In this document: positions 1 to 17,679 of the stretch, piece by piece
How the letters are laid out: every line of letters starts with the position of its first letter
How positions within the stretch are numbered: position 1 is the stretch's first letter
Source: a virus
Taxonomy: Duplodnaviria; Heunggongvirae; Uroviricota; Caudoviricetes
IMG/VR virus record: IMGVR_UViG_3300029234_000244
Direction: 5' to 3' (one strand)
DNA: 17,679 nt
The notes under the pieces: generated by a model
Database searches by the model: none
The model's input: the letters and a program-made list of their open reading frames with translations, nothing else
Told to the model about the DNA's origin: nothing
Position numbers and translations under genes: made by a program

Positions 1-471
1 ATTAGCGTTGGCGTAAGGCGAAGATGTGTTAAATGAGATCATTCTCCCCATCGTCCATTTTGTGTACCATGGTCTTCCATACAAAATATCATCGGTACGA
101 TCATTAATAAGGTTCACAATCTCATTTTTTACAGTCTGAAGTTCAGCTACTAACAACTCATAACTTAACTCACTGTAATCTGAGTAAAATTTTTGAGCAA
201 GAAGGCCAAGCTGATTCCATTTATAGCCAGTTTCCGGAAAATCGACAGGCAGACCTTTAGCATCAGAAGCGATCCACTTTACAACAAGAGCATTCCATCC
301 AAGCAGATACGAAACGAGATCACGAACACTCATCTCCGTTCCTTTGGCGTGTCCGTCCATTGATTTATCTGAAGTAATTTCTGGTGGGATTGTGTTGAGG
401 TAACTAATTAATTTACTAAAATTTTTATCAATAGCTAAAAGCAGTTCAGCTTTTGTTTGCGGCACACTCAT
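1..471 (-). CDS. ClbS/DfsB-family (DUF1706) four-helix-bundle protein, 3' end cut by window edge
   Basis: ATG at 471-469 with GAGAGGG Shine-Dalgarno upstream. My minus-strand translation stays open to position 1 (157 codons); it is absent from the ORF track because no stop falls inside the window. Sequence MSVPQTKAELLLAIDKNFSKL...GHAKGT...VSYLLGW...GYKWNQLGLLAQKFYSDY...LYGRPWYTKWTMGRMISFNTSSPY matches the conserved ClbS/DfsB motif pattern as I recall it. Confidence 0.7.
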   Translation of the reverse strand, partial: MSVPQTKAELLLAIDKNFSKLISYLNTIPPEITSDKSMDGHAKGTEMSVRDLVSYLLGWNALVVKWIASDAKGLPVDFPETGYKWNQLGLLAQKFYSDYSELSYELLVAELQTVKNEIVNLINDRTDDILYGRPWYTKWTMGRMISFNTSSPYANAN

Positions 472-677
472 AAGAATTCCCTCTCATGTAAAAAGAGACA
501 CCATAAAGGTACTGTGTGGTGTTTGAAAATCACTCAATTATGTACCACCCACCACAACAGGGGAAGACCCATTTATATACAGTTGTGAGTATCTCACGTT
601 CTCAGTGTGCTGGGCAAAAAAACATCGCAAAATCTGGAGCAGGCACGCAAAACAGAATTGAATGTTGCGGGGAAGAA

Positions 678-707
678 AAATGCCGCTCTGTTTGAGTGGC
701 GGCATTT
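678..707 (-). terminator. Rho-independent terminator-like hairpin (minus strand)
   Basis: Minus-strand reading AAATGCCGC-(12 nt loop)-GCGGCATTT followed by a T-rich tract (TTTTTCTTCC). Lies between the PerC-like gene and the ClbS-like gene. Confidence 0.4.
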
Positions 708-1227
708 GTGAAGGCGGAAAAGTAAGAATTGGCGTTACGAGTTATTCGATGTTGAATCTGTTTGTAGAGTGTTGGCTTCAATGCCGCATTGTAGCTGGTT
801 TCTTTCTAATGCGGTTTTTGATTATGTACACCCTTATGTACACGGTTTTTTCGGGTGCTTTGGCCAGAAGCCATTGTCTACATCCCTCACGATCGAGGTG
901 TGTAACCATGTTCAGGCTTGTTGTCCTGCGCGCGCGTATTGCTCGTGAAATTGCTGTAACCAATAGTGATGTCCGAAAAAACCTCCGTTCTCACATGAAA
1001 CAGCCATGTGCAACTGGTAACTGAATAGACTGGTAGACCGTTCGTTCAGTAAATACCTGATATTTTCGCCAACGAGAAATTGCGTTGGCTGGCAGAGTGC
1101 AAATTTGCACTATGACCTAACCCATTGTTTTTTTTCGAAAACCTACAATGCAGGAAGCCGGATAACACCATTTTTATAGCTCCGATCCCTTCAAAGTGAG
1201 GGGTAATTTGCCAAAACAGAGAGAGCA

Positions 1228-1515
1228 TTACTGTCTCTGGCAATCTTTATCGCGATAACGCCTGAAGTACCCTCTCGCTTCCTCATCCATACCAAGAGCC
1301 GAATGAGTCCGCTTAACTGCCTGTCTTAAATCTCCGAATCTGTCTGTAGTTGCTGGTGGGCGTGCCGCCTTACGGATACATTCAGAGCGTCTGTTTGCTG
1401 CATGTTCACGTTCTTTATCGCCATCTGCCAGCATCATGACTTCTGCCCATCGTGCGGCAGCTCTCCGGTATAGCCCTTTTGACTCCAGCTCTTCAGCTTT
1501 CCTGTCCTTTATCAT
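1228..1515 (-). CDS. PerC-family transcriptional regulator (Pch-like)
   Basis: 95-aa ORF with GAGAGG Shine-Dalgarno before the ATG at 1515. N-terminal AEELESKGLYRRAAARWAEVM resembles the conserved LE.KGLWRRAA.RW motif of PerC/Pch proteins, recalled from memory. Confidence 0.5.
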   Translation of the reverse strand: MIKDRKAEELESKGLYRRAAARWAEVMMLADGDKEREHAANRRSECIRKAARPPATTDRFGDLRQAVKRTHSALGMDEEARGYFRRYRDKDCQRQ

Positions 1516-1546
1516 TTCTGCCTCTCAGATTATATAGATAAGCAAA

Positions 1547-1672
1547 AAGGTGTTGGTTCAGTTGGTTCAGTTGGTTCAATTTGTAAAGAGCGTTGTTTTT
1601 ATTGTGTTTTTTCTAAAATATTGAACCAACATCAACTCATTTTGAACCAACACAGCCCAGCTCTGAACCAAC
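1547..1672. repeat. Iteron cluster 1 (crr-like): 3 tandem GTTGGTTCA, AT-rich spacer, then 3 inverted copies TGAACCAAC at 21-bp phasing
   Basis: GTTGGTTCA at 1552-1560, 1561-1569, 1570-1578. TGAACCAAC at 1622-1630, 1643-1651, 1664-1672. The first ~55 bp are a near-perfect reverse complement of 8497-8556. Confidence 0.65.
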
Positions 1673-1723
1673 AACACAGCGATAGATTTGTGATTGGTCC
1701 GTTATTTTCTGGCTGATATTTGA

Positions 1724-1758
1724 GCGTATAACAGTGTTATACAGTGGTATACTGTATG
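1724..1758 (+). promoter_or_regulatory. Operator-like repeats (TATACAGT-type, two direct and one inverted) before the RHH gene
   Basis: gtataACAGTgttatACAGTggtatACTGTatgg immediately upstream of the ATG at 1775. The geometry is ACAG-N7-CTGT, not a LexA box. Confidence 0.3.
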
Positions 1759-1774
1759 GATATTACTCACTGAT

Positions 1775-2230
1775 ATGGTCTTTGCAATGAGCAAATCTAA
1801 TCTGGTCGCGTTCCGCATCCCATCTGAATTGCAGGATGAGTTTAATCGGTCTGTTCTCGCTTCTGGAGGGGATAAAACCTCCTGGCTTGTTGATGCGATT
1901 CGCATGAAGCTGGGACAGCCGGAAAAGTCTATTGATTCACGAATGCTTGGGCTGGTGGAGCGCATGGAAAAAGCCGCTGCGTCGCTTATTGCCGGAAAGC
2001 CGAACATCCCACCAAAGCCATATAACGAAACGGCAGTTATAAAGATCATTGCCGATACCATCCGACAGGGATTTGATAATGGGCGCGTGATAGCTGAACG
2101 GATCAATGAAGCAGGCTATCAAACAAAAGCTGGTAAGGCATGGGATAAAGATATTTACAGCGCGTGGAAGCGTCAGGGAAGCAATGCTGAAAAGTTATCA
2201 GTGGCGCTACATTCAGCGCCATCGCTATAA
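1775..2230 (+). CDS. Putative DNA-binding regulator with N-terminal ribbon-helix-helix-like fold
   Basis: 151-aa ORF. N-terminus NLVAFRIPSELQDEFNRSVLASGGDKTSWLVDAIRMKL has the beta-strand/helix/helix pattern of RHH (CopG/Arc-type) proteins. C-terminal IAERINEAGYQTKAGKAWDKDIYSAWKR resembles recombinase-type DNA-binding motifs. No convincing Shine-Dalgarno; an alternative ATG lies at 1787. Confidence 0.55.
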   Translation: MVFAMSKSNLVAFRIPSELQDEFNRSVLASGGDKTSWLVDAIRMKLGQPEKSIDSRMLGLVERMEKAAASLIAGKPNIPPKPYNETAVIKIIADTIRQGFDNGRVIAERINEAGYQTKAGKAWDKDIYSAWKRQGSNAEKLSVALHSAPSL

Positions 2231-2231
2231 T

Positions 2232-3194
2232 TTATTCAATATCAAATAAATGCCTTGGGAAACCGTTATTATCAGGTAATCCCATGGCTGTCAGGTTACA
2301 TCCTGGTAAGTTAGGCTTGTTATCTACAAGGTTGGCAACTTTTTTTATCCAGTCAGATCCCGGTCCAATTTTTTTCACTAAAAACCATAACACAGCGATC
2401 ATTCCGTACATTCTTTCGTACGCATCATCATTCATATTTAATTGTTCAAAGTACGGCTCATTTGGCAAAGGCATTAATCTTGGTTCGTTGACCTTGTTCC
2501 AGATGCGTGAATGGTGAGCGCACCGATTCCTTAGCACATTCATTGCGCTAAGCCAGTTTTGGAAGATAGCTCCATTGCCTGCCGCTATCCCTAGCCTAGA
2601 TAGTATCCTGTTGCGATAGCTGTCTTTTAGCATCGCATAATACTTTGACATTAAGCCGAAGTCCCACACTTCAATAACCACCCAGAAAGGAAGACCTTCG
2701 TACTTGTTTTCATGCCATTTGATAAAGTCTTCGCGACTTTTAGCAATCTCGGCATTATGTTTATTTATCCATTCTTCTCTGGCGCTTGGGCGACCATGGG
2801 AACGTGGTCTAAAGTGTTTTGGATTTATTAGCGAGTCATCAAGATATGCTAAAGGAGATATCTTACCAAGCTCATGAGCAATAACTGACCGAACATAAAC
2901 CTCAATGCGTTCTAACGCATTCATCATCTGCAAACGCAGATTTTTATCGAATAAATAGAGGTCATATACTGCGCGAAAATTAGTACCTGGACGAACCTGA
3001 TCGAGTCTGGTTCTAATATTGTCTGTTGTTATATGGGGGATTCGGCAGGGGTACCAAAAGCCTGATAATCGGTAGTAGCCTACTTGTGAGATTTTCTTGA
3101 TAGCATGTTCGCGATCTGGCACATCCATACCCCGAGACAGCAATAAATCGACAAGTTCATCATATTCTTTATGAACCTTAACCGGAACAGCCAT
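2232..3194 (-). CDS. Abi_2-family abortive infection protein (AbiD/AbiF-like)
   Basis: 320-aa ORF with hallmark motifs GYYRLSGFWYP and LRNRCAHHSRIWN, and a typical N-terminus (YDELVDLLLSRGMDV). The gene is visibly AT-rich. Its stop is 1 nt from the stop of the convergent RHH gene. Confidence 0.8.
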   Translation of the reverse strand: MAVPVKVHKEYDELVDLLLSRGMDVPDREHAIKKISQVGYYRLSGFWYPCRIPHITTDNIRTRLDQVRPGTNFRAVYDLYLFDKNLRLQMMNALERIEVYVRSVIAHELGKISPLAYLDDSLINPKHFRPRSHGRPSAREEWINKHNAEIAKSREDFIKWHENKYEGLPFWVVIEVWDFGLMSKYYAMLKDSYRNRILSRLGIAAGNGAIFQNWLSAMNVLRNRCAHHSRIWNKVNEPRLMPLPNEPYFEQLNMNDDAYERMYGMIAVLWFLVKKIGPGSDWIKKVANLVDNKPNLPGCNLTAMGLPDNNGFPRHLFDIE

Positions 3195-3782
3195 ACAAAA
3201 GGTTTCCTACCTCCAGATACAAGAAGGCCCGGCCATAACAATTTCTCATCTAAGACAAGATAAAGCCAGGGGGCCGGGCTCAGTTGAGTGTAACTCTATC
3301 CGAAGTTATCCACATGTCAATGCACAGTTACTTAGGAAACTAACATAGGTACTATCATCACTCACGAAAAACCACTATATGTGGTTTTTATTCATATCGT
3401 TATCCACTACAGGCTGTGTCAATAACTTTTACCTATTAATTGGGTAATTTCTACATTTTCCTATGCTGGCTAGTTTCTCTACTGAAAAGTTGGCACTCCT
3501 TAATCGCTTTTCGGTTAATGCTATCGGTCTTCATATTACCAGCAGCATACGCCATCCGATTATTTCGATGCTACGCGCGCGTACTTGTCTCGAAATTGGT
3601 GTTTTGCTGTGGCAGTGATATCAGAAAAATCTTCCTGTTTCACATAAAGCGGATATGTGCGCACTGTAACGGCCCCATCAACGGGGATCGGATTTGAAAT
3701 CCCGACCCAAGCTATGTACCAAATGCCATGTCTTGGATATATGATGATTGCCATTCTAAACAACGCTAAAGGGAGGGTTGGT

Positions 3783-4181
3783 GTGAATCAATTGAAGCGA
3801 TTGGTTGTCTCCGGTTTATTATTTGCTTCTTTTGGAGCGAACGCTGAATGCTGGATTATTGGTGATCTGAAAGGACAAGAAGCCTCAAGTTCAGATGGGT
3901 ATAACTATAAGTTATCATCTATACCAGATACCTTTCATTTGGTAATAAGTAAAGAGAAGGCGGATCTTATCTTGGCAAAAGATGGTATAGGTGGAAGTAT
4001 TGATTATTACCCGCTATCTCCGAATGCCATGATGGGAAGAAGCTATCGAGATGGTCAACTGACGCTTGTCACATGGGCAATCTCAAATGACGGAAAAGTG
4101 ATCCATACACGAACAATTAGTCGATCTGATATAGGCTCATTTACAGGCTCATTTGTCGGCAATGTTAAAGGCAAGTGTTAA
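3783..4181 (+). CDS. Small secreted (periplasmic) protein of unknown function, Sec signal peptide
   Basis: GTG at 3783 sits 5 nt after a strong Shine-Dalgarno AAAGGGAGG, giving MNQLKRLVVSGLLFASFGANA|ECW... (n-region, hydrophobic core, A-x-A cleavage site). Mature protein is about 112 aa with one Cys near each end. The ORF track frame extends upstream to ATG 3657 and 3741, but those starts lack a Shine-Dalgarno. Confidence 0.5.
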   Translation: MNQLKRLVVSGLLFASFGANAECWIIGDLKGQEASSSDGYNYKLSSIPDTFHLVISKEKADLILAKDGIGGSIDYYPLSPNAMMGRSYRDGQLTLVTWAISNDGKVIHTRTISRSDIGSFTGSFVGNVKGKC

Positions 4182-4242
4182 TGTTCATAACTATTTGAAA
4201 AAATACTAATTACTATTATAACCAACCATCCATGGCCATCTG

Positions 4243-6348
4243 TTATTGAGCTTCCTTTTGCGATGCTTGTGCGACTCTGGTGAGCGATTGTGTGACCGTA
4301 CTGATCGCTCTGTCATATGCTGTGCTACCTTTTGGCGTATTTGCCAGACGTAACAAGGCATTTCGTATAACAGGGCTTTCGTATGCCTTCGCTGCTCCGC
4401 CTACGGCACCAGCAGCAGGAACAACAAACGCAGCCGTTTTTAGCATCCCCGCTAATACTGCTGCGTTTATGATGCCACCACCAACTAACAATCCATAAAG
4501 CTGCTGACCATTTAAGTTTTGAACGTTCGCTTTTGCCGCGTGTCTTGTATCGTTGAGGTATTTAATAACGCCGTCCAGTTCCTTTCCATGTATGCCTTTA
4601 AAGAAAGTTGCTGATTGCTTCCTGTTCCGGTGTAACGCATTAATAAACTTCTCAACACTGATATTTCCAGACGGATCAGTCGCCTTATCTACAGCATTCT
4701 GAACTATGGCTGCTCGTGCGTTTTGCCTACCATTGTCATCCAGAAGCCTGTAAAGCTGAGAACGTTCTGATGGGCTTTGGCTAAAAACAAGTTTTGTTAC
4801 ATCCTCAGGCGTGGCCTTGCCGCTGGCTATTGCCTTTTGAACGCGCGTTCTTCCCATCATGTCATTGAATTTAGACCATGAGCGATCAACCCTTGCCATA
4901 TTAATAGCTTCGTCTGCTCCAAGATTTTTGGCTACGGCTTTTTTCATATCCGCCGTATATGCCTTGTAGATAATATCGCTGGCTTTCTGGAGCGTATCTT
5001 TATCAACAGTGTCAGATGACGCCATAAATCGCTTTCGAAGATCGGTTCTGTTTTCCCTCGCCAGACGCAGGTCATTTGGTCCGCTGGTGATATCGTCTTT
5101 AAATTGCTGCAAGACTTTTACCGCGGCTCTATCCTGAGATTTGCCCGGGCGGCTTAACACGGCAATCTGATTGTCGATAGCTTTTACCGTGTTTGAGAGA
5201 TCGACAGGGGTATCCCCCATAGCGTCAATTATGCGGTTATATCGCTTTCCTGCTGCCTCAATGAATTTTTGTTGCCCTTTAGTCGCAGATTCATAAAGCT
5301 GTTTATCAGAAATGCCACCCAGACCATCGCTAAATGTTCTGACTAAATTTTCTCGTGCTTGTTGTTGATTCAGCCGATTCTTACCGGTTCCAAAAAAAGG
5401 AACTCTTTCGCCTAATGTCTGAGCCTGACTCTGCATAAAGGTTTTATCTTTCAGCATGTCACTGGTCATTAACGGCAGATTTCTTTCCGATGCAAAGTCG
5501 ACAGCAGCCTTTGCTTCAGGCGACATATCACCACGAACAGCCCTCGAAACCGCACTCGCTGTATTTTCCAGCCCCTTACCAATACCACCAATGCCAGCAG
5601 AAATTACCGTTTGTAACGGATCAATATCTTCTCCACCAGCGAGGCTGGTGGCTCCCTGTAGTGCTAAATCTGTAGCTGCTGATTTCCCTATGGCCCCCAG
5701 CACCGTTCCGGCCCTGCCCGCTGGTGTAAACGCCAGCGCATTAGCCAGAAACGATGCCACGTCTTGCGGCGATAAACCCGGCTTGTTCAGAGCATAATCA
5801 CCGGATGGCAGGGAAACGATAGTGTTACCCTTCTCATCCTGCCTTAATTTCGCTCCCATGCTCTGAAGAATCTTTTCCTGAGATGCGTCAGAGCCGAAAA
5901 GTTGAGACCATCGAGCTTTTAGAGCATCCATGCTGAGTGAGGTTAACTCTGGGGCAAGGTCGACATTTTGCAGTCTCTCCATCTCTGGAGTCATTCGGCT
6001 TTCGCCTGTTATAGCATCGCGCATCGCAGCCCCAAGACTGGCTCCCTGTTCTGCTGAACGCTCAAGCCCCTCTCTTTGCTGAGTAGCTAACTTTGCATAC
6101 CCTGACGCAATAGAATTATCAGATGATGTATGTTGAATATTTTGAGTTGCTGATTGGGATCGGTCTATTTCATTCGTTGATGGTAGTGGATAGGCAGCAT
6201 AAAAAGCCTGCTTAGCCTGCTCTACACTTTCTCCGGCTTGCGGGGCAACGACTTCATTGAAGTATTGCTCCTGAGCCTGCGCTTTTTGTTCTGGTGCTAA
6301 CGCCTGATACTGTGGAGAGGCGATAACATCTTTCCATGCTTTAGCCAT
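4243..6348 (-). CDS. Hypothetical 701-aa protein, Ala/Gln/Gly-rich, C-proximal hydrophobic Gly/Ala segment
   Basis: Long ORF with GGGGTGA Shine-Dalgarno; its ATG overlaps the upstream stop (TAATG at 6346-6350). Contains LYGLLVGGGIINAAVLAGMLKTAAFVVPAAGAVGGAA about 60 aa from the C-terminus. I see no Walker A or other catalytic motif. Confidence 0.8.
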   Translation of the reverse strand: MAKAWKDVIASPQYQALAPEQKAQAQEQYFNEVVAPQAGESVEQAKQAFYAAYPLPSTNEIDRSQSATQNIQHTSSDNSIASGYAKLATQQREGLERSAEQGASLGAAMRDAITGESRMTPEMERLQNVDLAPELTSLSMDALKARWSQLFGSDASQEKILQSMGAKLRQDEKGNTIVSLPSGDYALNKPGLSPQDVASFLANALAFTPAGRAGTVLGAIGKSAATDLALQGATSLAGGEDIDPLQTVISAGIGGIGKGLENTASAVSRAVRGDMSPEAKAAVDFASERNLPLMTSDMLKDKTFMQSQAQTLGERVPFFGTGKNRLNQQQARENLVRTFSDGLGGISDKQLYESATKGQQKFIEAAGKRYNRIIDAMGDTPVDLSNTVKAIDNQIAVLSRPGKSQDRAAVKVLQQFKDDITSGPNDLRLARENRTDLRKRFMASSDTVDKDTLQKASDIIYKAYTADMKKAVAKNLGADEAINMARVDRSWSKFNDMMGRTRVQKAIASGKATPEDVTKLVFSQSPSERSQLYRLLDDNGRQNARAAIVQNAVDKATDPSGNISVEKFINALHRNRKQSATFFKGIHGKELDGVIKYLNDTRHAAKANVQNLNGQQLYGLLVGGGIINAAVLAGMLKTAAFVVPAAGAVGGAAKAYESPVIRNALLRLANTPKGSTAYDRAISTVTQSLTRVAQASQKEAQ

Positions 6349-7814
6349 TAATCACCCCATAGTGAAGAAAAGTTACTGCTGGCTGCTGGCTGTGATACCT
6401 GCTCAGATTGCGGCAATGTCTGCGACGAAGAAGAAGTTCCTCTGTCAACTGCTGAAATAACCCGCAAAGCATCATAAGTTCGACCAGAAGCAGCTTTCAG
6501 CGAATTGAACTGGTTTTCCATCTTCCGGCGCTTGGTATCAATGGTTTTTGTGGAGTCGCCAGGCTGAGGGAAATACATTTGATAATATTTTGACATTTCA
6601 GCAGGTGCGATAGCTGCCCCTGTTTCCTGACGGAGTATTGCCATTATTGCGTCATTAGCATTAACAACGTATTGCTGCTCTGCTGGGCTGAGCGTTAAGT
6701 TAGCCAGCGTCCCATTACCCAAAGCATTATTAATGATCGCCACTCGCTGTGGGCTAAGCTGGTCTTTCAGTGTATCTATTGAATCAAGAGCATCCCTAAC
6801 CCTGTATGCAAATCCAGCAGCTTTTTTAGCCCCTTCTGGCGACTTTTCCATGATCTTTTGGGCTGTTGGCAAAGCTATTGGACGAAACCCATCTCCAGAT
6901 ATTGGCTGGTTTAGTTTTCCCTGCTCTTCACTTCCGTCTGTGTAGTATTTTGTGACAGTGCCATCATCGTTTTCTCTAACACTCATTAATTTTTTGGTGT
7001 TTGTATTAATTCCAGCCGCTGCCGCAAATGCCGCCGCCCCCTCTGGATCAGCCTTTAACATTTGCGCGTACTGATTGTAATTCTGCATTGCTGCTGTTGG
7101 TGCATATGCTGACGTTAACGCATTTGCTCGGCTAATATCCTGCCCTCTCGCCTGAAGTGCTTCACCAGCCTGATTGCTGCGGATTGTCTCTGCCAACTTG
7201 CCACGCTCAATATCCCGACTTTCCATTTGATCTTTGATATCGAAATACTTCTCATGACCGAGAGAAAACAGCGCCAGATTACCTGCGAAATGCTGGAAGC
7301 CCTGCGGGTCATTAACCTGCATTTCAGCAATAGTTTCTGGAGGGATACCTAAACGACGCATCTCCTGCTCATTATCCATCATGAACCTGCCAAATGCGCC
7401 CGGACCAAGCGATGAGGCTACCTGTGCTTTGAGCGCCAGATTGCCATAATCATCCCTTTGAGCATCATCGACATAACTCATCCCTTTACGGACTTCCTCA
7501 AACTCTTCTGGGAATGCTGTAATAAGATTACGCATCTGCTCCCTGTCACCGGACGCATAAGCATCTGCATAACCTTTCTGGAATGCCGCTTTACGCTCCT
7601 GCTGTTGCTGCTGCTTATAAATATCAGCAACTCCAGCCAGACCACGAAGACCTGTCAGAGCAACGTTATTTGCACCTGATCGAGCCAGTTCATTGTTTTC
7701 GCGGATCAGACCAAGCGTTGCGTTAATGTCGCTTGCCTTTGGCGCATTCTCATTTTGCGTACCGATGCCAGCAAGAAACCCACCAGAATTAATACCCTGT
7801 TGCCACGTAGCCAT
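6348..7814 (-). CDS. Hypothetical 488-aa protein, Gln/Ala-rich, no recognisable domain
   Basis: Long ORF. I prefer ATG at 7814 (MATWQQGINSGG...), 4 nt after the stop of the 57-aa gene. The ORF track uses a GTG at 7826, which would overlap that gene. Stop overlaps the start of the 701-aa gene. Confidence 0.8.
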   Translation of the reverse strand: MATWQQGINSGGFLAGIGTQNENAPKASDINATLGLIRENNELARSGANNVALTGLRGLAGVADIYKQQQQQERKAAFQKGYADAYASGDREQMRNLITAFPEEFEEVRKGMSYVDDAQRDDYGNLALKAQVASSLGPGAFGRFMMDNEQEMRRLGIPPETIAEMQVNDPQGFQHFAGNLALFSLGHEKYFDIKDQMESRDIERGKLAETIRSNQAGEALQARGQDISRANALTSAYAPTAAMQNYNQYAQMLKADPEGAAAFAAAAGINTNTKKLMSVRENDDGTVTKYYTDGSEEQGKLNQPISGDGFRPIALPTAQKIMEKSPEGAKKAAGFAYRVRDALDSIDTLKDQLSPQRVAIINNALGNGTLANLTLSPAEQQYVVNANDAIMAILRQETGAAIAPAEMSKYYQMYFPQPGDSTKTIDTKRRKMENQFNSLKAASGRTYDALRVISAVDRGTSSSSQTLPQSEQVSQPAASSNFSSLWGD

Positions 7815-7818
7815 TGAT

Positions 7819-7992
7819 TTACCCACGTCCAGTTAAAGTGTAAGCCAGCGCCTTATCCATTAATCCCCGAGCAATTTCGTGGATCGTTGGCGCAACTCCT
7901 ACCTCTGATTTTTTACGCTGCTCCTCCTGAATTTTCTTTATCGCTTCCATTTGCTTCTCACTTATCAATACCGGCTTTACTGAAATAGCCAT
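7819..7992 (-). CDS. Small 57-aa protein, helix-rich, possible DNA-binding (HTH/RHH-like); first gene of the LexA-box operon
   Basis: Translated by hand: MAISVKPVLISEKQMEAIKKIQEEQRKKSEVGVAPTIHEIARGLMDKALAYTLTGRG. Shine-Dalgarno AAGGGGG lies 4 nt before the ATG at 7992. Below the 60-aa cut-off of the ORF track. Confidence 0.55.
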   Translation of the reverse strand: MAISVKPVLISEKQMEAIKKIQEEQRKKSEVGVAPTIHEIARGLMDKALAYTLTGRG

Positions 7993-8005
7993 AACGCCCC
8001 CTTAG

Positions 8006-8031
8006 AACTGTATAAAACAACAGTTATTATA
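8006..8031 (-). promoter_or_regulatory. LexA (SOS) box CTGT-N8-ACAG abutting a TATAAT -10 element
   Basis: Plus 8008-8023 CTGTataaaacaACAG, within the palindrome AACTGTATAAAACAACAGTT (8006-8025). On the minus strand TATAAT (8031-8026) lies immediately upstream. The box sits 14 nt before the ATG of the 57-aa gene. The -35 is weak. Confidence 0.6.
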
Positions 8032-8087
8032 GTTTCACAAATCGCAATATTCATCATCGTAATTGCAAAATATGAAACAAACAGCAC

Positions 8088-8120
8088 AAAAAAATGCCAC
8101 CGCTCAGTAGCTGGTGGCAT
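8088..8120 (-). terminator. Rho-independent terminator (minus strand) ending the primase operon
   Basis: Minus-strand reading ATGCCACC-(11 nt loop)-GGTGGCAT followed by T7 (plus-strand A-run 8088-8094). Lies downstream of the primase gene and iteron cluster 2, just before the LexA promoter. Confidence 0.6.
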
Positions 8121-8440
8121 CGTTCTGTGTGTCAGGTTTTGACAGGTTTTTTATGGACTCTAAAAACTATATTTATGGTGTCGCATTACTCTTCACGGCA
8201 GGCGCTTTTCAGTTCTGCCCTTGCTTCTGGCTCCATTGGTAATTTGATTCGCGATCAGCTATGCGGATGGTTTGCTGAACAGGCATAACAACTTCTCAGG
8301 GGCTGTTTTCTGAACTACGAAAATTTCGTAGTGCTCACTTTCAAAAACGTCACGCCCTTGTACACAGGATTTTACGAAAGTCTCGTAAAACACTCTCTGA
8401 TGCCAGCCAGGTGTTGAGCGCATCAATTCAGTCACATTGT

Positions 8441-8551
8441 GTTGGTTCAAAATACCGTGTTGTTGGTTCAGTGTTGGTTCAATAAAAAGAATAAAATCCT
8501 TACAAAACAATACTCTTTGCAAATTGAACCAACTGAACCAACTGAACCAAC
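8441..8551. repeat. Iteron cluster 2 (ori-like): 3 GTTGGTTCA at 21/11-bp spacing, AT-rich spacer, then 3 tandem TGAACCAAC
   Basis: GTTGGTTCA at 8441-8449, 8462-8470, 8473-8481. TGAACCAAC at 8525-8533, 8534-8542, 8543-8551. Located 25 bp after the primase stop. Inverted relative to cluster 1. Confidence 0.65.
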
Positions 8552-8576
8552 ACCTTTTCTACGCACATGAAGAAGC

Positions 8577-11333
8577 TCATTCTTCAGATGAGTTATAATC
8601 TCCTGGCTGGTAATTGAGTACATAAACGTTTATTTGTCGTCCCTGAATACGTGGTGATTTTCTTTGGTATCCACGACCGCTGTTTGGTGGGGTTAGCATC
8701 CCGGCTTTTTTCAACACTTCAGCAAACTGTTTTGCGTTGAAACCACATGCGATCTCCTTTTCAAATGTGGCCGGGAATGTGTAGAAAATCATTGGGCTTT
8801 CGTCATGTTCTCCACGCTGACGGTATCCGGCTAAATCTTTGATGGGCAAATCTGCCGGGCTGTATGGAAATGGTGCAAAACGGCTAAGCCCATAGGCATT
8901 AAGAAATGCCTCCGTTTGTTCAATAATCTGCTGATGTTCTTTGTTACCTGTGCCGAACTCGCGCAACCATGCGTTATAGCTGTGCTGTATCGCATCACGG
9001 CATGTCTGAGCATCCCAGCCTGTTACAACTTCGCCTAACAGCAATGCTGCCTCCAGAATGGCAAATCGCGCGGCTACACGGTGAACCTGCTCACCATAAT
9101 CGGATGGGATCAGGCTTCTCCATCTGCTTTCGCAATCACGAACAGTTTTAATAGCCTGTTGCTGGTGGTCTGCCAGCCATTTAATCCACTCACGCCCGGC
9201 TGCGCCGTGGTGATGCTGGTAAGCGTCTTTCAGTGCGTCTGCGTGCTGTTTTCCGTTCTGGTAATCGTGAAAGCGTACTGCTTTACTCAACGGAATATTC
9301 AGCAGTCGCACCAGTTGCCCGGCTTTGGTTTTTCGCCCGGAAGTAGCGATAAATGTTTCTAAATCCATTTCTCCGGTGCTGATTGCCACTGTACGCCAGC
9401 GTTTTAGATCCCGGTTTCCACCATCTTTAGCGCCTTGCAGTTTCCCTACACCGTTAAATAACGCATAGGCAGACTGTGAAACGCTGACAGGATCAGCGCC
9501 CTGACCAACTTCATCAAGCGGCATTAATCCGTCATTGTGGGCGGCGGCCTCATTTGCCAGCCCCAGCGCGGTTCCGTACCACGTCAGCCGCAGTAAATCA
9601 GGGTTGCCGTATAAGCTGCTCGCCACGTTTGCCGTGGTGGTCTTACCCGCGCTCGACTGCTCATAGAAATGAATGCCGAACCCGTCAGCGCCCACCAGCC
9701 CAATCAATGGCGCTGCCAGTGCTGCGCCGATCCCGGTCATCATTGAATAGTTACCAAAGGCCAGACGCGCCACGTTATCACGCCAGCTTTTCGCGCTCCC
9801 TGAGACGGTATATCCGGCTGCGGCTGAGCTTCTCCCGCTGAACAGCACAGGATTTTCAGGTGTTCCGATGATTTCCCCATCAGGCATGATGTACGCTCCG
9901 CATTGCCAGCCAGTGGCATGAGCAACACGCCACAATTCACGAGAGCCACTGCGTTGTAGCCAGTCTGCCAGTATTGCTCTGAGGCTGCTTTTGGTCGTGA
10001 CATTTACCCCACCAGCTTTAAGTGTGCGCCATCCTTCACGTTCACCAATATCAGCCAGTGGAATGGCAGCGGTTGTCGGCGTTTCAGAACCAAACGACAG
10101 CCAGCGAAGAATGAGATACTGGTCTTTATCGTCTCTGCCAGTACCGATAACGCTTAACGGAGAACATAACCAGCTTTCGTTATTGATGATTTCTCCACTC
10201 TGGCTGTCAGCTCTCGGAGATACCCAATAAATACCATCCTCGCGGCTTTCTATTCTTGGTTTCAGTGGGTCGGTATCCATAACCTTAAAATCGCTTCCCT
10301 CAATGGTCTGTGGCTCCTGTTTCACGCCATTACCCTGTGGTTGGTACATTGACTTATTGAACGCTTCTGTGGCGCATTTAATGCCGTGTTTTTGGTGGTA
10401 ATCATTCCAGTCTGCTTTGTGATCTGTCGGGGGTAATGCCACCCATCCAGAAACAGATAAAGCTGCTTTTTCTGCTGCTATTCTCCCCGTGTTTTGTCTT
10501 CCTTCGCTGTGGTCGTTATCCGCAGCAATGATGATTTGTGCTGAAGGAAATTTATCCCGCAGTACCTGGGCGACATATAACAGGTTCCCGGCATCAATCG
10601 CCGCCACTGTCAGCGCCTCTGGACGAATTAAATGGGCAGATAATGCCGTTGCCAGCCCTTCTGCGATTAAGATGCTCTGTGTTGTTTCTGGTGCGTTTAT
10701 GGCGTGATATGCCCCTCGCTTTGCTGAACCTGTCAGGAGTCTTTTTTCACCATGTGAGGTAATAGTCTGTGCTGCTGTGACTGCGCCGGATTTATCCACC
10801 AGCGCCAGCAACAGAGATCCATCGGGCAACACGGGGAATGTAAAATCACCTACCCCTTTCGCAACCAGATAATCAGATTTGCCGTTTACAGCCTTTCTGC
10901 GCATGTCATCAAACTGACGGGAAAACGTATCCCGTCTTTGTTGTTCGTCCTTCTCTGCCCTTTTCAGGCGCTCCTGTTCGCGTCGCTGGCGCTCGGTTTC
11001 CAGTTGTTCCCGTTTCTGGCTGGTGGCTTCTGGTGTTTCCGTTGTCCGGTAATCAATACCCAGAACATCAGCGGCAAGAAGCGCCGCCTCTGTTGTGTCG
11101 CAGTTATTTACGCGTTTAATTAAATCCAGCCCATCACCAGCGCCGCACTGATTACAGATGAAGCTACCGCGCCCGTTGTCATCGAACCGGAATCGATCTT
11201 TGCCCCCACATGCAGGGCAGGGAGCATGACGGCGCGGAGAGTCAGGGACATTTATGTTCAGGCAGCCCAGCACATGAGGCCAGTTGTTTTCAGACGCACT
11301 GATAACCTGACGGATAAGATCAATGTTTCGCAT
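8577..11333 (-). CDS. P4 alpha-like primase-helicase (zinc-ribbon + TOPRIM primase, C-terminal P-loop/origin-binding region)
   Basis: 918-aa ORF. N-terminal zinc ribbon CPACGG...FICNQCG. TOPRIM motifs LIAEGLATALS (conserved Glu) and IIIAADNDHSEG (DxD). P-loop-like SSAGKTT. Shine-Dalgarno GGGGG before the ATG at 11333. Confidence 0.9.
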   Translation of the reverse strand: MRNIDLIRQVISASENNWPHVLGCLNINVPDSPRRHAPCPACGGKDRFRFDDNGRGSFICNQCGAGDGLDLIKRVNNCDTTEAALLAADVLGIDYRTTETPEATSQKREQLETERQRREQERLKRAEKDEQQRRDTFSRQFDDMRRKAVNGKSDYLVAKGVGDFTFPVLPDGSLLLALVDKSGAVTAAQTITSHGEKRLLTGSAKRGAYHAINAPETTQSILIAEGLATALSAHLIRPEALTVAAIDAGNLLYVAQVLRDKFPSAQIIIAADNDHSEGRQNTGRIAAEKAALSVSGWVALPPTDHKADWNDYHQKHGIKCATEAFNKSMYQPQGNGVKQEPQTIEGSDFKVMDTDPLKPRIESREDGIYWVSPRADSQSGEIINNESWLCSPLSVIGTGRDDKDQYLILRWLSFGSETPTTAAIPLADIGEREGWRTLKAGGVNVTTKSSLRAILADWLQRSGSRELWRVAHATGWQCGAYIMPDGEIIGTPENPVLFSGRSSAAAGYTVSGSAKSWRDNVARLAFGNYSMMTGIGAALAAPLIGLVGADGFGIHFYEQSSAGKTTTANVASSLYGNPDLLRLTWYGTALGLANEAAAHNDGLMPLDEVGQGADPVSVSQSAYALFNGVGKLQGAKDGGNRDLKRWRTVAISTGEMDLETFIATSGRKTKAGQLVRLLNIPLSKAVRFHDYQNGKQHADALKDAYQHHHGAAGREWIKWLADHQQQAIKTVRDCESRWRSLIPSDYGEQVHRVAARFAILEAALLLGEVVTGWDAQTCRDAIQHSYNAWLREFGTGNKEHQQIIEQTEAFLNAYGLSRFAPFPYSPADLPIKDLAGYRQRGEHDESPMIFYTFPATFEKEIACGFNAKQFAEVLKKAGMLTPPNSGRGYQRKSPRIQGRQINVYVLNYQPGDYNSSEE

Positions 11334-11345
11334 TCTGGCCCCCGT

Positions 11346-11948
11346 TTAGTGCGTCACTGGTGCTTCTGGGATGCCGTTTTCGTTTAGTTCGGCAATAAAG
11401 CTGTTGTGAAGATCGGCAAGCACTTCTCGCCCAAACGAAGTGAGTGTTCCCTGTTCGACATCGAACATGTTGCTGTAAAAAATGATGGCATTCTTTGTTC
11501 CGACATCAACACCATATTTCTCGATCATTGCGCCCTCAATGTTGTTTGCCATAGCGAGGCGCTCTGCTACTGGATACAGCGGCATGGCGACGATGCCATT
11601 GGAATAAACAGAAACCACGGAATGATTGCCACTGTCATCAATAATGCTGACGGTGCCGTTTTCCTTTCTCATTTCATTGATGAATGCTGTTGCTATCAGC
11701 CAGCGCCACATAATCACGTGATGCTGTGATGTGTAATCGAAATATCCCTGGTTGCCGCCACTGGCAATAGCGAGATGTATAAACATGCCTTCATCTGGTT
11801 TATCGTCATAATCCCCGGCATCCAGACGATTTACGGCATCAATATATGAGACGGTCTCAACGCGTTCTGTCATGCCATCGTTGCTGCGGTACATGATGTT
11901 TACGCCGTCAGGCGTTGCTTCTGCATGGAAAGTTAAGAAATTATTCAT
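11346..11948 (-). CDS. Hypothetical 200-aa protein
   Basis: In-frame ATG at 11948 (MNNFLTFHAEATPDG...) overlaps the upstream stop as ATGAATAA. The ORF track start at 12053 would overlap the upstream gene, so I reject it. Stop is 12 nt before the primase ATG. No recognisable motif. Confidence 0.65.
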   Translation of the reverse strand: MNNFLTFHAEATPDGVNIMYRSNDGMTERVETVSYIDAVNRLDAGDYDDKPDEGMFIHLAIASGGNQGYFDYTSQHHVIMWRWLIATAFINEMRKENGTVSIIDDSGNHSVVSVYSNGIVAMPLYPVAERLAMANNIEGAMIEKYGVDVGTKNAIIFYSNMFDVEQGTLTSFGREVLADLHNSFIAELNENGIPEAPVTH

Positions 11949-12162
11949 GTTTCGCCTCGCCTGAATGATTCTGTAACTCATATTTGCCCAACAATTCGTC
12001 CGCTTCCTGAATAGCTTCTGGTACGCCATTGAGCAGTGACATAACCGCGCCAATCATTAACTTGTCTCTGTTGCTGGGGCTGGCCCCTTCAAGCCAGAAC
12101 CCTAAAACAGTCTGAACCTGTTCGATGCGACATTGCGCTTCAATGAGCTGGATGTTGGTCAT
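11941..12162 (-). CDS. Hypothetical 73-aa protein
   Basis: ORF whose ATG overlaps the upstream stop (ATGA at 12159-12162); part of the coupled chain. Confidence 0.55.
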   Translation of the reverse strand: MTNIQLIEAQCRIEQVQTVLGFWLEGASPSNRDKLMIGAVMSLLNGVPEAIQEADELLGKYELQNHSGEAKHE

Positions 12163-12422
12163 TTCGCACTCTCCACATCGATTAAACCGATATCTATCAG
12201 GGAGGTAACTTTTTGTAGCCAGCTATTGATTACTGTCGCCTGTTCCCCTCCCACCGAGGGAACAATCTCATTCATCACATGAACCAGACCTGTGCGCGCT
12301 CTGGTAAGCCGTTCAGTCGCGCAATCTGCGGGAGTGAATGTGTCTGGATATGGCTCTTCGCGCCCCAGCAATGATTCAATTTCCAGCTCACACGGATGAC
12401 GATAAATTAAGTTGATATTCAT
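12159..12422 (-). CDS. Hypothetical 87-aa protein
   Basis: ATGA overlap with the upstream gene at 12419-12422; GGGGGTGA Shine-Dalgarno. Confidence 0.55.
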   Translation of the reverse strand: MNINLIYRHPCELEIESLLGREEPYPDTFTPADCATERLTRARTGLVHVMNEIVPSVGGEQATVINSWLQKVTSLIDIGLIDVESAK

Positions 12423-12607
12423 TTTTCACCCCCAAGAATTACCAGCTCGGCACGGGCATCGTTAACCAAAGATGAGCACGCTTTAATCGCATCCACGACA
12501 TCAGCAGTTTCTTCAGCCGAAAGACTGACAGCAACCAGGACAGCCGCTGCTTGCTCGATTAATTGAAGTGCGGACGTAAGGCGAGGGGTATTAATTGAGT
12601 TATTCAT
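12419..12607 (-). CDS. Hypothetical 62-aa protein
   Basis: Start chosen at ATG 12607 ([10 protein letters not shown]...) with GGGGG Shine-Dalgarno and ATGAATAA overlap with the upstream stop. The ORF track start at 12664 lacks a Shine-Dalgarno. Confidence 0.5.
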   Translation of the reverse strand: MNNSINTPRLTSALQLIEQAAAVLVAVSLSAEETADVVDAIKACSSLVNDARAELVILGGEK

Positions 12608-12818
12608 TGGTTGCCCCCGTTTTGCATGGCATTTGTCCACCTTCCAGCAGGAAATGAACGTCACGAACGGCGAGATCCAATATCGCGAGTAACGCCTTCA
12701 GTCTTTCGTCTCGTGAGGGAGAGTTGCTCACCAGAATGTCGTTAATCACTTCTGTCAGTGTGATGATCTGGCTTGTGCGTTCGAGGGGATCCATATGCAC
12801 ATCGTAGGTTTTAATCAT
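12600..12818 (-). CDS. Hypothetical 72-aa protein
   Basis: ATG at 12818 ([17 protein letters not shown]...) preceded by GGAGGTG Shine-Dalgarno; overlaps the Icd-like stop (ATGATTAA). Shares its frame with the C-terminus of the 342-codon ORF. Confidence 0.5.
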   Translation of the reverse strand: MIKTYDVHMDPLERTSQIITLTEVINDILVSNSPSRDERLKALLAILDLAVRDVHFLLEGGQMPCKTGATNE

Positions 12819-13628
12819 GTGCCACCTCCATGCGGATACGACCAGCAAAAAAGCAGACGTGATCGCGCACCAGAGAACGGCGAGCATCGCGTTCAGACTC
12901 GGCAGCAATATGATGAATTTTGGCGGTAATTGTCGGGCAATCGCGGCGAACTGCGGCGATAATCCAGATAAATTGAGGTTTTTGGGTAGGGGTAGTAGCC
13001 AGCATGTGGCAGCCTCCTTGATTGATGGTTTATAGCCACCGCCCAAGAGACCAATCTTGCTGGCGGTGGACTGTACGGAGTTGGCCTTACTGGCAATCAA
13101 GGAAACCAGCCTACCCGAAGGTAGCCCCATACAGCCCACCATTGATAAGGTGTGCGTGTGCGCCGATACAAAAAAAGACGCTGGCGCGTCATGTATCGCC
13201 TCGATTGTCAGCGGGAGGCCAATCCCGGCACCCGTTTTATGAGGTGCTTTATAACCATAAACCGTGTTGCCGCATAACGGCAAGCTCTTTTTTATGGACT
13301 CCGAAAACTCAGTATTGGAAGCACCAGATGCACAGTACATCGCGCTCATTTCGTTAACGTCACGCACGTGGACGAATGTTTTTGTGGAGTCACTACACGA
13401 GCGGAAGACATCATCTACGACCAGAAATTTTCTGGCGCAGCCGCTGACCTTCTCAATGCTAATATCATCGCCCGAGATTTCTGGTATGGTTAAGGCATCC
13501 GTTCCGACCACCAGCAAATGATAAACTTTGCTTGCATCTGCTGTATTAATGCCTGACTTTGCCGTCATATTGCTGGATTTTGGCGACATACCTGCCAGTG
13601 AAAATGTCTTCTTCTGGACGGTTAGCAT
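12600..13628 (-). CDS. Hypothetical protein; 342-codon ORF that is probably composite (only the first ~205 codons, about 13012-13628, are well supported)
   Basis: ATG at 13628 has GGAGG Shine-Dalgarno and is coupled to the DUF4222 stop (ATGCTAA). The frame stays open to 12600, but codons about 208-270 run out of frame across the Icd-like gene and translate to low-complexity sequence. Codons 271-342 equal the separately supported 72-aa gene. Confidence 0.4.
12811..13005 (-). CDS. Host cell division inhibitor Icd-like protein (64 aa)
   Basis: ATG at 13005 preceded by a strong Shine-Dalgarno AGGAGG at 7-nt spacing. Protein [21 protein letters not shown]...[16 protein letters not shown] resembles Icd-like proteins of P4-like islands, from memory. 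Confidence 0.5.
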   Translation of the reverse strand: MLATTPTQKPQFIWIIAAVRRDCPTITAKIHHIAAESERDARRSLVRDHVCFFAGRIRMEVAHD

Positions 13629-13804
13629 TTGTTAACCTCCGCGAACTCCTTCATGAAACGTGCCAGCGGTTGTACGCATGGCGATTGATACCCGTCGCGA
13701 TAAAACGTCACTCGGTTGTGAGACACGCTTTCGACAGTAACGAGTGCTCCGTGGGCATCTTTGTAGCGTTTTTGTGGTTGTGGTATTCCTGTTGGCTTAG
13801 ACAT
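13622..13804 (-). CDS. DUF4222-like small protein (60 aa)
   Basis: ATG at 13804 (MSKPTGIPQPQKRYKDAHGALVTVESV...RVTFYRDGYQSPCVQPLARF) overlaps the AntA stop. The pattern matches DUF4222 as I recall it. The ORF track start at 13891 would overlap AntA. Confidence 0.55.
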   Translation of the reverse strand: MSKPTGIPQPQKRYKDAHGALVTVESVSHNRVTFYRDGYQSPCVQPLARFMKEFAEVNKC

Positions 13805-14630
13805 TGAGCGCCTCCAGACGCTTGGCGAGCCAGCGTTGCGACAGGCGGGTGAGTTCTCCTTTGCGCTGCTCATATTCCATGCCCATATCAATTAACGTGA
13901 TATTGGTGCTTTCGAGATATGAGAGGTGCTCAAGCTGTTCTGCGTTCATATGGTCGCGAGGTTCGCCAGAATAGCCATTTATCCGCGCCCACTGCTTAGC
14001 AGTTAGCCCACCAAGAACGATACGAGAAATCATATTGCTCTCGTTTGTGTAGTGGTGTTGCTGCGTCGTTTTCCCCTGCTCGGCACGGGCCATGTTCAGC
14101 GCATCGCACATTGGCTTAAAGTTGTTTGCGGCACTGATACGGGCTTTTAGCTGGCGACGATAGCGGGCGGCGATTTCAGGCACGGTACGCTGTAATTCTT
14201 CCTCGCACTGGATGAAATAACGACGGATAGCGCGACCCTGATCATTGCGTTCGATCATTGCCAGTTCTTTCGCCATTCCGACACTTAACAGATAGTCTTT
14301 GCCGGGTCTGCCAGACTGCTTAATCTTGCTGTAAGCCGCGCCATTCGGGCTTTTCCCCAAATTTGGGGAAATTGTTTTATGGACTGAGTAATCGTGCCCA
14401 ATGGTGAAGTCATATTCAGAGATGCGATCAGTGATCCATGTAGAGAAGTCTTTTCCCACGCCCAACGCTTTGTGTAACGCTTTTGCGCTAACAATATTGG
14501 TTTCACGCCCACCTATATGACCAGAAATAACCGGGACAATTGCGGCAAATTCATTACCGTTAATTGTGCCCAGAGAGGCGTTCAGATGAGGGGCGGCCTC
14601 AGAAATTAATCTGCTTTTTTCGATGTTCAT
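13797..14630 (-). CDS. Phage antirepressor, AntA/AntB family
   Basis: 277-aa ORF. SAKALHKALGVGKDFSTWITDRISEYDFTIGHDY and DYLLSVGMAKELAMIERNDQGRAIRRYFIQCEE match the AntA-domain consensus pattern. GGAGA Shine-Dalgarno. Confidence 0.7.
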   Translation of the reverse strand: MNIEKSRLISEAAPHLNASLGTINGNEFAAIVPVISGHIGGRETNIVSAKALHKALGVGKDFSTWITDRISEYDFTIGHDYSVHKTISPNLGKSPNGAAYSKIKQSGRPGKDYLLSVGMAKELAMIERNDQGRAIRRYFIQCEEELQRTVPEIAARYRRQLKARISAANNFKPMCDALNMARAEQGKTTQQHHYTNESNMISRIVLGGLTAKQWARINGYSGEPRDHMNAEQLEHLSYLESTNITLIDMGMEYEQRKGELTRLSQRWLAKRLEALNV

Positions 14631-14642
14631 TTTTAGTCTCCG

Positions 14643-15074
14643 TTAGGCGGCGTTAAACGCGTCCGGGTAGAGTTTCAGAATGTCGGCAATTTCCTGCTGA
14701 GAAAGTCCGTTGTGATCATTTATGTTCGCAAGATGGTTAACATGAGTGATCACTTTCAGAACATCACCACGGCAGGAGAAACGGTAGCGAAGGTGTGTTC
14801 CGATACCATCAGGATTCTTTTCGTCGATACGCTCCAGAGTGATTCCAAGCTGGCGTTCTAACTCTGTTGCATAGTTACGACCAGAAGACAGACGGCAGTA
14901 GCGAAGAATGTCATTTTCTGTCCATCCCTCTATACCAGTACGCAGCATATAGACTCGGGCACGATGCTTTTTCGGTGTGCGCTTTGGTGCTTGAAGGGAT
15001 TTTGTAAGGGGCGTAATATCAGATACGCGAATATCTGAATTAGCCGCCTGTAATGGGCGGTTTTTCTTTTCCAT
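14643..15074 (-). CDS. Hypothetical 143-aa protein
   Basis: ORF with ATGA overlap to the alpA stop (15072-15076); basic N-terminus; no recognisable motif. Confidence 0.65.
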   Translation of the reverse strand: MEKKNRPLQAANSDIRVSDITPLTKSLQAPKRTPKKHRARVYMLRTGIEGWTENDILRYCRLSSGRNYATELERQLGITLERIDEKNPDGIGTHLRYRFSCRGDVLKVITHVNHLANINDHNGLSQQEIADILKLYPDAFNAA

Positions 15075-15292
15075 CAGGCCACCTTCCCGCGGCGTTCTGC
15101 CAGCCAGTTATTAATTTCCACCGCATCAAACGCAGTCACGTTATCTGTTAGCTTCACTGGGCGTGGAAGAGTGCCATTTTTAACCCATCTATCAATAGTA
15201 GGCAGTGAAACACCTAGCAATTCCGGCATGCGAAAGCGACGGATGTATCCAGTTGTTGGGATAGCTGATGATGCTGGCTTGTGTGCTGTCAT
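15074..15292 (-). CDS. alpA: AlpA-family phage transcriptional regulator
   Basis: 72-aa ORF. MPELLGVSLPTIDRWVKNGTLPRPVKL...AFDAVEINNWL fits the AlpA HTH pattern (HTH followed by FP.P.KL and a W-containing tail). First gene of the coupled operon. Confidence 0.8.
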   Translation of the reverse strand: MTAHKPASSAIPTTGYIRRFRMPELLGVSLPTIDRWVKNGTLPRPVKLTDNVTAFDAVEINNWLAERRGKVA

Positions 15293-15357
15293 ATCTCTAG
15301 TAACCTCTCTGATAGCTCATGAAGTTACTTAAAGTTTAGTGGTTGCCCATACAGTAT

Positions 15358-15425
15358 TTCTATTAAGACTAGAATCTATTGAAAGAAATTATAAATCTAT
15401 TGAAAAAATACCGATCCACTGAAAG
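15358..15425. repeat. Phased direct repeats (ATCTATTGAAA-like, 21-bp register) upstream of alpA
   Basis: ttctattaaga (15358-15368), atctattgaaag (15374-15385), atctattgaaaa (15395-15406), tccactgaaag (15415-15425). Confidence 0.45.
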
Positions 15426-15580
15426 ATTGCAAATGCAGGTGGGATAATTATTTTCTTTATTTTCAATTAGTTACCAGTTTAAAAAATCATTGTTTTATCA
15501 AAGAGTTATATCTTTCATCGTCATTCATCATGTTTTTACATTTCTTTTTATCTTTTATTATTCAATTGGTTGAGTCGGTT

Positions 15581-15620
15581 TATAATGGCTCATGATGGCT
15601 TAAAATGGCTAATGATAGCT
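15581..15620. repeat. Four tandem 10-bp repeats (NNNNATGGCT) at helical periodicity
   Basis: tataATGGCT / catgATGGCT / taaaATGGCT / aatgATAGCT, with ATGGCT at 15585, 15595, 15605 and ATAGCT at 15615. Confidence 0.45.
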
Positions 15621-15763
15621 GGCGTATCTTTTAGAGATGGGGTGATTACAGATGAACTAAGCCGAACAGATATAGCAATGGCTAGGCATAGAATTATCTA
15701 TGCTGGTGGAGATGGGTAAACAGGTAATGCCCCGCCATTGCTTTGGAGGGGCGTGAAAAGTGA

Positions 15764-16414
15764 TTAGTCGAGATCGTGGACAGCTAATAAAGCCCGTGAG
15801 ATTTTTTCTAGGAATGTGGCTTTTGCTATTCCTTTATGGGATATCCCTTCATCCTTGATTAAGGTTTCTATGTCACGGTATATAGCTGTGCGATTAGGTT
15901 TCCCATTTTGGATGTAGGAAGATGAGCCTGATTTTTTTATCAGCAGATGTACTATCAACCCCATCATTTTCATTGTCCCGTTTTCCTCATCCTGCTTTCT
16001 ATGCTGCCCACGTCCGCTGCGGTTGGTTTCTTTGATGTAGTTTACTAACTGGAGTCCTCCAAGGTTTCGGGCTTTTTCTTCCCAGCCCTTGGTGCCACGC
16101 AAATCATCAATCGCTTCTGATATTTTCTGAACAATTATTTCTGGTGTATTTGTGTCAATAAATGGGTAAGAAGCTAAGAAAATATCAAGGGCATGGCAAG
16201 GCTCGTCTTTACTAGTTTTTTCACCTCTGTACACCTTGATAGCTCTGGCAAGATGAGTTCTGACAAAATCGACATATTCGAAATTTTCCTCAGGCACATC
16301 GCTAATGCGCATAGATGGGTTTAGGCCAGCCAAGGCCACAGCCATTTCATGAGGGGTAATCGATACAGATGAACAAAGCCGTTCGATTGGCGATTTTCTC
16401 AAGATGTTGTTCAC
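15764..16414 (-). CDS. Hypothetical 216-aa protein, AT-rich, translationally coupled to int
   Basis: GTG start at 16414 overlaps the int stop (GTGA) and follows a strong Shine-Dalgarno CCGGAGG at 5-nt spacing. No recognisable motif. Composition is visibly more AT-rich than the integrase. Confidence 0.65.
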   Translation of the reverse strand: MNNILRKSPIERLCSSVSITPHEMAVALAGLNPSMRISDVPEENFEYVDFVRTHLARAIKVYRGEKTSKDEPCHALDIFLASYPFIDTNTPEIIVQKISEAIDDLRGTKGWEEKARNLGGLQLVNYIKETNRSGRGQHRKQDEENGTMKMMGLIVHLLIKKSGSSSYIQNGKPNRTAIYRDIETLIKDEGISHKGIAKATFLEKISRALLAVHDLD

Positions 16415-17679
16415 ATTTGCCTCCGGGCTTTATCGAATGGCGTTACGTTGTAGTCTTTCCCGCTTTCCAGTGCCACCAGCAGATCAGCCCACAGTGCCAG
16501 TGCTGCTTTACGCTCATCAAAATACTGATGGCGGTTATAAATCCCCTCCACACCCTTAATGCGATGATTGAGGCATCGTTCCGCTACGACAGGATCAACA
16601 CCCAATGCTGCTAAATGAGTACGTGCGGTACGCCGGAAGTCGTGAATCGTGAAATTAGGCACATCCGGCATTTCGGCGCGAACCTTAGCCAGTGCTACGG
16701 GTAAAGTGCTTTCCTGAATATGTGGGATCATTCTGTTTTGCATCTTCCTGGCTGGAAGCACCCATGCGCTATTACATGAAAAGGTGTGTAGCTCTCTCAA
16801 CCATTCAACGGCAGGAGAAGGTAGAGGTATATCAATAGGGTCTCCGTTTTTGCTGCGTTCTTCCGGCAAATGCCATACCGCACCATCTAAATCAAACTCT
16901 TCCCATCGTGCGGCGCATAACTCCATCTTACGAACGCATAGTGCCAGCAATAGCTTAAATGTCAGTTCGTTCTGGCGGCTGAATCCTTTGGCTTTACGCA
17001 TTGCCTGAAAAAATTGGATTAATTCGTCACGGTTCAGCCAGCGATCACGAGATAATTCTTTCCCACCAGCATCTGATACTTCGAAAGCTGAGCAGGGATT
17101 TATCTCCAGAGCGTGGCGTTTTATCCCATAGTCAAAGATACGGCGTGTCCAGCGTAATACATCTGTTGCTATCGTTGGTGCTCCTCGGTCAACGATACCT
17201 TTCAACATGTCGTCAATGTGGCGTGGCTTAACGTCCTCTACCTTCATATGCCCAATGCAGGGGTTAATATCCTTATCAATTCTCCGGCGAAGGATATCGG
17301 GATGTTTCCATCTCGGAAGTATCTGTCGCTCGAAGTATTCGGCGGCCAGATCTGAAACGCGCATGGCGTTTTTCTCAGCCTCCATTTTTGCCAGTGCTTC
17401 AGCTTTTCGTTCCTGTTTCTCTGCTGCTACGTCATAGCCAAGAGCAACTCTGGCTGACAGCTCTTTTGCTGTTTCTCTGGCTTTTGATAGTGACAGTTCG
17501 GAGTAAGAGCCTATAACCATAGCCCGCTGCTTTCCTGCGAGCTTATAGCGGAATCGCCAGAACGGGACTGTGTAGTTTTTGGGGTAGCAAATATAAAGGC
17601 CGTTGCCGTCTGCCTTGCCATCAAATCTGTCTCCCGCCTTTATCCATGCGCGGATCTGCATATCTGTGAGTTTTGGCAT
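16411..17679 (-). CDS. int: Tyrosine-type site-specific integrase, P4-type (DUF4102 N-terminal arm-binding domain + catalytic domain)
   Basis: 422-aa ORF. N-terminal DGNGLYICY...FWRFRYK. Catalytic motifs HDFRRTARTHL and LNHRIKGVEGIYNRHQY (active-site Tyr). Start at the window edge. Confidence 0.95.
   Translation of the reverse strand: MPKLTDMQIRAWIKAGDRFDGKADGNGLYICYPKNYTVPFWRFRYKLAGKQRAMVIGSYSELSLSKARETAKELSARVALGYDVAAEKQERKAEALAKMEAEKNAMRVSDLAAEYFERQILPRWKHPDILRRRIDKDINPCIGHMKVEDVKPRHIDDMLKGIVDRGAPTIATDVLRWTRRIFDYGIKRHALEINPCSAFEVSDAGGKELSRDRWLNRDELIQFFQAMRKAKGFSRQNELTFKLLLALCVRKMELCAARWEEFDLDGAVWHLPEERSKNGDPIDIPLPSPAVEWLRELHTFSCNSAWVLPARKMQNRMIPHIQESTLPVALAKVRAEMPDVPNFTIHDFRRTARTHLAALGVDPVVAERCLNHRIKGVEGIYNRHQYFDERKAALALWADLLVALESGKDYNVTPFDKARRQM

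What the first reader, a model, noticed from the sequence alone, without database searches (positions are those of the whole stretch)
1547..8556. Two inverted iteron clusters, 6.9 kb apart, bracket the accessory segment: ori/crr-like architecture
Each cluster holds six copies of the 9-mer GTTGGTTCA / TGAACCAAC, three tandem and three phased at about two helical turns. The first ~55 bp of cluster 1 (1547-1601) are a near-perfect reverse complement of 8497-8556. Cluster 2 lies 25 bp after the primase-helicase stop. In satellite P4, replication needs ori plus a distant cis-acting crr, each made of repeated octamers bound by the alpha primase-helicase; this island appears to copy that logic with a different iteron sequence. 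Everything between the clusters (LexA operon, secreted protein, Abi_2, RHH regulator) is accessory cargo, which makes the inter-iteron interval a candidate cargo hotspot.
Basis: partly seen in the sequence, partly recalled or inferred. Interest (0 to 1): 0.55.

Follow-up and report, generated by a model that had tools for sequence, protein, structure and literature searches.

The report
Split replication origin bracketing satellite cargo
The two inverted repeat clusters are the two halves of a phage-satellite replication origin that normally sit side by side, here pulled 6.9 kb apart by inserted cargo genes, which makes it a natural test of whether such origins can work at a distance as in satellite P4.

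Summary
There are 12 exact GTTGGTTCA copies, six per cluster. Each cluster reads tandem triplet, 43-bp AT-rich spacer, three phased inverted copies. The clusters are mutually inverted, and one starts 25 bp after the primase-helicase stop.

The window is an EcCIMP1-family PICI, a phage satellite; its Pri-Rep is 915/918 identical to EcCIMP1's. Across about 57 related islands an iteron module follows Pri-Rep almost universally. About 30 have a second, inverted module directly abutting it, as in the validated EcCICFT073 origin. About 15, including the window, have 0.16-8.8 kb between the modules. At least 11 show only the first module within 10 kb.

Both modules carry the same iteron word in every specificity class seen. 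That word co-varies with about 13 residues in the wing of the winged-helix-like C-terminal domain of Pri-Rep.

Two Lonsdalea islands with 93-97% identical backbones differ by a 5.9-kb cassette whose breakpoints lie at the iterons.

The best reading is a split PICI origin. It shares its module grammar with P4 ori/crr and its primase domain is homologous to P4 alpha's. The helicase and origin-binding part is of SaPI-Rep/Cch type. Whether the second module is needed in cis is untested. There is no LexA operon in the interval; the largest genes encode P22-type ejection proteins.

The parts
8441..8558 (-). Read on the - strand it runs: 7-nt conserved outer flank, tandem iterons 8551-8525, AT-rich spacer 8524-8482, then phased iterons 8481-8473, 8470-8462 and 8449-8441.
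   Evidence: An equivalent module lies 25-60 bp after the Pri-Rep stop in nearly all related loci. Iteron columns are 0.97 conserved against 0.30 for the inner flank across 31 islands.
1545..1672 (+). It has tandem iterons 1552-1578, an AT-rich spacer 1579-1621 that holds the conserved box CAATTTGTAAAG..TTGTTTT, and phased iterons 1622-1630, 1643-1651 and 1664-1672.
   Evidence: It is always inverted relative to A in the 14 loci compared. Iteron columns are 0.82 conserved against 0.49 between iterons and 0.31 in the inner flank across 17 islands.
1526..1544 (-). Conserved outer flank of module B, between the tandem triplet and the perC start. Read on the - strand it is ...TTTTTGCTTATCTATATAAT; the family consensus is CTTTTGCTTATATATA.
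   Evidence: No sigma-70 consensus promoter was found here.
8577..11333 (-). Pri-Rep primase-helicase, 918 aa. It has a zinc ribbon and Toprim primase domain homologous to P4 alpha, a DUF927 helicase of SaPI Rep/Cch type, and a C-terminal winged-helix-like domain.
   Evidence: It is 915/918 identical to the EcCIMP1 protein.
8616..8672 (-). Codons for the C-terminal segment GYQRKSPRIQGRQINVYVL (about residues 888-906), the predicted wing. This segment changes whenever the iteron word changes.
   Evidence: QRKSPRIxGRQxN goes with GTTGGTTC and QGRVREDGRQIR with TGTTGTCT, in otherwise about 90% identical C-terminal domains.
8403..8410 (-). CTGGCTGG motif about 30 bp inside the phased iterons of module A.
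   Evidence: present at this position in 29 of 57 related loci, against a background of 0.23 per 330 bp.
1709..1715 (+). CTGGCTG motif about 37 bp inside the phased iterons of module B, in the same relative position as at module A.
1228..1515 (-). perC-family regulator gene. It starts 36 bp beyond the tandem triplet of module B.
   Evidence: PerC, E 3e-33. The B-perC adjacency is also seen in compact relatives such as L003.
1775..2230 (+). It is the last gene of the cargo block and is transcribed away from module B. It has its own upstream repeats at about 1727-1760.
   Evidence: Homologues sit next to B in L012, L019, L020, L025, L059 and L060.
2232..4181 (.). Variable slot next to module B: Abi_2 abortive-infection gene (2232-3194, - strand) and a 174-aa gene (3657-4181, + strand) whose product has a signal-peptide-like N-terminus by reading of the sequence.
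   Evidence: This slot holds different genes in E. coli relatives L082-L085 and L088.
4243..7992 (-). Helper-related module: gp16-like ejection protein (4243-6348), gp20-like ejection protein (6348-7826) and a conserved 57-aa ORF (7819-7992).
   Evidence: Inj_translocase, E 7e-84; PHROG 770 and 917. The module is conserved in E. coli relatives.

Best explanation
The window is a phage-inducible chromosomal island (PICI) of the EcCIMP1 family.

The two clusters are the two modules of this replicon family's bipartite replication origin. Each module is an array of sites for the winged-helix-like C-terminal domain of the island's own Pri-Rep primase-helicase. Each has the grammar of a complete PICI-type origin: iterons in opposite orientation on either side of an AT-rich stretch that can melt.

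Module A (8441-8558) sits 25 bp after the Pri-Rep stop and is present in nearly all relatives. It is the primary site where Rep hexamers bind, open the AT-rich spacer and load themselves.

Module B (1545-1672) is the inverted partner. In most relatives it directly abuts A. Here, and in about 14 other islands, a block of helper-exploitation and defence genes lies between them.

I infer that B still binds Rep. I infer that it acts as a second loading or initiation site, or as an auxiliary site that Rep-Rep contacts can bridge to A. I also infer that the shared iteron arrays act as homology anchors through which cargo cassettes are exchanged between islands of the same Rep specificity.

Shown here: the anatomy, the conservation, the co-variation and the cassette gain or loss. 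Inferred only: Rep binding, origin firing at B and cooperation between the modules.
For: 1. Anatomy and significance of both modules.

2. Island identity. Integrase, AlpA, AntA and Pri-Rep are present. Pri-Rep is 915/918 identical to that of EcCIMP1, a PICI shown to excise and to be transferred by phage Kapi1. EcCIMP1 carries the same two six-iteron modules 8.4 kb apart.

3. A module follows the Pri-Rep stop in nearly all of about 57 informative loci from many Enterobacterales genera.

4. About 30 loci have A and B abutting in a 260-320 bp array. The validated EcCICFT073 origin has the same layout, with an inverted tandem pair at each end (PMC6092414).

5. B is inverted relative to A in all 14 two-module loci examined.

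6. All of the iteron-word classes seen (at least eight) show the same word in both modules. The word tracks a segment of about 13 residues in the Rep C-terminal domain.

7. The C-terminal domain model (pLDDT 78) matches the Cch MCM-like helicase 5DGK (E 2e-4, probability 1.0) and then winged-helix oriT-binding proteins. The helicase core hits a chain named 'Pathogenicity island protein' (8TCH, E 1e-11). SaPI Reps read iterons through a C-terminal winged-helix domain (PMC9371898).

8. Conservation footprint: iteron columns are 0.97 (A) and 0.82 (B) conserved, against 0.3-0.5 for the flanks. E. coli B variants keep the iterons and the 21-bp phasing while the sequence between them is replaced.

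9. Lonsdalea L045 (compact) and L012 (split) share a 93-97% identical backbone. They differ by 5.86 kb in place of 118 bp, with breakpoints at the last phased iteron of A and at the tandem triplet of B.

10. Cargo between the modules differs by genus.
Against: - No experiment shows Rep binding or initiation at either module of this island.
- At least 11 relatives show only module A within 10 kb downstream. B is therefore either dispensable or farther away in those.
- In one group of compact relatives the spacer of B is GC-rich, so B cannot always be a melting site.
- In compact relatives equivalent cargo lies after B rather than between the modules. The accessory region is thus simply 3' of A, and only the position of B varies.
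- The route by which B came to lie distal to the cargo is not resolved.
- Decayed E. coli islands keep B plus perC but have lost A. This would also fit a role of B tied to perC rather than to replication.
Confidence: 0.7

Rival explanations
1. A true P4-style ori plus crr system. Both modules are needed in cis. Rep bridges them into a DNA loop and initiation happens at only one of them. The system is indifferent to distance and orientation, which is why cargo can accumulate in the loop.
For: P4 crr lies 46 bp 3' of alpha and ori lies 4.7 kb away. P4 modules share the grammar of tandem pair at a 9-10 bp period, AT-rich spacer of about 35 bp, then inverted copies. The ori module is inverted relative to the crr modules. 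The N-terminal primase domain is homologous to P4 alpha. The A-B distance ranges from about 0 to 8.8 kb with both modules conserved. EcCIMP1 is mobilised with an 8.4-kb separation.
Against: The helicase and origin-binding domains are not P4-like. A-only relatives exist. The closest validated origin, EcCICFT073, is compact. That P4 needs both sites and loops them rests on my recollection of the P4 literature; it was not checked here beyond the record's annotation 'cis required region'.
Confidence: 0.25
2. Module B is mainly a Rep-responsive promoter or operator. It couples expression of the gene downstream of it (perC here) to the amount of initiator, and is not an origin.
For: The tandem triplet of B is always followed by a conserved TTTTGCTTATATATA-type box and then a gene co-oriented with pri-rep, whatever that gene is. 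In the window perC needs its own promoter, because the neighbouring orf151 is divergent, and the only available space is module B. Decayed islands retain B plus perC without A. The spacer of B is GC-rich in some relatives.
Against: No sigma-70 consensus promoter is found in 1400-1900, and candidate -35 hexamers are poor by reading of the sequence. The TATAAT lies only 13 nt from the perC ATG, too close to be a -10 for an mRNA that includes the Shine-Dalgarno sequence. B keeps a full origin grammar, including the AT-rich spacer and a spacer box shared with A, which an operator would not need.
Confidence: 0.2
3. Module B is a copy-control array. It titrates Rep or pairs with A ('handcuffing'), as auxiliary iteron arrays do in iteron plasmids, and so limits island replication.
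For: It is a second array of the same initiator sites outside the minimal origin, conserved together with it. Uncontrolled PICI replication is toxic (PMC6092414).
Against: PICIs replicate in a burst after induction and are not known to need stable copy control. B has origin grammar rather than being a plain array. Nothing tested here bears directly on this.
Confidence: 0.12
4. The clusters are the terminal inverted repeats of a transposable or invertible cargo unit.
For: The 55-nt, 95% complementary inverted repeats bracket variable cargo.
Against: There is no target-site duplication: the flanks outside the arms are ATAGATAAGC and CTACGCACAT. No transposase or invertase lies in the interval. 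Module A keeps a fixed position after the Pri-Rep stop in all relatives, and its word co-varies with Pri-Rep. The predicted inversion junction is found in 0 of 556 E. coli genomes that carry the element.
Confidence: 0.02
5. Module B is a functionless relic of a duplication or recombination at the origin.
For: A-only relatives exist. The number and orientation of the inner iterons of B vary.
Against: The iterons of B are conserved far above their surroundings across at least 9 genera. They switch word together with Rep. They are exact in E. coli variants whose inter-iteron sequence has been replaced.
Confidence: 0.06

Closest known systems
EcCIMP1, a PICI of E. coli MP1 mobilised by the P22-like phage Kapi1 (PMC11773190)
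   Same: Pri-Rep is 915/918 identical. The backbone is the same (AlpA, AntA, DUF4222, ash, primase), as are the ejection-protein genes downstream of the primase and perC at the far end. The same two six-iteron modules are present, 8.4 kb apart.
   Different: The integration site differs (thrW/proA against yicC-dinD), and so does the integrase. EcCIMP1 also has DUF2824 and a neighbouring gene, and different genes in the slot next to module B. The paper does not mention iterons or an origin.
Gram-negative PICI replication origin, as validated for EcCICFT073 (PMC6092414)
   Same: It lies immediately 3' of pri-rep. It consists of iterons on both sides of an AT-rich region. Its overall layout has a tandem iteron pair at each end in inverted orientation, which matches the compact A+B form seen in about 30 relatives of the window.
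   Different: The EcCICFT073 array is one contiguous stretch of about 230 bp, with a different iteron (TGTCTACC) and a different, shorter primase protein. In the window the two ends are complete modules, each with its own AT-rich spacer, 6.9 kb apart.
SaPI origin with Rep self-loading helicase, and SCCmec Cch (PMC9371898; PDB 8TCH, 5DGK)
   Same: The helicase core is homologous to a chain named 'Pathogenicity island protein'. The C-terminal domain fold matches Cch. The rule is the same: the origin follows rep and has at least two iterons on each side of an AT-rich centre pointing in opposite directions.
   Different: The iterons here are 9-mers rather than penta- or hexanucleotides. The primase domain is of P4 alpha type. 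No second, distant module is described for SaPIs in the text read.
Satellite P4 ori plus crr with alpha primase-helicase (NC_001609)
   Same: The N-terminal primase domain is 33% identical. One repeat set lies just 3' of the gene (crr) and another, inverted set lies kilobases away. The module grammar is identical: tandem copies, AT-rich spacer, inverted copies.
   Different: There is no detectable similarity beyond residue 361. P4 alpha has a different helicase and origin-binding domain. The P4 repeat is TGTTCACC. P4 crr is a direct duplication of the module. P4 ori lies upstream of the alpha operon, not downstream. The cis requirement has been shown for P4 only.

Membership tests
PICI-type replication origin | It lies immediately 3' of the rep or pri-rep gene. 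| tested here: met
   Module A starts 25 bp after the Pri-Rep stop. The same holds in nearly all related loci. Module B does not meet this in the window, but it does in compact relatives.
PICI-type replication origin | Two sets of iterons flank an AT-rich region, with at least two per side in opposite orientation. | tested here: met
   Both modules have three plus three iterons in opposite orientation around a 43-bp spacer of 77-79% A+T.
PICI-type replication origin | The cognate Rep is a self-loading helicase with a C-terminal winged-helix domain that reads the iterons. | tested here: met
   Sequence hits to 8TCH and 5DGK. The fold of the C-terminal domain matches 5DGK and winged-helix DNA binders. 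A wing segment co-varies with the iteron word. Binding itself was not tested.
PICI-type replication origin | The Rep plus ori segment drives autonomous replication. | not testable with these tools
   This needs a plasmid maintenance assay, as done for EcCICFT073 (PMC6092414).
PICI (island) | Integrase, AlpA and pri-rep in one transcriptional direction, no full set of phage structural or lysis genes, and mobilisation by a helper phage. | tested here: met
   Gene content. The replicon is near-identical to EcCIMP1, which is mobilised by Kapi1. Mobilisation of this particular island was not tested.
P4 ori/crr system | An alpha-type protein with primase, SF3 helicase and the P4 origin-binding domain in one chain. 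| tested here: not met
   Only residues 7-361 align with alpha. The helicase is DUF927 / SaPI-Rep type. The P4 alpha origin-binding domain is not among the fold matches.
P4 ori/crr system | Two separate cis elements built from the same repeat, one next to the 3' end of the primase-helicase gene. | tested here: met
   Window. P4.
P4 ori/crr system | Both elements are required in cis for replication. | not testable with these tools
   Indirect evidence is mixed. Both modules are conserved and co-vary, but relatives with only module A exist.
Transposable unit with terminal inverted repeats | Target-site duplication, a transposase, and mobility independent of its neighbours. | tested here: not met
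   No direct repeat flanks the arms. No transposase family was found. Module A has a fixed position relative to Pri-Rep.
Invertible DNA segment | Both orientations occur in populations. | tested here: not met
   The predicted inversion junction is found in 0 of 556 E. coli genomes with the element. Gene order next to A and B is constant in all split loci.
Iteron-plasmid control array (handcuffing) | An extra iteron array lowers copy number by titrating or pairing the initiator. | not testable with these tools
   This needs copy-number measurements with and without module B.

The most novel reading that the evidence does not exclude
PICIs of this replicon family use a true two-site origin like P4 ori/crr. 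Rep bound at the two inverted modules bridges them into a loop, and this contact is needed for, or strongly stimulates, initiation. Because the contact does not depend on distance, the loop has become the island's cargo bay. Cassettes encoding helper-specific virion parts and defence genes are swapped between islands by recombination anchored in the iteron arrays.
Probability: 0.2. Interest if true: 0.7.

Novelty: new variant of a known kind. Interest (0 to 1): 0.5.

Why it matters
PICI origins are described as one compact iteron array right after pri-rep. This family shows that the array consists of two inverted, individually complete modules, and that they can lie up to about 9 kb apart in islands that are still mobilised (EcCIMP1).

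That gives a natural series of spacings: abutting, 160 bp, 0.4 kb, and so on up to 8.8 kb, plus islands with module A only. The series can be used to test whether self-loading Rep helicases need two loading sites, whether those sites talk to each other at a distance as in P4, and how initiator specificity is encoded, since the wing segment co-varies with the iteron word.

It also suggests a concrete route for the fast turnover of defence and helper-exploitation cassettes in satellites: recombination anchored in shared initiator-binding repeats.

Finally, it links the P4 and PICI replicons. The protein is a chimera of a P4 alpha-type primase and a SaPI-type Rep, and its origin grammar is shared with P4.

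Tried and rejected
- Transposon ends: rejected. There is no target-site duplication and no transposase, and the position is fixed relative to Pri-Rep.
- Flip-flop inversion between the arms: a chimeric query for the inversion junction found no E. coli genome covering it.
- Remnant of a second, inverted island: rejected. No primase remnant lies next to module B, and compact relatives show that B followed by a downstream gene is the normal right half of the origin.
- orf151 as the iteron binder: rejected. Its homologues have their own upstream repeats (tgtaagaca type) and occur without iterons in compact islands.
- Sigma-70 promoters at either module: none found.
- 'LexA operon' in the interval: not found.
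- E. coli genomes with a single cluster: the two that were fetched turned out to be decayed islands, not a separate architecture.
- Literature searches for a split or double PICI origin, and for P4 crr biology, in the held library returned nothing usable.
- The homologue search with the C-terminal domain returned mostly partial proteins. It was used only to build the alignment for the structure model.
- The evolutionary path between 'B before cargo' and 'B after cargo' could not be resolved. B, perC and the cargo block appear in three different orders.

Full report
**1. Observation**

The 9-mer GTTGGTTCA occurs 12 times exactly in the window, six times in each of two clusters and nowhere else. 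With up to one mismatch there are 17 matches against 4.4 expected, and no shuffle of 200 reaches 17.

- Cluster 1 has three head-to-tail copies at 1552-1578. A 43-bp AT-rich spacer follows, then three inverted copies starting at 1622, 1643 and 1664, spaced 21 bp.
- Cluster 2 is the mirror image. It has copies starting at 8441, 8462 and 8473, spaced 21 and 11 bp, then a 43-bp AT-rich spacer, then three head-to-tail inverted copies at 8525-8551.
- The arms 1545-1599 and 8504-8558 are 95% complementary over 55 nt.
- The 918-aa primase-helicase ORF (8577-11333, - strand) stops 25 bp from cluster 2.

The description is correct apart from small coordinate and phasing details.

**2. What the island is**

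The window encodes the following, all on the - strand:
- a tyrosine integrase (16411-17679);
- AlpA (15074-15292) and AntA (13797-14630);
- a DUF4222 protein;
- the primase-helicase, with a zinc ribbon, Toprim and DUF927 domains.

Downstream of the primase-helicase come a gp20-like ejection protein (6348-7826, Pfam Inj_translocase, E 7e-84), a gp16-like ejection protein (4243-6348), a 174-aa gene whose product looks secreted, Abi_2 (2232-3194), a 151-aa gene and PerC (1228-1515). No LexA-like gene lies between the clusters.

In E. coli TB354 the same island sits between yicC and dinD.

Its primase-helicase is 915/918 identical to that of EcCIMP1. EcCIMP1 is a PICI shown to excise and to be transferred by the P22-like phage Kapi1 (PMC11773190). 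It carries the same two six-iteron modules, 8.4 kb apart. The paper does not mention them.

**3. The protein that should read the repeats**

Residues 7-361 are 33% identical to the primase domain of P4 alpha (E 2e-41). Nothing beyond residue 361 aligns.

Residues 402-813 match a solved chain named 'Pathogenicity island protein' (8TCH, E 1e-11) and, more weakly, the Cch helicase 5DGK.

A model of the last 258 residues was built from 49 homologues (mean pLDDT 78). It shows a helical bundle followed by a small alpha/beta domain. Its best fold match is 5DGK (E 2e-4, probability 1.0). The next matches are winged-helix proteins bound to oriT DNA.

SaPI Reps recognise iterons through a C-terminal winged-helix domain. 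They load themselves on either side of the AT-rich centre of an origin that lies just after rep (PMC9371898). The protein here is therefore a chimera: a P4 alpha-type primase fused to a SaPI-type initiator-helicase.

**4. Comparative anatomy**

A scan of one genome per species with the primase-helicase returned 77 loci, mostly Enterobacterales.

A de novo search for clustered 8-mers found an iteron module 25-60 bp after the Pri-Rep stop in nearly all informative loci. The words differ between lineages: GAACCAAC, AGACAACA, ACGGGTTA, TCGGTTCA, GAACCGAC, GTCGGGTA, GTGGGTTA, TGGGATAA and AACCGACC.

The loci fall into three groups:
- **Compact, about 30 loci.** The module is directly followed by a second, inverted module. 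Together they form a 260-320 bp array with the arrow pattern >>> AT <<< ... <<> spacer <<<.
- **Split, about 15 loci including the window.** The second module lies farther away: 160 bp, 0.4, 0.95, 2.1, 4.6, 5.8, 6.1, 6.7, 6.9 (the window), 7.1, 7.8, 8.3, 8.6 or 8.8 kb. It was inverted relative to the first in all 14 two-module loci compared.
- **A only, at least 11 loci.** Only the first module is seen within 10 kb, and it is followed directly by the next gene.

The experimentally validated origin of EcCICFT073 has the compact layout. A tandem pair of TGTCTACC sits at each end in inverted orientation, with an AT-rich spacer on the left and a GC-rich spacer on the right (PMC6092414).

The abutting arrangement is thus the known one. 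The window shows it pulled apart.

**5. Evidence that both modules are functional Rep sites**

- In every iteron class, both modules carry the same word.
- The word tracks a short C-terminal segment of Rep. GYQRKSPRIxGRQxNVYVL goes with GTTGGTTC. GYQGRVREDGRQIRVYVL goes with TGTTGTCT, in proteins whose C-terminal domains are otherwise about 90% identical. Other words have other segments. In the model this segment is the wing that follows the second helix of the alpha/beta domain.
- Across 31 A modules and 17 B modules, iteron columns are 0.97 and 0.82 conserved, against 0.3-0.5 for the flanks.
- In E. coli variants of B the iterons and their 21-bp phasing are intact although the sequence between them has been replaced. 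The tandem copy number varies between 2 and 4.

**6. Cargo**

In E. coli relatives the interval always holds the 57-aa ORF and the ejection-protein genes. The 2.5-4 kb next to module B differs between strains: Abi_2 plus orf151, other hypothetical genes, or an HTH gene.

In other genera the interval holds other helper-related or defence genes:
- a tape-measure protein (Leclercia);
- a Dit-like protein and a baseplate hub, or a gpV-type spike (Serratia);
- an SLT-domain protein and a P4 Beta-family protein (Cedecea);
- a Fic protein (Rosenbergiella).

Two Lonsdalea britannica islands with 93-97% identical backbones differ by 5.86 kb in place of 118 bp.

There is a caveat. In compact islands equivalent cargo lies after B: an SLT protein in L003, SSB in L007, and capsid, portal and terminase genes in L046. 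The accessory region is therefore always 3' of A, and what varies is whether B lies before or after it.

**7. Comparison with P4**

The P4 record annotates crr, the 'cis required region for replication', 46 bp 3' of the alpha stop. The ori lies 4.7 kb away.

Each 120-bp crr repeat, and the ori on the opposite strand, read as a tandem pair of TGTTCACC-type repeats at a 9-10 bp period, an AT-rich spacer of about 35 bp, then inverted copies. The ori is inverted relative to the crr repeats.

This is the same grammar as in the window, and the primase domains are homologous. The helicase and origin-binding parts are not, and the repeat word differs.

That alpha binds and loops both P4 sites, and that both are required, rests on my own knowledge of the P4 literature. 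I could not verify it in the held library.

**8. Alternatives**

- **Transposon ends** are excluded. There is no target-site duplication and no transposase, and the position is fixed relative to Pri-Rep.
- **An invertible segment** is not supported. The predicted inversion junction occurs in none of 556 E. coli genomes with the element.
- **A promoter or operator role for B** remains possible. A conserved TTTTGCTTATATATA-type box follows the tandem triplet in nearly all relatives. perC needs its own promoter in this space. Decayed islands keep B plus perC without A. However, no sigma-70 consensus promoter is found, and B keeps a full origin grammar.
- **Copy control by handcuffing** cannot be assessed here.

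**9. Verdict**

The clusters are real. They are the two inverted modules of a PICI-type bipartite origin, read by the island's own Pri-Rep. In this island they are separated by 6.9 kb of helper-exploitation and defence genes.

This is a new variant of a known kind. The origin type and the island family are known. The split, two-module state, its spread across genera, the co-variation of the wing segment with the iteron word, and the cassette exchange anchored at iterons were not found described in the literature I could search.

Noticed in passing
L054:16234-18909; L034:13170-15015; L037:15215-16102; L059:13629-18009; window 4243-7826: The genes just downstream of the origin module encode virion parts of different helper morphotypes in different genera. 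E. coli has P22-type ejection proteins, Leclercia a tape-measure protein, and Serratia a Dit-like protein with a baseplate hub or a gpV-type spike with an apex motif. Cedecea has an SLT-domain protein and a P4 Beta-family protein. This suggests that each island carries a helper-specific module.
   Followed up: partly
window 8403-8410 (- strand) and 1709-1715 (+ strand); about +150 to +190 after the Pri-Rep stop in 29 of 57 loci: A CTGGCTGG motif lies 20-40 bp inside the phased iterons, at the centre of compact origins and at the inner side of both window modules (background 0.23 per 330 bp). Its function is unknown; a priming or loading signal is one guess. In L042 and L058 the motif reads GCTGGTGG, which is a Chi sequence.
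   Followed up: partly
window 1727-1760; L012, L019, L021, L023, L039 and L059 upstream of orf151 homologues: The 151-aa gene has its own short upstream repeats: ctgtata(a)c in the window and tgtaagaca, two or three copies, in other genera. They are distinct from the iterons and look like an autoregulatory operator.
   Followed up: partly
L046:13919-20314: A Serratia fonticola island with the same type of Pri-Rep and a compact two-module origin (iteron GTCGGGTA) carries capsid, portal and large-terminase genes. It looks like a capsid-forming PICI built on this replicon.
   Followed up: no
L033 (Yersinia pekkanenii), modules at -5712, -1130 and +51 relative to the end of the primase match: Three copies of the compact origin array occur within 6 kb, and the primase match is about 1.1 kb longer than elsewhere. 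A homologue from this contig is named an HNH endonuclease domain protein (P0119). This could be a duplication, or an insertion in the primase gene.
   Followed up: no
L080:14023-14143; L081:14023-14143: Decayed E. coli islands keep module B and perC but have lost module A. One is joined to a lambdoid prophage remnant. The other has a deletion running from the primase gene into the ejection-protein genes.
   Followed up: partly
L061:3988-4134; L082:21481-21600; L085:13023-13134: The number of head-to-tail iterons varies between islands: 2, 3, 4 and up to 7 copies. This is consistent with slippage in the tandem part of the modules.
   Followed up: no
L056:11783-12059 and 17871-17985: A Serratia oryzae island has a compact origin with TGGGATAA iterons. 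It also has, 6 kb downstream, a B-type module with GAACCAAC iterons that do not match its own Pri-Rep. This may be a remnant of, or a recombination with, an island of another specificity.
   Followed up: no
window 8259-8522 (- strand) and 8437-8598 (+ strand): ORFs of 87 and 53 aa overlap module A. They consist largely of iteron and spacer sequence and are probably not genes.
   Followed up: no
window 12600-13628 (- strand): The 342-aa ORF annotated 'ash family protein' in RefSeq matches PHROG transcriptional regulator families only over residues of about 110-220. It overlaps the neighbouring 81-aa ORF, so its real start may lie further downstream.
   Followed up: no

What the first reader, a model, noticed from the sequence alone, without database searches (positions are those of the whole stretch)
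1775..3194. Abi_2 abortive-infection gene in strict tail-to-tail arrangement with an RHH-type regulator
The Abi_2 gene (hallmark YYRLSGFW and RNRCAHHSRIWN motifs) and the plus-strand RHH gene end 1 nt apart (stops at 2228-2230 and 2234-2232). There is no room for terminators, so the 3' ends of the transcripts must overlap, which allows antisense or transcriptional-interference control of a potentially toxic Abi gene. The RHH gene carries operator-like repeats at its own promoter. Both genes are visibly AT-rich compared with the island core.
Basis: partly seen in the sequence, partly recalled or inferred. Interest (0 to 1): 0.5.

Follow-up and report, generated by a model that had tools for sequence, protein, structure and literature searches.

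The report
Abi defence cargo beside satellite regulator gene
The two genes do end one base apart, but the Abi gene is a self-contained, swappable anti-phage module sitting in a cargo hotspot of a phage satellite, and the RHH gene is the hotspot's conserved, self-regulating border gene rather than a dedicated Abi partner.

Summary
A 151-aa (+) ORF (1775-2230; more likely 147 aa from 1787) and a 320-aa Abi_2/AbiD-F gene (2232-3194, -) have stop codons 1 nt apart.

The window is an E. coli EcCIMP1-like phage-inducible chromosomal island at thrW.

**RHH-like gene.** It is conserved across Enterobacterales at the island's far end. It carries a 17-bp palindrome at its own promoter. The palindrome type tracks the predicted RHH beta-strand in 44 of 45 loci, so the protein is probably an autoregulator.

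**Variable cargo.** What follows this gene differs between islands: this Abi allele, a 51%-identical Abi allele, Shosta (also with a 1-nt tail-to-tail gap), an ImmA/IrrE pair, or nothing. Breakpoints fall in the last 20-45 nt of the RHH ORF.

**Abi without the RHH gene.** Abi homologues (70-81% identical) also occur in lambdoid prophages and next to an IS.

**Abi leader.** Every close Abi homologue carries the same promoter and a covarying leader hairpin (window 3279-3227). This fits the known AbiD/F protein-plus-upstream-RNA (type III toxin-antitoxin) design.

**Verdict.** Overlap of the 3' transcript ends is likely. It is a general feature of the hotspot junction, and nothing shows it regulates Abi specifically. 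This is an ordinary new member of known kinds.

The parts
1552..1672 (.). Iteron cluster A: 3 tandem GTTGGTTCA (1552-1578) and 3 inverted copies (1622, 1643, 1664; 21-bp spacing) between PerC and the RHH gene
   Evidence: 12 exact copies in the window, all in two clusters (the other at 8441-8551, just past the primase stop). With up to 1 mismatch there are 17 matches against 4.4 expected, 0/200 shuffles. The cluster is kept in EcCIMP1, which lacks the RHH gene, and is present upstream of only about half of RHH loci.
1726..1757 (.). Predicted RHH operator over the RHH promoter: perfect 17-bp palindrome GTATAACAGTGTTATAC (1726-1742) and overlapping inverted repeat (1739-1757)
   Evidence: the only copy in the window. 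It sits at the same distance from the start codon in 45 loci. Operator type tracks the N-terminal strand: SNL(V/I)AFR with the GTATAAC palindrome in 24/25, SLSVTFR with GTCTTAC direct repeats in 20/20.
1775..2230 (+). RHH-like plus HTH DNA-binding protein gene (151-aa ORF; probable start 1787, 147 aa). It is the conserved border gene of the cargo hotspot and reads inward against the rest of the island
2202..2221 (.). 8-bp palindromic GC hairpin (UGGCGCU-N6-AGCGCCA) inside the last codons of the RHH ORF, 10 nt past the Abi stop; possible weak 3' hairpin for both transcripts
   Evidence: + strand -19.3 kcal/mol, z -2.5. The homology break with the ImmA/IrrE-cargo island falls at 2209, in its loop. 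It is not conserved at other RHH-Abi junctions.
2232..3194 (-). AbiD/F-group (Abi_2, HEPN) abortive-infection gene, 320 aa; hotspot cargo
   Evidence: PF07751 E=3.6e-52; PDB 8VZ6 (PbAbiF-ncRNA complex) E=7.5e-34 over residues 10-307; 28-30% identical to C. difficile phage AbiF; R222-x4-H227 HEPN motif invariant.
3195..3292 (-). Conserved structured leader RNA of abi. Long hairpin with closing helix P1 GCCCGGCC (3279-3272) / GGCCGGGC (3234-3227), followed by conserved CCUUCUUnUAUCU and the RBS. Candidate AbiFr-like antitoxin/attenuator RNA
   Evidence: the covariance model hits directly upstream of 33 of 34 Abi loci (42-100% protein identity). P1 is 98.7% paired in 29 distinct sequences, 5 of 8 pairs have compensatory changes, and 0/500 shuffles reach the score. 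No Rfam family matches, including abiF RF03085.
3293..3320 (-). abi promoter: -35 TTGACA (3320-3315), 16-nt spacer, -10 TAGAGT (3298-3293)
   Evidence: 10/12 match. TTGACA is invariant in 9 aligned loci from satellites, prophages and an IS context.
3367..3389 (.). Palindromic terminator-like hairpin AAAAACCAC-N5-GTGGTTTTT upstream of the abi promoter, insulating the cargo module on both strands
   Evidence: I18, 9-bp arms, 100% complementary. It lies inside the cargo segment that is absent from islands without Abi.
8441..8551 (.). Iteron cluster B (3+3 copies of GTTGGTTCA) immediately downstream of the TOPRIM/DUF927 primase gene; probable origin
   Evidence: The same second cluster is found next to the primase in EcCIMP1 and L001.

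Best explanation
The window is an EcCIMP1-like phage-inducible chromosomal island (a satellite of P22-like phages) in E. coli. At the end far from the integrase sits a conserved gene for a small two-domain DNA-binding protein, with an N-terminal RHH-like domain and a C-terminal HTH-like domain. It is transcribed inward and most likely represses its own promoter through a 17-bp palindrome. Directly after its stop codon lies a cargo hotspot where anti-phage modules are exchanged by recombination, with one breakpoint inside the last 20-45 nt of the RHH ORF. In this island the cargo is a self-contained AbiD/F (Abi_2, HEPN RNase) module. It has its own sigma-70 promoter, a conserved about 95-nt structured leader RNA, the abi ORF, and an upstream palindromic terminator. 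By homology with PbAbiF and C. difficile AbiF, I infer the following. The leader RNA, possibly released by termination at the U-rich tract after helix P1, binds and neutralises the Abi RNase. It also limits read-through into abi. Phage infection then releases the nuclease. The 1-nt tail-to-tail spacing is a by-product of how cargo is joined to the RHH gene's 3' end. Shown: the gene identities, the hotspot, the discordant histories of the two genes, the operator/strand association, and the covarying leader. Inferred: RNA antitoxin function, autorepression, and the recombination mechanism.
For: Island identity: integrase, AlpA, TOPRIM/DUF927 primase, P22-type ejection proteins and PerC between thrW/proA and yagU, as in EcCIMP1. 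Hotspot: in complete E. coli genomes the RHH gene is in 361, this Abi allele in 55 and a 51%-identical allele in 73-74. Homology to the window stops at 2185-2209 and resumes at 3267, 3504 or 3574 depending on cargo. Alternative cargos are an ImmA/IrrE (CapP/RmrA-like) pair, nothing, Shosta (ShosT E=1.6e-48, ShosA E=2.7e-101, with a 1-nt tail-to-tail gap) and PDC-M18A. Only 2 of 48 species-representative RHH loci carry Abi. Discordance: Abi 85% against RHH 68% identity to Serratia, and Abi 51% against RHH 93% to another E. coli island. Abi without RHH: Dickeya next to an IS, Enterobacter and Citrobacter in the nin region of lambdoid prophages, and 14 IMG/VR loci. Leader. Family mechanism: PDB 8VZ6 homology and the literature on AbiD/F as protein plus upstream ncRNA, a type III TA (PMC12373285, PMC13064643, PMC12737573). 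RHH autoregulation.
Against: No expression data are available, so overlap of the transcripts and any effect on Abi levels are untested. The association is not weak from the Abi side: 15 of 34 IMG/VR Abi loci and 128 of 361 E. coli RHH carriers have the pair, always convergent and at most 51 nt apart. A secondary functional interaction therefore cannot be excluded. The leader does not match Rfam's abiF motif and contains a single hairpin rather than a repeat array, so its antitoxin role rests on family analogy. The RHH fold assignment is weak: no Pfam hit, hhalign probability 6-8%, N-terminal pLDDT 55-68. The operator/strand association involves two clades and so may reflect few independent events.
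Confidence: 0.72

Rival explanations
1. One reading: RHH and Abi are a dedicated pair. Convergent transcription with overlapping 3' ends gives antisense or transcriptional-interference control of a toxic Abi gene, tuned by the autoregulated RHH promoter.
For: The stops are 1 nt apart and there is no terminator between them. The convergent, tight arrangement (-4 to 51 nt) recurs in at least 7 junction types across E. coli, Serratia, Erwinia, Raoultella and Rahnella. The pair occurs in 35% of E. coli RHH carriers.
Against: Each gene is common without the other. The gene histories are discordant. The same geometry occurs with Shosta and other cargo. Prophage-borne Abi copies have their own terminators and no RHH gene. 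Abi has its own conserved regulatory RNA.
Confidence: 0.1
2. Generic gatekeeper model: inward transcription from the RHH promoter dampens whatever cargo is installed (Abi, Shosta, others) by antisense or collision. The effect would be real but not specific to Abi.
For: The RHH gene is the only gene at this end that reads against the island. In many loci the first cargo gene is convergent and within about 50 nt, or overlapping. The promoter carries a conserved operator, so its output is regulated.
Against: Many loci have a co-directional first gene or gaps of hundreds of nt after the RHH gene. EcCIMP1, a functional island, lacks the RHH gene altogether. There are no expression data.
Confidence: 0.1
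3. The RHH protein is a protein antitoxin or direct transcriptional repressor of abi, in the style of a type II toxin-antitoxin system.
For: RHH domains are common in type II antitoxins (established knowledge). The two genes are adjacent.
Against: The genes are convergent and not co-transcribed. The operator palindrome has no second copy in the window, even allowing 3 mismatches. The abi promoter spacer is not conserved among RHH-linked loci. RHH occurs without Abi and Abi without RHH.
Confidence: 0.03

Closest known systems
AbiD/AbiD1/AbiF group (Pfam Abi_2; PbAbiF-AbiFr, PDB 8VZ6; C. difficile AbiF-RCd22): HEPN RNase toxin plus cis-encoded upstream ncRNA, type III toxin-antitoxin / abortive infection
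   Same: Full-length homology to PbAbiF (E=7.5e-34) and to C. difficile phage AbiF (28-30% identity). The R-x4-H HEPN motif is invariant. A conserved, covarying structured RNA lies directly upstream, is transcribed from its own promoter and is followed by a U-rich tract. The upstream region is at least as conserved as the protein, as reported for the lactococcal members.
   Different: The leader does not match Rfam abiF (RF03085) at any threshold tried. It is one long hairpin, not two repeated motifs as in RCd22. Toxicity, RNA binding and anti-phage activity are untested here.
Defence hotspots of phage satellites (P4-like hotspot, Rousset et al. 2022, PMC9122126; rapid swapping, PMC13586616) and accessory regions of E. 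coli PICIs
   Same: Conserved flanking core genes, with mutually exclusive cargo that includes known defence systems (AbiD, Shosta, PDC-M18A). Near-identical core genes carry different cargo. The same cargo is shared with prophages.
   Different: The island is an EcCIMP1-like PICI, not P4. The hotspot is at the end opposite the integrase, and its left border is the 3' end of an RHH-HTH gene. I did not find this hotspot described in the papers read.
EcCIMP1 (E. coli MP1 PICI mobilised by the P22-like phage Kapi1; PMC11773190)
   Same: Same integration site (thrW/proA to yagU), the same integrase, AlpA, antirepressor, primase, ejection-protein and PerC modules, and the same two iteron clusters.
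   Different: EcCIMP1 lacks the RHH gene and has no recognised defence system. It carries alpA_1 in the corresponding region.
Arc/Mnt-type ribbon-helix-helix autorepressors (P22 immI) and RHH antitoxins
   Same: An N-terminal strand-helix-helix pattern (VAFRIP...), a palindromic or tandem operator over the gene's own promoter, and an operator type that changes with the strand residues.
   Different: No Pfam RHH model matches. The protein has an extra, strongly conserved C-terminal HTH-like domain (recombinase/TerS-like, weak matches). Its target beyond its own promoter is unknown.

Membership tests
Abi_2 / AbiD-F group | Match to PF07751 above the gathering score over the whole domain | tested here: met
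   177.8 bits against 25.6, profile positions 3-184 of 184. PADLOC AbiD E=2.7e-57.
Abi_2 / AbiD-F group | HEPN R-x4-6-H catalytic motif | tested here: met
   R222-N-R-C-A-H227-H228. R222, N223, A226, H227 and H228 are invariant in 31 homologues.
Abi_2 / AbiD-F group | Homology to a structurally solved AbiF | tested here: met
   8vz6_A, E=7.5e-34, residues 10-307 against 13-290.
AbiF-type type III toxin-antitoxin | Conserved structured ncRNA encoded directly upstream of the toxin gene | tested here: met
   the motif is found upstream of 33/34 homologue loci. Helix P1 is 98.7% paired, 5/8 pairs show compensatory changes, and 0/500 shuffles reach the score.
AbiF-type type III toxin-antitoxin | Match to the Rfam abiF motif (RF03085) | tested here: not met
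   no hit at the gathering threshold or at E<=10, even on a 251-nt stretch.
AbiF-type type III toxin-antitoxin | Tandem repeats in the antitoxin RNA | tested here: not met
   One search finds no direct repeat in 3195-3320. The fold is a single long hairpin.
AbiF-type type III toxin-antitoxin | The RNA binds and neutralises the toxin; the toxin is an RNase; phage resistance | not testable with these tools
   Needs toxicity rescue, co-purification and plaque assays.
Ribbon-helix-helix (Arc/MetJ) DNA-binding proteins | Sequence match to an RHH family model | tested here: not met
   no Pfam RHH family at E<=10. One weak match to PHROG phrog_30270, of unknown function.
Ribbon-helix-helix (Arc/MetJ) DNA-binding proteins | Strand-helix-helix topology and alignment to Arc/Mnt in register | tested here: inconclusive
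   helices 13-25 and 30-43 after an extended N-terminus, pLDDT 55-68. hhalign E=0.0066 (Arc) and 0.004 (Mnt), probability 6-8%.
Ribbon-helix-helix (Arc/MetJ) DNA-binding proteins | Repeated operator whose sequence depends on the strand residues | tested here: met
   44 of 45 loci follow the rule AFR strand = GTATAAC palindrome, TFR strand = GTCTTAC direct repeats.
Satellite/prophage defence hotspot | Conserved flanks with mutually exclusive cargo that includes known defence systems | tested here: met
EcCIMP1-like PICI | Integrase, AlpA, primase and PerC, no capsid or lysis genes, same attachment region | tested here: met
   Mobilisation by a helper phage is not testable here.
Convergent-transcription (antisense) regulated gene pair | Overlapping transcripts that change expression of the partner | not testable with these tools
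   Only geometry is available (1-nt gap, no canonical terminator).
Rpp (PICI redirecting-phage-packaging protein) | Sequence or fold similarity to solved Rpp structures | tested here: not met

The most novel reading that the evidence does not exclude
The inward-facing, autoregulated RHH-HTH gene is a built-in gatekeeper of a satellite defence hotspot. Its 3' end would be the recombination anchor at which cargo is exchanged. Its transcript would read antisense into whichever toxic defence module is installed (AbiD/F, Shosta, others). Satellites would thereby gain a universal, cargo-independent brake that lets them acquire toxic systems safely.
Probability: 0.1. Interest if true: 0.6.

Novelty: new member of a known kind. 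Interest (0 to 1): 0.3.

Why it matters
The finding is mostly explained by known biology: an AbiD/F-type RNA-plus-protein defence module carried as cargo in a phage satellite.

Three by-products could be useful:
- A defence hotspot in the EcCIMP1-like PICI family, which I did not find described in the papers read. Its border is sharply defined at the 3' end of one gene.
- An enterobacterial/proteobacterial AbiD/F leader RNA with good covariation support that Rfam's abiF model does not detect. It could be used to annotate these systems and to test the antitoxin model in E. coli.
- A clean example of a switch in RHH strand and operator specificity.

If the convergent RHH transcript did modulate cargo expression, it would be a general way for mobile elements to tolerate toxic defence genes. 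Nothing found here requires that.

Tried and rejected
2. **Rfam abiF motif upstream of abi.** Not found at the gathering threshold or at E<=10 on 2.4-kb and 251-nt stretches.
3. **GTTGGTTCA repeats as the RHH operator.** Rejected. A second identical cluster sits next to the primase gene. Both clusters persist in EcCIMP1, which lacks the RHH gene. Only about half of RHH loci have them upstream. From memory, they resemble the P4 ori/crr iterons bound by the primase.
4. **An RHH operator near the abi promoter.** No match to GTATAACNNNGTTATAC with up to 3 mismatches. Two copies of GTTATCCAC (3305-3313, 3399-3407) resemble a half-site, but they are not conserved in other RHH-linked Abi loci and are within chance.
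5. **The hairpin at 2202-2221 as a conserved bidirectional terminator.** It is stable, lacks a proper U-tract and is absent from other junctions.
6. **Pfam and NCBIfam naming of the RHH protein.** Nothing significant.
7. **Literature on satellites carrying ejection proteins.** The search found nothing.
Full report
**1. Observation**

The ORF list and the sequence confirm a + strand ORF at 1775-2230 (151 aa) and a - strand ORF at 2232-3194 (320 aa). TAA at 2228-2230 and TAA read from 2234-2232 leave one base, 2231, between them.

The - strand protein is a clear Abi_2 member:
- Pfam PF07751, E=3.6e-52, full profile.
- PADLOC AbiD, E=2.7e-57.
- PHROG 'abortive infection resistance protein'.

Both quoted motifs are present. 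They fall on invariant columns of a 31-sequence alignment, including the HEPN R222-x4-H227.

Homologues of the + strand protein, and PGAP in RefSeq genomes, start at the second ATG (1787, MSKSNL...).

GC content is 41.4% for abi, 48.2% for the + gene and 46.4% for the window. Only abi is AT-rich.

**2. Where this is**

The 1200-3700 stretch is 99% identical to 55 complete E. coli chromosomes. In NZ_AP021933 the island lies between tRNA-Thr/proA and yagU. It carries an integrase, AlpA, an antirepressor, a TOPRIM/DUF927 primase, P22-type ejection proteins and PerC (PHROGs).

This is the layout of EcCIMP1, an E. coli phage-inducible chromosomal island mobilised by the P22-like phage Kapi1 (PMC11773190; MP1 locus).

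**3. The + strand gene is a conserved border gene, not an Abi accessory**

Its family is found across Enterobacterales at 65-81% identity. Genera include Salmonella, Klebsiella, Enterobacter, Serratia, Pantoea, Erwinia, Providencia and Photorhabdus. It always sits at the edge of an island.

In complete E. coli genomes:
- The gene occurs in 361 genomes.
- This Abi allele occurs in 55, all of them with the RHH gene.
- A second Abi allele, 51% identical, occurs in 73-74.
- So about 65% of carriers have neither allele.

Similarity to the window stops inside the last 20-45 nt of the ORF, at 2185, 2197 or 2209. It resumes at 3267, 3504 or 3574 depending on the island.

What lies between is one of:
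- this Abi module;
- the other Abi allele;
- a hypothetical protein plus an ImmA/IrrE peptidase (CapP/RmrA-like in PADLOC);
- essentially nothing.

In Klebsiella the same position holds Shosta (ShosT E=1.6e-48, ShosA E=2.7e-101). The ShosT stop is 1 nt from the RHH stop. A Rosenbergiella island holds PDC-M18A.

Of 48 species-representative loci, only two (Raoultella, Rahnella) have an Abi_2 gene there.

The protein's last ~12 residues differ with the cargo, while the rest is highly conserved.

This is the signature of a satellite defence hotspot of the kind described for P4 (PMC9122126, PMC13586616). The RHH gene's 3' end is one recombination border.

**4. The two genes have separate histories**

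| Comparison | Abi identity | RHH identity |
|---|---|---|
| Window vs Serratia marcescens island | 85% | 68% |
| Window vs another E. coli island | 51% | 93% |

Abi homologues at 70-81% identity occur in other settings:
- next to an IS3 element in Dickeya;
- in the nin region of lambdoid prophages of Enterobacter and Citrobacter, with their own rho-independent terminators and no RHH gene;
- relatives at about 47-50% identity in Pseudomonas, Thauera and Desulfobulbus. The RHH-family hits listed are almost all from Enterobacterales (one contig is labelled otherwise).

The association is nevertheless not negligible from the Abi side. Fifteen of 34 IMG/VR Abi loci, and an Erwinia persicina island, have the RHH gene convergent downstream. 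Fourteen loci have at least 2.3 kb downstream without it.

In all pairs the gap is short but variable: -4, 1, 4, 12, 26-32, 29 or 51 nt. Tight convergent junctions are also seen with non-Abi cargo.

**5. What the + strand protein is**

There is no Pfam, NCBIfam or PDB sequence match.

The AlphaFold model has three parts:
- an N-terminal extended segment followed by two helices (13-25, 30-43), at modest confidence;
- a long helix;
- a very confident C-terminal helical domain (residues 78-142, pLDDT >90).

Supporting comparisons are weak:
- hhalign places the N-terminus on Arc and Mnt in the RHH register (E=0.0066 and 0.004, low probability).
- The C-domain gives subthreshold Pfam hits to Recombinase and HTH_62.

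The best functional evidence is comparative. A perfect 17-bp palindrome, GTATAACAGTGTTATAC, lies at 1726-1742 over the promoter and is unique in the window. It is conserved at the same distance from the start codon. Across 45 loci:
- proteins with the strand SNL(V/I)AFR have the GTATAAC/GTTATAC palindrome (24 of 25);
- proteins with SLSVTFR have two direct GTCTTAC repeats (20 of 20);
- both types occur within Buttiauxella.

I therefore accept 'RHH-type regulator with operator-like repeats at its own promoter' as probably right. I read the protein as an autoregulator.

**6. The other repeats**

The conspicuous GTTGGTTCA repeats at 1552-1672 are a different feature. An identical 3+3 cluster lies at 8441-8551, just after the primase stop codon.

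Both clusters are kept in EcCIMP1, which has no RHH gene (tblastn negative). Only about half of RHH loci have them upstream.

They look like origin iterons, analogous to P4 ori/crr. That analogy is from memory and is not tested here.

**7. What regulates Abi**

All close Abi homologues share an upstream module, whether they sit in satellites, prophages or beside an IS. It consists of an invariant TTGACA -35 (window 3320-3315), a -10 (3298-3293) and a leader. The leader contains GAGCCCGGCC...GGCCGGGCCUUCUUnUAUCU just before the RBS.

- The window leader folds into one long hairpin (-30.5 kcal/mol, z=-2.2).
- A covariance model built from 9 leaders finds the motif directly upstream of 33 of 34 Abi loci, down to 42-50% protein identity.
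- In 29 distinct sequences the closing helix is 98.7% paired. Compensatory changes occur at 5 of 8 pairs.
- No shuffle in 500 reaches the observed covariation, and slid controls are far lower. One caveat is that the alignment was fitted to the model.
- Between the two E. coli Abi alleles the promoter is shared at 96% identity. The hairpin and ORF were swapped together.

The protein is homologous over its full length to PbAbiF in the AbiF-ncRNA complex 8VZ6 (E=7.5e-34) and to C. difficile phage AbiF.

For this group the literature reports an upstream ncRNA that blocks the HEPN site, and a terminator that sets the RNA-to-toxin ratio (PMC12373285, PMC12737573, PMC13064643).

Rfam's abiF motif does not match this leader. 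The leader has no internal repeat. I therefore call it a probable AbiFr-like RNA of a variant type. Its antitoxin and attenuator roles are inferred.

**8. Transcript overlap**

The geometric argument holds. Any 3' UTR on either mRNA overlaps the other gene, and there is no canonical terminator.

A stable 8-bp palindromic hairpin at 2202-2221 could cap both transcripts. It lacks a U-tract and is not conserved.

Overlap is also expected for Shosta and other cargo at this junction. The comparative data give no sign that the RHH gene is needed for Abi. A generic dampening effect of inward RHH transcription on cargo remains possible and untested.

**9. Verdict**

The locus is a self-contained AbiD/F-type module inserted as cargo in the defence hotspot of an EcCIMP1-like satellite. 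It abuts the conserved, autoregulated RHH-HTH border gene.

It is a new member of known kinds, and interest is modest. The side results worth keeping are the hotspot itself, the covarying leader RNA that Rfam misses, and the link between RHH strand and operator type.

Noticed in passing
window 1552-1672 and 8441-8551: Two clusters of the 9-mer GTTGGTTCA, each with 3 direct plus 3 inverted copies, about 6.9 kb apart. One follows the primase stop and the other lies next to PerC. They look like a P4 ori/crr-style split origin.
   Followed up: partly
window 13059-13146 (-) and 13171-13247 (-): Rfam C4 antisense RNA (79.2 bits) and isrK (65 bits), both above gathering score, inside the long ORF that PGAP calls 'ash family protein'. 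This points to a P4/P1-type RNA immunity region in this PICI.
   Followed up: no
window 3574-3596; L001 18397-18661: Relative to most related islands the window lacks about 264-286 bp between the Abi module and the phrog_2651 gene. The missing piece is flanked by a 23-bp direct repeat, so it looks like a repeat-mediated deletion.
   Followed up: partly
L024 (E. coli MP1, EcCIMP1) 11700-12400: The experimentally studied EcCIMP1 lacks the RHH-HTH gene but keeps the iterons. Its reported transduction frequency is very low (PMC11773190). Whether the RHH-HTH protein aids packaging or replication is open.
   Followed up: no
L012-L017 (Klebsiella) 6001-8055: A Shosta system (ShosT/ShosA) occupies the same hotspot, with the ShosT stop 1 nt from the RHH stop. 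This is the same geometry as in the window.
   Followed up: yes
window 4243-7826 (-): The satellite carries homologues of P22-type ejection/DNA-transfer proteins (PHROGs 770, 917). In related islands the 701-aa gene is replaced by a lytic-transglycosylase version. This is unusual cargo for a PICI and consistent with a P22-like helper.
   Followed up: no
window 3305-3313 and 3399-3407: Two exact copies of GTTATCCAC, one in the abi promoter spacer. They resemble the RHH operator half-site (GTTATAC) but are not conserved in Serratia, Rahnella or Erwinia loci, so this is probably chance.
   Followed up: partly
window 2926-2941 (+): A terminator-like hairpin followed by TTTTAT lies on the strand antisense to abi, about 700 nt past the RHH stop. 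It could end RHH read-through, but the scan found no more such sites than expected by chance.
   Followed up: no
window ~700-860: The region left of PerC corresponds to an annotated integrase pseudogene fragment in related genomes (L001 15502-15656). It is probably a remnant of another element at the yagU side of the island.
   Followed up: no

Follow-up and report, generated by a model that had tools for sequence, protein, structure and literature searches.

A divergent relative of phage 434 Hex, predicted to be exported, at the sieA slot of an EcCIMP1-like phage satellite

The window analyzed here, the whole stretch of 17,679 nucleotides, carries a PICI (phage-inducible chromosomal island, one kind of phage satellite) that resembles EcCIMP1, and the small gene at positions 3783 to 4181 encodes what is, by sequence comparison, a divergent family member of phage 434 Hex at about 30% identity. 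The presence of a divergent Hex-family member in a PICI carrier, at the slot that sieA occupies in phage P22, is new. We propose, with a probability of about 0.5, that the protein is a periplasmic block to DNA delivery by P22-like phages—a soluble analogue of SieA—a proposal in which we infer both the target and the phenotype. The small gene and the sequences around it have the following features.

3574..3788, plus strand: leader common to alternative cargo genes (Shine-Dalgarno, GTG, codon 2 and presumably the promoter), with 97% identity to ABU 83972 (L008 5424-5637).
3771..3777, plus strand: Shine-Dalgarno GGGAGGG, core GGAGG at 3772-3776, read from the sequence 6 nt before the GTG at 3783.
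3783..4181, plus strand: coding sequence of a Hex-family precursor of 132 aa, predicted to be exported, GTG start and TAA stop (PGAP CDS, phrog_2651, tblastn).
3783..3845, plus strand: signal peptide of 21 codons (MNQLKRLVVSGLLFASFGANA), with a predicted signal peptidase I cut after A-N-A.
3846..4178, plus strand: mature 111-aa protein, a predicted small all-beta barrel (AlphaFold2).
3789..4225, plus strand: cassette of exchangeable cargo, spanning the part in which the window and ABU 83972 are unlike; homology resumes at 4226.

The open reading frame 3783-4181 translates as VNQLKRLVVSGLLFASFGANAECWII…VGNVKGKC and then the stop, with VNQLKRLVVSGLLFASFGANAECWIIGDL as its N-terminal part and FVGNVKGKC as its end. 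An identical 399-nt coding sequence is called by PGAP in E. coli genomes (WP_001426179.1, hypothetical protein), and among 5426 complete E. coli genomes 126 have the window-type gene, in every case at 99% identity or more. That the gene is real, and that its start codon and family membership are secure, we regard as close to certain. The earlier note had described a strong Shine-Dalgarno sequence and a GTG start at 3783, and both hold: the GGAGG core is properly placed, and the PGAP call, the cassette boundary and the N-termini of homologues agree on the start. Homology with ABU 83972 (3574-3788) stops just past codon 2, and this reuse of the same start supports 3783. Longer reading frames starting at 3657 and 3744 were discarded: the signal peptide would be internal in them, they have no Shine-Dalgarno sequence, and the cassette boundary and the homologue N-termini both favor 3783. 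A promoter scan of the leader found no strong sigma-70 consensus; TATGAT at 3740-3745 is a possible −10 element by reading of the letters. Approximately 263 bp upstream of the small gene in most E. coli relatives are missing in the window (3574-3596, compared with L001 12198-12460), and the missing segment is flanked by a direct repeat of about 23 bp (gcgcgcgtacttgtc…), suggesting a deletion between the repeats.

The small protein has no match in Pfam, NCBIfam or PADLOC. It is recognized by PHROG 2651 (E 3.6e-22, residues 17-132 aligned to positions 1-116 of a 117-position profile), an uncharacterized family without a Pfam entry. A tblastn comparison with phage genomes returned 16 records at 29.6-33% identity, at least 95% coverage and E-values of 1e-11 to 1e-15; the matches are to 434, lambda imm434, Sf6 (gp38), HK446, HK633, Sf101, Chlobot, Huey, and the Salmonella P22-like phages Emek (orf129) and ST-35. 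An exhaustive HMMER search over 1.8 billion cluster representatives gave 38 matches, about 30 of which are proteins of 126-144 aa with the architecture of the small protein. Five candidates (P0007, P0024, P0025, P0033 and P0035) were discarded as PKD, DUF285 or PepSY repeat proteins whose scores are sums of weak repeat matches. The named members belong to Escherichia, Salmonella and Shigella phages and to Cronobacter, Serratia, Affinibrenneria, Kluyvera and Aeromonas, and all are labeled hypothetical. A word-index homologue search found few matches even with the family profile, a scan of genome contigs found one locus only, in Kluyvera, and the first alignment varied too much for patterns to be designed from it.

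In an alignment of 33 sequences, Cys23 and Gly31 are invariant and Trp98, Gly126 and Cys132 are at least 90% conserved. Every aligned member has a basic n-region and a hydrophobic core at its N-terminus, in 32 of the 33 the −3/−1 rule places the cut exactly one residue ahead of the invariant Cys, and nearly every mature protein has two or four Cys. The small protein shows this pattern in its signal peptide, the cut one residue before Cys, the C-terminal FVGxVxGxC, and its length, for which the family norm is about 126-137 aa. A Pfam scan of all 33 members yielded single spurious matches only, with no family matching more than one member at E ≤ 0.1. The Hex434 branch has a pN/pS of 0.13 over 35 distinct alleles with no premature stops; this type occurs in 207 E. 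coli genomes, always beside a LexA-family repressor and always labeled "hypothetical". Several members (P0021, P0026, P0031, P0038-P0041 and P0043) have an additional pair of conserved Cys at mid-barrel, and one or two members (e.g., P0034, …IGAC) have a lipobox-like end of the signal and may be lipoproteins. The Emek-type copy of ST-35 (L007 4785-5396) ends in …KVKENVSD rather than …KVKRKC, without the conserved terminal Cys, and is possibly an allele that is frameshifted or inactive.

The small protein is predicted from these conserved features to be exported by Sec. The canonical signal peptide proposed earlier is recognizable as such—K5 and R6 in a basic n-region, then a hydrophobic core, then A-N-A at −3 to −1, with the putative junction between …GANA and ECW—and the predicted site is kept across 32 of 33 members. 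The mature protein has a computed mass of 12.0 kDa, a pI of 7.0 and a GRAVY of −0.23. One Cys near each end had also been pointed out, in a mature protein taken as about 112 aa; these are Cys23 (3849-3851), which is mature residue 2, and Cys132 (4176-4178), the final residue, at position 111 of 111. The AlphaFold2 model is all-beta with nine strands (pLDDT 93.8, pTM 0.84), and its strand 1 (mature residues 2-14) and last strand (97-110) would be adjacent in a closed antiparallel barrel, so that the Cys pair could clamp the seam; a Cys2-Cys111 disulfide would probably tie the first and last strands together. Since several strands have only 5-6 residues, the protein is hydrophilic overall, and a C-terminal aromatic is absent, the predicted barrel is better read as soluble than as an outer-membrane barrel. 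Its structural likenesses are to the PknI sensor domain, the NHBA C-domain, NspA, Cap15, lipocalins, FABPs and avidins, all of them weak and generic; no specific solved structural relative was found, and a profile search of PDB sequences was empty.

The homologue in 434 is the gene directly after cI, annotated as "repressor protection protein", and it is the Hex of Shkilnyj, Colon and Koudelka 2013 (PMC3564112); the longest reading frame at that place (L002 2938-3414) has 158 aa and overlaps cI, and its E43 and N103 are the published ends of the fragment sHex. The name Hex is short for "heterologous exclusion": P22 is excluded by lambda-imm434 lysogens of Salmonella, but not when hex is mutated (PMC3564112, citing Susskind & Botstein 1980). 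Deletion of hex increased spontaneous induction 30-fold in a recA-dependent manner, RecA-stimulated cleavage of the repressors of 434 and P22 was inhibited in vitro by the sHex fragment (E43-N103), and overexpression of full-length Hex was lethal, with its processing left unexplained by the authors (PMC3564112). The text of PMC3564112 does not mention a signal peptide, the periplasm or a membrane, and export was never considered. Glu43, the start of sHex, coincides exactly with the predicted signal-peptidase site of 434 Hex (…SANS followed by ECW), and the N-termini of homologues, together with the signal peptide, suggest that the real start of 434 Hex is the internal Met25 (MIRIAALL…). From the sHex start at this site, the lethality of the full-length protein and its unexplained processing we infer that Hex may itself be exported, and that these observations are unrecognized evidence for it.

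The small protein resembles 434 Hex in full-length homology, size, a signal peptide followed by x-C-W, and the FVGxVxGxC C-terminus, and both are accessory genes of a prophage or satellite in a slot typical of lysogen-expressed genes. They differ in that hex follows cI immediately in the PRM operon whereas the small gene follows a gp16 homologue in a PICI and adjoins no repressor, and the two sequences are strongly diverged. 434 Hex is identical or nearly identical to Sf6 gp38 and the homologues of HK446, HK633 and Sf101, and tblastn matches the small protein to this group at E 2e-13 to 3e-15. The published cytoplasmic repressor protection does not fit an exported protein.

The genes adjacent to the small gene include two ejection-protein homologues and an abortive-infection gene.

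2232..3194, minus strand: AbiD/Abi_2 abortive-infection gene (PDLC02344 AbiD, E 2.7e-57).
4243..6348, minus strand: 701-aa homologue of the P22 ejection protein gp16 (phrog_770, E 6.9e-161; 30% identity over 482 aa to P22 gp16, E 4e-53).
6348..7826, minus strand: 492-aa homologue of the P22 ejection protein gp20 (PF16928 Inj_translocase, E 6.6e-84).

PGAP puts the start of the gp20 homologue four codons further downstream, for a product of 488 aa. Elsewhere the window has genes for a P4-type integrase, AlpA, an AntA/AntB antirepressor, Ash, a Toprim-DUF927 primase and PerC. In E. coli strain 19451123, the best match among the genomes examined, the island adjoins dinD and yicG. EcCIMP1 is an E. 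coli PICI induced and transferred by the P22-like phage Kapi1, against which it adds superinfection immunity, with no known defense systems detected in it (PMC11773190). The window island shares its backbone of integrase, AlpA, AntA/AntB, Ash, Toprim-DUF927 primase, gp20 and gp16 homologues, and PerC (PMC11773190). EcCIMP1 differs in keeping gp14- and gp7-like genes and in having other cargo with no Hex-like gene, whereas the window island is without gp14 and gp7 and carries the Hex-like gene and AbiD as cargo. Specifically, window positions 6348-7992 are without the gp14-like (DUF2824) and gp7-like genes of ABU 83972 (L008 8106-10813) and EcCIMP1 (L090 15315-17944), and a 57-aa ORF directly abuts the start of the gp20 homologue. 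Between PerC and the small gene lie the AbiD/Abi_2 gene and a 151-aa ORF (1775-2230); the same stretch of ABU 83972 holds other genes (phrog_7651 and phrog_8552), and the stretch therefore behaves as a variable accessory region of the PICI. We conclude that AbiD and the small gene mark an accessory defense region of the island.

The genomic slots of the family were determined by mapping cI434, cro, N, gp16 and gp20 onto 80 IMG/VR loci and reference phages. The majority slot is after a 434-type cI (78-100% identical), where the start of the Hex-like gene overlaps or abuts the cI stop, placing it in the PRM lysogenic operon; phages of this kind include the siphoviruses 434 and HK446, in which the inspected stretches have neither gp16 nor gp20. 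In the second slot the gene is convergent with a gp16 homologue and a few to tens of nt after it, as in Emek, ST-35 and the IMG/VR loci L086, L087, L089 and L015-L017. In L015-L017 the identities are only 34-38% for gp16 and about 38% for the Hex-like protein, and in L015 and L016 a tailspike gene lies on the other side of the Hex-like gene. Other family members adjoin terS, an O-acetyltransferase gene or ant, which are typical accessory-gene sites.

P22 has the gene order 14-7-20-16 followed by a convergent sieA 22 nt later, and by this order the small gene of the window occupies the sieA slot. The convergent placement noted earlier is correct: the small gene runs up to 4181, the 701-aa gene has its stop at 4243, and in the 61 nt between them promoter and terminator scans and RNA folds gave no convincing signal. 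The sieA position, between homologues of gene 16 and gene 9 and convergent with 16, is recognizable in the window with PICI cargo on the tailspike side; it is one of the slots in which temperate phages or satellites carry accessory genes. sieA itself is present in only 22 of 66 P22-like phages (PMC10883804). In ABU 83972 the cassette (L008 5632-5982) has the same leader, Shine-Dalgarno sequence and GTG-AAT start, and encodes an unrelated, strongly hydrophobic protein of 116 aa with, by eye, about four hydrophobic segments; neither a PHROG match nor similarity to SieA was found for it. It may be another exclusion cargo.

This arrangement bears directly on the leading proposal of the earlier note, that the small protein gives colicin-style immunity to the 701-aa protein. 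The proposal asks that the small protein be an antidote for the 488/701-aa pair. In its favor are the tight convergence with a gp16 homologue, which recurs in several divergent P22-like phages as well as the island, and the membrane activity of gp16 during infection (PMC10883804). It fails because the partner is a virion protein, the convergence is the inherited P22 order, the linkage is broken in both directions, and most relatives lie in cI modules. The gp16 and gp20 proteins are made in the cytoplasm and packaged into capsids and are not secreted toxins; no colicin or toxin domain was found in the 701-aa or 492-aa protein. The co-occurrence check that accompanied the proposal went against it: a gp16-like gene was counted at 80% coverage or more in 398 E. 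coli genomes, of which 126 have the small gene and 272 do not. The ejection genes also occur in ABU 83972 and EcCIMP1, where the cargo is different or absent, and most family members sit in phage cI modules, some of them in siphoviruses. The likeness to colicin immunity proteins is confined to small size and a position beside a larger gene; there is no colicin-type partner, the mature protein has no transmembrane helices, and the linkage to the neighbor is not obligate. We give the immunity reading almost no credence.

The other hypothesis of the earlier note, superinfection exclusion or periplasmic defense, gains from Hex homology, the sieA-equivalent position and the AbiD neighbor. We favor exclusion because these lines of evidence are joined by predicted export, the swappable nature of the cargo, and the P22-like biology of the helpers. 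As proposed, an accessory ("moron") gene carried by an EcCIMP1-like satellite would encode a precursor that is exported by Sec and cut after Ala21, and a soluble 12-kDa beta-barrel would then fold in the periplasm, probably with a Cys2-Cys111 disulfide. The carrier cell would exclude superinfecting P22-like podoviruses, as with Hex, and the target would be a DNA-delivery step: the ejection-protein conduit of gp7, gp20 and gp16, or another envelope step. SieA is known to block P22 DNA injection through gp16 and gp20 (PMC10883804). The exclusion phenotype in the family is known only for 434 Hex, from genetics, and its extension to a protein about 30% identical is by analogy. EcCIMP1 has no Hex-like gene, and its superinfection immunity therefore cannot be credited to the Hex family.

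An extension of this proposal, which we consider a long shot, is that the Hex-like gene and gp20/gp16 are a satellite module matched for exclusion and escape. Helper-type P22-like phages would have their ejection conduit blocked by the periplasmic Hex-like barrel, while the satellite's own gp20 and gp16, packaged in its particles, would be insensitive to the barrel and perhaps to SieA or Hex of the recipient. If so, carriers would exclude competing phages and satellite particles would still enter protected cells; Hex proteins in general would act in the periplasm, and the published cytoplasmic mechanism would be secondary or an artefact.

That mechanism could also apply directly to the small protein, which—whole or as a fragment—would hinder RecA-stimulated autocleavage of 434/P22-type repressors in the cytoplasm, keeping a helper prophage stable and the satellite indirectly quiescent. 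The 30-fold rise in induction on hex deletion and the inhibition of cleavage by sHex in vitro (PMC3564112) are in its favor, as is the P22-like nature of the helpers of EcCIMP1-type PICIs (PMC11773190), but the Sec signal peptide and the paired Cys conserved across the family look like features of a periplasmic protein. In the window island no cI-type repressor was found beside the small gene, and family members at the gene-16 slot or next to terS or O-acetyltransferase genes are likewise unlinked to a repressor. The hex deletion, moreover, is within the cI operon and overlaps the cI stop, and may have had polar effects on cI. Repressor protection is thus an improbable account of the small protein.

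Two alternatives accept export and differ in what the protein does in the envelope. It may serve host fitness rather than phage exclusion as a periplasmic ligand-binding or enzyme-inhibiting protein, for example one that binds a small hydrophobic molecule in calycin-like fashion or one that inhibits lysozyme or lytic transglycosylase. The structural matches of the predicted barrel are all weak and generic, the Pfam models for MliC/PliC match none of the 33 members, which places the protein outside that group, and phage exclusion is the sole genetic phenotype known in the family; we find this alternative unlikely, and it overlaps in part with exclusion, as inhibition of a phage-borne muralytic enzyme would itself exclude the phage. 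Masking of an outer-membrane receptor in the manner of Cor, Llp and TraT, so that adsorption or an outer-membrane step is blocked, would likewise be an envelope function, but here the protein lacks the expected features and we hold the idea to be very improbable. There is no lipobox ([LVI][ASTVI][GAS]C), the sequence being …G-A-N-A-E-C with Glu before Cys, and in most members the residue before Cys is E, Q, D, N or K; the mature protein of 111 aa, hydrophilic, with several strands of 5-6 residues and no C-terminal aromatic signal, is ill suited to an outer-membrane position; and a small protein would hardly be expected to mask O-antigen, to which P22-like phages adsorb.

The proposed periplasmic block can be compared with several known exclusion systems. 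Among these, T4 Spackle and P1 Sim, both small and exported by Sec, act after adsorption to keep the DNA of related phages from entering, and the target of Spackle is the tail lysozyme gp5. The small protein, compared with these by description only, is alike in being a small Sec-exported candidate exclusion protein, and the phage groups differ. Of T4, PMC11436027 mentions the genes imm and sp. P22 SieA offers a parallel in position, being convergent and tens of nt after gene 16 in the same kind of element, and it presumably has the same class of target, P22-like phages using gp7, gp20 and gp16. It differs as a protein: SieA resides in the inner membrane, with three transmembrane segments, no signal peptide, and a cytoplasmic FxRYPxEAxxFNK motif (PMC10883804), and the two have no sequence similarity (BLASTP E 1.6). 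Membership of the small protein in the SieA family was rejected on that E-value, the absence of the motif, the all-beta prediction and the GRAVY of −0.23.

Hex has been named since 1980 and is poorly understood, and the sole molecular study treats it as cytoplasmic; the signal peptide of the family, the Cys pair and the predicted periplasmic barrel suggest action in the envelope, at odds with the only published mechanism. The recurrence of the sieA slot beside ejection-protein genes leads to a testable idea, that of a soluble periplasmic blocker of podovirus DNA delivery, and the slot after the gp16 gene is a place to seek the determinant of EcCIMP1 superinfection immunity. RefSeq labels all of these proteins "hypothetical protein", in the 126 E. 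coli genomes of the window type and the 207 of the Hex434 type. The practical gain is modest, and is in annotation, prediction of phage host range, and the choice of therapeutic phages. In the phage Huey (PQ850609.1) the Hex homologue is annotated as 'PagP lipid A acylation protein', which is probably an over-reading of a weak beta-barrel fold match.

What the first reader, a model, noticed from the sequence alone, without database searches (positions are those of the whole stretch)
4243..8031. LexA-box (SOS) controlled operon of a 57-aa DNA-binding-like protein and two large domain-less proteins (488 aa, 701 aa): candidate undescribed module
A canonical CTGT-N8-ACAG palindrome (8008-8023) abuts a perfect TATAAT and sits 14 nt before a strong Shine-Dalgarno. 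It heads three translationally coupled genes (TAA-4nt-ATG, then TAATG). The two large proteins are Ala/Gln/Gly/Ser-rich and I can find no catalytic signature in them (no Walker A, nuclease or peptidase motif). The 701-aa protein carries a ~36-residue Gly/Ala-rich hydrophobic segment near its C-terminus, which suggests membrane insertion. The operon sits in the accessory segment beside an Abi_2 gene, and a small secreted protein is encoded convergently right after it. The island's core operon (alpA to primase) has no LexA box, so SOS control is specific to this cargo. Competing hypotheses: (a) an SOS-triggered antiphage or toxic effector pair with a periplasmic partner; (b) satellite morphogenetic hijack proteins such as scaffold or tape-measure/ejection-like proteins; (c) a bacteriocin-like system.
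Basis: partly seen in the sequence, partly recalled or inferred. Interest (0 to 1): 0.8.

Follow-up and report, generated by a model that had tools for sequence, protein, structure and literature searches.

The report
Satellite-borne SOS-controlled phage ejection proteins
An E. coli phage satellite (an EcCIMP1-type island) carries its own copies of two proteins that P22-like phages inject to build their DNA-entry channel, behind a promoter with a DNA-damage (LexA) switch; the proteins and the island type are known, but the switch and the reason for carrying them are not explained.

Summary
The sequence features are real. A unique CTGT-N8-ACAG LexA box directly follows a TATAAT, and three translationally coupled genes of 57, 488 and 701 aa follow. 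The claim that the two large proteins are domain-less is wrong. The 488-aa protein is a P22 gp20-type ejection protein (Pfam PF16928, 6e-84; phrog_917 over its full length). The 701-aa protein is a P22 gp16-type DNA transfer protein (phrog_770 over its full length), and RefSeq already names both. [quoted passage not shown] Sister islands carry the full gp14-gp7-gp20-gp16 set. In other genera the same promoter and small ORF head tape-measure, internal-virion or baseplate-hub genes. The genes are intact, under purifying selection, and mosaic with real P22-like phages and prophages. Best reading: this is the satellite's SOS-derepressed virion operon, analogous to LexA-controlled SaPI operon I, and its products load into helper capsids and build the DNA-entry conduit for the island. 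LexA binding, virion incorporation and the selective advantage are all inferred. I rate it a new variant of a known kind, of moderate interest.

The parts
8086..8129 (-). Intrinsic terminator after the primase gene. It separates the replication operon from the ejection-protein operon.
   Evidence: Stem 8111-8096 followed by ATTTTTTTGT. Inverted repeat 8085-8101 / 8113-8129. The terminator sequence is kept in all eight Escherichia copies aligned, with single-base differences.
8032..8078 (-). Conserved 17-bp inverted repeat GTTTCAYnnnnYGCAAT (arms 8062-8078 and 8032-8048). The proximal arm abuts the -10 box where a -35 box would lie. It is a candidate operator for a second regulator.
   Evidence: Both arms match the pattern exactly, and the window holds no other exact match. 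Inverted pair I2. TTTCAT and ATT.C..T...TG.AA are invariant across five genera in alignment A1. No sigma-70 -35/-10 pair passes the scan here, so the -35 is weak.
8026..8031 (-). -10 hexamer TATAAT.
   Evidence: Read directly. Invariant in the nine promoters aligned in A1; the later survey added two exceptions, L023 and L024.
8006..8025 (-). LexA (SOS) box AACTGTTGTTTTATACAGTT, covering the predicted transcription start.
   Evidence: Unique CTGT-N8-ACAG in the window. Scores 20.6 bits against the matrix of recalled LexA sites (median 20.0); shuffle maximum 18.2. The 16-bp core is invariant in 8 Escherichia copies while flanking positions vary. A canonical box sits at the same place in Serratia, Erwinia, Lonsdalea and three Pantoea loci, with different spacers. 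It is identical in EcCIMP1.
7819..7992 (-). 57-aa leader gene: a small, probably ribbon-helix-helix protein specific to this PICI family.
6348..7814 (-). 488-aa P22 gp20-type ejection protein. In P22-like phages this protein forms the periplasm-spanning tube.
   Evidence: PF16928 at 6.4e-84; phrog_917 over 1-488 at 1.9e-143. About the first 75 residues and the last 17 are near-identical to gp20 of Lederbergvirus UPF_BP1, the middle is mosaic, and homology to the phage starts exactly at the gene-20 ribosome-binding site. dN/dS is 0.29-0.31.
4243..6348 (-). 701-aa P22 gp16-type DNA transfer protein, the inner-membrane part of the conduit. It has a hydrophobic Gly/Ala-rich segment at residues 616-653.
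   Evidence: phrog_770 over 19-700 at 6.9e-161. 67% identical to gp16 of E. coli phages N7 and HZ41. The body of the allele is 93% identical at DNA level to gp16 of true P22-like prophages. It is an intact 701 aa in the five other copies read through (L001, L003, L012, L027, L028). dN/dS is 0.05-0.18. Hydropathy.
3783..4181 (+). Convergent gene for a small protein with a signal peptide. It is a phage-moron homologue, adjacent to the operon but not part of it.
   Evidence: phrog_2651 at 8e-22. 33% identical to morons of Sf6 (gp38), phage 434 and HK446; in Salmonella phage Emek the homologue lies at 14009-14356 on the opposite strand, some 2.6 kb beyond the gene-20 match, consistent with just past gene 16. 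It accompanies the 701-aa allele in both 2-gene and 4-gene islands.

Best explanation
This is the SOS-derepressed 'virion' operon of an EcCIMP1-type phage-inducible chromosomal island, a satellite of P22-like podophages.

Proposed mechanism:
1. In undamaged cells a LexA dimer sits on the 20-mer that starts right after the -10 box and blocks initiation. A conserved inverted repeat in place of a -35 box suggests a second input, either the small ribbon-helix-helix-like product or AlpA.
2. DNA damage cleaves LexA. The 57-aa leader gene, the gp20-type gene and the gp16-type gene are then transcribed as one unit and translated in a coupled way.
3. The same signal induces resident P22-like helper prophages. 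The helper switches on alpA, island excision and replication.
4. The island's gp20 and gp16 proteins have termini matching those of phage proteins. They are loaded into helper procapsids together with the helper's gp7 and gp14.
5. At the next cell they are ejected and build the periplasmic tube (gp20) and the inner-membrane channel (gp16) through which the packaged DNA enters.
6. The satellite thus supplies the two most variable, envelope-contacting conduit proteins. The likely benefit is that entry does not depend on the helper's alleles, for example in the face of SieA-type exclusion or unsuitable recipients.

Shown here: the identity of the proteins, the operon anatomy, the box, its conservation, the satellite context, and purifying selection.
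Shown by others, for EcCIMP1: helper-dependent excision and transfer.
Inferred: LexA binding, virion incorporation, and the benefit.
For: - Protein identity.
- Satellite backbone in the window: integrase, AlpA, AntA, DUF4222, Ash, Toprim/DUF927 primase, iteron origin, and no capsid, terminase or lysis genes identified.
- EcCIMP1 (L013) has the same small ORF and a promoter whose -10, LexA box and Shine-Dalgarno are identical (two upstream substitutions), followed by gp14-gp7-gp20-gp16. It is excised only with helper Kapi1, a P22-like, recA-dependent phage, and is transduced by it. Its alpA responds to the helper, not to mitomycin C alone (PMC11773190; PMC8787464).
- Sister islands keep the phage order gp14 (PF11039), gp7 (PF25688), gp20, gp16, including the non-virion assembly factor gp14. 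This argues for productive assembly.
- The genes are intact and under purifying selection.
- They exchange segments with real Lederbergviruses and P22-like prophages.
- LexA box quality and conservation.
- The same promoter and leader ORF head tape-measure (with a 108-aa upstream gene), internal-virion-protein or baseplate-hub genes in Erwinia, Pantoea, Klebsiella, Pectobacterium and Rahnella islands, sometimes followed by a small terminase gene. The slot therefore holds helper-matched virion or delivery genes.
- Precedent for a LexA-controlled satellite virion operon: SaPI operon I (Ubeda et al. 2007, cited in PMC6092414).
- gp16 and gp20 are the targets of SieA exclusion and the most variable ejection proteins, whereas gp7 is conserved (PMC10461980). 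This fits the window keeping only 20 and 16.
Against: - There is no direct evidence that the island proteins enter virions or that LexA binds.
- The helper already makes ejection proteins, so need is not obvious.
- EcCIMP1 transfer by Kapi1 is very inefficient, and only 2 of 21 EcCIMP1 strains carry a Kapi1-like prophage.
- About half of the non-Escherichia lineages have a CTG-N9-CAG variant that scores poorly as a LexA site (3.1-9.3 bits). Pectobacterium has none. SOS control is therefore not universal in the family.
- The gp16 allele is also found in ordinary P22-like prophages. This weakens the idea that the island carries special 'escape' alleles.
- The region downstream of pri in PICIs is also a known site for defence genes (PMC11364771).
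Confidence: 0.5

Rival explanations
1. Interference or defence. The island's ejection-protein homologues are dominant-negative copies. Made on SOS induction, they enter the capsids of induced or infecting P22-like phages, or lodge in the cell envelope, and spoil DNA delivery. This would protect the population, much as Tai proteins do by blocking tail assembly.
For: The operon lies in the accessory region downstream of pri, where PICIs carry Tai defence genes (PMC11364771). It lies near an Abi_2/AbiD gene. EcCIMP1 adds to superinfection immunity of Kapi1 lysogens through an unidentified gene. gp16 is membrane-active.
Against: EcCIMP1 does not change the Kapi1 titre after induction. The proteins cover the phage family profiles from end to end and keep phage-like termini. 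Sister islands also keep gp14 and gp7 in phage order. The same allele serves in ordinary prophages. There are no PADLOC hits. LexA repression means little protein in uninduced cells, so exclusion of incoming phage is hard to explain.
Confidence: 0.2
2. Complementation insurance. The island carries working ejection-protein genes so that decayed or incompatible P22-like prophages lacking functional 16 or 20 can still make infectious particles that carry the island.
For: Pick et al. propose such an 'insurance' logic for the EcCIMP1 excisionase homologue, which can stand in for Kapi1 xis. Two P22-like prophages with this gp16 allele are annotated as frameshifted, and one has an IS element in gene 20.
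Against: The evidence is two related prophages and an analogy. Defective prophages usually lack much more than ejection-protein genes. The idea does not explain tape-measure cargo in islands whose helpers are unknown.
Confidence: 0.1
3. Passenger DNA. The cassette was picked up by recombination with a P22-like prophage and has no role for the island. The LexA box belongs to the conserved leader promoter, whose real target is the small ORF.
For: There is a sharp recombination junction at the gene-20 ribosome-binding site. Cargo varies behind a constant promoter and leader. A few loci have broken tape-measure genes (L017, L021). One record has an IS element inside the matched stretch (H3).
Against: dN/dS is 0.05-0.31 and every copy examined has an intact ORF. 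The promoter and leader occur in about 500 of 5,426 complete E. coli genomes, and the 701-aa allele in 418. The cargo in other genera is always a virion or delivery protein, not random phage DNA.
Confidence: 0.08
4. One reading: an SOS-triggered toxic effector pair with a periplasmic partner, or a bacteriocin-like system.
For: SOS control and a membrane-active segment resemble colicin-type logic. A signal-peptide protein is encoded next door.
Against: Both large proteins are full-length ejection-protein homologues. No lysis, immunity or export gene was identified. The neighbour is a phage-moron homologue on a separate convergent transcript, and in other islands that position holds unrelated genes.
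Confidence: 0.03

Closest known systems
Ejection (E) proteins gp20 and gp16 of phage P22 and other Lederbergviruses (gene order 14-7-20-16)
   Same: Full-length homology (PF16928, phrog_917, phrog_770). Adjacency and overlapping stop/start of 20 and 16. N- and C-termini near-identical to phage gp20. A C-terminal hydrophobic region in gp16. Mosaic allele diversity. Sister islands have the whole 14-7-20-16 block.
   Different: The genes sit in a satellite with no coat, portal, terminase or tail genes. They are headed by their own LexA-box promoter and a satellite-specific 57-aa gene instead of lying in the phage late operon. In this window genes 14 and 7 are absent.
EcCIMP1, the PICI of E. coli MP1 mobilised by phage Kapi1 (Pick, Stadel and Raivio, ISME J 2025, PMC11773190)
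   Same: Same backbone (int, AlpA, AntA, DUF4222, Ash, DUF927 primase, PerC). Same small ORF family. A promoter whose -10 box, LexA box and Shine-Dalgarno are identical. Ejection-protein cassette downstream of the primase.
   Different: - EcCIMP1 is at tRNA-Thr; the window's island is between yicC and dinD.
- EcCIMP1 has four genes (14, 7, 20, and a 906-aa gp16 with a transglycosylase domain); the window has two (20 and a 701-aa gp16).
- The window also carries Abi_2 and a secreted moron.
- The paper calls the genes 'DNA transfer' or possible packaging genes. In the sections and term searches I read, it does not mention the LexA box or the ejection function, and I did not see the leader ORF discussed.
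SaPI operon I of Staphylococcus aureus pathogenicity islands (Ubeda et al., Mol Microbiol 2007; title cited in PMC6092414; content from my own knowledge)
   Same: A satellite operon downstream of the replication module that encodes virion-related functions and is repressed by LexA, while the satellite's master switch answers to the helper and not to SOS.
   Different: Its gene content is small terminase and capsid-size and interference proteins, not DNA-delivery proteins. It is Gram-positive with a different LexA motif. There is no homology.
Accessory or defence region downstream of pri in PICIs, holding Tai systems (He et al., Nat Commun 2024, PMC11364771)
   Same: Same position in the element. 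Variable cargo that interacts with phage virion assembly.
   Different: Tai proteins were newly identified proteins that block tail assembly and are not described as homologues of virion proteins. Here the cargo is bona fide virion proteins. There are no PADLOC hits.
Capsid-forming PICIs and P4 (satellites that encode some of their own virion parts) - comparison from my own knowledge
   Same: A satellite supplies part of the particle and takes the rest from the helper.
   Different: Those supply capsid, scaffold or size-determination proteins. None is known to me to supply ejection or tape-measure proteins.

Membership tests
P22-type ejection protein gp20 (Pfam PF16928 Inj_translocase / phrog_917) | Sequence match above the curated threshold, over the whole protein | tested here: met
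   PF16928: 281 bits against a cut-off of 29.7, residues 12-228. phrog_917: residues 1-488 against profile 1-504 of 509, 1.9e-143.
P22-type ejection protein gp16 (phrog_770; RefSeq 'P22-gp16 family') | Full-length sequence match | tested here: met
   phrog_770: residues 19-700 against profile 3-667 of 668, 6.9e-161. 67% identical to gp16 of phages N7 and HZ41. RefSeq name. Pfam-A gave no significant hit for this allele.
P22-type ejection proteins | Gene order 14-7-20-16 with coupled genes | tested here: inconclusive
   In the window only 20-16 is present, with an overlapping TAATG. The full 14-7-20-16 order is present in sister islands L002, L003, L013, L014, L027, L035 and L038.
P22-type ejection proteins | Present in the virion and released on infection; required for DNA entry | not testable with these tools
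   Needs proteomics of particles and complementation of 16- and 20- mutants.
PICI (phage-inducible chromosomal island), EcCIMP1-like | Integrase, AlpA regulator and primase/replication gene in one direction; origin iterons 3' of the replication gene; about 10-20 kb; no capsid, tail or lysis genes | tested here: met
   Pfam hits for AlpA, AntA, DUF4222, Ash, and Toprim plus DUF927. Integrase and flanking genes yicC and dinD in L001. Iterons at 8439-8551. The only virion genes are the two ejection-protein genes.
PICI, EcCIMP1-like | [quoted passage not shown] | not testable with these tools
   Shown for EcCIMP1 with Kapi1 (PMC11773190), not for this island.
E. coli LexA regulon (SOS box) | 16-bp CTGT-N8-ACAG core within a 20-mer close to TACTGTATATATATACAGTA | tested here: met
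   Unique match in the window. 14 of 20 positions match the consensus, counted directly; the consensus is quoted in PMC8072944. 20.6 bits, at the median of the LexA sites I recalled from memory and above all 200 shuffles.
E. coli LexA regulon (SOS box) | Position over the -10 box or transcription start, close to the start codon | tested here: met
   The box starts 1 nt after TATAAT and ends 15 nt before the ATG. Distances of about 20 bp overlapping the start site are typical of tightly LexA-controlled genes (PMC8072944).
E. coli LexA regulon (SOS box) | Conservation of the box in orthologous promoters | tested here: inconclusive
   Kept, with varying spacers, in Escherichia (8 copies), Serratia, Erwinia persicina, Lonsdalea and three Pantoea loci. 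Replaced by a CTG-N9-CAG variant (3.1-9.3 bits) in Klebsiella, Raoultella, Chimaeribacter, an Erwinia MAG, S. silvae, P. septica and Rahnella. Absent in Pectobacterium.
E. coli LexA regulon (SOS box) | LexA binding and induction by DNA damage | not testable with these tools
   Needs a gel-shift assay and reporter fusions with and without mitomycin C in lexA+ and lexA(Ind-) strains.
SaPI operon I type (LexA-controlled satellite packaging operon) | Encodes small terminase and capsid-morphogenesis or interference proteins | tested here: not met
   No terminase or capsid-related hit among the window's operon genes. Small-terminase-like genes do follow the cargo in the Rahnella and Raoultella relatives. 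It works like operon I but is not a member.
Ribbon-helix-helix DNA-binding proteins (for the 57-aa product) | Strand-helix-helix fold with a G-x-S/T-x-N-type turn; homology to Arc, CopG or MetJ families | tested here: inconclusive
Known anti-phage defence systems (PADLOC-DB) | Match to a defence-protein model | tested here: not met
   No hit for the 57-, 488- or 701-aa proteins or the secreted protein. Only the neighbouring Abi_2 gene hits AbiD.

The most novel reading that the evidence does not exclude
Enterobacterial AlpA-type PICIs have a conserved 'delivery slot'. It consists of one promoter (LexA box plus a second operator) and one ribbon-helix-helix-like leader gene. Behind them each lineage plugs in the envelope-crossing proteins of its helper's morphotype:
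- P22-type ejection proteins
- other podophage internal virion proteins
- siphophage tape-measure proteins with an upstream 108-aa gene
- a myophage baseplate hub

The satellite, not the helper, would then decide how the particle that carries it opens the next cell. For example, it could get past superinfection-exclusion proteins such as SieA, which target exactly these components, in lysogens that are its best recipients.
Probability: 0.3. Interest if true: 0.8.

Novelty: new variant of a known kind. Interest (0 to 1): 0.58.

Why it matters
Satellites are known to steal capsids, resize them, redirect packaging or build their own heads. A satellite that brings its own DNA-entry conduit would add a new layer to helper-satellite conflict.

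It could also help explain two open observations on EcCIMP1-type islands:
- they lack any recognisable packaging module;
- they influence superinfection outcomes.

The element is common. The promoter and leader occur in about 9% of complete E. coli genomes, including pathogenic lineages, and the islands carry PerC and Abi cargo.

The predicted SOS switch means that DNA-damaging antibiotics would turn on this operon together with helper prophages.

It also gives a testable handle on how SieA-type exclusion interacts with gp16 and gp20.

Tried and rejected
- Sequence search of the three proteins against PDB chains found nothing. The NCBIfam scan and the PADLOC scan of the three operon proteins also found nothing.
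- I searched for the 57-aa protein in phage genomes to test whether it came with the cassette. There was no hit, so it belongs to the island and not to the phage module.
- I looked for the inverted-repeat motif elsewhere in the island, for example at the alpA promoter, to link it to AlpA. Only the two promoter copies match.
- I checked whether the window's small ORF ends with the C-terminus of gp7, which would indicate an in-frame deletion of 14-7. It does not. Homology to phage starts only at the gene-20 ribosome-binding site.
- I checked whether RefSeq's 'incomplete' flags mean the 701-aa gene is decaying. They do not; the ORFs are intact.
- The IMG/VR scan for the promoter returned only sequences that, judging by their identifiers, derive from isolate genomes, so it says nothing about encapsidation.
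- Literature searches for satellites encoding ejection or tape-measure proteins, and for LexA control of AlpA-type PICIs, found only the EcCIMP1 paper's brief mention of 'DNA transfer' genes.
- The bacteriocin and toxin-pair readings were rejected on homology and on the lack of lysis or immunity genes.

Full report
**Observation**

On the minus strand the region reads TATAAT (8031-8026), then AACTGTTGTTTTATACAGTT (8025-8006), TCTAAGGGGGCGTT, and ATG (7992).
- The CTGT-N8-ACAG core at 8008-8023 is the only one in the 17.7-kb window. Chance expectation is 0.18.
- I built a matrix from about 27 E. coli LexA sites recalled from memory, so it is approximate. With it the site scores 20.6 bits. The median of those sites is 20.0 and the best of 200 shuffled windows is 18.2.
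- Three ORFs follow: 57 aa (7992-7819), 488 aa (7814-6348) and 701 aa (6348-4243). They are joined by TAA-ATCA-ATG and by an overlapping TAATG.
- An intrinsic terminator (8129-8086) separates them from the primase gene upstream.
- The 701-aa protein has a hydrophobic Gly/Ala-rich stretch at residues 616-653.

The box ends 4-5 nt before it and 15 nt before the ATG.

**What the proteins are**

The statement that the two large proteins are domain-less does not hold.
- The 488-aa protein matches Pfam PF16928, 'DNA/protein translocase of phage P22 injectosome', at 6.4e-84. It matches phrog_917 over its whole length at 1.9e-143.
- The 701-aa protein matches phrog_770, 'DNA transfer protein', over residues 19-700 at 6.9e-161.
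- RefSeq names them 'phage DNA ejection protein' and 'P22-gp16 family phage DNA ejection protein'.

They are homologues of P22 gp20 and gp16, two of the three ejection proteins carried in the capsid. On infection these proteins build the conduit across the periplasm and inner membrane (PMC10461980; PMC8954989). The hydrophobic C-terminal segment fits the predicted C-terminal transmembrane helices reported for gp16 homologues.

There are no PDB-sequence, NCBIfam or PADLOC hits.

**Context**

The window is a phage satellite. It runs from a tyrosine integrase through an AlpA-type regulator, AntA, DUF4222 and Ash to a Toprim/DUF927 primase.
- Origin-like iterons lie just 3' of the primase: TGAACCAAC three times at 8525-8551 and three inverted copies at 8439-8482.
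- Then come the operon in question, a secreted-protein gene, Abi_2/AbiD and PerC.
- In a 99.8% identical genome the island lies between yicC and dinD.

This is the architecture of EcCIMP1, a PICI of E. coli MP1. EcCIMP1 excises and circularises only when the P22-like, recA-dependent podophage Kapi1 is present. Kapi1 transduces it at low frequency. Its alpA promoter responds to the helper, not to mitomycin C alone (PMC11773190; PMC8787464).

I fetched EcCIMP1 (L013). It has the same small ORF and a promoter whose -10 box, LexA box and Shine-Dalgarno are identical to the window's, with two substitutions further upstream. These are followed by DUF2824 (gp14), a P22_gp7-family protein, a gp20 homologue and a 906-aa gp16 homologue with a transglycosylase domain.

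[quoted passage not shown] In the sections I read and in term searches they do not mention a LexA box or the ejection function, and I did not see the leader ORF discussed.

**Distribution and integrity**

- The promoter plus small ORF is found in 498 of 5,426 complete E. coli genomes at 80% coverage or more.
- The whole 3600-8300 block is found in 302 genomes.
- The C-terminal half of the 701-aa allele is found in 418 genomes.
- Both a 4-gene form (14-7-20-16) and a 2-gene form (20-16, as in the window) are common. The 2-gene form recurs in Serratia with unrelated alleles.
- At least three gp16 alleles occur in Escherichia islands: 701 aa, 906 aa with a transglycosylase domain, and 705 aa.
- Pairwise dN/dS is 0.05-0.18 for gp16, 0.29-0.31 for gp20 and 0.04-0.15 for the small gene.
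- Every 701-aa copy I read is intact. RefSeq's 'incomplete' flags are artefacts.

**Relation to real phages**

- At DNA level, phage genomes match only the 5' part of gene 20, its 3' end and the first codons of gene 16, at 86-92% identity.
- Alignment with Salmonella Lederbergvirus UPF_BP1 shows that homology starts exactly at the gene-20 ribosome-binding site. About the first 75 residues and the last 17 residues of gp20 are nearly identical to the phage protein, and the middle is mosaic.
- The best phage relative of the gp16 homologue is 67% identical (phages N7 and HZ41).
- The body of the same allele, 93% identical at DNA level, sits in genuine P22-like prophages of E. coli. These have coat, portal, gp4, gp10, gp14, gp7, gp20, Arc/Mnt/Ant and tailspike genes.

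The island genes therefore belong to the same exchanging pool as helper-type phage genes. This argues that they are working ejection proteins.

**The leader gene and the promoter**

The 57-aa protein has no hit in Pfam, PHROGs, NCBIfam or PDB, and no tblastn hit in 50,697 phage records.
- Its family is tiny: 55 clusters among 1.84 billion representative proteins.
- In every context retrieved it was in Enterobacterales, and where upstream sequence was available it lay downstream of a DUF927 primase.
- The AF2 model has an extended N-terminus and two helices, with pLDDT 74.
- The invariant G-V-A-P-T-I-H-x-I-A-R-G-L turn resembles, to my eye, the G-x-S-x-N-S turn of Arc and Mnt. That resemblance is my own comparison, not a test.

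A DNA-binding role is therefore plausible but not shown.

Upstream of the -10 box there is no good -35 box. Instead there is a 17-bp inverted repeat, GTTTCAYnnnnYGCAAT, with arms at 8062-8078 and 8032-8048. Its core positions are invariant across five genera. This suggests a second regulator, which I could not identify.

**Conservation of the box**

In eight Escherichia copies found independently of the box, the 16-bp core is invariant while nearby positions vary.

Loci found through the small protein have a canonical CTGT-N8-ACAG at the same place, with different spacers, scoring 17.6-20.7 bits. These are Serratia nevei/marcescens, Erwinia persicina, Lonsdalea, Pantoea agglomerans, Pantoea sp. 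1.19 and P. coffeiphila.

Another conserved variant reads CTGTATAAATATCAGG, one base short (CTG-N9-CAG), and scores only 3.1-9.3 bits. It occurs in Klebsiella, Raoultella, Chimaeribacter, an Erwinia MAG, S. silvae, P. septica and Rahnella. These promoters hold no comparably strong alternative site; the best elsewhere is 12.8 bits, 360 nt upstream in the two Klebsiella loci. Pectobacterium has nothing similar.

SOS control is thus well supported by sequence for the window and for half of the family, and unexplained for the rest.

**A wider pattern**

Behind the same promoter and leader, the cargo differs by lineage but in the loci where it could be identified it is a virion protein involved in crossing the envelope.

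| Lineage | Cargo behind the leader |
|---|---|
| Escherichia, Serratia | P22-type ejection proteins |
| Erwinia, Pantoea, Chimaeribacter, Lonsdalea | 108-aa protein plus an 850-1190-aa tape-measure protein |
| Klebsiella | 671-aa tape-measure-like protein with a transglycosylase domain, plus a Dit-like protein |
| Pectobacterium | Internal virion proteins (phrog_992, phrog_684) |
| Rahnella | Baseplate hub (phrog_196) |

In Rahnella and Raoultella a small-terminase-like gene follows. This slot is therefore the satellite's virion or packaging operon, not a random accessory site.

A LexA-controlled virion operon, in a satellite whose master switch answers to the helper rather than to SOS, is what is known for SaPI operon I in staphylococci (Ubeda et al. 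2007; title cited in PMC6092414; details from my own knowledge). I found no report of LexA control in AlpA-type PICIs. Only two papers in the library hold the terms PICI, LexA and alpA together, and neither addresses it.

**Mechanism proposed**

1. LexA occludes the start site until DNA damage occurs.
2. Derepression gives coupled synthesis of the leader protein, gp20 and gp16 at the time when P22-like helper prophages are induced and switch on island replication.
3. The two proteins are loaded into helper procapsids. The helper supplies gp7 and gp14 in this 2-gene form.
4. They form the DNA conduit in the next cell.

gp16 and gp20 are the most variable ejection proteins and are the ones in which SieA-escape mutations map, whereas gp7 is conserved. 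That would fit a satellite keeping just these two. I regard evasion of exclusion, or widening of recipient range, as the most attractive benefit. It is inference.

Points against:
- The same allele occurs in ordinary prophages.
- EcCIMP1 transfer is inefficient.
- Few EcCIMP1 strains carry a Kapi1-like prophage.

**Rivals**

- Poisoning or defence role. This fits the location, since Tai defence genes sit downstream of pri in other PICIs, and fits EcCIMP1's unexplained contribution to superinfection immunity. However, EcCIMP1 does not lower Kapi1 titre, the proteins are full-length with phage-like termini, and gp14 is retained in sister islands.
- Complementation of decayed helpers. This is possible. 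Two related prophages have a frameshifted gene 16.
- Passenger DNA. Purifying selection and prevalence argue against it.
- Toxin-pair and bacteriocin readings. These have no support.

**Verdict**

The proteins and the island type are known. The module is a member of the EcCIMP1-like PICI family.

What appears new:
- the recognition that the cargo is the P22 ejection set;
- the predicted LexA switch;
- the conserved leader and operator;
- the fact that the same slot holds other DNA-delivery proteins across genera.

I rate it a new variant of a known kind, of moderate interest.

Noticed in passing
window 8439-8551: Origin-like iterons immediately 3' of the primase gene. TGAACCAAC occurs three times at 8525-8551, and three inverted copies (GTGTTGGTTCAA-like) lie at 8439-8482, flanking an AT-rich stretch. 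This is the place where PICI replication origins lie.
   Followed up: partly
window 6800-6819: A second LexA-like 20-mer, CCCTGTATGCAAATCCAGCA, lies inside the gp20-type gene. It scores 16.4 bits, just above the 95th percentile of shuffled windows (15.1). Its significance is unknown.
   Followed up: no
L006, L007, L010, L011, L015, L016, L020, L021, L022, L025 (25-27 nt before the small ORF): A variant of the box that is one base short, CTGTAT(A/G)WWTATCAGG (CTG-N9-CAG), is itself conserved across seven genera but scores poorly as a LexA site. Either LexA tolerates it or another protein binds there.
   Followed up: partly
window 3783-4181 (+): A small protein with a signal peptide (cleavage predicted after ANA). 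It is 33% identical to prophage morons: Sf6 gp38, the phage 434 'repressor protection protein', and HK446. In phage Emek the homologue lies on the opposite strand about 2.6 kb beyond the gene-20 match, consistent with just past gene 16. It travels with the 701-aa gp16 allele in both 2-gene and 4-gene islands. It may be an exclusion-type lysogenic-conversion protein.
   Followed up: partly
L001 14934-16749 and L028 8263-10078: RefSeq marks the 701-aa gene as a pseudogene ('incomplete, missing C-terminus'), although the ORF is intact and 96-99.7% identical to the window's. This is an annotation artefact, presumably because the family model is shorter.
   Followed up: yes
L039 and L040 (P22-like prophages of E. 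coli E10 and ZJ3920): True P22-like prophages carry the same gp16 allele body (93% DNA identity). In both it is annotated as frameshifted near codon 65. L039 also has an IS3 element inside gene 20.
   Followed up: partly
L003 14004-14618 (-) and L002/L013 232-aa gene after gp16: In sister islands the position after gene 16 holds other small genes. One is a weak SieA-like match (phrog_7745, 4e-4). The other, in L002 and in EcCIMP1 itself, is a 232-aa protein with no PHROG or Pfam hit. These are candidates for EcCIMP1's unexplained contribution to superinfection immunity.
   Followed up: no
L008, L009, L016-L022, L024 (Erwinia, Pantoea, Chimaeribacter, Lonsdalea, Serratia silvae): PICI-like islands carry a 108-aa gene plus a full-length tape-measure gene (850-1190 aa) and a DUF5681 gene behind the same leader. 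In L017 the tape-measure gene is split and in L021 it is truncated.
   Followed up: partly
window 1228-1515 (-) and 2232-3194 (-): A PerC-family regulator and an Abi_2/AbiD abortive-infection gene form the island's distal accessory cargo. The EcCIMP1 PerC homologue was reported to repress the LEE pathogenicity island rather than activate it.
   Followed up: no
L001 9040-9864: The island is inserted next to dinD, which from my own knowledge is itself a LexA-regulated gene. This is probably coincidence.
   Followed up: no

What the first reader, a model, noticed from the sequence alone, without database searches (positions are those of the whole stretch)
11346..15292. Exceptionally tight translational coupling from alpA to primase; helper-exploitation genes not recognisable
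Nearly every junction from alpA to the primase overlaps or nearly abuts (ATGA at four junctions, ATGAATAA at two, ATGTCTAA, ATGCTAA, and a 12-nt gap with Shine-Dalgarno before the primase). This implies a single polycistronic unit from a promoter upstream of alpA and ending at the terminator at 8088-8120. The island has the int/alpA/primase core of P4-like and PICI-like satellites but nothing resembling sid, psu, delta or a terminase small-subunit redirector. The unknown 62, 72, 73, 87 and 200-aa proteins, and possibly the 488/701 pair, are candidates for helper-phage interference functions.
Basis: partly seen in the sequence, partly recalled or inferred. Interest (0 to 1): 0.4.

Follow-up and report, generated by a model that had tools for sequence, protein, structure and literature searches.

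The report
Satellite early operon with RNA immunity gate

Summary
The overlaps are real. From alpA (15292) to the primase start (11333) no junction leaves more than 12 untranslated bases, and a strong terminator sits at 8088-8120. Details need correcting: plain ATGA occurs at two junctions, alpA/orf143 is TGATG, and there are two 12-nt gaps.

The "342-aa gene" (13628-12600) is not a simple gene. It contains a conserved P4 PLE-like promoter, an isrK/seqA-like RNA with a weak terminator (13247-13171) and a C4/CI-type antisense RNA (13146-13059). It also overlaps an out-of-frame Icd/Kil-like gene (13005-12811) and orf72.

The C4 loop is complementary to the icd Shine-Dalgarno. Loop and targets co-vary across 21 enterobacterial loci (15 specificities).

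The element is 97-100% identical over most of the operon to EcCIMP1, a published satellite mobilised by the P22-like phage Kapi1. The 488/701 pair are P22 gp20/gp16-type ejection proteins. A 99%-identical island also occurs as a precisely excised 12.2-kb circle.

P4 uses the same logic: translation coupled from the alpA homologue through eta overrides RNA immunity. So the coupling is functional but not new. The small proteins stay unassigned.

The parts
15074..15292 (-). alpA (72 aa), first gene of the operon. It belongs to the exchangeable int-orf216-alpA integration module.
   Evidence: Pfam Phage_AlpA E=6.1e-6. It is unrelated to EcCIMP1 alpA, but 77-93% identical in L007/L008/L012/L015/L020, where int co-varies with it.
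14643..15074 (-). orf143, conserved unknown protein. Its start overlaps the alpA stop (TGATG).
13797..14630 (-). AntA/AntB-family (Bro-network) anti-repressor-like protein, 277 aa.
   Evidence: Pfam AntA E=1e-21. phrog_5817 anti-repressor E=2e-38.
13622..13804 (-).
   Evidence: Pfam DUF4222 E=3.8e-25. Junctions ATGTCTAA and ATGCTAA.
12600..13628 (-). Long eta/Ash-like ORF (342 codons). It is translationally coupled to DUF4222, runs over the internal promoter, isrK, C4 and the icd gene (in frame +1), and ends in frame with orf72.
   Evidence: Pfam Phage_ASH covers only aa 124-218, which equals nt 13259-12975, the RNA region. A long ORF spans isrK+C4 in 21/21 loci. Frame +1 of icd is stop-free in 9/9 loci of this configuration and closed in 12/12 others. 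The P4 counterpart is eta (PMC10111431).
13254..13283 (-). P4 PLE-like internal promoter: -35 TTGCCG, 18-nt spacer, -10 TATGGT. The start site would fall at about 13247.
   Evidence: The motif GCTTGCC-N17/18-TATGGT-N6-G is conserved upstream of isrK in nearly all loci, with the same layout in P4. Coordinates. The generic promoter scan did not call it.
13171..13247 (-). isrK/seqA-like RNA element. It carries the upstream targets a1 (about 13224-13215) and b1 (13207-13199) and ends in a weak intrinsic terminator (13190-13171).
   Evidence: Rfam RF01394, 65 bits, E=3.4e-12. The same model hits P4 seqA. Terminator (-10.9 kcal/mol).
13059..13146 (-). C4/CI-type antisense (immunity) RNA.
   Evidence: Rfam RF01695, 79.2 bits, E=2e-14. 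The same model hits P4 CI. 98.6% of cells paired and 17/27 pairs with compensatory changes. MFE -42.4 kcal/mol, z = -4.2.
13013..13056 (-). Downstream targets of the antisense RNA: a2 (13056-13047) and b2 (13024-13013). b2 covers the icd Shine-Dalgarno AGGAGG.
   Evidence: 12-bp duplex, -14.4 kcal/mol, between the C4 hairpin-2 loop and CAAUCAAGGAGG. Own duplex mean -14.0 versus cross-locus -6.0 +/- 2.9 kcal/mol over 21 loci.
12811..13005 (-). Icd/Kil-like gene (64 aa) with its own SD. It is out of frame with the long ORF.
   Evidence: NCBIfam NF033153, 71.7 bits, E=3.7e-20. 43% identical to the C-terminal (Kil) part of the P4 eta ORF.
Its start ATGATTAA overlaps the icd stop. It is nested in frame in the 3' end of the long ORF.
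   Evidence: No family hit.
12419..12607 (-). orf62, unknown.
   Evidence: no family.
12159..12422 (-). orf87, unknown.
   Evidence: no family. Present in 9 of 19 related loci.
11941..12162 (-). orf73, unknown (phrog_20558).
11346..11948 (-). orf200, conserved unknown protein (phrog_1515).
8577..11333 (-). Primase-helicase (zinc ribbon, Toprim, DUF927), last gene of the operon.
   Evidence: Pfam. phrog_1139 E=2.5e-178. 99.7% identical to EcCIMP1. 34% identical to the N-terminal half of P4 alpha.
8438..8558 (.). Iteron cluster (GTTGGTTCA units) just downstream of the primase; putative origin.
8088..8120 (-). Strong intrinsic terminator ending the unit.
   Evidence: -26.2 kcal/mol, z = -6.1, followed by U7.

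Best explanation
The segment is the early (regulatory plus replication) operon of an EcCIMP1-like phage-inducible chromosomal island. Its control region is homologous to the left operon of satellite P4. It would work in two modes.

**Immune (resting) mode.**
- A constitutive P4 PLE-like promoter inside the long eta/Ash-like ORF starts an untranslated leader at about 13247.
- Part of that transcript stops at the weak isrK terminator.
- The rest is processed to a stable C4/CI-type RNA.
- The loop (b') and junction (a') of that RNA pair with a1/b1 in the isrK element and with a2/b2 just downstream.
- b2 covers the Shine-Dalgarno of the icd/kil-like gene, so icd is not translated.
- Every gene from icd to the primase starts within or a few bases after its predecessor's stop. 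None of them is therefore translated, and the naked RNA is open to termination. The island does not replicate.

**Induced mode.**
- A helper phage turns on the promoter upstream of alpA.
- Ribosomes pass from alpA through orf143, antA and DUF4222 into the long ORF. They run across the isrK terminator, the C4 sequence, the icd gene (in another frame) and orf72, then on through orf62-orf87-orf73-orf200 to the primase.
- No untranslated gap exceeds 12 nt over 6.7 kb. The RNA structures and termination sites are overridden and the replication genes are expressed.

**What is shown and what is inferred.**
- Shown here: the junction geometry, the RNA elements and their structure, the loop-target covariation, the conserved long ORF and promoter motif, homology to EcCIMP1 and P4, and an excised circular form.
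- Inferred from P4, P1 and EcCIMP1 work: promoter activity, RNA processing, termination, the override by translation, and helper dependence.
For: - **Junctions.**
- **RNA elements.** isrK and C4 hits lie above Rfam gathering scores on the operon strand, immediately upstream of icd. The same two models find P4 seqA and CI, and the EcCIMP1 elements. They find 19/19 (C4) and 18/19 (isrK) loci from other Enterobacterales.
- **C4 fold.** 98.6% of cells are paired and 17/27 pairs carry compensatory changes. Slid controls give 33-52% paired.
- **Two-site antisense covariation.**
  - b' loop versus the icd SD region: own -14.0, cross -6.0 +/- 2.9 kcal/mol, with 15 distinct loops in 21 loci.
  - b' versus the b1 copy in isrK: -11.3 versus -4.7.
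  - a' junction versus a1: -15.3 versus -9.1.
- **Immunity cassette.** Window and EcCIMP1 differ exactly over a1..b2 and are 97-100% identical on both sides.
- **Cis fold.** The leader pairs a1/b1 with a'/b' in the predicted fold (z = -4.5).
- **Long ORF.** It spans isrK and C4 in 21/21 loci. Where it enters icd in frame +1, that frame is stop-free in 9/9 loci; it is closed at varied positions in 12/12 others.
- **Promoter.** The -35/-10 motif is conserved, and the isrK 5' end lies 7 nt after the -10, as in P4.
- **P4 parallel.** P4 eta starts at an ATGA overlap with the alpA homologue orf88, and it contains PLE, seqA, CI and in-frame Kil.
- **Published P4 mechanism.** The constitutive promoter is internal to eta. 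Its transcript terminates through the CI/seqA interactions. [quoted passage not shown] C4 and isrK hits in Gram-negative PICIs were also noted. Source: PMC10111431. See also PMC3632133 and PMC4825925.
- **Satellite status.** EcCIMP1 shares the operon (orf143 99%, antA 97%, icd 100%, primase 99.7%). It is excised and transferred only with helper Kapi1 and alpA (PMC11773190).
- **Mobility.** The circular record NZ_CP148430 equals the island joined at a 21-23-bp direct repeat.
Against: - There are no expression data for this island. The internal promoter matches only 4/6 + 4/6 of the consensus, and the generic scan missed it.
- The isrK terminator is weak (5-bp stem, -10.9 kcal/mol, z = -2.4).
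- The window's alpA is not homologous to the EcCIMP1 alpA that was tested genetically.
- Unlike P1, the anti-repressor gene lies upstream of the RNA gate, not downstream.
- Unlike P4, three genes separate alpA from the eta-like ORF, and that ORF is out of frame with icd.
- Rho dependence and RNase P processing cannot be examined in silico.
- Tight packing is also seen in the island's late genes. Part of the compaction may therefore be plain genome economy.
Confidence: 0.75

Rival explanations
1. This is one plain polycistronic mRNA of protein genes from a promoter upstream of alpA to the terminator at 8088-8120. There is no internal control, and the coupling serves only stoichiometry. The unknown small proteins carry the helper-interference functions.
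For: Continuous overlaps and a strong terminal terminator. The small proteins have no assigned function.
Against: Two RNA families hit above gathering score in mid-operon. An internal conserved promoter and a terminator are present. Antisense loop and target co-vary across 21 loci. The module is homologous to the P4 immunity region.
Confidence: 0.08
2. The RNA gate is functional, but the long Ash/eta-like ORF is not a meaningful protein, and upstream coupling plays no part in overriding the gate. On this view the open frame and the Pfam 'Ash' similarity are by-products of conserved RNA sequence. Induction works some other way, for example by titration or degradation of the C4 RNA, or by an AlpA-dependent promoter downstream.
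For: The Pfam Ash match (aa 124-218) coincides with the isrK-C4 stretch. The N-terminal 117 codons have no family, and most window/EcCIMP1 differences there change the amino acid. PGAP has annotated the region inconsistently: a pseudogene in MP1, 342 aa elsewhere.
Against: A 190-650-codon open frame crosses the region in 21/21 loci, despite indels and variable segments. The frame is preserved between window and EcCIMP1 through +1 and +38 indels. The alternative frame over icd is stop-free only where it is needed. In P4, Eta translation is reported to prevent termination (PMC10111431).
Confidence: 0.15
3. The island is a decaying, non-mobilisable remnant. The tight gene packing is then only inherited structure.
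Against: All operon ORFs are intact in the window. A precise circular form exists, with an intact primase. A second assembly has a separate permuted contig. EcCIMP1 is experimentally mobile. 1263 of 5426 complete E. coli genomes carry matching sequence.
Confidence: 0.04

Closest known systems
EcCIMP1, a phage-inducible chromosomal island of E. coli MP1 (Pick, Stadel and Raivio, ISME J 2025; PMC11773190)
   Same: Same operon in the same order: orf143 99%, antA 97%, DUF4222 97%, icd 100%, orf72 96%, orf62 94%, orf87 91%, orf73 100%, orf200 86%, primase 99.7%. Both carry isrK and C4 elements, a PerC-family gene and P22-type ejection genes downstream of the primase.
   Different: The integration module differs: int is 29% identical, alpA is unrelated, and orf216 is extra. 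The site is the 3' end of yicC rather than tRNA-Thr. The immunity RNA specificity differs, as a cassette swap over a1..b2. EcCIMP1 has two extra small genes before the primase and a fuller ejection/DUF2824 cluster. The window has AbiD. The paper does not describe the RNA gate.
Satellite phage P4: left operon and RNA immunity (PLE, seqA, CI RNA, eta/kil, alpha)
   Same: An alpA-type first gene is coupled to a long ORF. That ORF contains the constitutive promoter, seqA (= isrK model), CI (= C4 model) and a Kil/Icd-like end. Tightly overlapped small genes and a primase follow (PMC10111431). Iteron clusters occur at two separate sites, like ori and crr.
   Different: sid, delta, psu, epsilon, cII, gop and beta are absent. 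Three genes lie between alpA and the eta-like ORF. That ORF is in frame +1 relative to icd and is nested with orf72 instead of with kil. The primase C-terminal half is DUF927. The presumed helper is P22-like rather than P2-like.
Phage P1/P7 immI region (c4 antisense RNA, icd, ant)
   Same: A C4-family RNA with two recognition sites (a', b'). Upstream (a1, b1) and downstream (a2, b2) target copies are present, and b2 covers the icd ribosome-binding site. Icd-like ORF translation is coupled to the next gene. The Rfam c4-a1b1 model hits two related loci.
   Different: Here the gated genes are replication genes, and the AntA-family gene lies upstream of the gate. The P1 mechanism is recalled from established literature and was not re-read here.
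Gifsy-1 IsrK-orf45-anrP locus of Salmonella (PMC4825925)
   Same: An isrK-family element with a terminator, followed by a short ORF whose translation is needed for the next gene through an AUGA overlap.
   Different: In Gifsy-1, IsrK acts in trans as an activator and the gated gene is an anti-repressor. Here the isrK element is read as the seqA-type target of a C4 RNA.
Gram-negative PICIs with the four-zone layout: Integration, Bro, Replication, Late (Mageeney et al. 2023, PMC10111431; EcCICFT073 type)
   Same: int and alpA point inward. A Bro-network zone (AntA, Ash) carries immunity RNAs. The primase is followed by origin repeats. The late zone holds captured helper late genes.
   Different: No capsid-size or terminase small-subunit redirecting genes are recognisable. 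The captured late genes are podovirus ejection proteins.

Membership tests
EcCIMP1-like / Gram-negative PICI | Integrase followed by an alpA-family gene at one end, transcribed inward | tested here: met
   int 17679-16411 (Pfam integrase domains). alpA 15292-15074 (Pfam Phage_AlpA). Same strand.
EcCIMP1-like / Gram-negative PICI | Primase/replicase gene with an adjacent origin | tested here: met
   Toprim+DUF927 primase. Iteron cluster 8438-8558 directly downstream. Origin function is inferred.
EcCIMP1-like / Gram-negative PICI | No complete set of virion structural, terminase or lysis genes | tested here: met
   Only gp20/gp16-type ejection genes were found in the 17.7-kb window. About 200 nt of the island beyond int are outside the window.
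EcCIMP1-like / Gram-negative PICI | Sequence identity of the conserved core (anti-repressor, Ash, primase) to EcCIMP1 | tested here: met
   97%, 80% (variable immunity segment) and 99.7%.
EcCIMP1-like / Gram-negative PICI | Excision and circularisation at flanking direct repeats | tested here: met
EcCIMP1-like / Gram-negative PICI | Induction, replication and packaging depend on a helper phage | not testable with these tools
   Shown for EcCIMP1 with Kapi1 (PMC11773190). The helper of this island is unknown.
P4-like satellite (SatelliteFinder-type core) | sid, delta and psu capsid-size and late-control genes | tested here: not met
   tblastn of P4 Sid, Delta and Psu against the window: best E 0.48-0.57, or none. 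No Pfam or PHROG match.
P4-like satellite (SatelliteFinder-type core) | epsilon helper-derepression gene | tested here: not met
   Best tblastn E=0.08, elsewhere in the window. An AntA-family protein is present instead.
P4-like satellite (SatelliteFinder-type core) | alpha-type primase and P4-type integrase | tested here: met
   alpha aa 5-339, 34% identity, E=6.5e-42. int 24% identity, E=8e-17.
P4-type RNA immunity (PLE-seqA-CI-eta/kil) | CI RNA and seqA element on the operon strand, upstream of a Kil/Icd-like ORF | tested here: met
   C4 79.2 bits and isrK 65 bits in the window. The same models hit P4 CI and seqA. Icd-like E=3.7e-20.
P4-type RNA immunity (PLE-seqA-CI-eta/kil) | CI is complementary to sites upstream and downstream of itself, the downstream one at a translation start | tested here: met
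   Covariation over 21 loci.
P4-type RNA immunity (PLE-seqA-CI-eta/kil) | Long translated ORF (eta) coupled to the upstream gene, containing the promoter and RNAs, nested in frame with kil | tested here: inconclusive
   The long ORF is present and coupled (ATGCTAA) and contains the promoter and the RNAs. It is not in frame with icd; it is nested with orf72 instead. Translation was not measured.
P4-type RNA immunity (PLE-seqA-CI-eta/kil) | Premature, CI-dependent transcription termination that translation overrides | not testable with these tools
   Known for P4 (PMC10111431; PMC4825925).
P1/P7 immI (c4-icd-ant) | Anti-repressor gene downstream of icd and coupled to it | tested here: not met
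   antA lies upstream (14630-13797). orf72 and the replication genes lie downstream of icd.

The most novel reading that the evidence does not exclude
In this lineage (9 of 21 loci, including the window and EcCIMP1) the eta-like ORF has moved to frame +1 relative to icd. It reads through the whole 64-codon icd gene and fuses in frame with the next gene. The 195-nt icd segment would then be a selected dual-coding region.

On induction, ribosomes coming from alpA would cross icd out of frame. They would occlude its start and reach the replication genes without making the cell-division inhibitor. Only the immune-mode leader could ever yield Icd.

This would be an undescribed variant of the P4 eta/kil nested-gene switch. 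Separately, one or more of the conserved unknown proteins (orf143, orf200, orf72/62/87/73) may be new helper-interference or replication factors specific to satellites of P22-like phages.
Probability: 0.3. Interest if true: 0.45.

Novelty: new member of a known kind. Interest (0 to 1): 0.3.

Why it matters
**Annotation.** A gene that pipelines call 'ash family protein' is in large part a promoter, a seqA/isrK target with a terminator and a CI/C4 immunity RNA. An Icd/Kil-like gene overlaps it in another frame. Reading it as one ordinary protein hides the switch that decides whether the island replicates.

**Biology.** The result links the recently described EcCIMP1-type satellites of P22-like phages to the P4 regulatory logic. 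It predicts many hetero-immune types: 15 loop specificities in 21 loci, and a clean cassette swap between two otherwise near-identical E. coli islands. It also gives a concrete, testable reason for the unbroken chain of overlapping genes.

**Limits.** No new kind of system is revealed, and the small proteins remain unexplained.

Tried and rejected
- **Family searches on the small proteins.** Pfam, NCBIfam and PHROGs gave nothing for orf143, orf72, orf62 and orf87. orf73 and orf200 matched only unknown-function PHROGs.
- **Defence models.** PADLOC found nothing in the operon proteins tested. Only AbiD was found elsewhere in the island.
  - AlphaFold2 with 36-38-sequence alignments gave moderate models: orf143 pLDDT 71, orf200 pLDDT 70.
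  - Foldseek against BFVD gave no hit at E<=0.001 for orf143. The weak top hits were mostly HTH proteins.
  - I therefore do not assign functions. 'Winged-helix-like' for orf143 is only a topology remark.
- **P4 proteins against the window.** No sid, delta, psu, epsilon, cII, gop, beta, orf151 or orf106.
- **Generic promoter scan.** It found fewer sites than shuffles (8 versus 11.9). It called neither an alpA promoter nor the PLE-like promoter. The alpA promoter remains unlocated.
- **Phage DNA search with the operon.** Only the isrK-C4-icd segment and part of antA match phages (P1-like, Stx and others). No phage carries the operon.
- **Is the 342-codon ORF a chance open frame or a frameshifted Ash-Icd fusion?** I rejected chance because the ORF is open in 21/21 loci. 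A recent frameshift is unlikely because the configuration recurs in diverged loci with a stop-free alternative frame.
- **P4 primary paper.** The attempt to read PMC176756 failed because it is not held. P4 mechanism statements therefore rest on secondary descriptions in PMC10111431, PMC3632133 and PMC4825925.

Full report
**What is in the window.** All relevant genes lie on the minus strand.
- Integrase, 17679-16411.
- An unknown 216-aa gene, followed by a 471-nt AT-rich spacer.
- alpA.
- orf143.
- An AntA-family gene.
- A DUF4222 gene.
- A 342-codon ORF annotated elsewhere as 'ash family protein'.
- orf62, orf87, orf73 and orf200.
- A Toprim/DUF927 primase, 11333-8577.
- Downstream: iterons, a terminator, a 57-aa gene, two P22-type ejection protein genes, an AbiD gene and a PerC-family gene.

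**The observation.** I recomputed every junction.
- alpA/orf143: TGATG (-1).
- orf143/antA: +12 with GGAG.
- antA/DUF4222: ATGTCTAA (-8).
- DUF4222/long ORF: ATGCTAA (-7).
- Long ORF/orf62: ATGAATAA (-8).
- orf62/orf87 and orf87/orf73: ATGA (-4).
- orf73/orf200: ATGAATAA (-8).
- orf200/primase: +12.

The terminator at 8088-8120 is a strong hairpin (-26.2 kcal/mol, z = -6.1) followed by U7.

The tightness is conserved. In 19 loci from other Enterobacterales plus EcCIMP1, the chain from icd to the primase consists almost entirely of -1/-4/-8 overlaps or gaps of 12 nt or less. This holds although the number and identity of the small genes vary. It is not unusual for the family. P4 has ATGA and -8 junctions in the same operon. 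The island's own late genes are equally packed.

- The 342-codon ORF matches Pfam Phage_ASH only at residues 124-218.
- A 64-aa ORF in another frame (13005-12811), with its own AGGAGG, is a clear Icd-like protein (NF033153, E=3.7e-20).
- An Rfam scan found two elements above gathering score on the operon strand. One is isrK (13247-13171, 65 bits), ending in a short hairpin plus U6. The other is the C4 antisense RNA (13146-13059, 79 bits).
- These two elements lie exactly under the 'Ash' match.
- The same two models hit seqA and the CI immunity RNA of satellite P4, and the corresponding sites of EcCIMP1. The equivalence isrK = seqA and C4 = CI is stated in the literature (PMC3632133; PMC4825925; PMC10111431).

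**Is the RNA module functional?** All 19 loci recovered with the Icd-like protein carry C4 about 55 nt upstream of the icd start, and 18 carry isrK.
- *Structure.* On an alignment of 19 C4 sequences, the Rfam structure is 98.6% paired, and 17 of 27 pairs show changes on both sides. Slid controls give 33-52% paired.
- *Loop and SD.* The 12-nt loop of hairpin 2 is complementary to the sequence ending in the icd Shine-Dalgarno. In the window, UUUCCUUGAUUG pairs with CAAUCAAGGAGG (12 bp, -14.4 kcal/mol).
- *Second target copy.* A second copy of the target lies in the single-stranded part of isrK.
- *Third site.* The junction 3' of hairpin 2 is complementary to the isrK hairpin-2 loop and to a site just after C4.
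- *Covariation.* These sites co-vary. There are 15 different loops among 21 loci. The mean energy is -14.0 kcal/mol with the cognate SD region and -6.0 +/- 2.9 with non-cognate ones.
- *Cassette swap.* Window and EcCIMP1 are 97-100% identical on both sides but diverge, with compensating changes, exactly from a1 to b2. This looks like an exchange of an immunity cassette.
- *Cis fold.* The predicted fold of the leader pairs a1/b1 with a'/b' (z = -4.5).

This is the two-site arrangement known for P1 c4 (recalled from established literature) and for P4 CI with seqA and seqC.

**The long ORF and the internal promoter.**
- A long open frame crosses isrK and C4 in 21 of 21 loci.
- In 12 loci it is in frame with icd. 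That is the P4 situation: I verified in the P4 sequence that a 217-codon frame starts at an ATGA overlap with the alpA homologue orf88. That frame contains the isrK and C4 hits and ends with the Icd-like Kil sequence.
- In 9 loci, including the window and EcCIMP1, the frame is +1 relative to icd. It reads through icd and merges in frame with the next gene (here orf72), ending at ATGAATAA on the orf62 start.
- In those 9 loci the +1 frame of icd has no stop. In the other 12 it has one or more stops, at varied positions. This argues that the read-through is maintained by selection.
- Upstream of isrK, nearly all loci and P4 share GCTTGCC-N17/18-TATGGT-N6-G. This is a plausible sigma-70 promoter whose start would be the isrK 5' end (window coordinates 13283-13254).
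- Mageeney et al. summarise the P4 mechanism in these terms. [quoted passage not shown] Kil is a truncated Eta. [quoted passage not shown]

**Mechanism proposed.** Transcripts from the internal promoter are untranslated up to the icd start, which the C4 RNA blocks. Because each later gene depends on its predecessor's ribosomes, nothing down to the primase is made. Transcripts from upstream of alpA carry ribosomes continuously for 6.7 kb, with no gap longer than 12 nt, across the terminator and the RNA structures. That overrides the immunity. The sequence features are shown here. Promoter activity, processing, termination and override are inferred from P4.

**What the element is.**
- *Relation to EcCIMP1.* The operon is nearly identical to that of EcCIMP1: orf143 99%, antA 97%, icd 100%, orf73 100%, primase 99.7%. 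EcCIMP1 excises and is transduced only in the presence of the P22-like phage Kapi1, and this requires its alpA and int (PMC11773190). That paper notes that the anti-repressor, Ash and primase genes are the conserved core of 'EcCIMP1-like' elements, and that int, alpA and PerC vary. The window fits this: its int-orf216-alpA module is different and co-varies as a unit in other loci.
- *The 488/701 pair.* These are P22 gp20- and gp16-type ejection proteins (PF16928 E=6.4e-84; phrog_917 E=1.9e-143; phrog_770 E=6.9e-161). They share 72-89% DNA identity in pieces with P22-like phages. This fits the published idea of late-gene capture from helpers.
- *P4-specific genes.* sid, delta, psu and epsilon are absent.

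**Verdict.** The system is a new member of a known kind: an EcCIMP1-like PICI with P4-type RNA immunity. The only mildly new points are:
- the out-of-frame, apparently selected read-through of icd by the eta-like ORF;
- the extent of immunity-specificity diversity.

Noticed in passing
window 1545-1654 and 8438-8558: Two iteron clusters in inverted orientation, 6.9 kb apart. Each has three tandem GTTGGTTCA units plus two more copies. One lies just downstream of the primase and one next to the PerC gene. The layout recalls P4 ori and crr.
   Followed up: partly
L002 (NZ_CP148430.1, whole record) and L001 7723-19895: A 99%-identical but shorter island (12.2 kb) is deposited as a circular 'plasmid' in the strain that also carries it in the chromosome. 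The circle is the island joined precisely at a 21-23-bp direct repeat. The chromosomal primase copy has an internal stop; the episomal copy is intact.
   Followed up: yes
L024 (NZ_LT599831.1): A second strain (NRZ14408) has a separate 19.2-kb record named 'phage_14408_2'. It is a permuted copy of a related island with PerC joined to int. There the orf87 homologue is annotated 'nicotinic acetylcholine receptor subunit beta', an evident annotation error.
   Followed up: partly
window 741-760: A degenerate copy (TTATTCGATGTTGAATCTG) of the att core TTATTCAATATTCTGAATCTG marks the left end of the island. The right-hand copy, overlapping the yicC 3' end, lies about 190-210 nt beyond the window end.
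   Followed up: partly
window 12975-13259: The Pfam Phage_ASH match coincides with the promoter -10, isrK, C4 and target sites. Much of the 'protein family' conservation may therefore reflect conserved RNA rather than protein.
   Followed up: partly
window 13010-13223 versus L003 17551-17803: The only strongly diverged segment between this island and EcCIMP1 within the operon runs from the a1 site to the b2 site. It includes +1 and +38 indels that together keep the long ORF in frame. It looks like a swapped immunity cassette.
   Followed up: yes
window 15580-15620: Three to four repeats of an AGCCAT-containing 10-nt unit lie in the AT-rich spacer about 300 nt upstream of alpA. They could be a regulator or integrase arm-type binding site.
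   Followed up: no
L005, L008, L009, L013, L016, L018-L022 (between int and alpA): The Rfam 'int-alpA RNA' motif (RF02996) is present in many related islands but was not found in the window at gathering threshold. The window has orf216 overlapping the int stop instead.
   Followed up: no
window 2232-3194 and 1228-1515: The accessory region carries an AbiD-type abortive-infection gene (PADLOC AbiD E=2.7e-57) and a PerC-family regulator. EcCIMP1's PerC homologue was reported to repress the LEE island.
   Followed up: partly
window 4243-7992: The ejection-gene cluster is reduced here to a 57-aa gene plus gp20- and gp16-type genes. Related islands also carry DUF2824 and a 225-aa gene, and in the 12-kb variant the gp20-type gene is truncated. 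This zone is in flux.
   Followed up: partly
window 8259-8522: An 87-codon ORF between the primase and the terminator overlaps the iterons. It is conserved at DNA level in EcCIMP1 but unannotated there, and is probably not a gene.
   Followed up: no

What the first reader, a model, noticed from the sequence alone, without database searches (positions are those of the whole stretch)
12600..13628. 342-codon ORF is a composite of three independently supported genes: frameshift, sequencing error or overprinting
A well-supported start at 13628 (GGAGG plus coupling to the DUF4222 stop) opens a frame with no stop until 12600. Inside it, in another frame, lies an Icd-like gene with its own AGGAGG Shine-Dalgarno (13005-12811). 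The last 72 codons coincide with a third gene that has its own GGAGGTG Shine-Dalgarno (12818). The middle of the long ORF translates to Leu/Pro/Ser-rich low-complexity sequence typical of out-of-frame reading. A TAA that would end the first gene just upstream of the Icd Shine-Dalgarno exists in the Icd frame at 13032-13030.
Basis: seen in the sequence. Interest (0 to 1): 0.45.

Follow-up and report, generated by a model that had tools for sequence, protein, structure and literature searches.

The report
Read-through ORF over phage immunity RNAs
The 342-codon reading frame is the counterpart of satellite phage P4's eta gene, an ORF laid over an RNA-based immunity switch and a small cell-division-inhibitor gene. 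Here it is shifted one base out of register with that inhibitor gene, so it runs on through the next gene.

Summary
The ORF 13628..12600 (-), the Icd-like gene 13005..12811 in another frame, and the 72-codon gene 12818..12600 all exist, each with a Shine-Dalgarno.

The "first gene" is not an ordinary protein gene. Its Pfam Ash match is the translation of an internal promoter, an isrK/seqA-like RNA (13247..13171) and a C4/CI antisense RNA (13146..13059). The C4 loop pairs with the Icd ribosome-binding site. This is the P4 eta-CI-kil (P1 c4-icd) immunity module.

- In 71 of 79 Icd loci from other species, the spanning ORF is in frame with Icd, as in P4.
- In the window and five other loci, the spacer before the Icd ATG is 1 nt shorter, so the ORF reads Icd in frame +1 and merges with gene 3.
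- It is not a sequencing error: 479 E. coli genomes and four other genera share it.
- The ORF appears to be kept open by selection, but its amino-acid sequence is not conserved.
- The likely role, inferred from P4, is that ribosome transit protects upstream-promoter transcripts from C4/Rho-dependent termination.

Verdict: a known system in a new frame variant, of modest interest.

The parts
12600..13628 (-). Eta-like read-through ORF (342 codons). PGAP annotates it as 'ash family protein'.
   Evidence: Searches show the ORF. Pfam PF10554 matches aa 124-218. P4 eta (L003 8168..8812) gives the same Pfam hit and also contains isrK, C4 and kil. An ORF is open across isrK and C4 in 77 of 79 independent Icd loci.
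13622..13891 (-). Upstream DUF4222 gene. Its stop overlaps the ORF's ATG (ATGCTAA), which suggests translational coupling.
   Evidence: In 64 of 76 loci the start of the eta-like ORF overlaps the stop of an upstream ORF. [quoted passage not shown]
13254..13283 (-). Internal PLE-like promoter: -35 TTGCCG at 13283..13278 and -10 TATGGT at 13259..13254, 6 nt ahead of the isrK 5' end at 13247.
   Evidence: About 35 loci, P4 included, share the motif GGCTTGCc - 18 nt - TAtaGT - 6 nt - G at a fixed distance from isrK position 1. The simple consensus scan did not flag it, because it matches only 8 of 12 positions. Promoter function is inferred.
13171..13247 (-). isrK-family RNA element (P4 seqA / P1 a1b1-type upstream C4 target), ending in a terminator-like hairpin.
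   Evidence: Rfam RF01394 scores 65 bits against a gathering score of 50. The hairpin lies at 13190..13177 and is followed by a T run. The same element occurs in P4 and in 79 of 80 Icd loci.
13059..13146 (-). C4 / CI-type antisense immunity RNA. The specificity loop lies at about 13108..13094.
   Evidence: Rfam RF01695 scores 79.2 bits against a gathering score of 45. 16 of 28 base pairs show compensatory changes across 27 loci.
13010..13024 (-). C4 target (seqC / a2b2-type) covering the Icd Shine-Dalgarno: CAATCAAGGAGGCTG.
   Evidence: It forms a 15-bp duplex (G-U pairs allowed) with C4 positions 39-53; 0 of 200 shuffles did as well. The variable loop octamer covaries with this site, and with isrK position ~41, across about 15 loci. 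The pattern has a single exact match in the window.
12811..13005 (-). Icd-like / Kil-like gene (64 aa), in frame +1 relative to the long ORF.
   Evidence: NCBIfam NF033153, E = 3.7e-20. It is 43% identical to P4 Kil. pN/pS is 0.22-0.48 in its own frame and 1.4-2.8 in the long-ORF frame.
12600..12818 (-). Gene 3: a 72-aa protein of unknown function with its own SD and an 8-nt overlap with the Icd stop. It shares frame and stop with the long ORF.
   Evidence: It is a stand-alone gene in L095 and in L087. It is conserved across four genera. Its own frame gives the lowest pN/pS: 0.36, against 4.5 and 0.93.

Best explanation
The region is the immunity module of a P4-like / PICI-type satellite island, built like P4 eta-CI-kil and P1 c4-icd.

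**The immunity circuit**
- A constitutive promoter inside the long ORF (-35 at 13283, -10 at 13259) starts a leader RNA at about 13247.
- That RNA carries an isrK/seqA-like element and a C4/CI antisense RNA.
- Inferred from P4: the processed C4 RNA pairs through its hairpin-2 loop with the Icd ribosome-binding site (13024..13010) and with a related site in isrK.
- Inferred from P4: this pairing blocks Icd translation and causes premature, Rho-dependent termination, which keeps the downstream replication genes (primase at 11333..8577) off.

**The long ORF**
- The 342-codon ORF is the eta counterpart. [quoted passage not shown]
- Inferred from P4: when transcription comes from an upstream promoter, ribosomes travelling along this ORF prevent the RNA pairing and Rho action, so those transcripts escape immunity.
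- What is selected appears to be that the frame stays open, not what it encodes.

**What differs here**
- In P4 and most relatives, the ORF is in frame with icd/kil and ends at its stop.
- This island carries an immunity-cassette allele whose spacer before the Icd ATG is 1 nt shorter.
- The ORF therefore reads icd in frame +1, meets no stop, and joins the frame of gene 3, whose ATG overlaps the Icd stop.

**Shown versus inferred**
- Shown here: the RNA genes, target complementarity and covariation, frame statistics, and cassette boundaries.
- Inferred from P4 literature: promoter activity, RNA processing, Rho-dependent termination, and anti-termination by translation.
For: **The RNA module**
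- Rfam gathering-level hits for isrK and C4 lie inside the ORF on the same strand.
- P4's eta ORF has the same layout: isrK, C4/CI, and kil in frame. Pfam Phage_ASH matches P4 eta, not epsilon.
- PMC10111431 summarises the P4 mechanism. It notes that the Rfam C4 and isrK models detect CI and seqA.
- 79 of 80 Icd-like loci chosen by Icd protein alone carry C4 and isrK upstream.
- The C4 structure shows 16 of 28 pairs with compensatory changes.
- The loop octamer covaries with the Icd SD site and with an isrK site.
- Promoter hexamers are conserved at a fixed distance from the isrK 5' end.

**The ORF is kept open**
- 77 of 79 loci have an ORF open from isrK through C4.
- The isrK-to-C4 distance falls in eight length classes (98 to 185 nt), all equal to 2 mod 3. 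The one exception, 139 nt, has a broken ORF.
- The ORF start overlaps an upstream stop in 64 of 76 loci.
- All 6 window-type loci keep the +1 frame over Icd free of stops. Synonymous randomisation of Icd predicts that outcome with P = 0.07-0.20 per locus. All 13 in-frame relatives of the same Icd subfamily have at least one stop there.

**The amino-acid sequence is not under selection**
- There is no codon periodicity in the long-ORF frame outside gene 3. pN/pS is 0.6-1.5 across the N-terminus, the RNA elements and the spacers, and 1.3 in the stop-poor Icd overlap, where the 12 E. coli copies differ at only 8 sites.
- pN/pS is 1.4-2.8 for the +1 reading of Icd between genera.
- AlphaFold2 gives a mean pLDDT of 32.

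**Cassette exchange**
- The window and L095 are nearly identical on both flanks. They diverge exactly from the isrK +1 position to the Icd ATG. L095 is in frame, with a stand-alone gene 3.
- BLAST similarity to Stx and P1-like phages is confined to 13246..12984.
Against: - No expression data are available. Promoter activity, C4 processing, Rho dependence and translation of the long ORF are all inferred by homology with P4.
- The six window-type loci are related, so the stop-avoidance statistic is not based on six independent events.
- Overall, the +1 frame of Icd is intrinsically stop-poor: it is open in 40 of 73 in-frame loci.
- The 126-codon N-terminal extension gives no clear sign of either coding constraint or its absence (pN/pS 0.60).
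- An intrinsic-terminator-like hairpin sits inside the ORF. Upstream transcripts would have to read through it.
- The primary P4 papers (Forti 1999, Sabbattini 1995) could not be read here. Their content is taken from a secondary summary and from my own knowledge.
Confidence: 0.75

Rival explanations
1. The long ORF is never translated, or is translated only for a few codons. Only the two RNAs, Icd and gene 3 are functional. The open frame is inherited inertia in GC-rich, structurally constrained RNA sequence, and the 'ash family protein' is an annotation artefact.
For: - The ORF shows no protein-level constraint.
- The Pfam domain coincides with the RNA genes, promoter and terminator.
- AlphaFold2 finds no fold.
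- The +1 frame of Icd is often open by chance (40 of 73 loci).
- Some loci have a broken ORF: L044, L071, L087, L094.
Against: - All eight length classes of the variable isrK-C4 spacer preserve the frame.
- 77 of 79 loci are open in one particular frame, and the other two frames are rarely open.
- Start-stop overlap with the upstream gene is conserved in 64 of 76 loci.
- Within the Icd subfamily, the +1 frame is open in 6 of 6 window-type loci against 0 of 13 in-frame loci.
- P4 eta is reported to be translated, and that translation to have regulatory effect (PMC10111431).
Confidence: 0.13
2. The ORF encodes a true 342-aa multidomain Ash protein, for example a transcription regulator as some PHROG labels say. 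The protein itself is the functional product, and gene 3 is its C-terminal domain.
For: - Pfam and PHROG profiles match.
- Thousands of database proteins of similar length exist.
- The N-terminal motif AxQKxxFSLAG is conserved.
Against: - The conserved 'residues' map onto RNA elements. DAPASFF is the terminator hairpin plus U tract, and [14 protein letters not shown] is the C4 stems.
- Amino-acid changes track compensatory base-pair changes.
- The frame relation to Icd and gene 3 varies between sibling islands.
- pN/pS is about 1.
- Mean pLDDT is 32.
Confidence: 0.06
3. A recent frameshift mutation or a sequencing/assembly error in a P4-type eta-icd fusion gene. On this view the ORF is a pseudogene, as PGAP labels it in some genomes.
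For: - In-frame fusion is the majority state (71 of 79 loci).
- The difference is a 1-nt shorter spacer.
- PGAP marks it 'frameshifted' or 'incomplete' in some genomes.
Against: - The same state occurs in 479 complete E. coli genomes from many laboratories and platforms, and in four other genera whose synonymous sites are saturated.
- The indel is not in a homopolymer.
- The downstream +1 frame stays open.
Confidence: 0.04
4. Programmed -1 ribosomal frameshifting near 13030..13005 restores an Eta-Icd fusion protein.
For: - Moving from the long-ORF frame to the Icd frame needs a -1 shift.
- A strong internal SD (AAGGAGG) lies just upstream.
- In-frame fusions exist elsewhere.
Against: - There is no X XXY YYZ slippery heptamer between the Icd-frame TAA (13032..13030) and the Icd ATG, nor in the first Icd codons.
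- The nearest candidate, C AAA AAC at 12984..12978, is imperfect and lies after homology to Icd has already begun.
- The SD is fully explained as the Icd RBS and C4 target.
Confidence: 0.02

Closest known systems
Satellite phage P4 immunity region: eta (orf199), CI RNA, seqA/seqC, kil
   Same: - Same order of parts: upstream gene stop overlapping the eta start, internal constitutive promoter, isrK/seqA element, C4/CI RNA, target over the RBS of a roughly 65-aa Kil/Icd-like gene, then the replication operon.
- Rfam hits both RNAs in P4 and in the window.
- Pfam PF10554 hits both ORFs.
- Kil and the window Icd are 43% identical.
   Different: - In P4, kil is nested in frame within eta, and both end at the same stop. 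Here Icd is in frame +1 and the ORF continues through a further 72-codon gene.
- The ORF has a 126-codon N-terminal extension before the promoter, against about 25 codons in P4.
- The upstream coupled gene is DUF4222, not the AlpA/Vis homolog.
Phage P1/P7 immI operon (c4 antisense RNA - icd - ant1/ant2)
   Same: - A C4 RNA whose loops pair with sites that cover the icd RBS.
- icd translation is needed for expression of the downstream genes.
- In a P1-like plasmid (L093), an ORF coupled to the pacB stop also runs through isrK and C4 in frame with icd.
   Different: - The downstream cargo here is small unknown genes and a primase-helicase, not the Ant antirepressor.
- The frame relation differs, as for P4.
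Salmonella Gifsy-1 isrK-orf45-anrP locus (PMC4825925)
   Same: - An isrK-family RNA with a Rho-independent terminator, followed by a short translated ORF.
- That ORF's nucleotide sequence is conserved but its amino-acid sequence is not, and its translation is coupled to the downstream gene.
- Stx-phage loci with isrK, C4 and a Rha/Bro gene resemble it.
   Different: [quoted passage not shown]
- No Icd follows it.
- No long spanning ORF that starts upstream has been described there.
Pfam PF10554 Phage_ASH / NCBI 'ash family protein'
   Same: The window ORF passes the Pfam gathering score (49.3 bits against 26).
   Different: The 'domain' corresponds to the -10 box, isrK, C4 and the Icd RBS (13259..12975). 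It is therefore a signature of the RNA immunity cassette read in one frame. There is no evidence here that it is a folded protein domain.

Membership tests
P4-type eta/CI/kil (P1 c4-icd) RNA immunity module | C4/CI antisense RNA with its conserved three-helix structure | tested here: met
   RF01695 scores 79.2 bits against a gathering score of 45 at 13146..13059. Covariation is seen in 16 of 28 pairs.
P4-type eta/CI/kil (P1 c4-icd) RNA immunity module | Upstream target element (seqA / a1b1, detected by the Rfam isrK model) on the same transcript | tested here: met
   RF01394 scores 65 bits against a gathering score of 50 at 13247..13171. CAAUCGAGG in isrK is complementary to the C4 loop. The equivalent site covaries in other loci.
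P4-type eta/CI/kil (P1 c4-icd) RNA immunity module | Downstream target (seqC / a2b2) overlapping the RBS of the first translated gene | tested here: met
   A 15-bp duplex forms between C4 13108..13094 and 13024..13010, which covers AAGGAGG. 0 of 200 shuffles did as well, and the pairing covaries across loci.
P4-type eta/CI/kil (P1 c4-icd) RNA immunity module | A Kil/Icd-like small gene immediately downstream of the RNA | tested here: met
   NF033153, E = 3.7e-20. It aligns with P4 Kil.
P4-type eta/CI/kil (P1 c4-icd) RNA immunity module | A long ORF (eta) that starts upstream of the internal promoter, is coupled to the preceding gene, and spans seqA and CI | tested here: met
   ORF 13628..12600 has an ATGCTAA overlap with the DUF4222 stop. 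The same feature is found in 77 of 79 loci for the open ORF and 64 of 76 loci for the start-stop overlap.
P4-type eta/CI/kil (P1 c4-icd) RNA immunity module | kil/icd nested in frame within eta, with a shared stop codon | tested here: not met
   Icd is in frame +1 relative to the long ORF, which ends 211 nt past the Icd stop. The spacer is GCC-AC-ATG, against GCC-NNN-ATG in in-frame loci.
P4-type eta/CI/kil (P1 c4-icd) RNA immunity module | Constitutive promoter (PLE) firing at the 5' end of the seqA element | tested here: inconclusive
   Conserved -35/-10-like hexamers lie at a fixed distance from the isrK 5' end in about 35 loci, P4 included. The window's site falls below the generic scan threshold, and there are no transcript data.
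P4-type eta/CI/kil (P1 c4-icd) RNA immunity module | CI-dependent, Rho-dependent premature termination, relieved by translation of eta | not testable with these tools
   Known for P4 only, through the secondary summary in PMC10111431. It needs in vivo assays.
Pfam PF10554 Phage_ASH | Score above the gathering threshold | tested here: met
   49.3 bits against 26, aa 124-218. The matched DNA is the RNA cassette.
Programmed -1 ribosomal frameshift site | Slippery heptamer X XXY YYZ in the zero frame, in the stretch where the target (Icd) frame is open, plus a stimulator | tested here: not met
   There is no such heptamer between 13029 and the start of Icd homology.

The most novel reading that the evidence does not exclude
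The exchangeable RNA immunity cassette sets the register of the read-through ORF, and so decides which downstream protein is made as a long isoform.

- With P4-type cassettes, the nested pair is Eta/Kil.
- With the window-type cassette, the nesting moves to gene 3. Its 72-aa product would then be made alone, under C4 control. It would also be made as the C-terminus of a 342-aa protein from immunity-insensitive upstream transcripts.
- Alongside this, selection keeps a 64-codon +1 overlap of icd free of stops purely so that ribosomes can transit. That would make it an ORF selected for openness rather than for its product.
Probability: 0.2. Interest if true: 0.55.

Novelty: new variant of a known kind. 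Interest (0 to 1): 0.38.

Why it matters
1. **Annotation.** NCBI's pipeline annotates this one locus in at least three incompatible ways across E. coli genomes: an intact 'ash family protein', an ash pseudogene plus Icd, or a 'frameshifted' Icd pseudogene plus gene 3. This work explains why.

2. **The Ash family.** Pfam PF10554, the 'ash family protein' name, and its use as an 'epsilon' marker for P4-like satellites actually report an RNA immunity cassette (promoter, isrK/seqA, C4/CI). The analysis here found no evidence of a folded protein domain. That matters for satellite and PICI detection and for functional inference.

3. **A natural experiment on P4 eta.** Sibling islands that differ only in the cassette put the ORF in different registers, yet the ORF stays open. 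This supports the idea that translation as such is the selected function, rather than the Eta polypeptide. It also offers silent-for-Icd stop-codon positions for a direct test.

Tried and rejected
- **Sequencing error.** Rejected: 479 complete E. coli genomes and other genera share the frame.
- **First gene ends at the TAA near 13030 in orthologs.** Rejected: no relative ends there.
- **Programmed frameshift.** Rejected: no slippery site.
- **Ash as a protein domain.** Tested with pN/pS, codon periodicity, covariation and AlphaFold2. No protein-level signal was found. The AlphaFold2 alignment was shallow (21 sequences), so that test is weak.
- **Purely spurious, untranslated ORF.** This was my first idea once Rfam hit. 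I downgraded it after the frame-preserving spacer lengths, the start-stop coupling and the +1 stop avoidance.
- **Generic promoter scan.** It did not flag the internal promoter. Only the comparative alignment did.
- **Primary P4 papers.** PMC94026 and PMC176756 are not held.
- **Extra C4 targets in the window.** Only weak 2-mismatch matches were found.
- **N-terminal 115 aa.** No Pfam family matched.
Full report
**1. The observation**

On the minus strand, an ORF runs from ATG 13628 to TAA 12602..12600, 342 codons.
- Its ATG follows GGAGG and overlaps the stop of the DUF4222 gene as ATGCTAA.
- A 64-codon ORF (13005..12811) lies inside it in another frame, behind AAGGAGG. It matches NCBIfam NF033153, 'host cell division inhibitor Icd-like', at E = 3.7e-20.
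- A third start (ATG 12818, behind GGAGGTG) overlaps the Icd stop by 8 nt and shares the long ORF's frame and stop.
- The TAA at 13032..13030 is in the Icd frame.

**2. What the "first gene" is**

Pfam places its only domain, Phage_ASH (PF10554), on residues 124-218, which is nt 13259..12975. Rfam finds two RNA genes at gathering level in exactly that stretch, on the same strand:
- isrK (RF01394): 13247..13171, 65 bits against a gathering score of 50.
- C4 antisense RNA (RF01695): 13146..13059, 79.2 bits against 45.

The most conserved 'Ash residues' are readings of RNA and DNA signals:
- GAC GCG CCA GCG TCT TTT TTT (D-A-P-A-S-F-F) is the isrK terminator hairpin plus its U tract.
- [14 protein letters not shown] is the C4 outer stem and first hairpin.
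- [12 protein letters not shown] is a conserved -35/-10 promoter pair.

PHROG profiles 29966 and 6928 cover the Ash part and the Icd part in one profile. So in-frame Ash-Icd fusions exist elsewhere.

**3. The known system it matches**

In satellite phage P4 (NC_001609), the ORF 8168..8812 (eta/orf199) contains isrK (8692..8615) and C4, which is the CI immunity RNA (8507..8420). It ends with the 65-aa kil gene in the same frame, reading '...QEAAIMATT...'.
- PF10554 matches P4 eta residues 37-161. It does not match P4 epsilon.
- Kil is 43% identical to the window's Icd.

PMC10111431 summarises the P4 mechanism:
- CI is encoded within eta.
- A constitutive promoter inside eta gives a transcript that is terminated early through CI/seqA interactions and is processed to CI.
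- Kil is a truncated form of Eta.
[quoted passage not shown] The window's island has an integrase, AntA, DUF4222, this module, small genes, a DUF927 primase-helicase, P22-injectosome-like genes and Abi_2. It therefore has the integration / Bro / replication / late layout of Gram-negative PICI and P4-like satellites.

**4. Comparative test with loci chosen independently of the ORF**

80 loci from 80 species-level genomes were retrieved with the Icd protein alone. 79 of them have C4 about 55 nt upstream of Icd, with isrK further upstream, all at Rfam gathering level. The 80th lacks upstream DNA.

Frame relations:
- In 77 of 79 loci, one frame is stop-free from the isrK start through the C4 end.
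- In 71 of those, it is the Icd frame and ends at the Icd stop, as in P4.
- In five loci, it is frame +1: Escherichia sp. L005, Leclercia L015 and L017, Symbiopectobacterium L019, and Rosenbergiella L020. The window is the same.
- In four of those five, it runs 199-211 nt past the Icd stop, through a gene-3 homolog.

The junction explains the difference. In-frame loci read GAGGCTGCC-NNN-ATG. Window-type loci read GAGGCTGCC-AC-ATG or -AA-ATG, one base shorter.

A sibling E. coli island (L095) is essentially identical to the window on both sides. It carries a divergent block exactly from the isrK +1 position to the Icd ATG. There the ORF is in frame with Icd (279 aa) and gene 3 is a stand-alone 72-aa gene.

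BLAST similarity to Stx phages and P1-like phages is likewise confined to 13246..12984. The transcribed leader is therefore an exchangeable immunity cassette, and its length modulo 3 sets the register of the spanning ORF.

**5. RNA-level function**

- Across 27 loci, the C4 consensus structure has 16 of 28 pairs with compensatory double changes and almost no broken pairs.
- The hairpin-2 loop octamer is hypervariable: CCTTGATT here, CCTGTGAA in P4, and CCTTGTAC, CCGATAAC, CCAATAAG and others elsewhere.
- In locus after locus, that octamer is complementary both to the sequence abutting the Icd Shine-Dalgarno and to a site near isrK position 41.
- In the window, C4 13108..13094 pairs with 13024..13010 over 15 bp including G-U pairs. 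0 of 200 shuffles did as well.
- That target occurs once in the window.

This is the seqB/seqA/seqC (a'b'/a1b1/a2b2) logic of P4 and P1.

**6. Is the ORF itself selected?**

Evidence that the frame is kept open:
- The isrK-to-C4 distance takes eight values (98, 101, 128, 140, 143, 146, 176, 185 nt), all equal to 2 mod 3. The chance of that is about (1/3)^7. The single exception (139 nt, L071) has a broken ORF.
- An in-frame start codon overlaps the stop of an upstream ORF in 64 of 76 loci. The window (DUF4222), P4 (orf88) and a P1-like plasmid (pacB) are among them.
- The +1 frame over Icd is stop-free in all six window-type loci. All 13 in-frame loci of the same Icd subfamily have at least one stop there.
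- With Icd's protein sequence held fixed and codons drawn at random, the +1 frame would be open with P = 0.07-0.20 per locus. Synonymous divergence between these loci is near saturation, with pS 0.33-0.67.

Evidence that the encoded amino acids are not selected:
- Among 12 E. coli copies, variable sites show no third-position excess in the N-terminus (22/11/19), isrK, C4 or the spacers. pN/pS there is 0.6-1.5.
- Between genera, the Icd frame has pN/pS 0.22-0.48 while the long-ORF frame over it has 1.4-2.8.
- AlphaFold2 on a 21-sequence alignment gives a mean pLDDT of 32, with only weak helices in the gene-3 part.
- Gene 3 behaves as a real small protein gene: its own frame gives the lowest pN/pS, it is conserved in four genera, and it is stand-alone in L095 and L087.

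Caveats:
- The six window-type loci share ancestry.
- The +1 frame of Icd is stop-poor in general, open in 40 of 73 in-frame loci.
- Some loci have lost the ORF: L044, L071, L087 and O157 L094.

**7. Interpretation**

The best reading is an eta-type read-through ORF over a C4/CI immunity cassette. The selected property is ribosome passage, which would give protection from antisense pairing and Rho for transcripts coming from upstream. In this cassette allele the ORF is out of register with icd and so fused to gene 3.
- Shown here: the parts, the complementarity and covariation, the frame statistics, and the cassette boundaries.
- Inferred from P4: promoter activity, processing, Rho dependence, and anti-termination by translation.

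Rivals considered were an untranslated artefact ORF, a true Ash protein, a pseudogene or sequencing error, and programmed frameshifting. Each is less well supported; the rival entries give the evidence on both sides.

**8. Annotation consequences**

PGAP annotates this locus in several ways:
- an intact 342- or 355-aa 'ash family protein';
- a partial ash pseudogene plus Icd;
- a 'frameshifted; internal stop' Icd pseudogene plus gene 3.

PF10554 was also used as the profile for P4 'epsilon' in a survey of P4-like satellites (PMC8628076), although it matches eta and the RNA cassette.

**9. Verdict**

This is a known regulatory architecture (P4 eta-CI-kil, P1 c4-icd). The frame variant does not seem to have been described, judging from three full-text searches of open-access papers and bioRxiv preprints; the primary P4 papers are not in that library. 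It is widespread and apparently maintained. Interest is modest. The main value is in explaining a recurrent annotation conflict, and in providing a natural test of the view that what matters for eta is translation rather than the protein.

Noticed in passing
L003 (P4, NC_001609) 8168..8812; window 12975..13259: Pfam PF10554 (Phage_ASH) matches P4 eta over the isrK and C4/CI region, not P4 epsilon, which matches PF25738. Yet PF10554 was used as the 'epsilon' marker in a census of P4-like satellites (PMC8628076). That marker actually reports the RNA immunity cassette.
   Followed up: partly
L003 8168..8584 (-): The P4 RefSeq record still carries a CDS 'cI gene product (AA 1-137), transcriptional repressor' laid over the C4/CI RNA gene and kil. 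It does not annotate eta, kil or the RNA.
   Followed up: no
window 12984..13246 compared with L095 and with phage hits H31-H60: The block from the isrK +1 position to the Icd ATG behaves as an exchangeable cassette. The flanks are nearly identical to L095 while the block is divergent. The same block is 83-86% identical in Stx phages and P1-like phages, where it sits in front of different genes (Rha/Bro antirepressors, Icd).
   Followed up: partly
window 12159..12422 (-); L002 2485..2748: In one RefSeq genome, the 87-aa ORF downstream of the module is named 'nicotinic acetylcholine receptor subunit beta'. This is clearly a spurious name transfer.
   Followed up: no
window 12419..12607 (-): The small gene after gene 3 is 62 aa here and 64 aa in the closest E. 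coli genomes. The difference is a 6-nt indel (…SAEETADVV… against …SAEEMDAADVV…). Its ATG overlaps the long ORF's stop as ATGAATAA.
   Followed up: partly
window 13374..13480 and 13280..13628; proteins P0091, P0010, P0024, P0097: The N-terminal part of the ORF occurs fused to other proteins in other genomes: a P22-type Inj_translocase, AntA and a terminase. About 107 nt of it is 90% identical to part of an annotated 'DNA-packaging protein'. These look like deletion or recombination products that end at the internal promoter region.
   Followed up: partly
window 13590..13620 (-): The DNA encoding the conserved N-terminal motif (…[10 protein letters not shown]…, CATTTTCACTGGCAGG) resembles the promoter-proximal sequence of P4-type loci (CCTTTTTCTGGCTTGCC). 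It may be a relic or a second copy of the -35 region, left upstream by an insertion of about 290 nt.
   Followed up: no
L094 (E. coli O157:H7) about 909..1313; L044, L071, L087: In some loci the spanning ORF is interrupted. In O157 the break is a frame change at the isrK T run. In L071 the spacer is 139 nt. L087 has an in-frame stop. These would be natural controls for the function of the ORF.
   Followed up: partly
window 2232..3194 (-), 4243..7826 (-): The island carries an Abi_2 abortive-infection-type gene. It also carries P22-injectosome-like genes (Inj_translocase plus a 701-aa ORF) downstream of the primase. This fits a satellite 'late/cargo' zone.
   Followed up: no
window 12848..12853 (-), T6 run inside icd; protein P0110: One database protein (P0110) reads Ash-Icd in frame and then switches into the long-ORF frame at the CTTTTTTG run, continuing into gene 3. 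The homopolymer may be a hotspot for frame changes.
   Followed up: no

What the first reader, a model, noticed from the sequence alone, without database searches (positions are those of the whole stretch)
15358..15624. Two phased repeat arrays in the int-alpA intergenic region
One array has ATCTATTGAAA-type copies at about 21-bp register, 70-130 bp upstream of alpA. The other has four 10-bp tandem units ending in ATGGCT, exactly one helical turn apart. Both look like cooperative protein-binding arrays. Candidates are the operator of a master repressor or activator of the alpA-primase operon, or arm-type sites for integrase/excision proteins.
Basis: seen in the sequence. Interest (0 to 1): 0.4.

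Follow-up and report, generated by a model that had tools for sequence, protein, structure and literature searches.

The report
Operator arrays controlling a satellite's alpA
Both repeat arrays are real and belong to the control region of alpA, the master switch gene of a phage-satellite island in E. coli. They always travel with one uncharacterised neighbouring gene, orf216, which is therefore the best candidate for the regulator that reads them.

Summary
Both arrays exist and exceed chance.

**Array A** has four sites, not three, with consensus TTTYAAWRGAW. Start-to-start spacing is 19/21/16 bp. The promoter-proximal site overlaps a weak -35, and a TANNNT -10 (TAAACT, 15333-15338) follows 17-18 bp later.

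**Array B** is AGCCAT x3 plus AGCTAT at an exact 10-bp period, about 210 bp further upstream. An IHF-consensus site lies between the two arrays.

The spacer is not int-alpA. A 216-aa ORF (orf216, 15764-16414), overlapping the int stop codon, lies between them.

**Linkage to orf216:**
- All 17 loci found through an ORF216 relative (26-100% identity) keep array A with the same geometry.
- 8 islands with ~88% identical Int and >77% identical AlpA, but another gene in the slot, lack both arrays.
- Searching by the array pattern alone gave 53 of 53 informative hits with an ORF216-family gene upstream, even where Int is 27% identical and the AlpA-like gene is different.

So these are not integrase arm sites (attP is ~2 kb away), and they are unlikely to be AlpA sites.

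**Best reading:** a four-operator promoter array for the cassette's own ORF216, most likely a repressor of P_alpA. Array B would be an upstream auxiliary platform. ORF216 has no Pfam, PDB or fold match, and its binding to DNA is inferred, not shown.

The parts
16411..17679 (-). Tyrosine integrase (422 aa), first gene of the int-orf216 pair
   Evidence: Pfam Arm-DNA-bind_3, Phage_int_M and Phage_integrase. Annotated next to yicC in NZ_CP029747.
15764..16414 (-). orf216, an uncharacterised 216-aa all-alpha protein whose start overlaps the int stop by 4 nt. Candidate reader of the arrays.
   Evidence: No Pfam, NCBIfam or PDB sequence match; PHROG 30524, function unknown. Rare family: 34 clusters among 1.84 billion representatives. 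AF2 pLDDT 90.6 with no fold match. C-terminal half is basic (pI 9.6) and the better conserved part. Always found upstream of the arrays.
15686..15755 (-). Structured element just after the orf216 stop: long-range helix 15674-15689/15727-15742 enclosing the hairpin GCATAGA-TAAT-TCTATGC. Possible insulator or terminator of the int-orf216 transcript.
   Evidence: Inverted repeat I3. RNA fold -28.4 kcal/mol, z -2.9. Analogous hairpins follow the stop codon in L006, L009 and L017 (read from the sequences). There is no U-tract, so terminator function is inferred only.
15641..15658 (-). Decayed GTTCAY-type 10-bp repeat (AGTTCATCTG TAATCACC). It is intact as 3-6 copies in relatives.
   Evidence: L006 AGTTCACCCA x3.7, L021 GTTCAC x3, L149 and L169 TGTTCATC x6.
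15585..15620 (-). Array B: AGCTAT, AGCCAT, AGCCAT, AGCCAT read on the alpA strand, at an exact 10-bp period (one helical turn)
   Evidence: Phased RGNCRT arrays of >=3 copies occur only in orf216-alpA spacers among the loci held at that point. The same kind of array with a drifting unit is present in relatives.
15496..15508 (+). IHF-consensus site TATCAAAGAGTTA between arrays B and A
   Evidence: Exact match to WATCAANNNNTTR. 8 exact matches in 10 homologous spacers against 0.59 expected, 0 of 200 shuffles. Similar position (-200 to -225 from the ATG) in L009 and L021 (exact) and L006 (one mismatch).
15413..15425 (-). Array A site 1 (CTTTCAGTGGATC), centre about -93 from the inferred start
   Evidence: PWM score 13.2. 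Aligned column block S1 in 10 loci.
15394..15406 (-). Array A site 2 (TTTTCAATAGATT), centre about -74
   Evidence: PWM score 17.5; block S2. 19 bp from site 1 in 27 of 30 distinct arrays.
15373..15385 (-). Array A site 3 (CTTTCAATAGATT), centre about -53. The best conserved site (RGAWTC).
   Evidence: PWM score 18.1; block S3.
15357..15369 (-). Array A site 4 (GTCTTAATAGAAA), centre about -37. Its 3' half, TAGAAA (15357-15362), is the only -35-like hexamer.
   Evidence: PWM score 11.9; block S4. 16 bp from site 3 in all loci found through proteins.
15333..15338 (-). Inferred -10 hexamer TAAACT of P_alpA. Inferred transcription start near 15326.
   Evidence: A TANNNT hexamer lies 17-18 bp after site 4 in 29 of 30 distinct arrays, although the hexamer sequence itself varies (TAAACT, TAGAAT, TACACT, TAATCT, TAGTAT...). 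Not mapped experimentally. Too weak for the consensus scan.
15299..15329 (-). alpA leader hairpin that pairs the Shine-Dalgarno sequence GAGAGG (15304-15309)
   Evidence: RNA fold -12.5 kcal/mol, z -2.6. Stems differ but still pair in 10 alleles; the loop AGCTATCA is conserved.
15074..15292 (-). alpA (72 aa), the regulated gene and first gene of the alpA-orf143-antA-(isrK/C4)-primase operon
   Evidence: Pfam Phage_AlpA (above threshold) and HTH_17 (24.6 bits, below its cut-off of 27). AlpA is the master activator of Gram-negative PICIs (PMC6092414, PMC11773190).

Best explanation
**What the region is.** The 471-bp spacer between orf216 and alpA is the control region of alpA. alpA is the master activator gene of a P4-like / Gram-negative PICI satellite integrated beside yicC.

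**Array A.** It is a four-operator array. Each site is a ~12-bp imperfect palindrome (TCTWT-N2-AWAGA; consensus TTTYAAWRGAW). The spacing is fixed at 19/21/16 bp, which puts the sites roughly on one face of the helix. The promoter-proximal site overlaps the weak -35 of P_alpA, and a TANNNT -10 follows 17-18 bp later.

**Who reads it.** I propose that the sites are read by the cassette's own product, ORF216, which is co-transcribed and translationally coupled with integrase. Occupancy of site 4 would most likely occlude the -35. That would keep alpA, and with it excision and replication, silent in the integrated state until a helper-phage signal relieves it.

**Array B.** Together with the other 10-bp tandem units seen in relatives, it is an upstream auxiliary platform of the same cassette, with one binding unit per helical turn. 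The IHF site between the arrays could bend array B toward the promoter.

**Shown:** the arrays, their conserved geometry, the promoter-like anatomy, and the exclusive linkage to orf216.

**Inferred:** that ORF216 binds DNA, which array it reads, the sign of regulation, the transcription start, and looping.

**How the confidence breaks down.** The single figure of 0.45 is for the whole statement. That array A is a functional protein-binding array on the alpA promoter I put at about 0.85. That ORF216 is its reader, about 0.5. That it represses, about 0.3 overall.
For: **Real and non-random**

**Conserved geometry**
- Spacing is 19/21/16 in loci found independently through proteins: L006, L009, L013, L014, L017, L019, L022, L023, L146 and L147 and L148 at 26% ORF216 identity.
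- L021 differs by 1 bp.
- A TANNNT lies 17-18 bp after site 4 in 29 of 30 distinct arrays.
- There is no good -35 other than the site-4 half-site.

**Linkage, protein-first**
- 17 of 17 loci with an ORF216 relative have array A.
- 8 of 8 loci with an alpA relative (7 of them with int also in range: six ~88% and one 62% identical) but a different gene in the slot have neither array.

**Linkage, array-first**
- Metagenome scan: 28 of 28 real arrays with enough upstream sequence have an ORF216-family gene immediately upstream.
- IMG/VR scan: 24 have it within 900 bp and 1 has it 1.75 kb upstream.

**Independence from Int and AlpA**
- The cassette is kept where Int is 27% identical and the downstream gene is a BLAST-unrelated AlpA-like protein.

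**The slot behaves as a regulator-plus-operator unit**
- Every alternative gene in the slot comes with its own different repeats or palindrome in front of alpA.

**ORF216 itself**
- Its C-terminal half is basic (pI 9.6) and the better conserved part, with an SGRGxHRKxDE loop. This fits a conserved DNA motif.
- Its start overlaps the int stop codon.

**Literature**
- P_alpA of Gram-negative PICIs is silent without a helper phage and is the decision point. Its repressor and inducer are unknown (PMC6092414; PMC11773190).
Against: - orf216 and the arrays are physically adjacent, so some of the linkage could be hitch-hiking within one recombination block.
- The array A motif barely changes while ORF216 diverges to 26% identity. 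A conserved host or helper factor would explain that equally well.
- P_alpA looks intrinsically weak (8 of 12 matches to consensus). Together with published helper-dependent activation, this fits an activator as well as a repressor.
- The transcription start and the promoter are inferred. A second, upstream promoter-like site exists on the alpA strand (TTTACC-16-GATAAT, 15720-15693).
- The unit sequence and copy number of array B drift, even between close relatives. Its reader is unknown.
Confidence: 0.45

Rival explanations
1. Array A is the landing site of a helper-phage-encoded activator, the still unidentified inducer of Gram-negative PICI alpA promoters. It would act as a class II / -35-replacing activator. 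ORF216 would be a passenger, or would act at another step.
For: P_alpA reporters of EcCICFT073 and EcCIMP1 are switched on by helper induction, not by SOS, and still respond without AlpA (PMC6092414; PMC11773190). The promoter here has a weak -10 and no independent -35. Site centres near -37, -53, -74 and -93 resemble activator arrays. The motif stays constant while ORF216 diverges.
Against: This does not explain why 53 of 53 arrays keep an ORF216-family gene upstream across different Int and AlpA contexts. No array of this pattern was found in phage-sized contigs: IMG/VR hits are 6-24 kb apart from two of 39.5 and 46 kb, and nearly all carry int and orf216. There was no blastn match in 50,697 phage records. 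A factor encoded by one helper type should have targets in the helper genome.
Confidence: 0.22
2. The arrays are AlpA's own autoregulatory sites. Array B in particular would be a one-protomer-per-turn array of the Xis/Cox/Vis type.
For: AlpA activates its own promoter in EcCICFT073 and probably in EcCIMP1 (PMC6092414; PMC11773190). Winged-helix excisionase-family proteins bind phased direct repeats, and P2 Cox binds at least 6 cox-boxes upstream of P4 PLL, the promoter of the alpA homologue vis (PMC3936717).
Against: Islands with 77-93% identical AlpA (an identical recognition-helix region in L002, the one I compared) but another cassette lack both arrays anywhere in 10 kb. Array A also precedes a BLAST-unrelated AlpA-like gene. 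What is common to the window-type alpA alleles (14 of the 16 aligned) is the leader hairpin and its loop, not the arrays.
Confidence: 0.1
3. Array B (and the GTTCAY arrays of relatives) are replication iterons, a crr-like second site for the primase-helicase, as in P4.
For: They are 10-bp tandem units next to a ~170-bp AT-rich stretch. L021 carries TGTTCACC, from memory the P4 type I iteron, and in L149 and L169 the spacer units TGTTCATC resemble the primase-adjacent TGTTCACC. Copy number changes as in iterons. The island can exist as a circle.
Against: The window's primase-adjacent iterons are TGAACCAAC (8525-8551, 8461-8481, 1552-1578), unrelated to AGCCAT. The identical spacer is found with a different primase C-terminal module in NZ_CP029747. 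L030 and L149 share spacer arrays but have different primase-side iterons (TTATCCCG against TGTTCACC). Islands with other cassettes replicate without such arrays.
Confidence: 0.08
4. The arrays are arm-type sites for integrase or excision proteins.
For: The integrase has an arm-binding domain. Phased direct repeats are typical of arm sites.
Against: In the circular form attP lies between the PerC gene and int, about 2 kb from the arrays. No similar motif cluster lies near the island ends. The arrays are absent with ~88% identical Int and present with 27% identical Int.
Confidence: 0.02
5. Array A is read by a conserved host protein. Array B is slippage-prone, curved AT-rich DNA with no specific reader.
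For: The motif is constant across Enterobacterales hosts. Array A sites resemble the IHF core (TTTCAAnnnnTTY). Array B units and copy number drift.
Against: The most informative positions of array A (invariant G, RGA) fall in IHF's unspecified NNNN, and sites 16-21 bp apart cannot all hold IHF (established knowledge of IHF footprints). I could not match the motif to any E. coli regulator I know, though that is recall, not a database test. Phased arrays of this kind occur in every cassette and nowhere else in the loci held at the time of that scan, which argues for selection.
Confidence: 0.1

Closest known systems
P4 late-left promoter PLL with P2 Cox boxes and Vis (satellite P4)
   Same: The position in the element is the same: a regulated promoter directly upstream of the alpA homologue (vis), heading an operon that runs through a C4/CI-type immunity RNA to the primase. 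Upstream phased direct repeats are bound one protomer per helical turn, and this is where helper information enters (PMC3936717; Rfam C4 and isrK in the window).
   Different: No match to the cox-box consensus TTAAAG/CNCA. I saw no TGT-N12-ACA Ogr/Delta site, but that is from reading the sequence, not a formal scan. There is no sid/delta/psu operon and no divergent late promoter. The arrays here are tied to an island gene (orf216) that P4 does not have.
SaPI Stl / Gram-positive PICI master repressor with its operators
   Same: An int-proximal island gene whose product would sit on multiple sites at the promoter of the island's activation and excision genes, holding the satellite silent until a helper phage arrives. 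The regulator slot is allelically diverse.
   Different: stl is divergently transcribed; orf216 is co-directional and coupled to int. There is no sequence or fold similarity (Foldseek hits to Stl have E 2.9-5.3, not significant). Repression is not shown here. Published Gram-negative PICIs are described as activator-driven, with no known repressor (PMC6092414).
Lambdoid operator arrays (OR1-3 / OL1-3) and OmpR/PhoB-type -35-replacing arrays
   Same: Three or four similar sites at roughly two-turn spacing. The proximal one overlaps the -35 of a weak promoter. Pseudo-palindromic sites suggest a dimeric reader with cooperative occupancy.
   Different: The spacing pattern 19/21/16 and the motif are unlike any of these. 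There is no divergent promoter. The candidate reader has no recognisable HTH family.
EcCICFT073 / EcCIMP1 alpA promoters (Gram-negative PICIs)
   Same: The same element class and gene order (int, alpA, Bro/Ant zone with immunity RNAs, primase, PerC). alpA is the master switch and is induced by the helper phage (PMC6092414, PMC11773190, PMC10111431).
   Different: Those papers define no cis sites in P_alpA and no int-proximal regulator. EcCIMP1 has a small unrelated ORF in the slot and a different integration site (tRNA-Thr rather than yicC).

Membership tests
Gram-negative PICI / P4-like satellite (the island as a whole) | Unidirectional int, alpA and primase, with a Bro/Ant zone carrying C4/isrK immunity RNAs, and no structural or lysis genes | tested here: met
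   Pfam on the ORFs; Rfam C4 79 bits and isrK 65 bits; RefSeq annotation. The organisation matches PMC10111431.
Gram-negative PICI / P4-like satellite (the island as a whole) | Excises as a circle; mobilised by a helper phage | tested here: inconclusive
   A 12,152-bp circular record and a 19-kb separate record exist. Helper dependence cannot be tested here.
Operator array of an element-encoded regulator at a master-switch promoter | Several similar sites, conserved in sequence and spacing, overlapping the core promoter | tested here: met
   Four sites at 19/21/16; site 4 over the -35; TANNNT 17-18 bp downstream in 29 of 30 arrays. The promoter itself is inferred.
Operator array of an element-encoded regulator at a master-switch promoter | The cognate regulator gene is linked and co-inherited | tested here: met
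   17 of 17 protein-first, 53 of 53 array-first, 0 of 8 with other cassettes.
Operator array of an element-encoded regulator at a master-switch promoter | The regulator binds the sites and changes transcription | not testable with these tools
   ORF216 has no known DNA-binding domain. This needs EMSA or footprinting and reporter assays.
Integrase arm-type sites | Lie within the att arms, close to the core | tested here: not met
   attP lies between the PerC gene and int in the circular form, about 2 kb away.
Integrase arm-type sites | Co-vary with the integrase | tested here: not met
   Absent with ~88% identical Int; present with 27% identical Int.
Cox-box / Xis-type filament sites | At least 4-6 direct repeats, one per helical turn, upstream of the satellite's vis/alpA promoter | tested here: met
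   Array B has 4 units at exactly 10 bp, about 250-290 bp upstream of the inferred start.
Cox-box / Xis-type filament sites | Consensus TTAAAG/CNCA; bound by a winged-helix directionality factor | tested here: not met
   The unit is AGCCATNNNN, with no match to the consensus in PMC3936717. The binder cannot be tested.
P4-type ori/crr iterons | The same iteron as at the primase-proximal origin, co-varying with the primase | tested here: not met
   Primase-side iterons are TGAACCAAC. An identical spacer occurs with a different primase module. L030 against L149.
IHF site (the element between the arrays) | Match to WATCAANNNNTTR, enriched and similarly positioned | tested here: met
   8 exact matches in 10 spacers against 0.59 expected. 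Binding is not tested.

The most novel reading that the evidence does not exclude
ORF216 founds a new family of DNA-binding proteins with a previously unseen fold. It would be the missing master repressor, a functional analogue of SaPI Stl, for a lineage of Gram-negative PICI / P4-like satellites. It would read a fixed four-operator array on P_alpA plus an upstream one-per-turn array through an IHF-bent loop. The int-alpA slot would be a swappable regulator-plus-operator cassette that decides which helper phage can wake the satellite.
Probability: 0.3. Interest if true: 0.75.

Novelty: new variant of a known kind. Interest (0 to 1): 0.55.

Why it matters
In Gram-negative PICIs, alpA transcription is the decision point for excision, replication and transfer. 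The papers I read define neither the cis sites of its promoter nor any island-encoded repressor, and the helper-encoded inducer was still unidentified in the 2018 paper (PMC6092414).

This window gives a precise, conserved promoter anatomy and a single candidate protein. That makes the question testable with a few EMSA and reporter experiments.

It also shows that the slot between int and alpA is a hot-swapped regulatory cassette. Such a cassette could explain helper specificity and matter for engineering PICI-based delivery vehicles.

If ORF216 does not bind DNA, the arrays still mark where the helper or host signal must act.

Tried and rejected
**Homology between ORF216 and the alternative slot proteins**
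- By eye their N- and C-termini looked alike. hhalign gave probabilities below 1%, so I dropped this.

**Structure-based function for ORF216**
- The first AF2 run was poor (pLDDT 64). A deeper alignment gave pLDDT 90.6.

**Sequence annotation of ORF216**
- Pfam, NCBIfam, PHROGs and PDB sequence searches gave no function.

**Known RNA in the spacer**
- The only Rfam hit is a sub-threshold CRISPR-DR match. No ORF of 50 aa or more lies within the spacer.

**Divergent copies by DNA similarity**
- E. coli genomes hold only copies that are >=90% identical, and >=99% in 110 of 113 records. Phage records hold nothing. Relatives had to be found through proteins and patterns.

**Pattern searches**
- A loose two-site pattern in IMG/VR was swamped by chance hits. 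My first three-site pattern had the wrong gap and matched nothing. The corrected pattern was validated on known loci.

**Other readings of the arrays**
- Integrase arm sites and primase iterons: rejected on co-variation (see the membership tests).

**Consensus promoter scan**
- It does not report P_alpA, which is too weak. It lists an alternative promoter-like site at 15720-15693 that I could not evaluate.

Full report
**Setting.** All genes in this part of the window are on the minus strand. In order they are:
- int, 16411-17679
- an unannotated 216-aa ORF, orf216, 15764-16414, whose start overlaps the int stop by 4 nt
- a 471-bp spacer, 15293-15763
- alpA, 15074-15292
- orf143, and then an AntA-family gene
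- an 'ash' ORF that contains Rfam isrK (13171-13247) and C4 (13059-13146)
- a Toprim/DUF927 primase, 8577-11333

The spacer is >=99% identical in 110 of the 113 matching E. coli records, which come from 111 of 5,426 complete genomes. In NZ_CP029747 the island lies between yicC and dinD. It also occurs as a 12,152-bp circular 'plasmid' and as a separate 19-kb record, in which attP lies between the PerC gene and int. By gene order this is a Gram-negative PICI / P4-like satellite as described in PMC10111431. In such elements alpA is the master activator, and its promoter is switched on by the helper phage (PMC6092414; PMC11773190).

- Spacing is 19, 21 and 16 bp.
- Array B is ATGGCT at 15585, 15595 and 15605, plus ATAGCT at 15615, exactly 10 bp apart.
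- Both exceed chance. A 12-nt exact repeat at short range was reached in 3 of 2000 dinucleotide shuffles of the spacer. Three phased 6-mers were reached in 1 of 2000. The phased ATGGCT pattern matches 3 times against 0.15 expected in the window.
- The label 'int-alpA intergenic region' is wrong, because orf216 lies in between.

**Anatomy on the alpA strand**.
- A structured element follows the orf216 stop (z -2.9).
- Next come a decayed GTTCAY repeat, then array B (AGCTAT/AGCCAT x3).
- A ~170-bp AT-rich stretch follows, with an exact IHF-consensus site (TATCAAAGAGTTA, 15496-15508). That consensus occurs 8 times in 10 homologous spacers against 0.59 expected.
- Then come the four sites of array A, and 17-18 bp later TAAACT (15338-15333).
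- A leader hairpin (15329-15299) pairs the Shine-Dalgarno sequence.
- Each array A site is an imperfect palindrome (TCTWT-N2-AWAGA). The 3' half of site 4 (TAGAAA) is the only -35-like hexamer, so the proximal site sits on the -35 of a weak promoter.
- The start near 15326 is inferred, not mapped.

**Conservation through AlpA relatives.** A scan of one genome per species with AlpA returned 13 good loci.
- Five of them have array A in front of alpA: L006, L009, L013, L014 and the window's own island (L001, fetched).
- Eight do not, although AlpA is 77-93% identical and Int, where it is within the locus, is ~88% identical in six and 62% in one.
- The difference is the gene between int and alpA. 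The array-bearing loci have an orf216 homologue. The others have unrelated 250-340-aa genes, each with its own repeats or palindrome before alpA.

**Conservation through ORF216 relatives.**
- Loci fetched through ORF216 relatives at 68-79% identity (L017, L019, L021, L022, L023) all carry four sites with the same spacing and a TANNNT at the same distance.
- So do loci at 26-36% identity (L146, L147, L148).
- In L148 the motif has drifted to TGGAATTCCA, yet the spacing is still 19/21/16.
- A further clade (28% identical to the window's ORF216: L030, L047, L084, L085) keeps the array although Int is only 27% identical and the downstream gene is a different AlpA-like protein.

**The reverse test.** I searched collections with the array pattern alone, after validating it on known loci.
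- Metagenomes gave 31 hits. One was a chance hit and 2 were at contig edges. The other 28 of 28 have an ORF216-family gene immediately upstream.
- IMG/VR gave 28 hits, mostly on contigs of 14-20 kb. Three were at edges, 24 have the gene within 900 bp, and 1 has it 1.75 kb upstream.
- Among 30 distinct arrays, the site 1-2 spacing (not constrained by the pattern) is 19 bp in 27. A TANNNT lies 17-18 bp after site 4 in 29, while the hexamer sequence itself varies.
- That is the signature of a promoter with a fixed protein scaffold.

**Array B across relatives.**
- Every ORF216-linked spacer has one or more short tandem arrays of 10-bp period (11 bp in L013) in its upstream half. L022 was scored by eye only.
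- The unit drifts: AGCCAT here, AAGYCGT, GTCATTA, AGCACCTAAC, GAGCCACCTGG, GGTATTGGCC.
- Copy number changes between close relatives: CCGTGCCAGT occurs twice in L009 and four times in L106.
- Phased RGNCRT runs of three or more were found only in these spacers among all loci held when the scan was run.
- The units do not match the primase-side iterons (TGAACCAAC here) and do not follow the primase allele. So a replication role is unlikely.

**Who reads the arrays.**
- Integrase and AlpA are disfavoured by the co-occurrence pattern above, and by distance from attP.
- ORF216 is the only gene that always accompanies the arrays.
- It belongs to a rare family: 34 clusters at 50% identity among 1.84 billion representatives.
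- The C-terminal half is basic (pI 9.6) and the better conserved part, with a near-invariant SGRGxHRKxDE loop. This fits a protein that reads a conserved motif, but it is weak evidence.
- My impression that the alternative slot proteins share domains with ORF216 was not borne out.

**Mechanism I commit to.** Array A is the operator array of P_alpA and is read by ORF216.
- orf216 is coupled to int and is presumably expressed in the integrated state.
- Unrestrained AlpA is harmful to the cell (PMC6092414).
- Site 4 covers the -35.
- For these reasons I favour repression, relieved by a helper signal, over activation, but only slightly.
- Array B would be an auxiliary upstream platform, brought to the promoter by an IHF bend.
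- My confidence that array A is a functional protein-binding array on the alpA promoter is about 0.85. That ORF216 is its reader, about 0.5. That it represses, about 0.3 overall.

**Rivals.** The main rival is a helper-encoded activator that lands on array A. It fits the published helper-dependent activation and the weak promoter. It does not explain the exclusive linkage to orf216, or the absence of the array pattern from phage records and from contigs without int and orf216. A conserved host factor cannot be excluded.

**Comparison with known systems.** The closest functional precedent is P4 PLL. That promoter lies in front of the alpA homologue vis and is controlled through phased cox-boxes bound one protomer per turn by P2 Cox (PMC3936717). 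The position and the logic are the same, but the motif, the proteins and the linked gene differ. SaPI Stl is the closest analogue for an int-proximal master repressor, though there is no homology and the gene orientation differs. The cis elements are therefore of a known kind. The fixed four-site geometry, the cassette organisation and the orphan protein family are new.

**Verdict.** It pins down the control region of a satellite's master switch, and it nominates one uncharacterised protein as its regulator. The arm-site reading is rejected.

Noticed in passing
window 13059-13247 (-), inside ORF 12600-13628: Rfam isrK (65 bits) and C4 antisense RNA (79 bits) lie inside the 342-aa 'ash family' ORF. 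The Pfam Phage_ASH match (aa 124-218) overlaps the C4 gene. This suggests P4/P1-type RNA immunity, and that part of the annotated Ash ORF may really be an RNA gene.
   Followed up: partly
window 8525-8551, 8461-8481, 1552-1578: There are perfect 9-bp iterons, TGAACCAAC x3, directly after the primase stop, and TGTTGGTTCAG x2 nearby. An inverted set, GTTGGTTCA x3, lies about 7 kb away near the PerC end. The layout resembles the ori/crr pair of P4. A relative (L167) has 4 copies instead of 3.
   Followed up: partly
window 15299-15329 (-): The alpA leader folds into a hairpin that buries the Shine-Dalgarno sequence. Across 16 alpA alleles the stem sequence changes but still pairs (for example CCCCATAAC/GTTATGGGG and TTCCCGTAAC/GTTACGGGAA). 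The loop AGCTATCA stays constant, and the hairpin begins at the inferred transcription start. It may be a translational control element or a protein or AlpA site common to the window-type alpA alleles (14 of the 16 aligned).
   Followed up: partly
L024 (NZ_CP148430.1, whole record) and L025 (NZ_LT599831.1): The island is assembled as a 12,152-bp circular 'plasmid' in a strain that also has a chromosomal copy, and as a separate 19-kb record in another strain. This suggests that it excises and persists as an episome.
   Followed up: partly
L002-L005, L007, L008, L011, L012, between int and alpA: The slot between int and alpA holds at least five unrelated 250-340-aa genes with no Pfam match. Each is followed by its own repeats or palindrome just before alpA, for example GTGAGATTTTCAAA/TTTGAAACTCACAC in L008 and AGGTACAGTAA/TTACTGTGCCT in L003. 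This looks like a swappable regulator-plus-operator cassette.
   Followed up: partly
L009 4601-4620 versus L106 and L163: The 10-bp unit CCGTGCCAGT is present twice in one Klebsiella island and four times in close relatives. The GTTCATC and ACGTGTCAT arrays also vary in copy number between near-identical islands.
   Followed up: partly
window 15693-15720 (-): A promoter-like site on the alpA strand, TTTACC-16-GATAAT, lies just after the orf216 stop and upstream of array B. If active, the arrays would lie in a long leader.
   Followed up: no
NZ_CM129041.1 (hits H30 and H70): One E. coli genome matches only positions 1-344 of the spacer query, in two places. This may be an insertion or rearrangement next to array A.
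   Followed up: no
L183 (IMGVR_UViG_2875658422_000001): This is the only array whose ORF216-family gene is 1.75 kb upstream rather than about 0.5 kb, which suggests an insertion within the spacer.
   Followed up: no
window 4243-7826 (-) and 1228-1515 (-): The late end of the island encodes a 492-aa 'phage DNA ejection protein', a 701-aa hypothetical protein and a PerC-family regulator. This resembles EcCIMP1, whose helper is the P22-like phage Kapi1, and hints at a P22-like helper here too.
   Followed up: no

What the first reader, a model, noticed from the sequence alone, without database searches (positions are those of the whole stretch)
15764..16414. AT-rich orphan gene translationally coupled to the integrase (GTGA overlap): likely variable cargo in the int-proximal slot
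The 216-aa ORF starts at a GTG that overlaps the int stop codon and has a near-ideal Shine-Dalgarno (GGAGG, 5-nt spacing), so it is co-expressed with int. It has no motif I can recognise and a composition unlike its neighbours. In P4-like satellites the int-adjacent position is a known hotspot for antiviral genes, so this may be a single-gene defence or an integration/excision accessory factor.
Basis: inference. Interest (0 to 1): 0.5.

Follow-up and report, generated by a model that had tools for sequence, protein, structure and literature searches.

The report
Integrase-coupled gene in satellite switch cassette
This is a real, conserved but uncharacterised 216-aa gene read straight after the integrase of a phage-satellite island; it always travels with a conserved set of DNA boxes in front of the island's activator gene alpA, so it is more likely part of the island's on/off switch than random antiviral cargo, though neither role has been tested.

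Summary
On the minus strand a 216-aa ORF (15764-16414) starts at a GTG that overlaps the int stop (GTGA). GGAGG lies 5 nt upstream. GC is 42.5% against 49% in int and alpA.

It is not an orphan. It belongs to phrog_30524, a small Enterobacterales satellite family under purifying selection.

The slot is variable. Of 335 E. coli genomes with this integrase, only about a third carry this gene. The rest carry one of about four other single uncharacterised genes. The swapped piece runs from 8 codons before the int stop to about codon 10 of alpA, so it includes the whole alpA control region.

In every close relative the gene abuts an integrase (ints 26-98% identical). Downstream come a hairpin, a 365-620 nt AT-rich spacer with 10-nt tandem arrays, four conserved TTTCAnTRGAA boxes, then alpA. 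The boxes track this gene, not the AlpA type.

AlphaFold gives a confident all-helical two-domain fold with no significant structural, Pfam, NCBIfam or PADLOC match.

Best reading (about 0.4): a DNA-binding regulator, made with Int in the resting state, that controls the alpA promoter. Main rival (about 0.28): single-gene defence or interference cargo. Function is untested.

The parts
16411..17679 (-). int: P4-type tyrosine integrase, 422 aa. Its ATG is the last base of the window. Its last ~8 codons belong to the exchangeable cassette.
   Evidence: Pfam Arm-DNA-bind_3, Phage_int_M and Phage_integrase. Homology to islands with other cassettes ends at 16435-16439.
16420..16424 (-). Shine-Dalgarno GGAGG inside the int codons RRQ, 5 nt before the GTG start.
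   Evidence: Read directly from the sequence. Purine-rich stretches occupy the same position in relatives.
15764..16414 (-). The 216-aa gene, a phrog_30524 family member. GTG start overlaps the int TGA. The protein is all-helical with two domains.
15986..16012 (-). Codons 135-143: the family's most conserved motif, RGxHRKxDE. It lies in the low-confidence linker between the two domains.
   Evidence: Invariant or near-invariant columns R135 G136 R139 K140 D142 E143. pLDDT is below 50 at residues 133-138.
15767..16003 (-). C-terminal ~75-aa domain (residues 138-216): long helix, beta-hairpin, helix, loop, helix. The last helix starts with G-I-A-K-A-T-F-L-E-K-I, which resembles an HTH recognition helix. 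This domain is shared with remote relatives that have different middle regions.
15674..15742 (-). Structured, terminator-like inverted repeat just after the stop codon. It is the probable end of the int-ORF216 transcript.
   Evidence: Inverted repeat I2, 16-nt arms, 88% complementary. RNA fold -26.4 kcal/mol, z = -3.6. Hairpins follow the gene in relatives. The consensus scan found no canonical terminator on this strand.
15584..15620 (-). Period-10 tandem array. Plus strand reads AATGGCTnATGAT; in the gene's orientation it reads AGCCATnnTn, 3 copies. It is the window's version of the variable decamer arrays found after every family member.
15356..15424 (-). Conserved block of four direct boxes (TTTCAnTRGAA type, 19-21 nt apart) from about -132 to -64 relative to the alpA ATG. 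The last box lies where a -35 element would be.
   Evidence: Direct repeat family D2. The first three boxes come from the box scan of 17 loci; the fourth is read off the alignment of nine upstream regions. The block is present in the same 111 E. coli genomes as the >=99% gene.
15074..15292 (-). alpA: AlpA-family wHTH regulator/RDF, 72 aa. Its first ~9 codons are part of the cassette.
   Evidence: Pfam Phage_AlpA. Homology to islands with other cassettes resumes at 15264/15260.
15265..16434 (-). The exchangeable cassette as a whole: int tail, gene, hairpin, arrays, boxes and the alpA 5' end.
   Evidence: blastn breakpoints against L003, L004, L005 and L006.

Best explanation
ORF216 is the protein component of an exchangeable switch cassette in a phage satellite of the Gram-negative PICI/P4 hybrid type.

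Proposed mechanism:
1. The gene is translated by coupling to int, so it is made together with integrase while the island is quiescent.
2. The int-ORF216 transcript probably ends at the hairpin right after the gene.
3. The protein's conserved C-terminal helical domain, which looks HTH-like, binds the four conserved TTTCAnTRGAA boxes. These sit on one face of the DNA over and upstream of the -35 region of the alpA promoter.
4. Through these boxes the protein sets whether AlpA, the activator and excision factor of the satellite cycle, is made.
5. The more variable N-terminal and middle part would receive the helper-phage signal.

The sign of the regulation is not known. It could be a repressor that is relieved, or a sensor-activator.

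The neighbouring period-10 arrays are most likely landing pads for RDF-type proteins (AlpA itself or helper Cox/Xis-like proteins). The model for this is the cox boxes upstream of P4 PLL.

Other cassettes (316, 321, 293 and 260-aa genes) would be alternative switch types.

Shown here: gene structure, coupling, family, synteny, cassette boundaries, and the co-occurrence of the gene with the boxes.
Inferred: DNA binding, the target, and the regulatory role.
For: 1. The gene and the box block stay together while everything around them is replaced.
- The boxes are present in 12 of 12 close family loci. Across these loci, int is 26-98% identical to the window's, and the sampled AlpA proteins from ORF216 loci (L002, L008, L011, L012, L022) are 15-34% identical.
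- The boxes are absent from 3 of 3 alternative cassettes, although the AlpA of these cassettes is 75-79% identical to the window's.
- In viral contigs, 2 of 2 assessable true box blocks have a family gene upstream.
- In E. coli the block occurs in the same 111 genomes as the >=99% gene.

2. The exchanged unit includes the whole alpA control region. The int-ORF216-alpA module is shared at 98% with satellites that have different backbones (L001, L016, L017).

3. Coupling to int is conserved at -8 to +1 nt in 14 of 15 close relatives. Remote relatives keep the order int-X-alpA or int-X-HTH_17 (L026, L027).

4. The slot always holds exactly one gene, in the same orientation. About six gene types account for essentially all 335 int-positive genomes. 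Each occurs once per genome (two at most for the ORF216 family) and none has a significant PADLOC match; o321 has a marginal one at E=0.002 and o260 was not tested.

5. The C-domain is the most widely conserved part of the protein. Its last helix begins G-[IL]-[AS]-[KR]-[AS]-T-x-x-x-K-I, as in resolvase/Hin-type HTH motifs. Members give scattered weak wHTH/HTH Pfam hits.

6. The literature says a global regulator upstream of AlpA in Gram-negative PICIs is 'unclear' and that alpA is switched on only by the helper (PMC6092414; PMC11773190).

7. In a pair of active cf-PICIs, one of which probably carries a family member, the int-alpA interval is not listed among the variable or immune regions (10.1101/2025.02.11.637232).
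Against: - The loop between the two putative HTH helices is 8 residues, longer than in a classical HTH.
- The boxes are better conserved than any satellite protein. ORF216 is only 28-31% identical between branches. A conserved host factor could equally be the binder.
- Co-occurrence could be plain physical linkage inside one cassette.
- The island already has a P4-type RNA immunity system, C4 and isrK. A protein repressor is therefore not strictly required.
- Remote relatives L026 and L027 lack the boxes.
- No expression or binding data exist.
Confidence: 0.4

Rival explanations
1. Single-gene antiviral or interference cargo. The protein is made constitutively with Int. It blocks an incoming or helper phage by binding a phage protein, in the manner of Tai, Ppi or superinfection-exclusion proteins. 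The slot would then be the 5' immune hotspot of PICIs.
For: - The slot content differs among islands with the same integrase.
- GC is lower than in the flanking genes.
- The literature places PICI immune systems at the 5' or 3' ends (PMC11364771).
- A related satellite, EcCIMP1, gives unexplained superinfection immunity without any known defence gene (PMC11773190).
- A small all-helical protein with no enzymatic domain fits a binder or inhibitor.
Against: - There is no PADLOC hit for this gene or for the o316 and o293 occupants; o321 has only a marginal hit at E=0.002, and o260 was not tested.
- No multi-gene or known system was seen in the slot in any of the 9 E. coli yicC islands sampled.
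- Every occupant type tested occurs once per genome (two at most for the ORF216 family).
- The family is present in satellites with very different helper relationships: cf-PICI, P4-like with Ogr/Delta, and one carrying P22 ejection genes. The C-domain is conserved across all of them. This argues for a conserved satellite or host partner rather than a phage target.
- The gene is always linked to the box block.
Confidence: 0.28
2. Integrase partner. The protein is made in fixed ratio with Int and modulates recombination. It could stabilise the integrated state, inhibit excision, or help intasome assembly. It would not act on transcription.
For: - Translational coupling is conserved across integrase types.
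- All partner integrases are of the P4 type with an Arm-DNA-bind_3 domain.
- The cassette also carries the last ~8 residues of Int.
- The conserved charged linker RGxHRKxDE could be an interaction motif.
Against: - The same integrase (96-98% identical) works at the same yicC site with unrelated slot genes.
- One protein branch pairs with integrases that are 26%, 75% and 89% identical to the window's, so there is no co-evolution with Int.
- A dedicated RDF (AlpA) is already present.
- No boxes or arrays lie near the att-proximal side of int.
Confidence: 0.12
3. Episome-state function. A DNA-binding protein acts on the neighbouring period-10 arrays as a centromere-like or origin-associated element when the satellite is a plasmid. 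This would give partition or copy-number control, as in the P4 plasmid state.
For: - Arrays with a 10-nt period lie right after the gene in all close relatives.
- In P4 the equivalent place upstream of vis is the annotated ori.
- Some relatives carry P4 type-1-like TGTTCAYC iterons there.
- A 12.15-kb circular form with the gene was assembled as a plasmid.
Against: - The window's primase iterons (GTTGGTTCA) lie after the primase gene and at 1552-1578, not in this spacer.
- Array units differ between loci with similar proteins, and several different units sit side by side.
- Islands with other cassettes lack arrays yet share the same primase.
- No partner NTPase is present.
Confidence: 0.06

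Closest known systems
SaPI/PICI master repressor Stl (Rpr) of Gram-positive PICIs
   Same: It is encoded next to int and expressed in the quiescent state. It is highly diverse between otherwise similar islands. It is proposed to couple island activation to a helper signal and to act on the promoter of the activation/excision genes (background from PMC6092414).
   Different: - There is no detectable homology.
- The putative DNA-binding part is C-terminal, not an N-terminal HTH.
- The gene is co-directional with alpA rather than divergent from the regulated operon.
- It is translationally coupled to int.
- DNA binding and derepression are untested.
- The island also carries P4-type RNA immunity.
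P4 PLL control region: vis/ORF88 with cox boxes and ori
   Same: An AlpA-like gene is preceded by an AT-rich region. That region carries 10-nt tandem repeats where a helper RDF (P2 Cox) binds to switch the satellite on (PMC3936717).
   Different: - P4 has no ORF216 homologue.
- In P4 this region abuts sid, not int.
- The four TTTCAnTRGAA boxes are not in P4.
- In the window the primase origin is elsewhere (8440-8551).
Defence hotspots of P4-like satellites and the 5' accessory region of PICIs
   Same: Content is variable between conserved core genes, and exchange happens by recombination in the flanks (PMC11364771).
   Different: - The slot here always holds one gene from a handful of satellite-specific families.
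- No recognisable defence system is present.
- The exchanged piece contains the alpA promoter region.
Lambdoid immunity regions (repressor plus operators swapped as a block)
   Same: A regulator gene and its cis sites travel together as a cassette, bounded by recombination points in conserved flanking genes. This gives alternative types on one backbone.
   Different: This is an analogy only. There is no homology, and no evidence yet that cassette type sets immunity or induction specificity.
EcCIMP1_002, the gene between int and alpA in PICI EcCIMP1
   Same: It occupies the same slot in an experimentally active E. coli PICI whose helper, Kapi1, is P22-like by my own knowledge. Its function is unknown (PMC11773190).
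   Different: It is a much smaller, unrelated protein, about 10% of the size of UvrB according to the paper.

Membership tests
phrog_30524 (uncharacterised phage/satellite protein family) | Full-length match to the family profile. | tested here: met
   E=3e-34, residues 11-209 against profile positions 14-213 of 220.
Known anti-phage defence systems (PADLOC-DB v2) | Match to any defence protein model. | tested here: not met
   No family at E<=0.01 for this gene. At E<=0.1, o316 and o293 have no hit and o321 has only a marginal one (PDC-S31, E=0.002, 15.6 bits). AbiD elsewhere in the window scores 2.7e-57, so the search works.
Defence-hotspot cargo (P4-like or PICI 5' region) | Variable content between conserved flanking core genes. 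| tested here: met
   Breakpoints at 16435-16439 and 15260-15264. About six occupant types.
Defence-hotspot cargo (P4-like or PICI 5' region) | The same genes or recognisable defence systems also occur in other hotspots or contexts, and the slot can be empty or hold several genes. | tested here: not met
   One place per genome (two at most for the ORF216 family) for each occupant type tested. Exactly one gene in all 9 sampled E. coli yicC islands. All family loci with upstream sequence available are next to an integrase.
Defence-hotspot cargo (P4-like or PICI 5' region) | Confers phage resistance when expressed. | not testable with these tools
   Needs efficiency-of-plating assays.
Recombination directionality factor (Xis/AlpA/Cox/Vis wHTH) | Small (about 60-120 aa) winged-helix protein matching Phage_AlpA, HTH_17 or excisionase profiles. 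| tested here: not met
   216 aa with no Pfam match at E<=0.01. A separate AlpA is encoded at 15074-15292.
Stl/Rpr-type satellite master repressor | Recognisable HTH DNA-binding domain. | tested here: inconclusive
Stl/Rpr-type satellite master repressor | Transcribed divergently from the operon it controls. | tested here: not met
   The gene is co-directional with alpA and lies downstream of int.
Stl/Rpr-type satellite master repressor | Binds operators at the regulated promoter and is released by a helper protein. | not testable with these tools
   Only the co-occurrence of the gene with the box block is shown.
Gram-negative PICI / P4-like satellite (the element that carries the gene) | Inward-facing int, then alpA, a Bro/Ash zone with C4/isrK RNA, a primase with an iteron origin after it, and captured helper late genes. 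| tested here: met
   int, AlpA, AntA, Ash, TOPRIM+DUF927 primase and P22 Inj_translocase. C4 and isrK. GTTGGTTCA x3 / AT-rich / TGAACCAAC x3 at 8440-8551. The zones are as described in PMC10111431.

The most novel reading that the evidence does not exclude
ORF216-family proteins, and by extension the other single genes in the int-alpA slot, are the missing helper-sensing master regulators of Gram-negative PICI/cf-PICI/P4-like satellites. Each cassette is a regulator plus its operators. It decides which helper signal turns on alpA, so cassette swapping re-tunes a satellite to new helpers, much as immunity regions do in lambdoid phages.
Probability: 0.25. Interest if true: 0.75.

Novelty: new variant of a known kind. 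Interest (0 to 1): 0.52.

Why it matters
How Gram-negative phage satellites stay silent, and how they sense their helper, is unresolved. AlpA is known to be an activator that appears only when the helper is induced. Whether a global regulator lies upstream of it is described as unclear (PMC6092414).

This gene family gives a concrete candidate. It is made with integrase in the resting state. It is always linked to a conserved four-box element at the alpA promoter. It sits in a cassette that is swapped between otherwise identical satellites.

About 4% of complete E. coli genomes carry a family member, including O157:H7 strains, and so probably does the experimentally tractable cf-PICI KpCIDSM30104. 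The idea can therefore be tested directly with existing strains.

If the gene is instead a defence gene, it would be a new single-protein system with a new fold.

Tried and rejected
- Homology searches gave no function. Pfam, NCBIfam and PADLOC found nothing. A PDB sequence profile search found nothing meaningful.
- I tested whether the other slot genes are distant homologues that share the C-domain. MAFFT suggested a common C-terminal helix. The formal tests were not significant: hhalign E=0.05-0.6, phmmer E>=0.02 in a tiny database, and a C-domain HMM at E=1.7. I rejected the idea as unproven and kept it as a weak lead.
- I considered the spacer as the island's replication origin. I rejected this for the window because the primase iterons lie elsewhere, and islands with the same primase lack the spacer.
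- I considered the arrays or boxes as integrase arm sites. I rejected this because they lie about 1.9 kb or more from att, and none is upstream of int.
- I considered the boxes as AlpA autoregulatory sites. This is unlikely. The boxes occur with three very different AlpA types and are missing where AlpA is 75-79% identical.
- An exact 16-mer scan of viral contigs gave mostly chance hits. Only 3 of 40 were true blocks.
- The search for related loci with the two-branch alignment failed because no stretch was conserved enough.
- The Fillol-Salom 2022 Cell paper on PICI immune systems is not in the library.

Full report
**1. The observation**

The feature is on the minus strand. A 216-codon ORF runs from GTG at 16414 to a TAA that ends at 15764. 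The int stop TGA is at 16413-16411, so start and stop overlap as GTGA. GGAGG is at 16424-16420, 5 nt before the GTG. int (16411-17679) is a P4-type tyrosine recombinase.

GC is 42.5% for the ORF, 48.9% for int, 49.8% for alpA and 34.0% for the spacer after the ORF.

The gene is real:
- Relatives start with ATG at the homologous codon and share the N-terminus.
- Non-synonymous differences are 0.18-0.30 per site where synonymous sites are saturated at 0.77-0.88.
- AlphaFold2 gives a confident model, pLDDT 87.6.

**2. What element this is**

On the minus strand, after the ORF, the window encodes in order:
- an AlpA-family regulator (15074-15292);
- a 143-aa protein;
- AntA;
- an Ash-family gene that contains C4 and isrK RNAs (13059-13247);
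- a TOPRIM+DUF927 primase (8577-11333);
- an origin of the PICI kind, GTTGGTTCA x3 / AT-rich / TGAACCAAC x3 (8440-8551);
- two P22 ejection-protein homologues (4243-7826);
- AbiD (2232-3194).

The order matches the four-zone layout described for Gram-negative PICIs: integration, Bro/immunity-RNA, replication and captured late genes (PMC10111431). It also has P4-type RNA immunity.

In complete E. coli genomes these islands lie beside yicC. A 12.15-kb circular version carrying the same gene has been assembled as a 'plasmid'. This suggests the element excises.

**3. The family**

The protein matches phrog_30524, function unknown, at E=3e-34. It matches nothing in Pfam, NCBIfam or PADLOC.

Database searches give two branches of about 216-aa proteins:
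- Branch 1: E. coli, Salmonella and Buttiauxella, 65-100% identical to the window protein.
- Branch 2: Klebsiella, Rahnella, Yersinia, Serratia, Xenorhabdus, Proteus and Providencia, 27-32% identical.

An exhaustive profile search of 1.84 billion representatives finds only 65 clusters. Some of them share only an N-terminal motif (EAAxLLxGxDP type) and the C-terminal ~75-aa domain.

The last helix begins G-[IL]-[AS]-[KR]-[AS]-T-x-x-x-K-I. From my own knowledge this resembles resolvase/Hin-type recognition helices. It is a lead, not a test.

**4. Is the slot variable?**

Yes. The integrase DNA is found in 335 genomes, but only 111 carry int plus this gene. In the others homology stops at window 16435-16439. 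blastn shows that homology resumes at 15264/15260, inside alpA.

The exchanged piece is therefore 15265-16434. It holds the int tail, the gene, the whole alpA upstream region and about 9 alpA codons.

The alternative occupants are single genes of 316, 321, 293 and 260 aa. EcCIMP1 has a small unrelated ORF in the same place.

Census in E. coli records:

| Occupant | Records |
|---|---|
| This gene, >=99% identical | 114 |
| Its ~70% branch (includes an O157:H7 strain examined here, L024) | 91 |
| 321-aa type | 77 |
| 316-aa type | 41 |
| 293-aa type | 13 |
| 260-aa type | 12 |

Each type tested occurs once per genome (two at most for the ORF216 family). Of the four slot genes scanned, three have no PADLOC match and o321 has a marginal one at E=0.002; o260 was not scanned. 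The 316, 321 and 260-aa genes form a mosaic family of their own. Homology between these genes and ORF216 is not demonstrable.

**5. What stays constant around the gene**

In the close family loci examined in detail the order is the same:
- a P4-type integrase, 26% to 98% identical to the window's;
- the gene, with a gap of -8 to +1 nt in 14 of 15 cases;
- a hairpin;
- a 365-620 nt AT-rich spacer;
- an AlpA-family gene; the sampled AlpA proteins are 15-34% identical to the window's.

The spacer has two parts.

(a) Two to four arrays of exactly 10-nt tandem repeats. Their sequences differ between loci. Their copy number differs between near-identical loci. Examples are CATTCAACAG x4 against x6, and CCGTGCCAGT x4 against x2.

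(b) A block of four TTTCAnTRGAA boxes, 19-21 nt apart, between about -60 and -132 from the alpA ATG. It is strongly conserved from E. coli to Proteus.

Cassettes with other genes have only 106-114 nt before alpA, with neither arrays nor boxes.

Remote relatives keep the order int-X-alpA or int-X-HTH_17. One is a Pantoea P4-like element at yicC. Another is a metagenomic contig.

**6. Interpreting the cis elements**

In P4, the annotated 'ori type 2 repeats' are three tandem decamers upstream of the alpA homologue vis. Read on the other strand they give TTAAAGCCA. That is the cox-box consensus TTAAAG/CNCA.

P2 Cox binds such boxes, spaced 10-11 bp apart, upstream of P4 PLL to derepress the satellite (PMC3936717). 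RDF sites in general are direct repeats one helical turn apart (PMC7498355 abstract). I therefore read the variable decamer arrays as RDF-type landing pads, for AlpA itself or for helper proteins.

The window's array unit resembles TCATGAGCTATC. That motif also occurs at the alpA start and about 110 nt upstream of int in L001, with a near-variant (TTAATGGCTATC) at the same place in L024. This fits AlpA acting at both att and its own promoter.

The four boxes are different. They co-occur with ORF216 regardless of AlpA type. They are absent where AlpA is 75-79% identical but ORF216 is replaced. In viral contigs, both assessable true blocks have the gene upstream. In E. coli the block occurs in the same 111 genomes as the gene.

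Integrase, alpA and the arrays in between have all been replaced during the family's history. The gene and the boxes have stayed together. Functional coupling is therefore more likely than mere linkage.

**7. Mechanism proposed, and its weakness**

I propose that the protein is made with Int in the quiescent state. It binds the four boxes through its C-domain and gates the alpA promoter. The variable N-terminal and middle part would receive the helper signal. The sign of regulation is unknown.

This would fit an open question. AlpA is an activator that is expressed only when the helper is induced, and whether a global repressor exists is 'unclear' (PMC6092414; PMC11773190).

In the pair of cf-PICIs EcCIGN02175 and KpCIDSM30104, the int-alpA interval is not among the variable or 'immune' regions. 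KpCIDSM30104 probably carries the branch-2 gene. I base this on L007 being K. pneumoniae ATCC 13883, which by my own knowledge is the same strain as DSM 30104.

Weak points:
- No DNA-binding fold is demonstrated.
- The boxes are more conserved than the protein, so a host factor could bind them.
- The island already has RNA immunity.
- Remote relatives lack the boxes.
- There are no experimental data.

I put this explanation at 0.4.

**8. Rivals**

- Defence or interference cargo, 0.28. It fits the variable slot, the literature on the PICI 5' ends and the unexplained immunity of EcCIMP1. It fits poorly with the single-gene, single-context, PADLOC-negative census and with conservation across satellites that use different helpers.
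- An Int partner, 0.12. It fits the coupling but not the free re-assortment of gene and integrase.
- A plasmid-state or origin function, 0.06. It fits the arrays and the P4 ori position, but not the location of the window's primase iterons.
- An RDF role is rejected because AlpA is present and the protein is not a small wHTH.

**9. Verdict**

The gene is coupled to int and the slot is variable. It overstates 'orphan' and 'defence'.
- The thing itself is a member of a catalogued but uncharacterised satellite family. It sits in an exchangeable regulatory cassette, and a testable regulatory role is proposed.
- Novelty: new variant of a known kind (satellite switch proteins).
- Interest: 0.52.

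Noticed in passing
window 8440-8551 and 1552-1578: Right after the primase gene there is a PICI-type replication origin: GTTGGTTCA x3, an AT-rich spacer, then TGAACCAAC x3 in inverted orientation. A second GTTGGTTCA x3 set lies about 7 kb away at 1552-1578. The arrangement recalls the P4 ori/crr pair.
   Followed up: partly
window 13059-13146 and 13171-13247 (minus strand): C4 antisense RNA (79 bits) and isrK RNA (65 bits) lie inside the Ash-family gene. This is a P4 CI/seqA-type RNA immunity system in an island that otherwise looks like a PICI.
   Followed up: partly
window 4243-7826 (minus strand): Two large genes are homologous to P22 ejection (DNA transfer) proteins gp20/gp16: a Pfam Inj_translocase match and 86-92% DNA identity to P22-like phages. 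They are helper late genes captured by the satellite and hint at a P22-like helper. Their role in the island is unknown.
   Followed up: partly
window 2232-3194 (minus strand): An AbiD/Abi_2 abortive-infection gene (PADLOC 2.7e-57) sits in the distal part of the island. This is where recognisable defence cargo actually lies in this element.
   Followed up: no
window 15260-15271 and 15311-15322; L001 and L024 about 110 nt upstream of int: The motif TCATGAGCTATC (GATAGCTnATGA on the plus strand) flanks the alpA start codon and recurs between att and int, exactly in L001 and as the near-variant TTAATGGCTATC in L024. It resembles the window's decamer array unit AGCCATnnTn. These are candidate AlpA (RDF) binding sites at both the promoter and the attachment site.
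   Followed up: partly
L002, L015, L019, L021, L022 and others: spacer between the family gene and alpA: There are two to four adjacent arrays of exactly 10-nt tandem repeats per locus, with different units in different loci. Copy number varies between near-identical elements (x4 against x6, x4 against x2). Some units look like P4 type-1 iterons (TGTTCAYC).
   Followed up: partly
L023 (phage P4) 9176-9205: The three tandem decamers annotated in the P4 record as 'ori type 2 repeats' read TTAAAGCCA on the other strand. This is the published cox-box consensus for P2 Cox binding upstream of PLL.
   Followed up: partly
L069 (NZ_CP148430.1, 12,152 bp circular): A record deposited as a non-mobilizable E. 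coli plasmid is a complete compact satellite of this family: int, the 216-aa gene, the 143-aa gene, AntA, Icd, primase and PerC. It is probably the excised circular form. A Raoultella 17.8-kb 'plasmid' also carries a family member.
   Followed up: partly
L003 5023-5973, L004 4921-5886, L072 2614-3396: The alternative slot genes of 316, 321 and 260 aa are a domain-shuffled family. The 316 and 321-aa genes share a 78% identical C-terminal 74 aa. The 260-aa gene matches the 321-aa gene over 235 aa at 24% identity, and matches the N-terminus of the 316-aa gene. Their N-termini have an AlpA/MerR-like HTH pattern.
   Followed up: partly
L003 and L004, about 60 nt upstream of alpA; L006 similar: Cassettes without the 216-aa gene have their own conserved element just before alpA: CGTAAC-N23-GTTACG, an inverted repeat that follows a canonical terminator. 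This suggests a different way of controlling alpA.
   Followed up: no
L001 and L024, 60-150 nt upstream of int: Repeated GTGTACA/GGTGTAC motifs lie between att and the int start. They are probably integrase arm-type sites.
   Followed up: no
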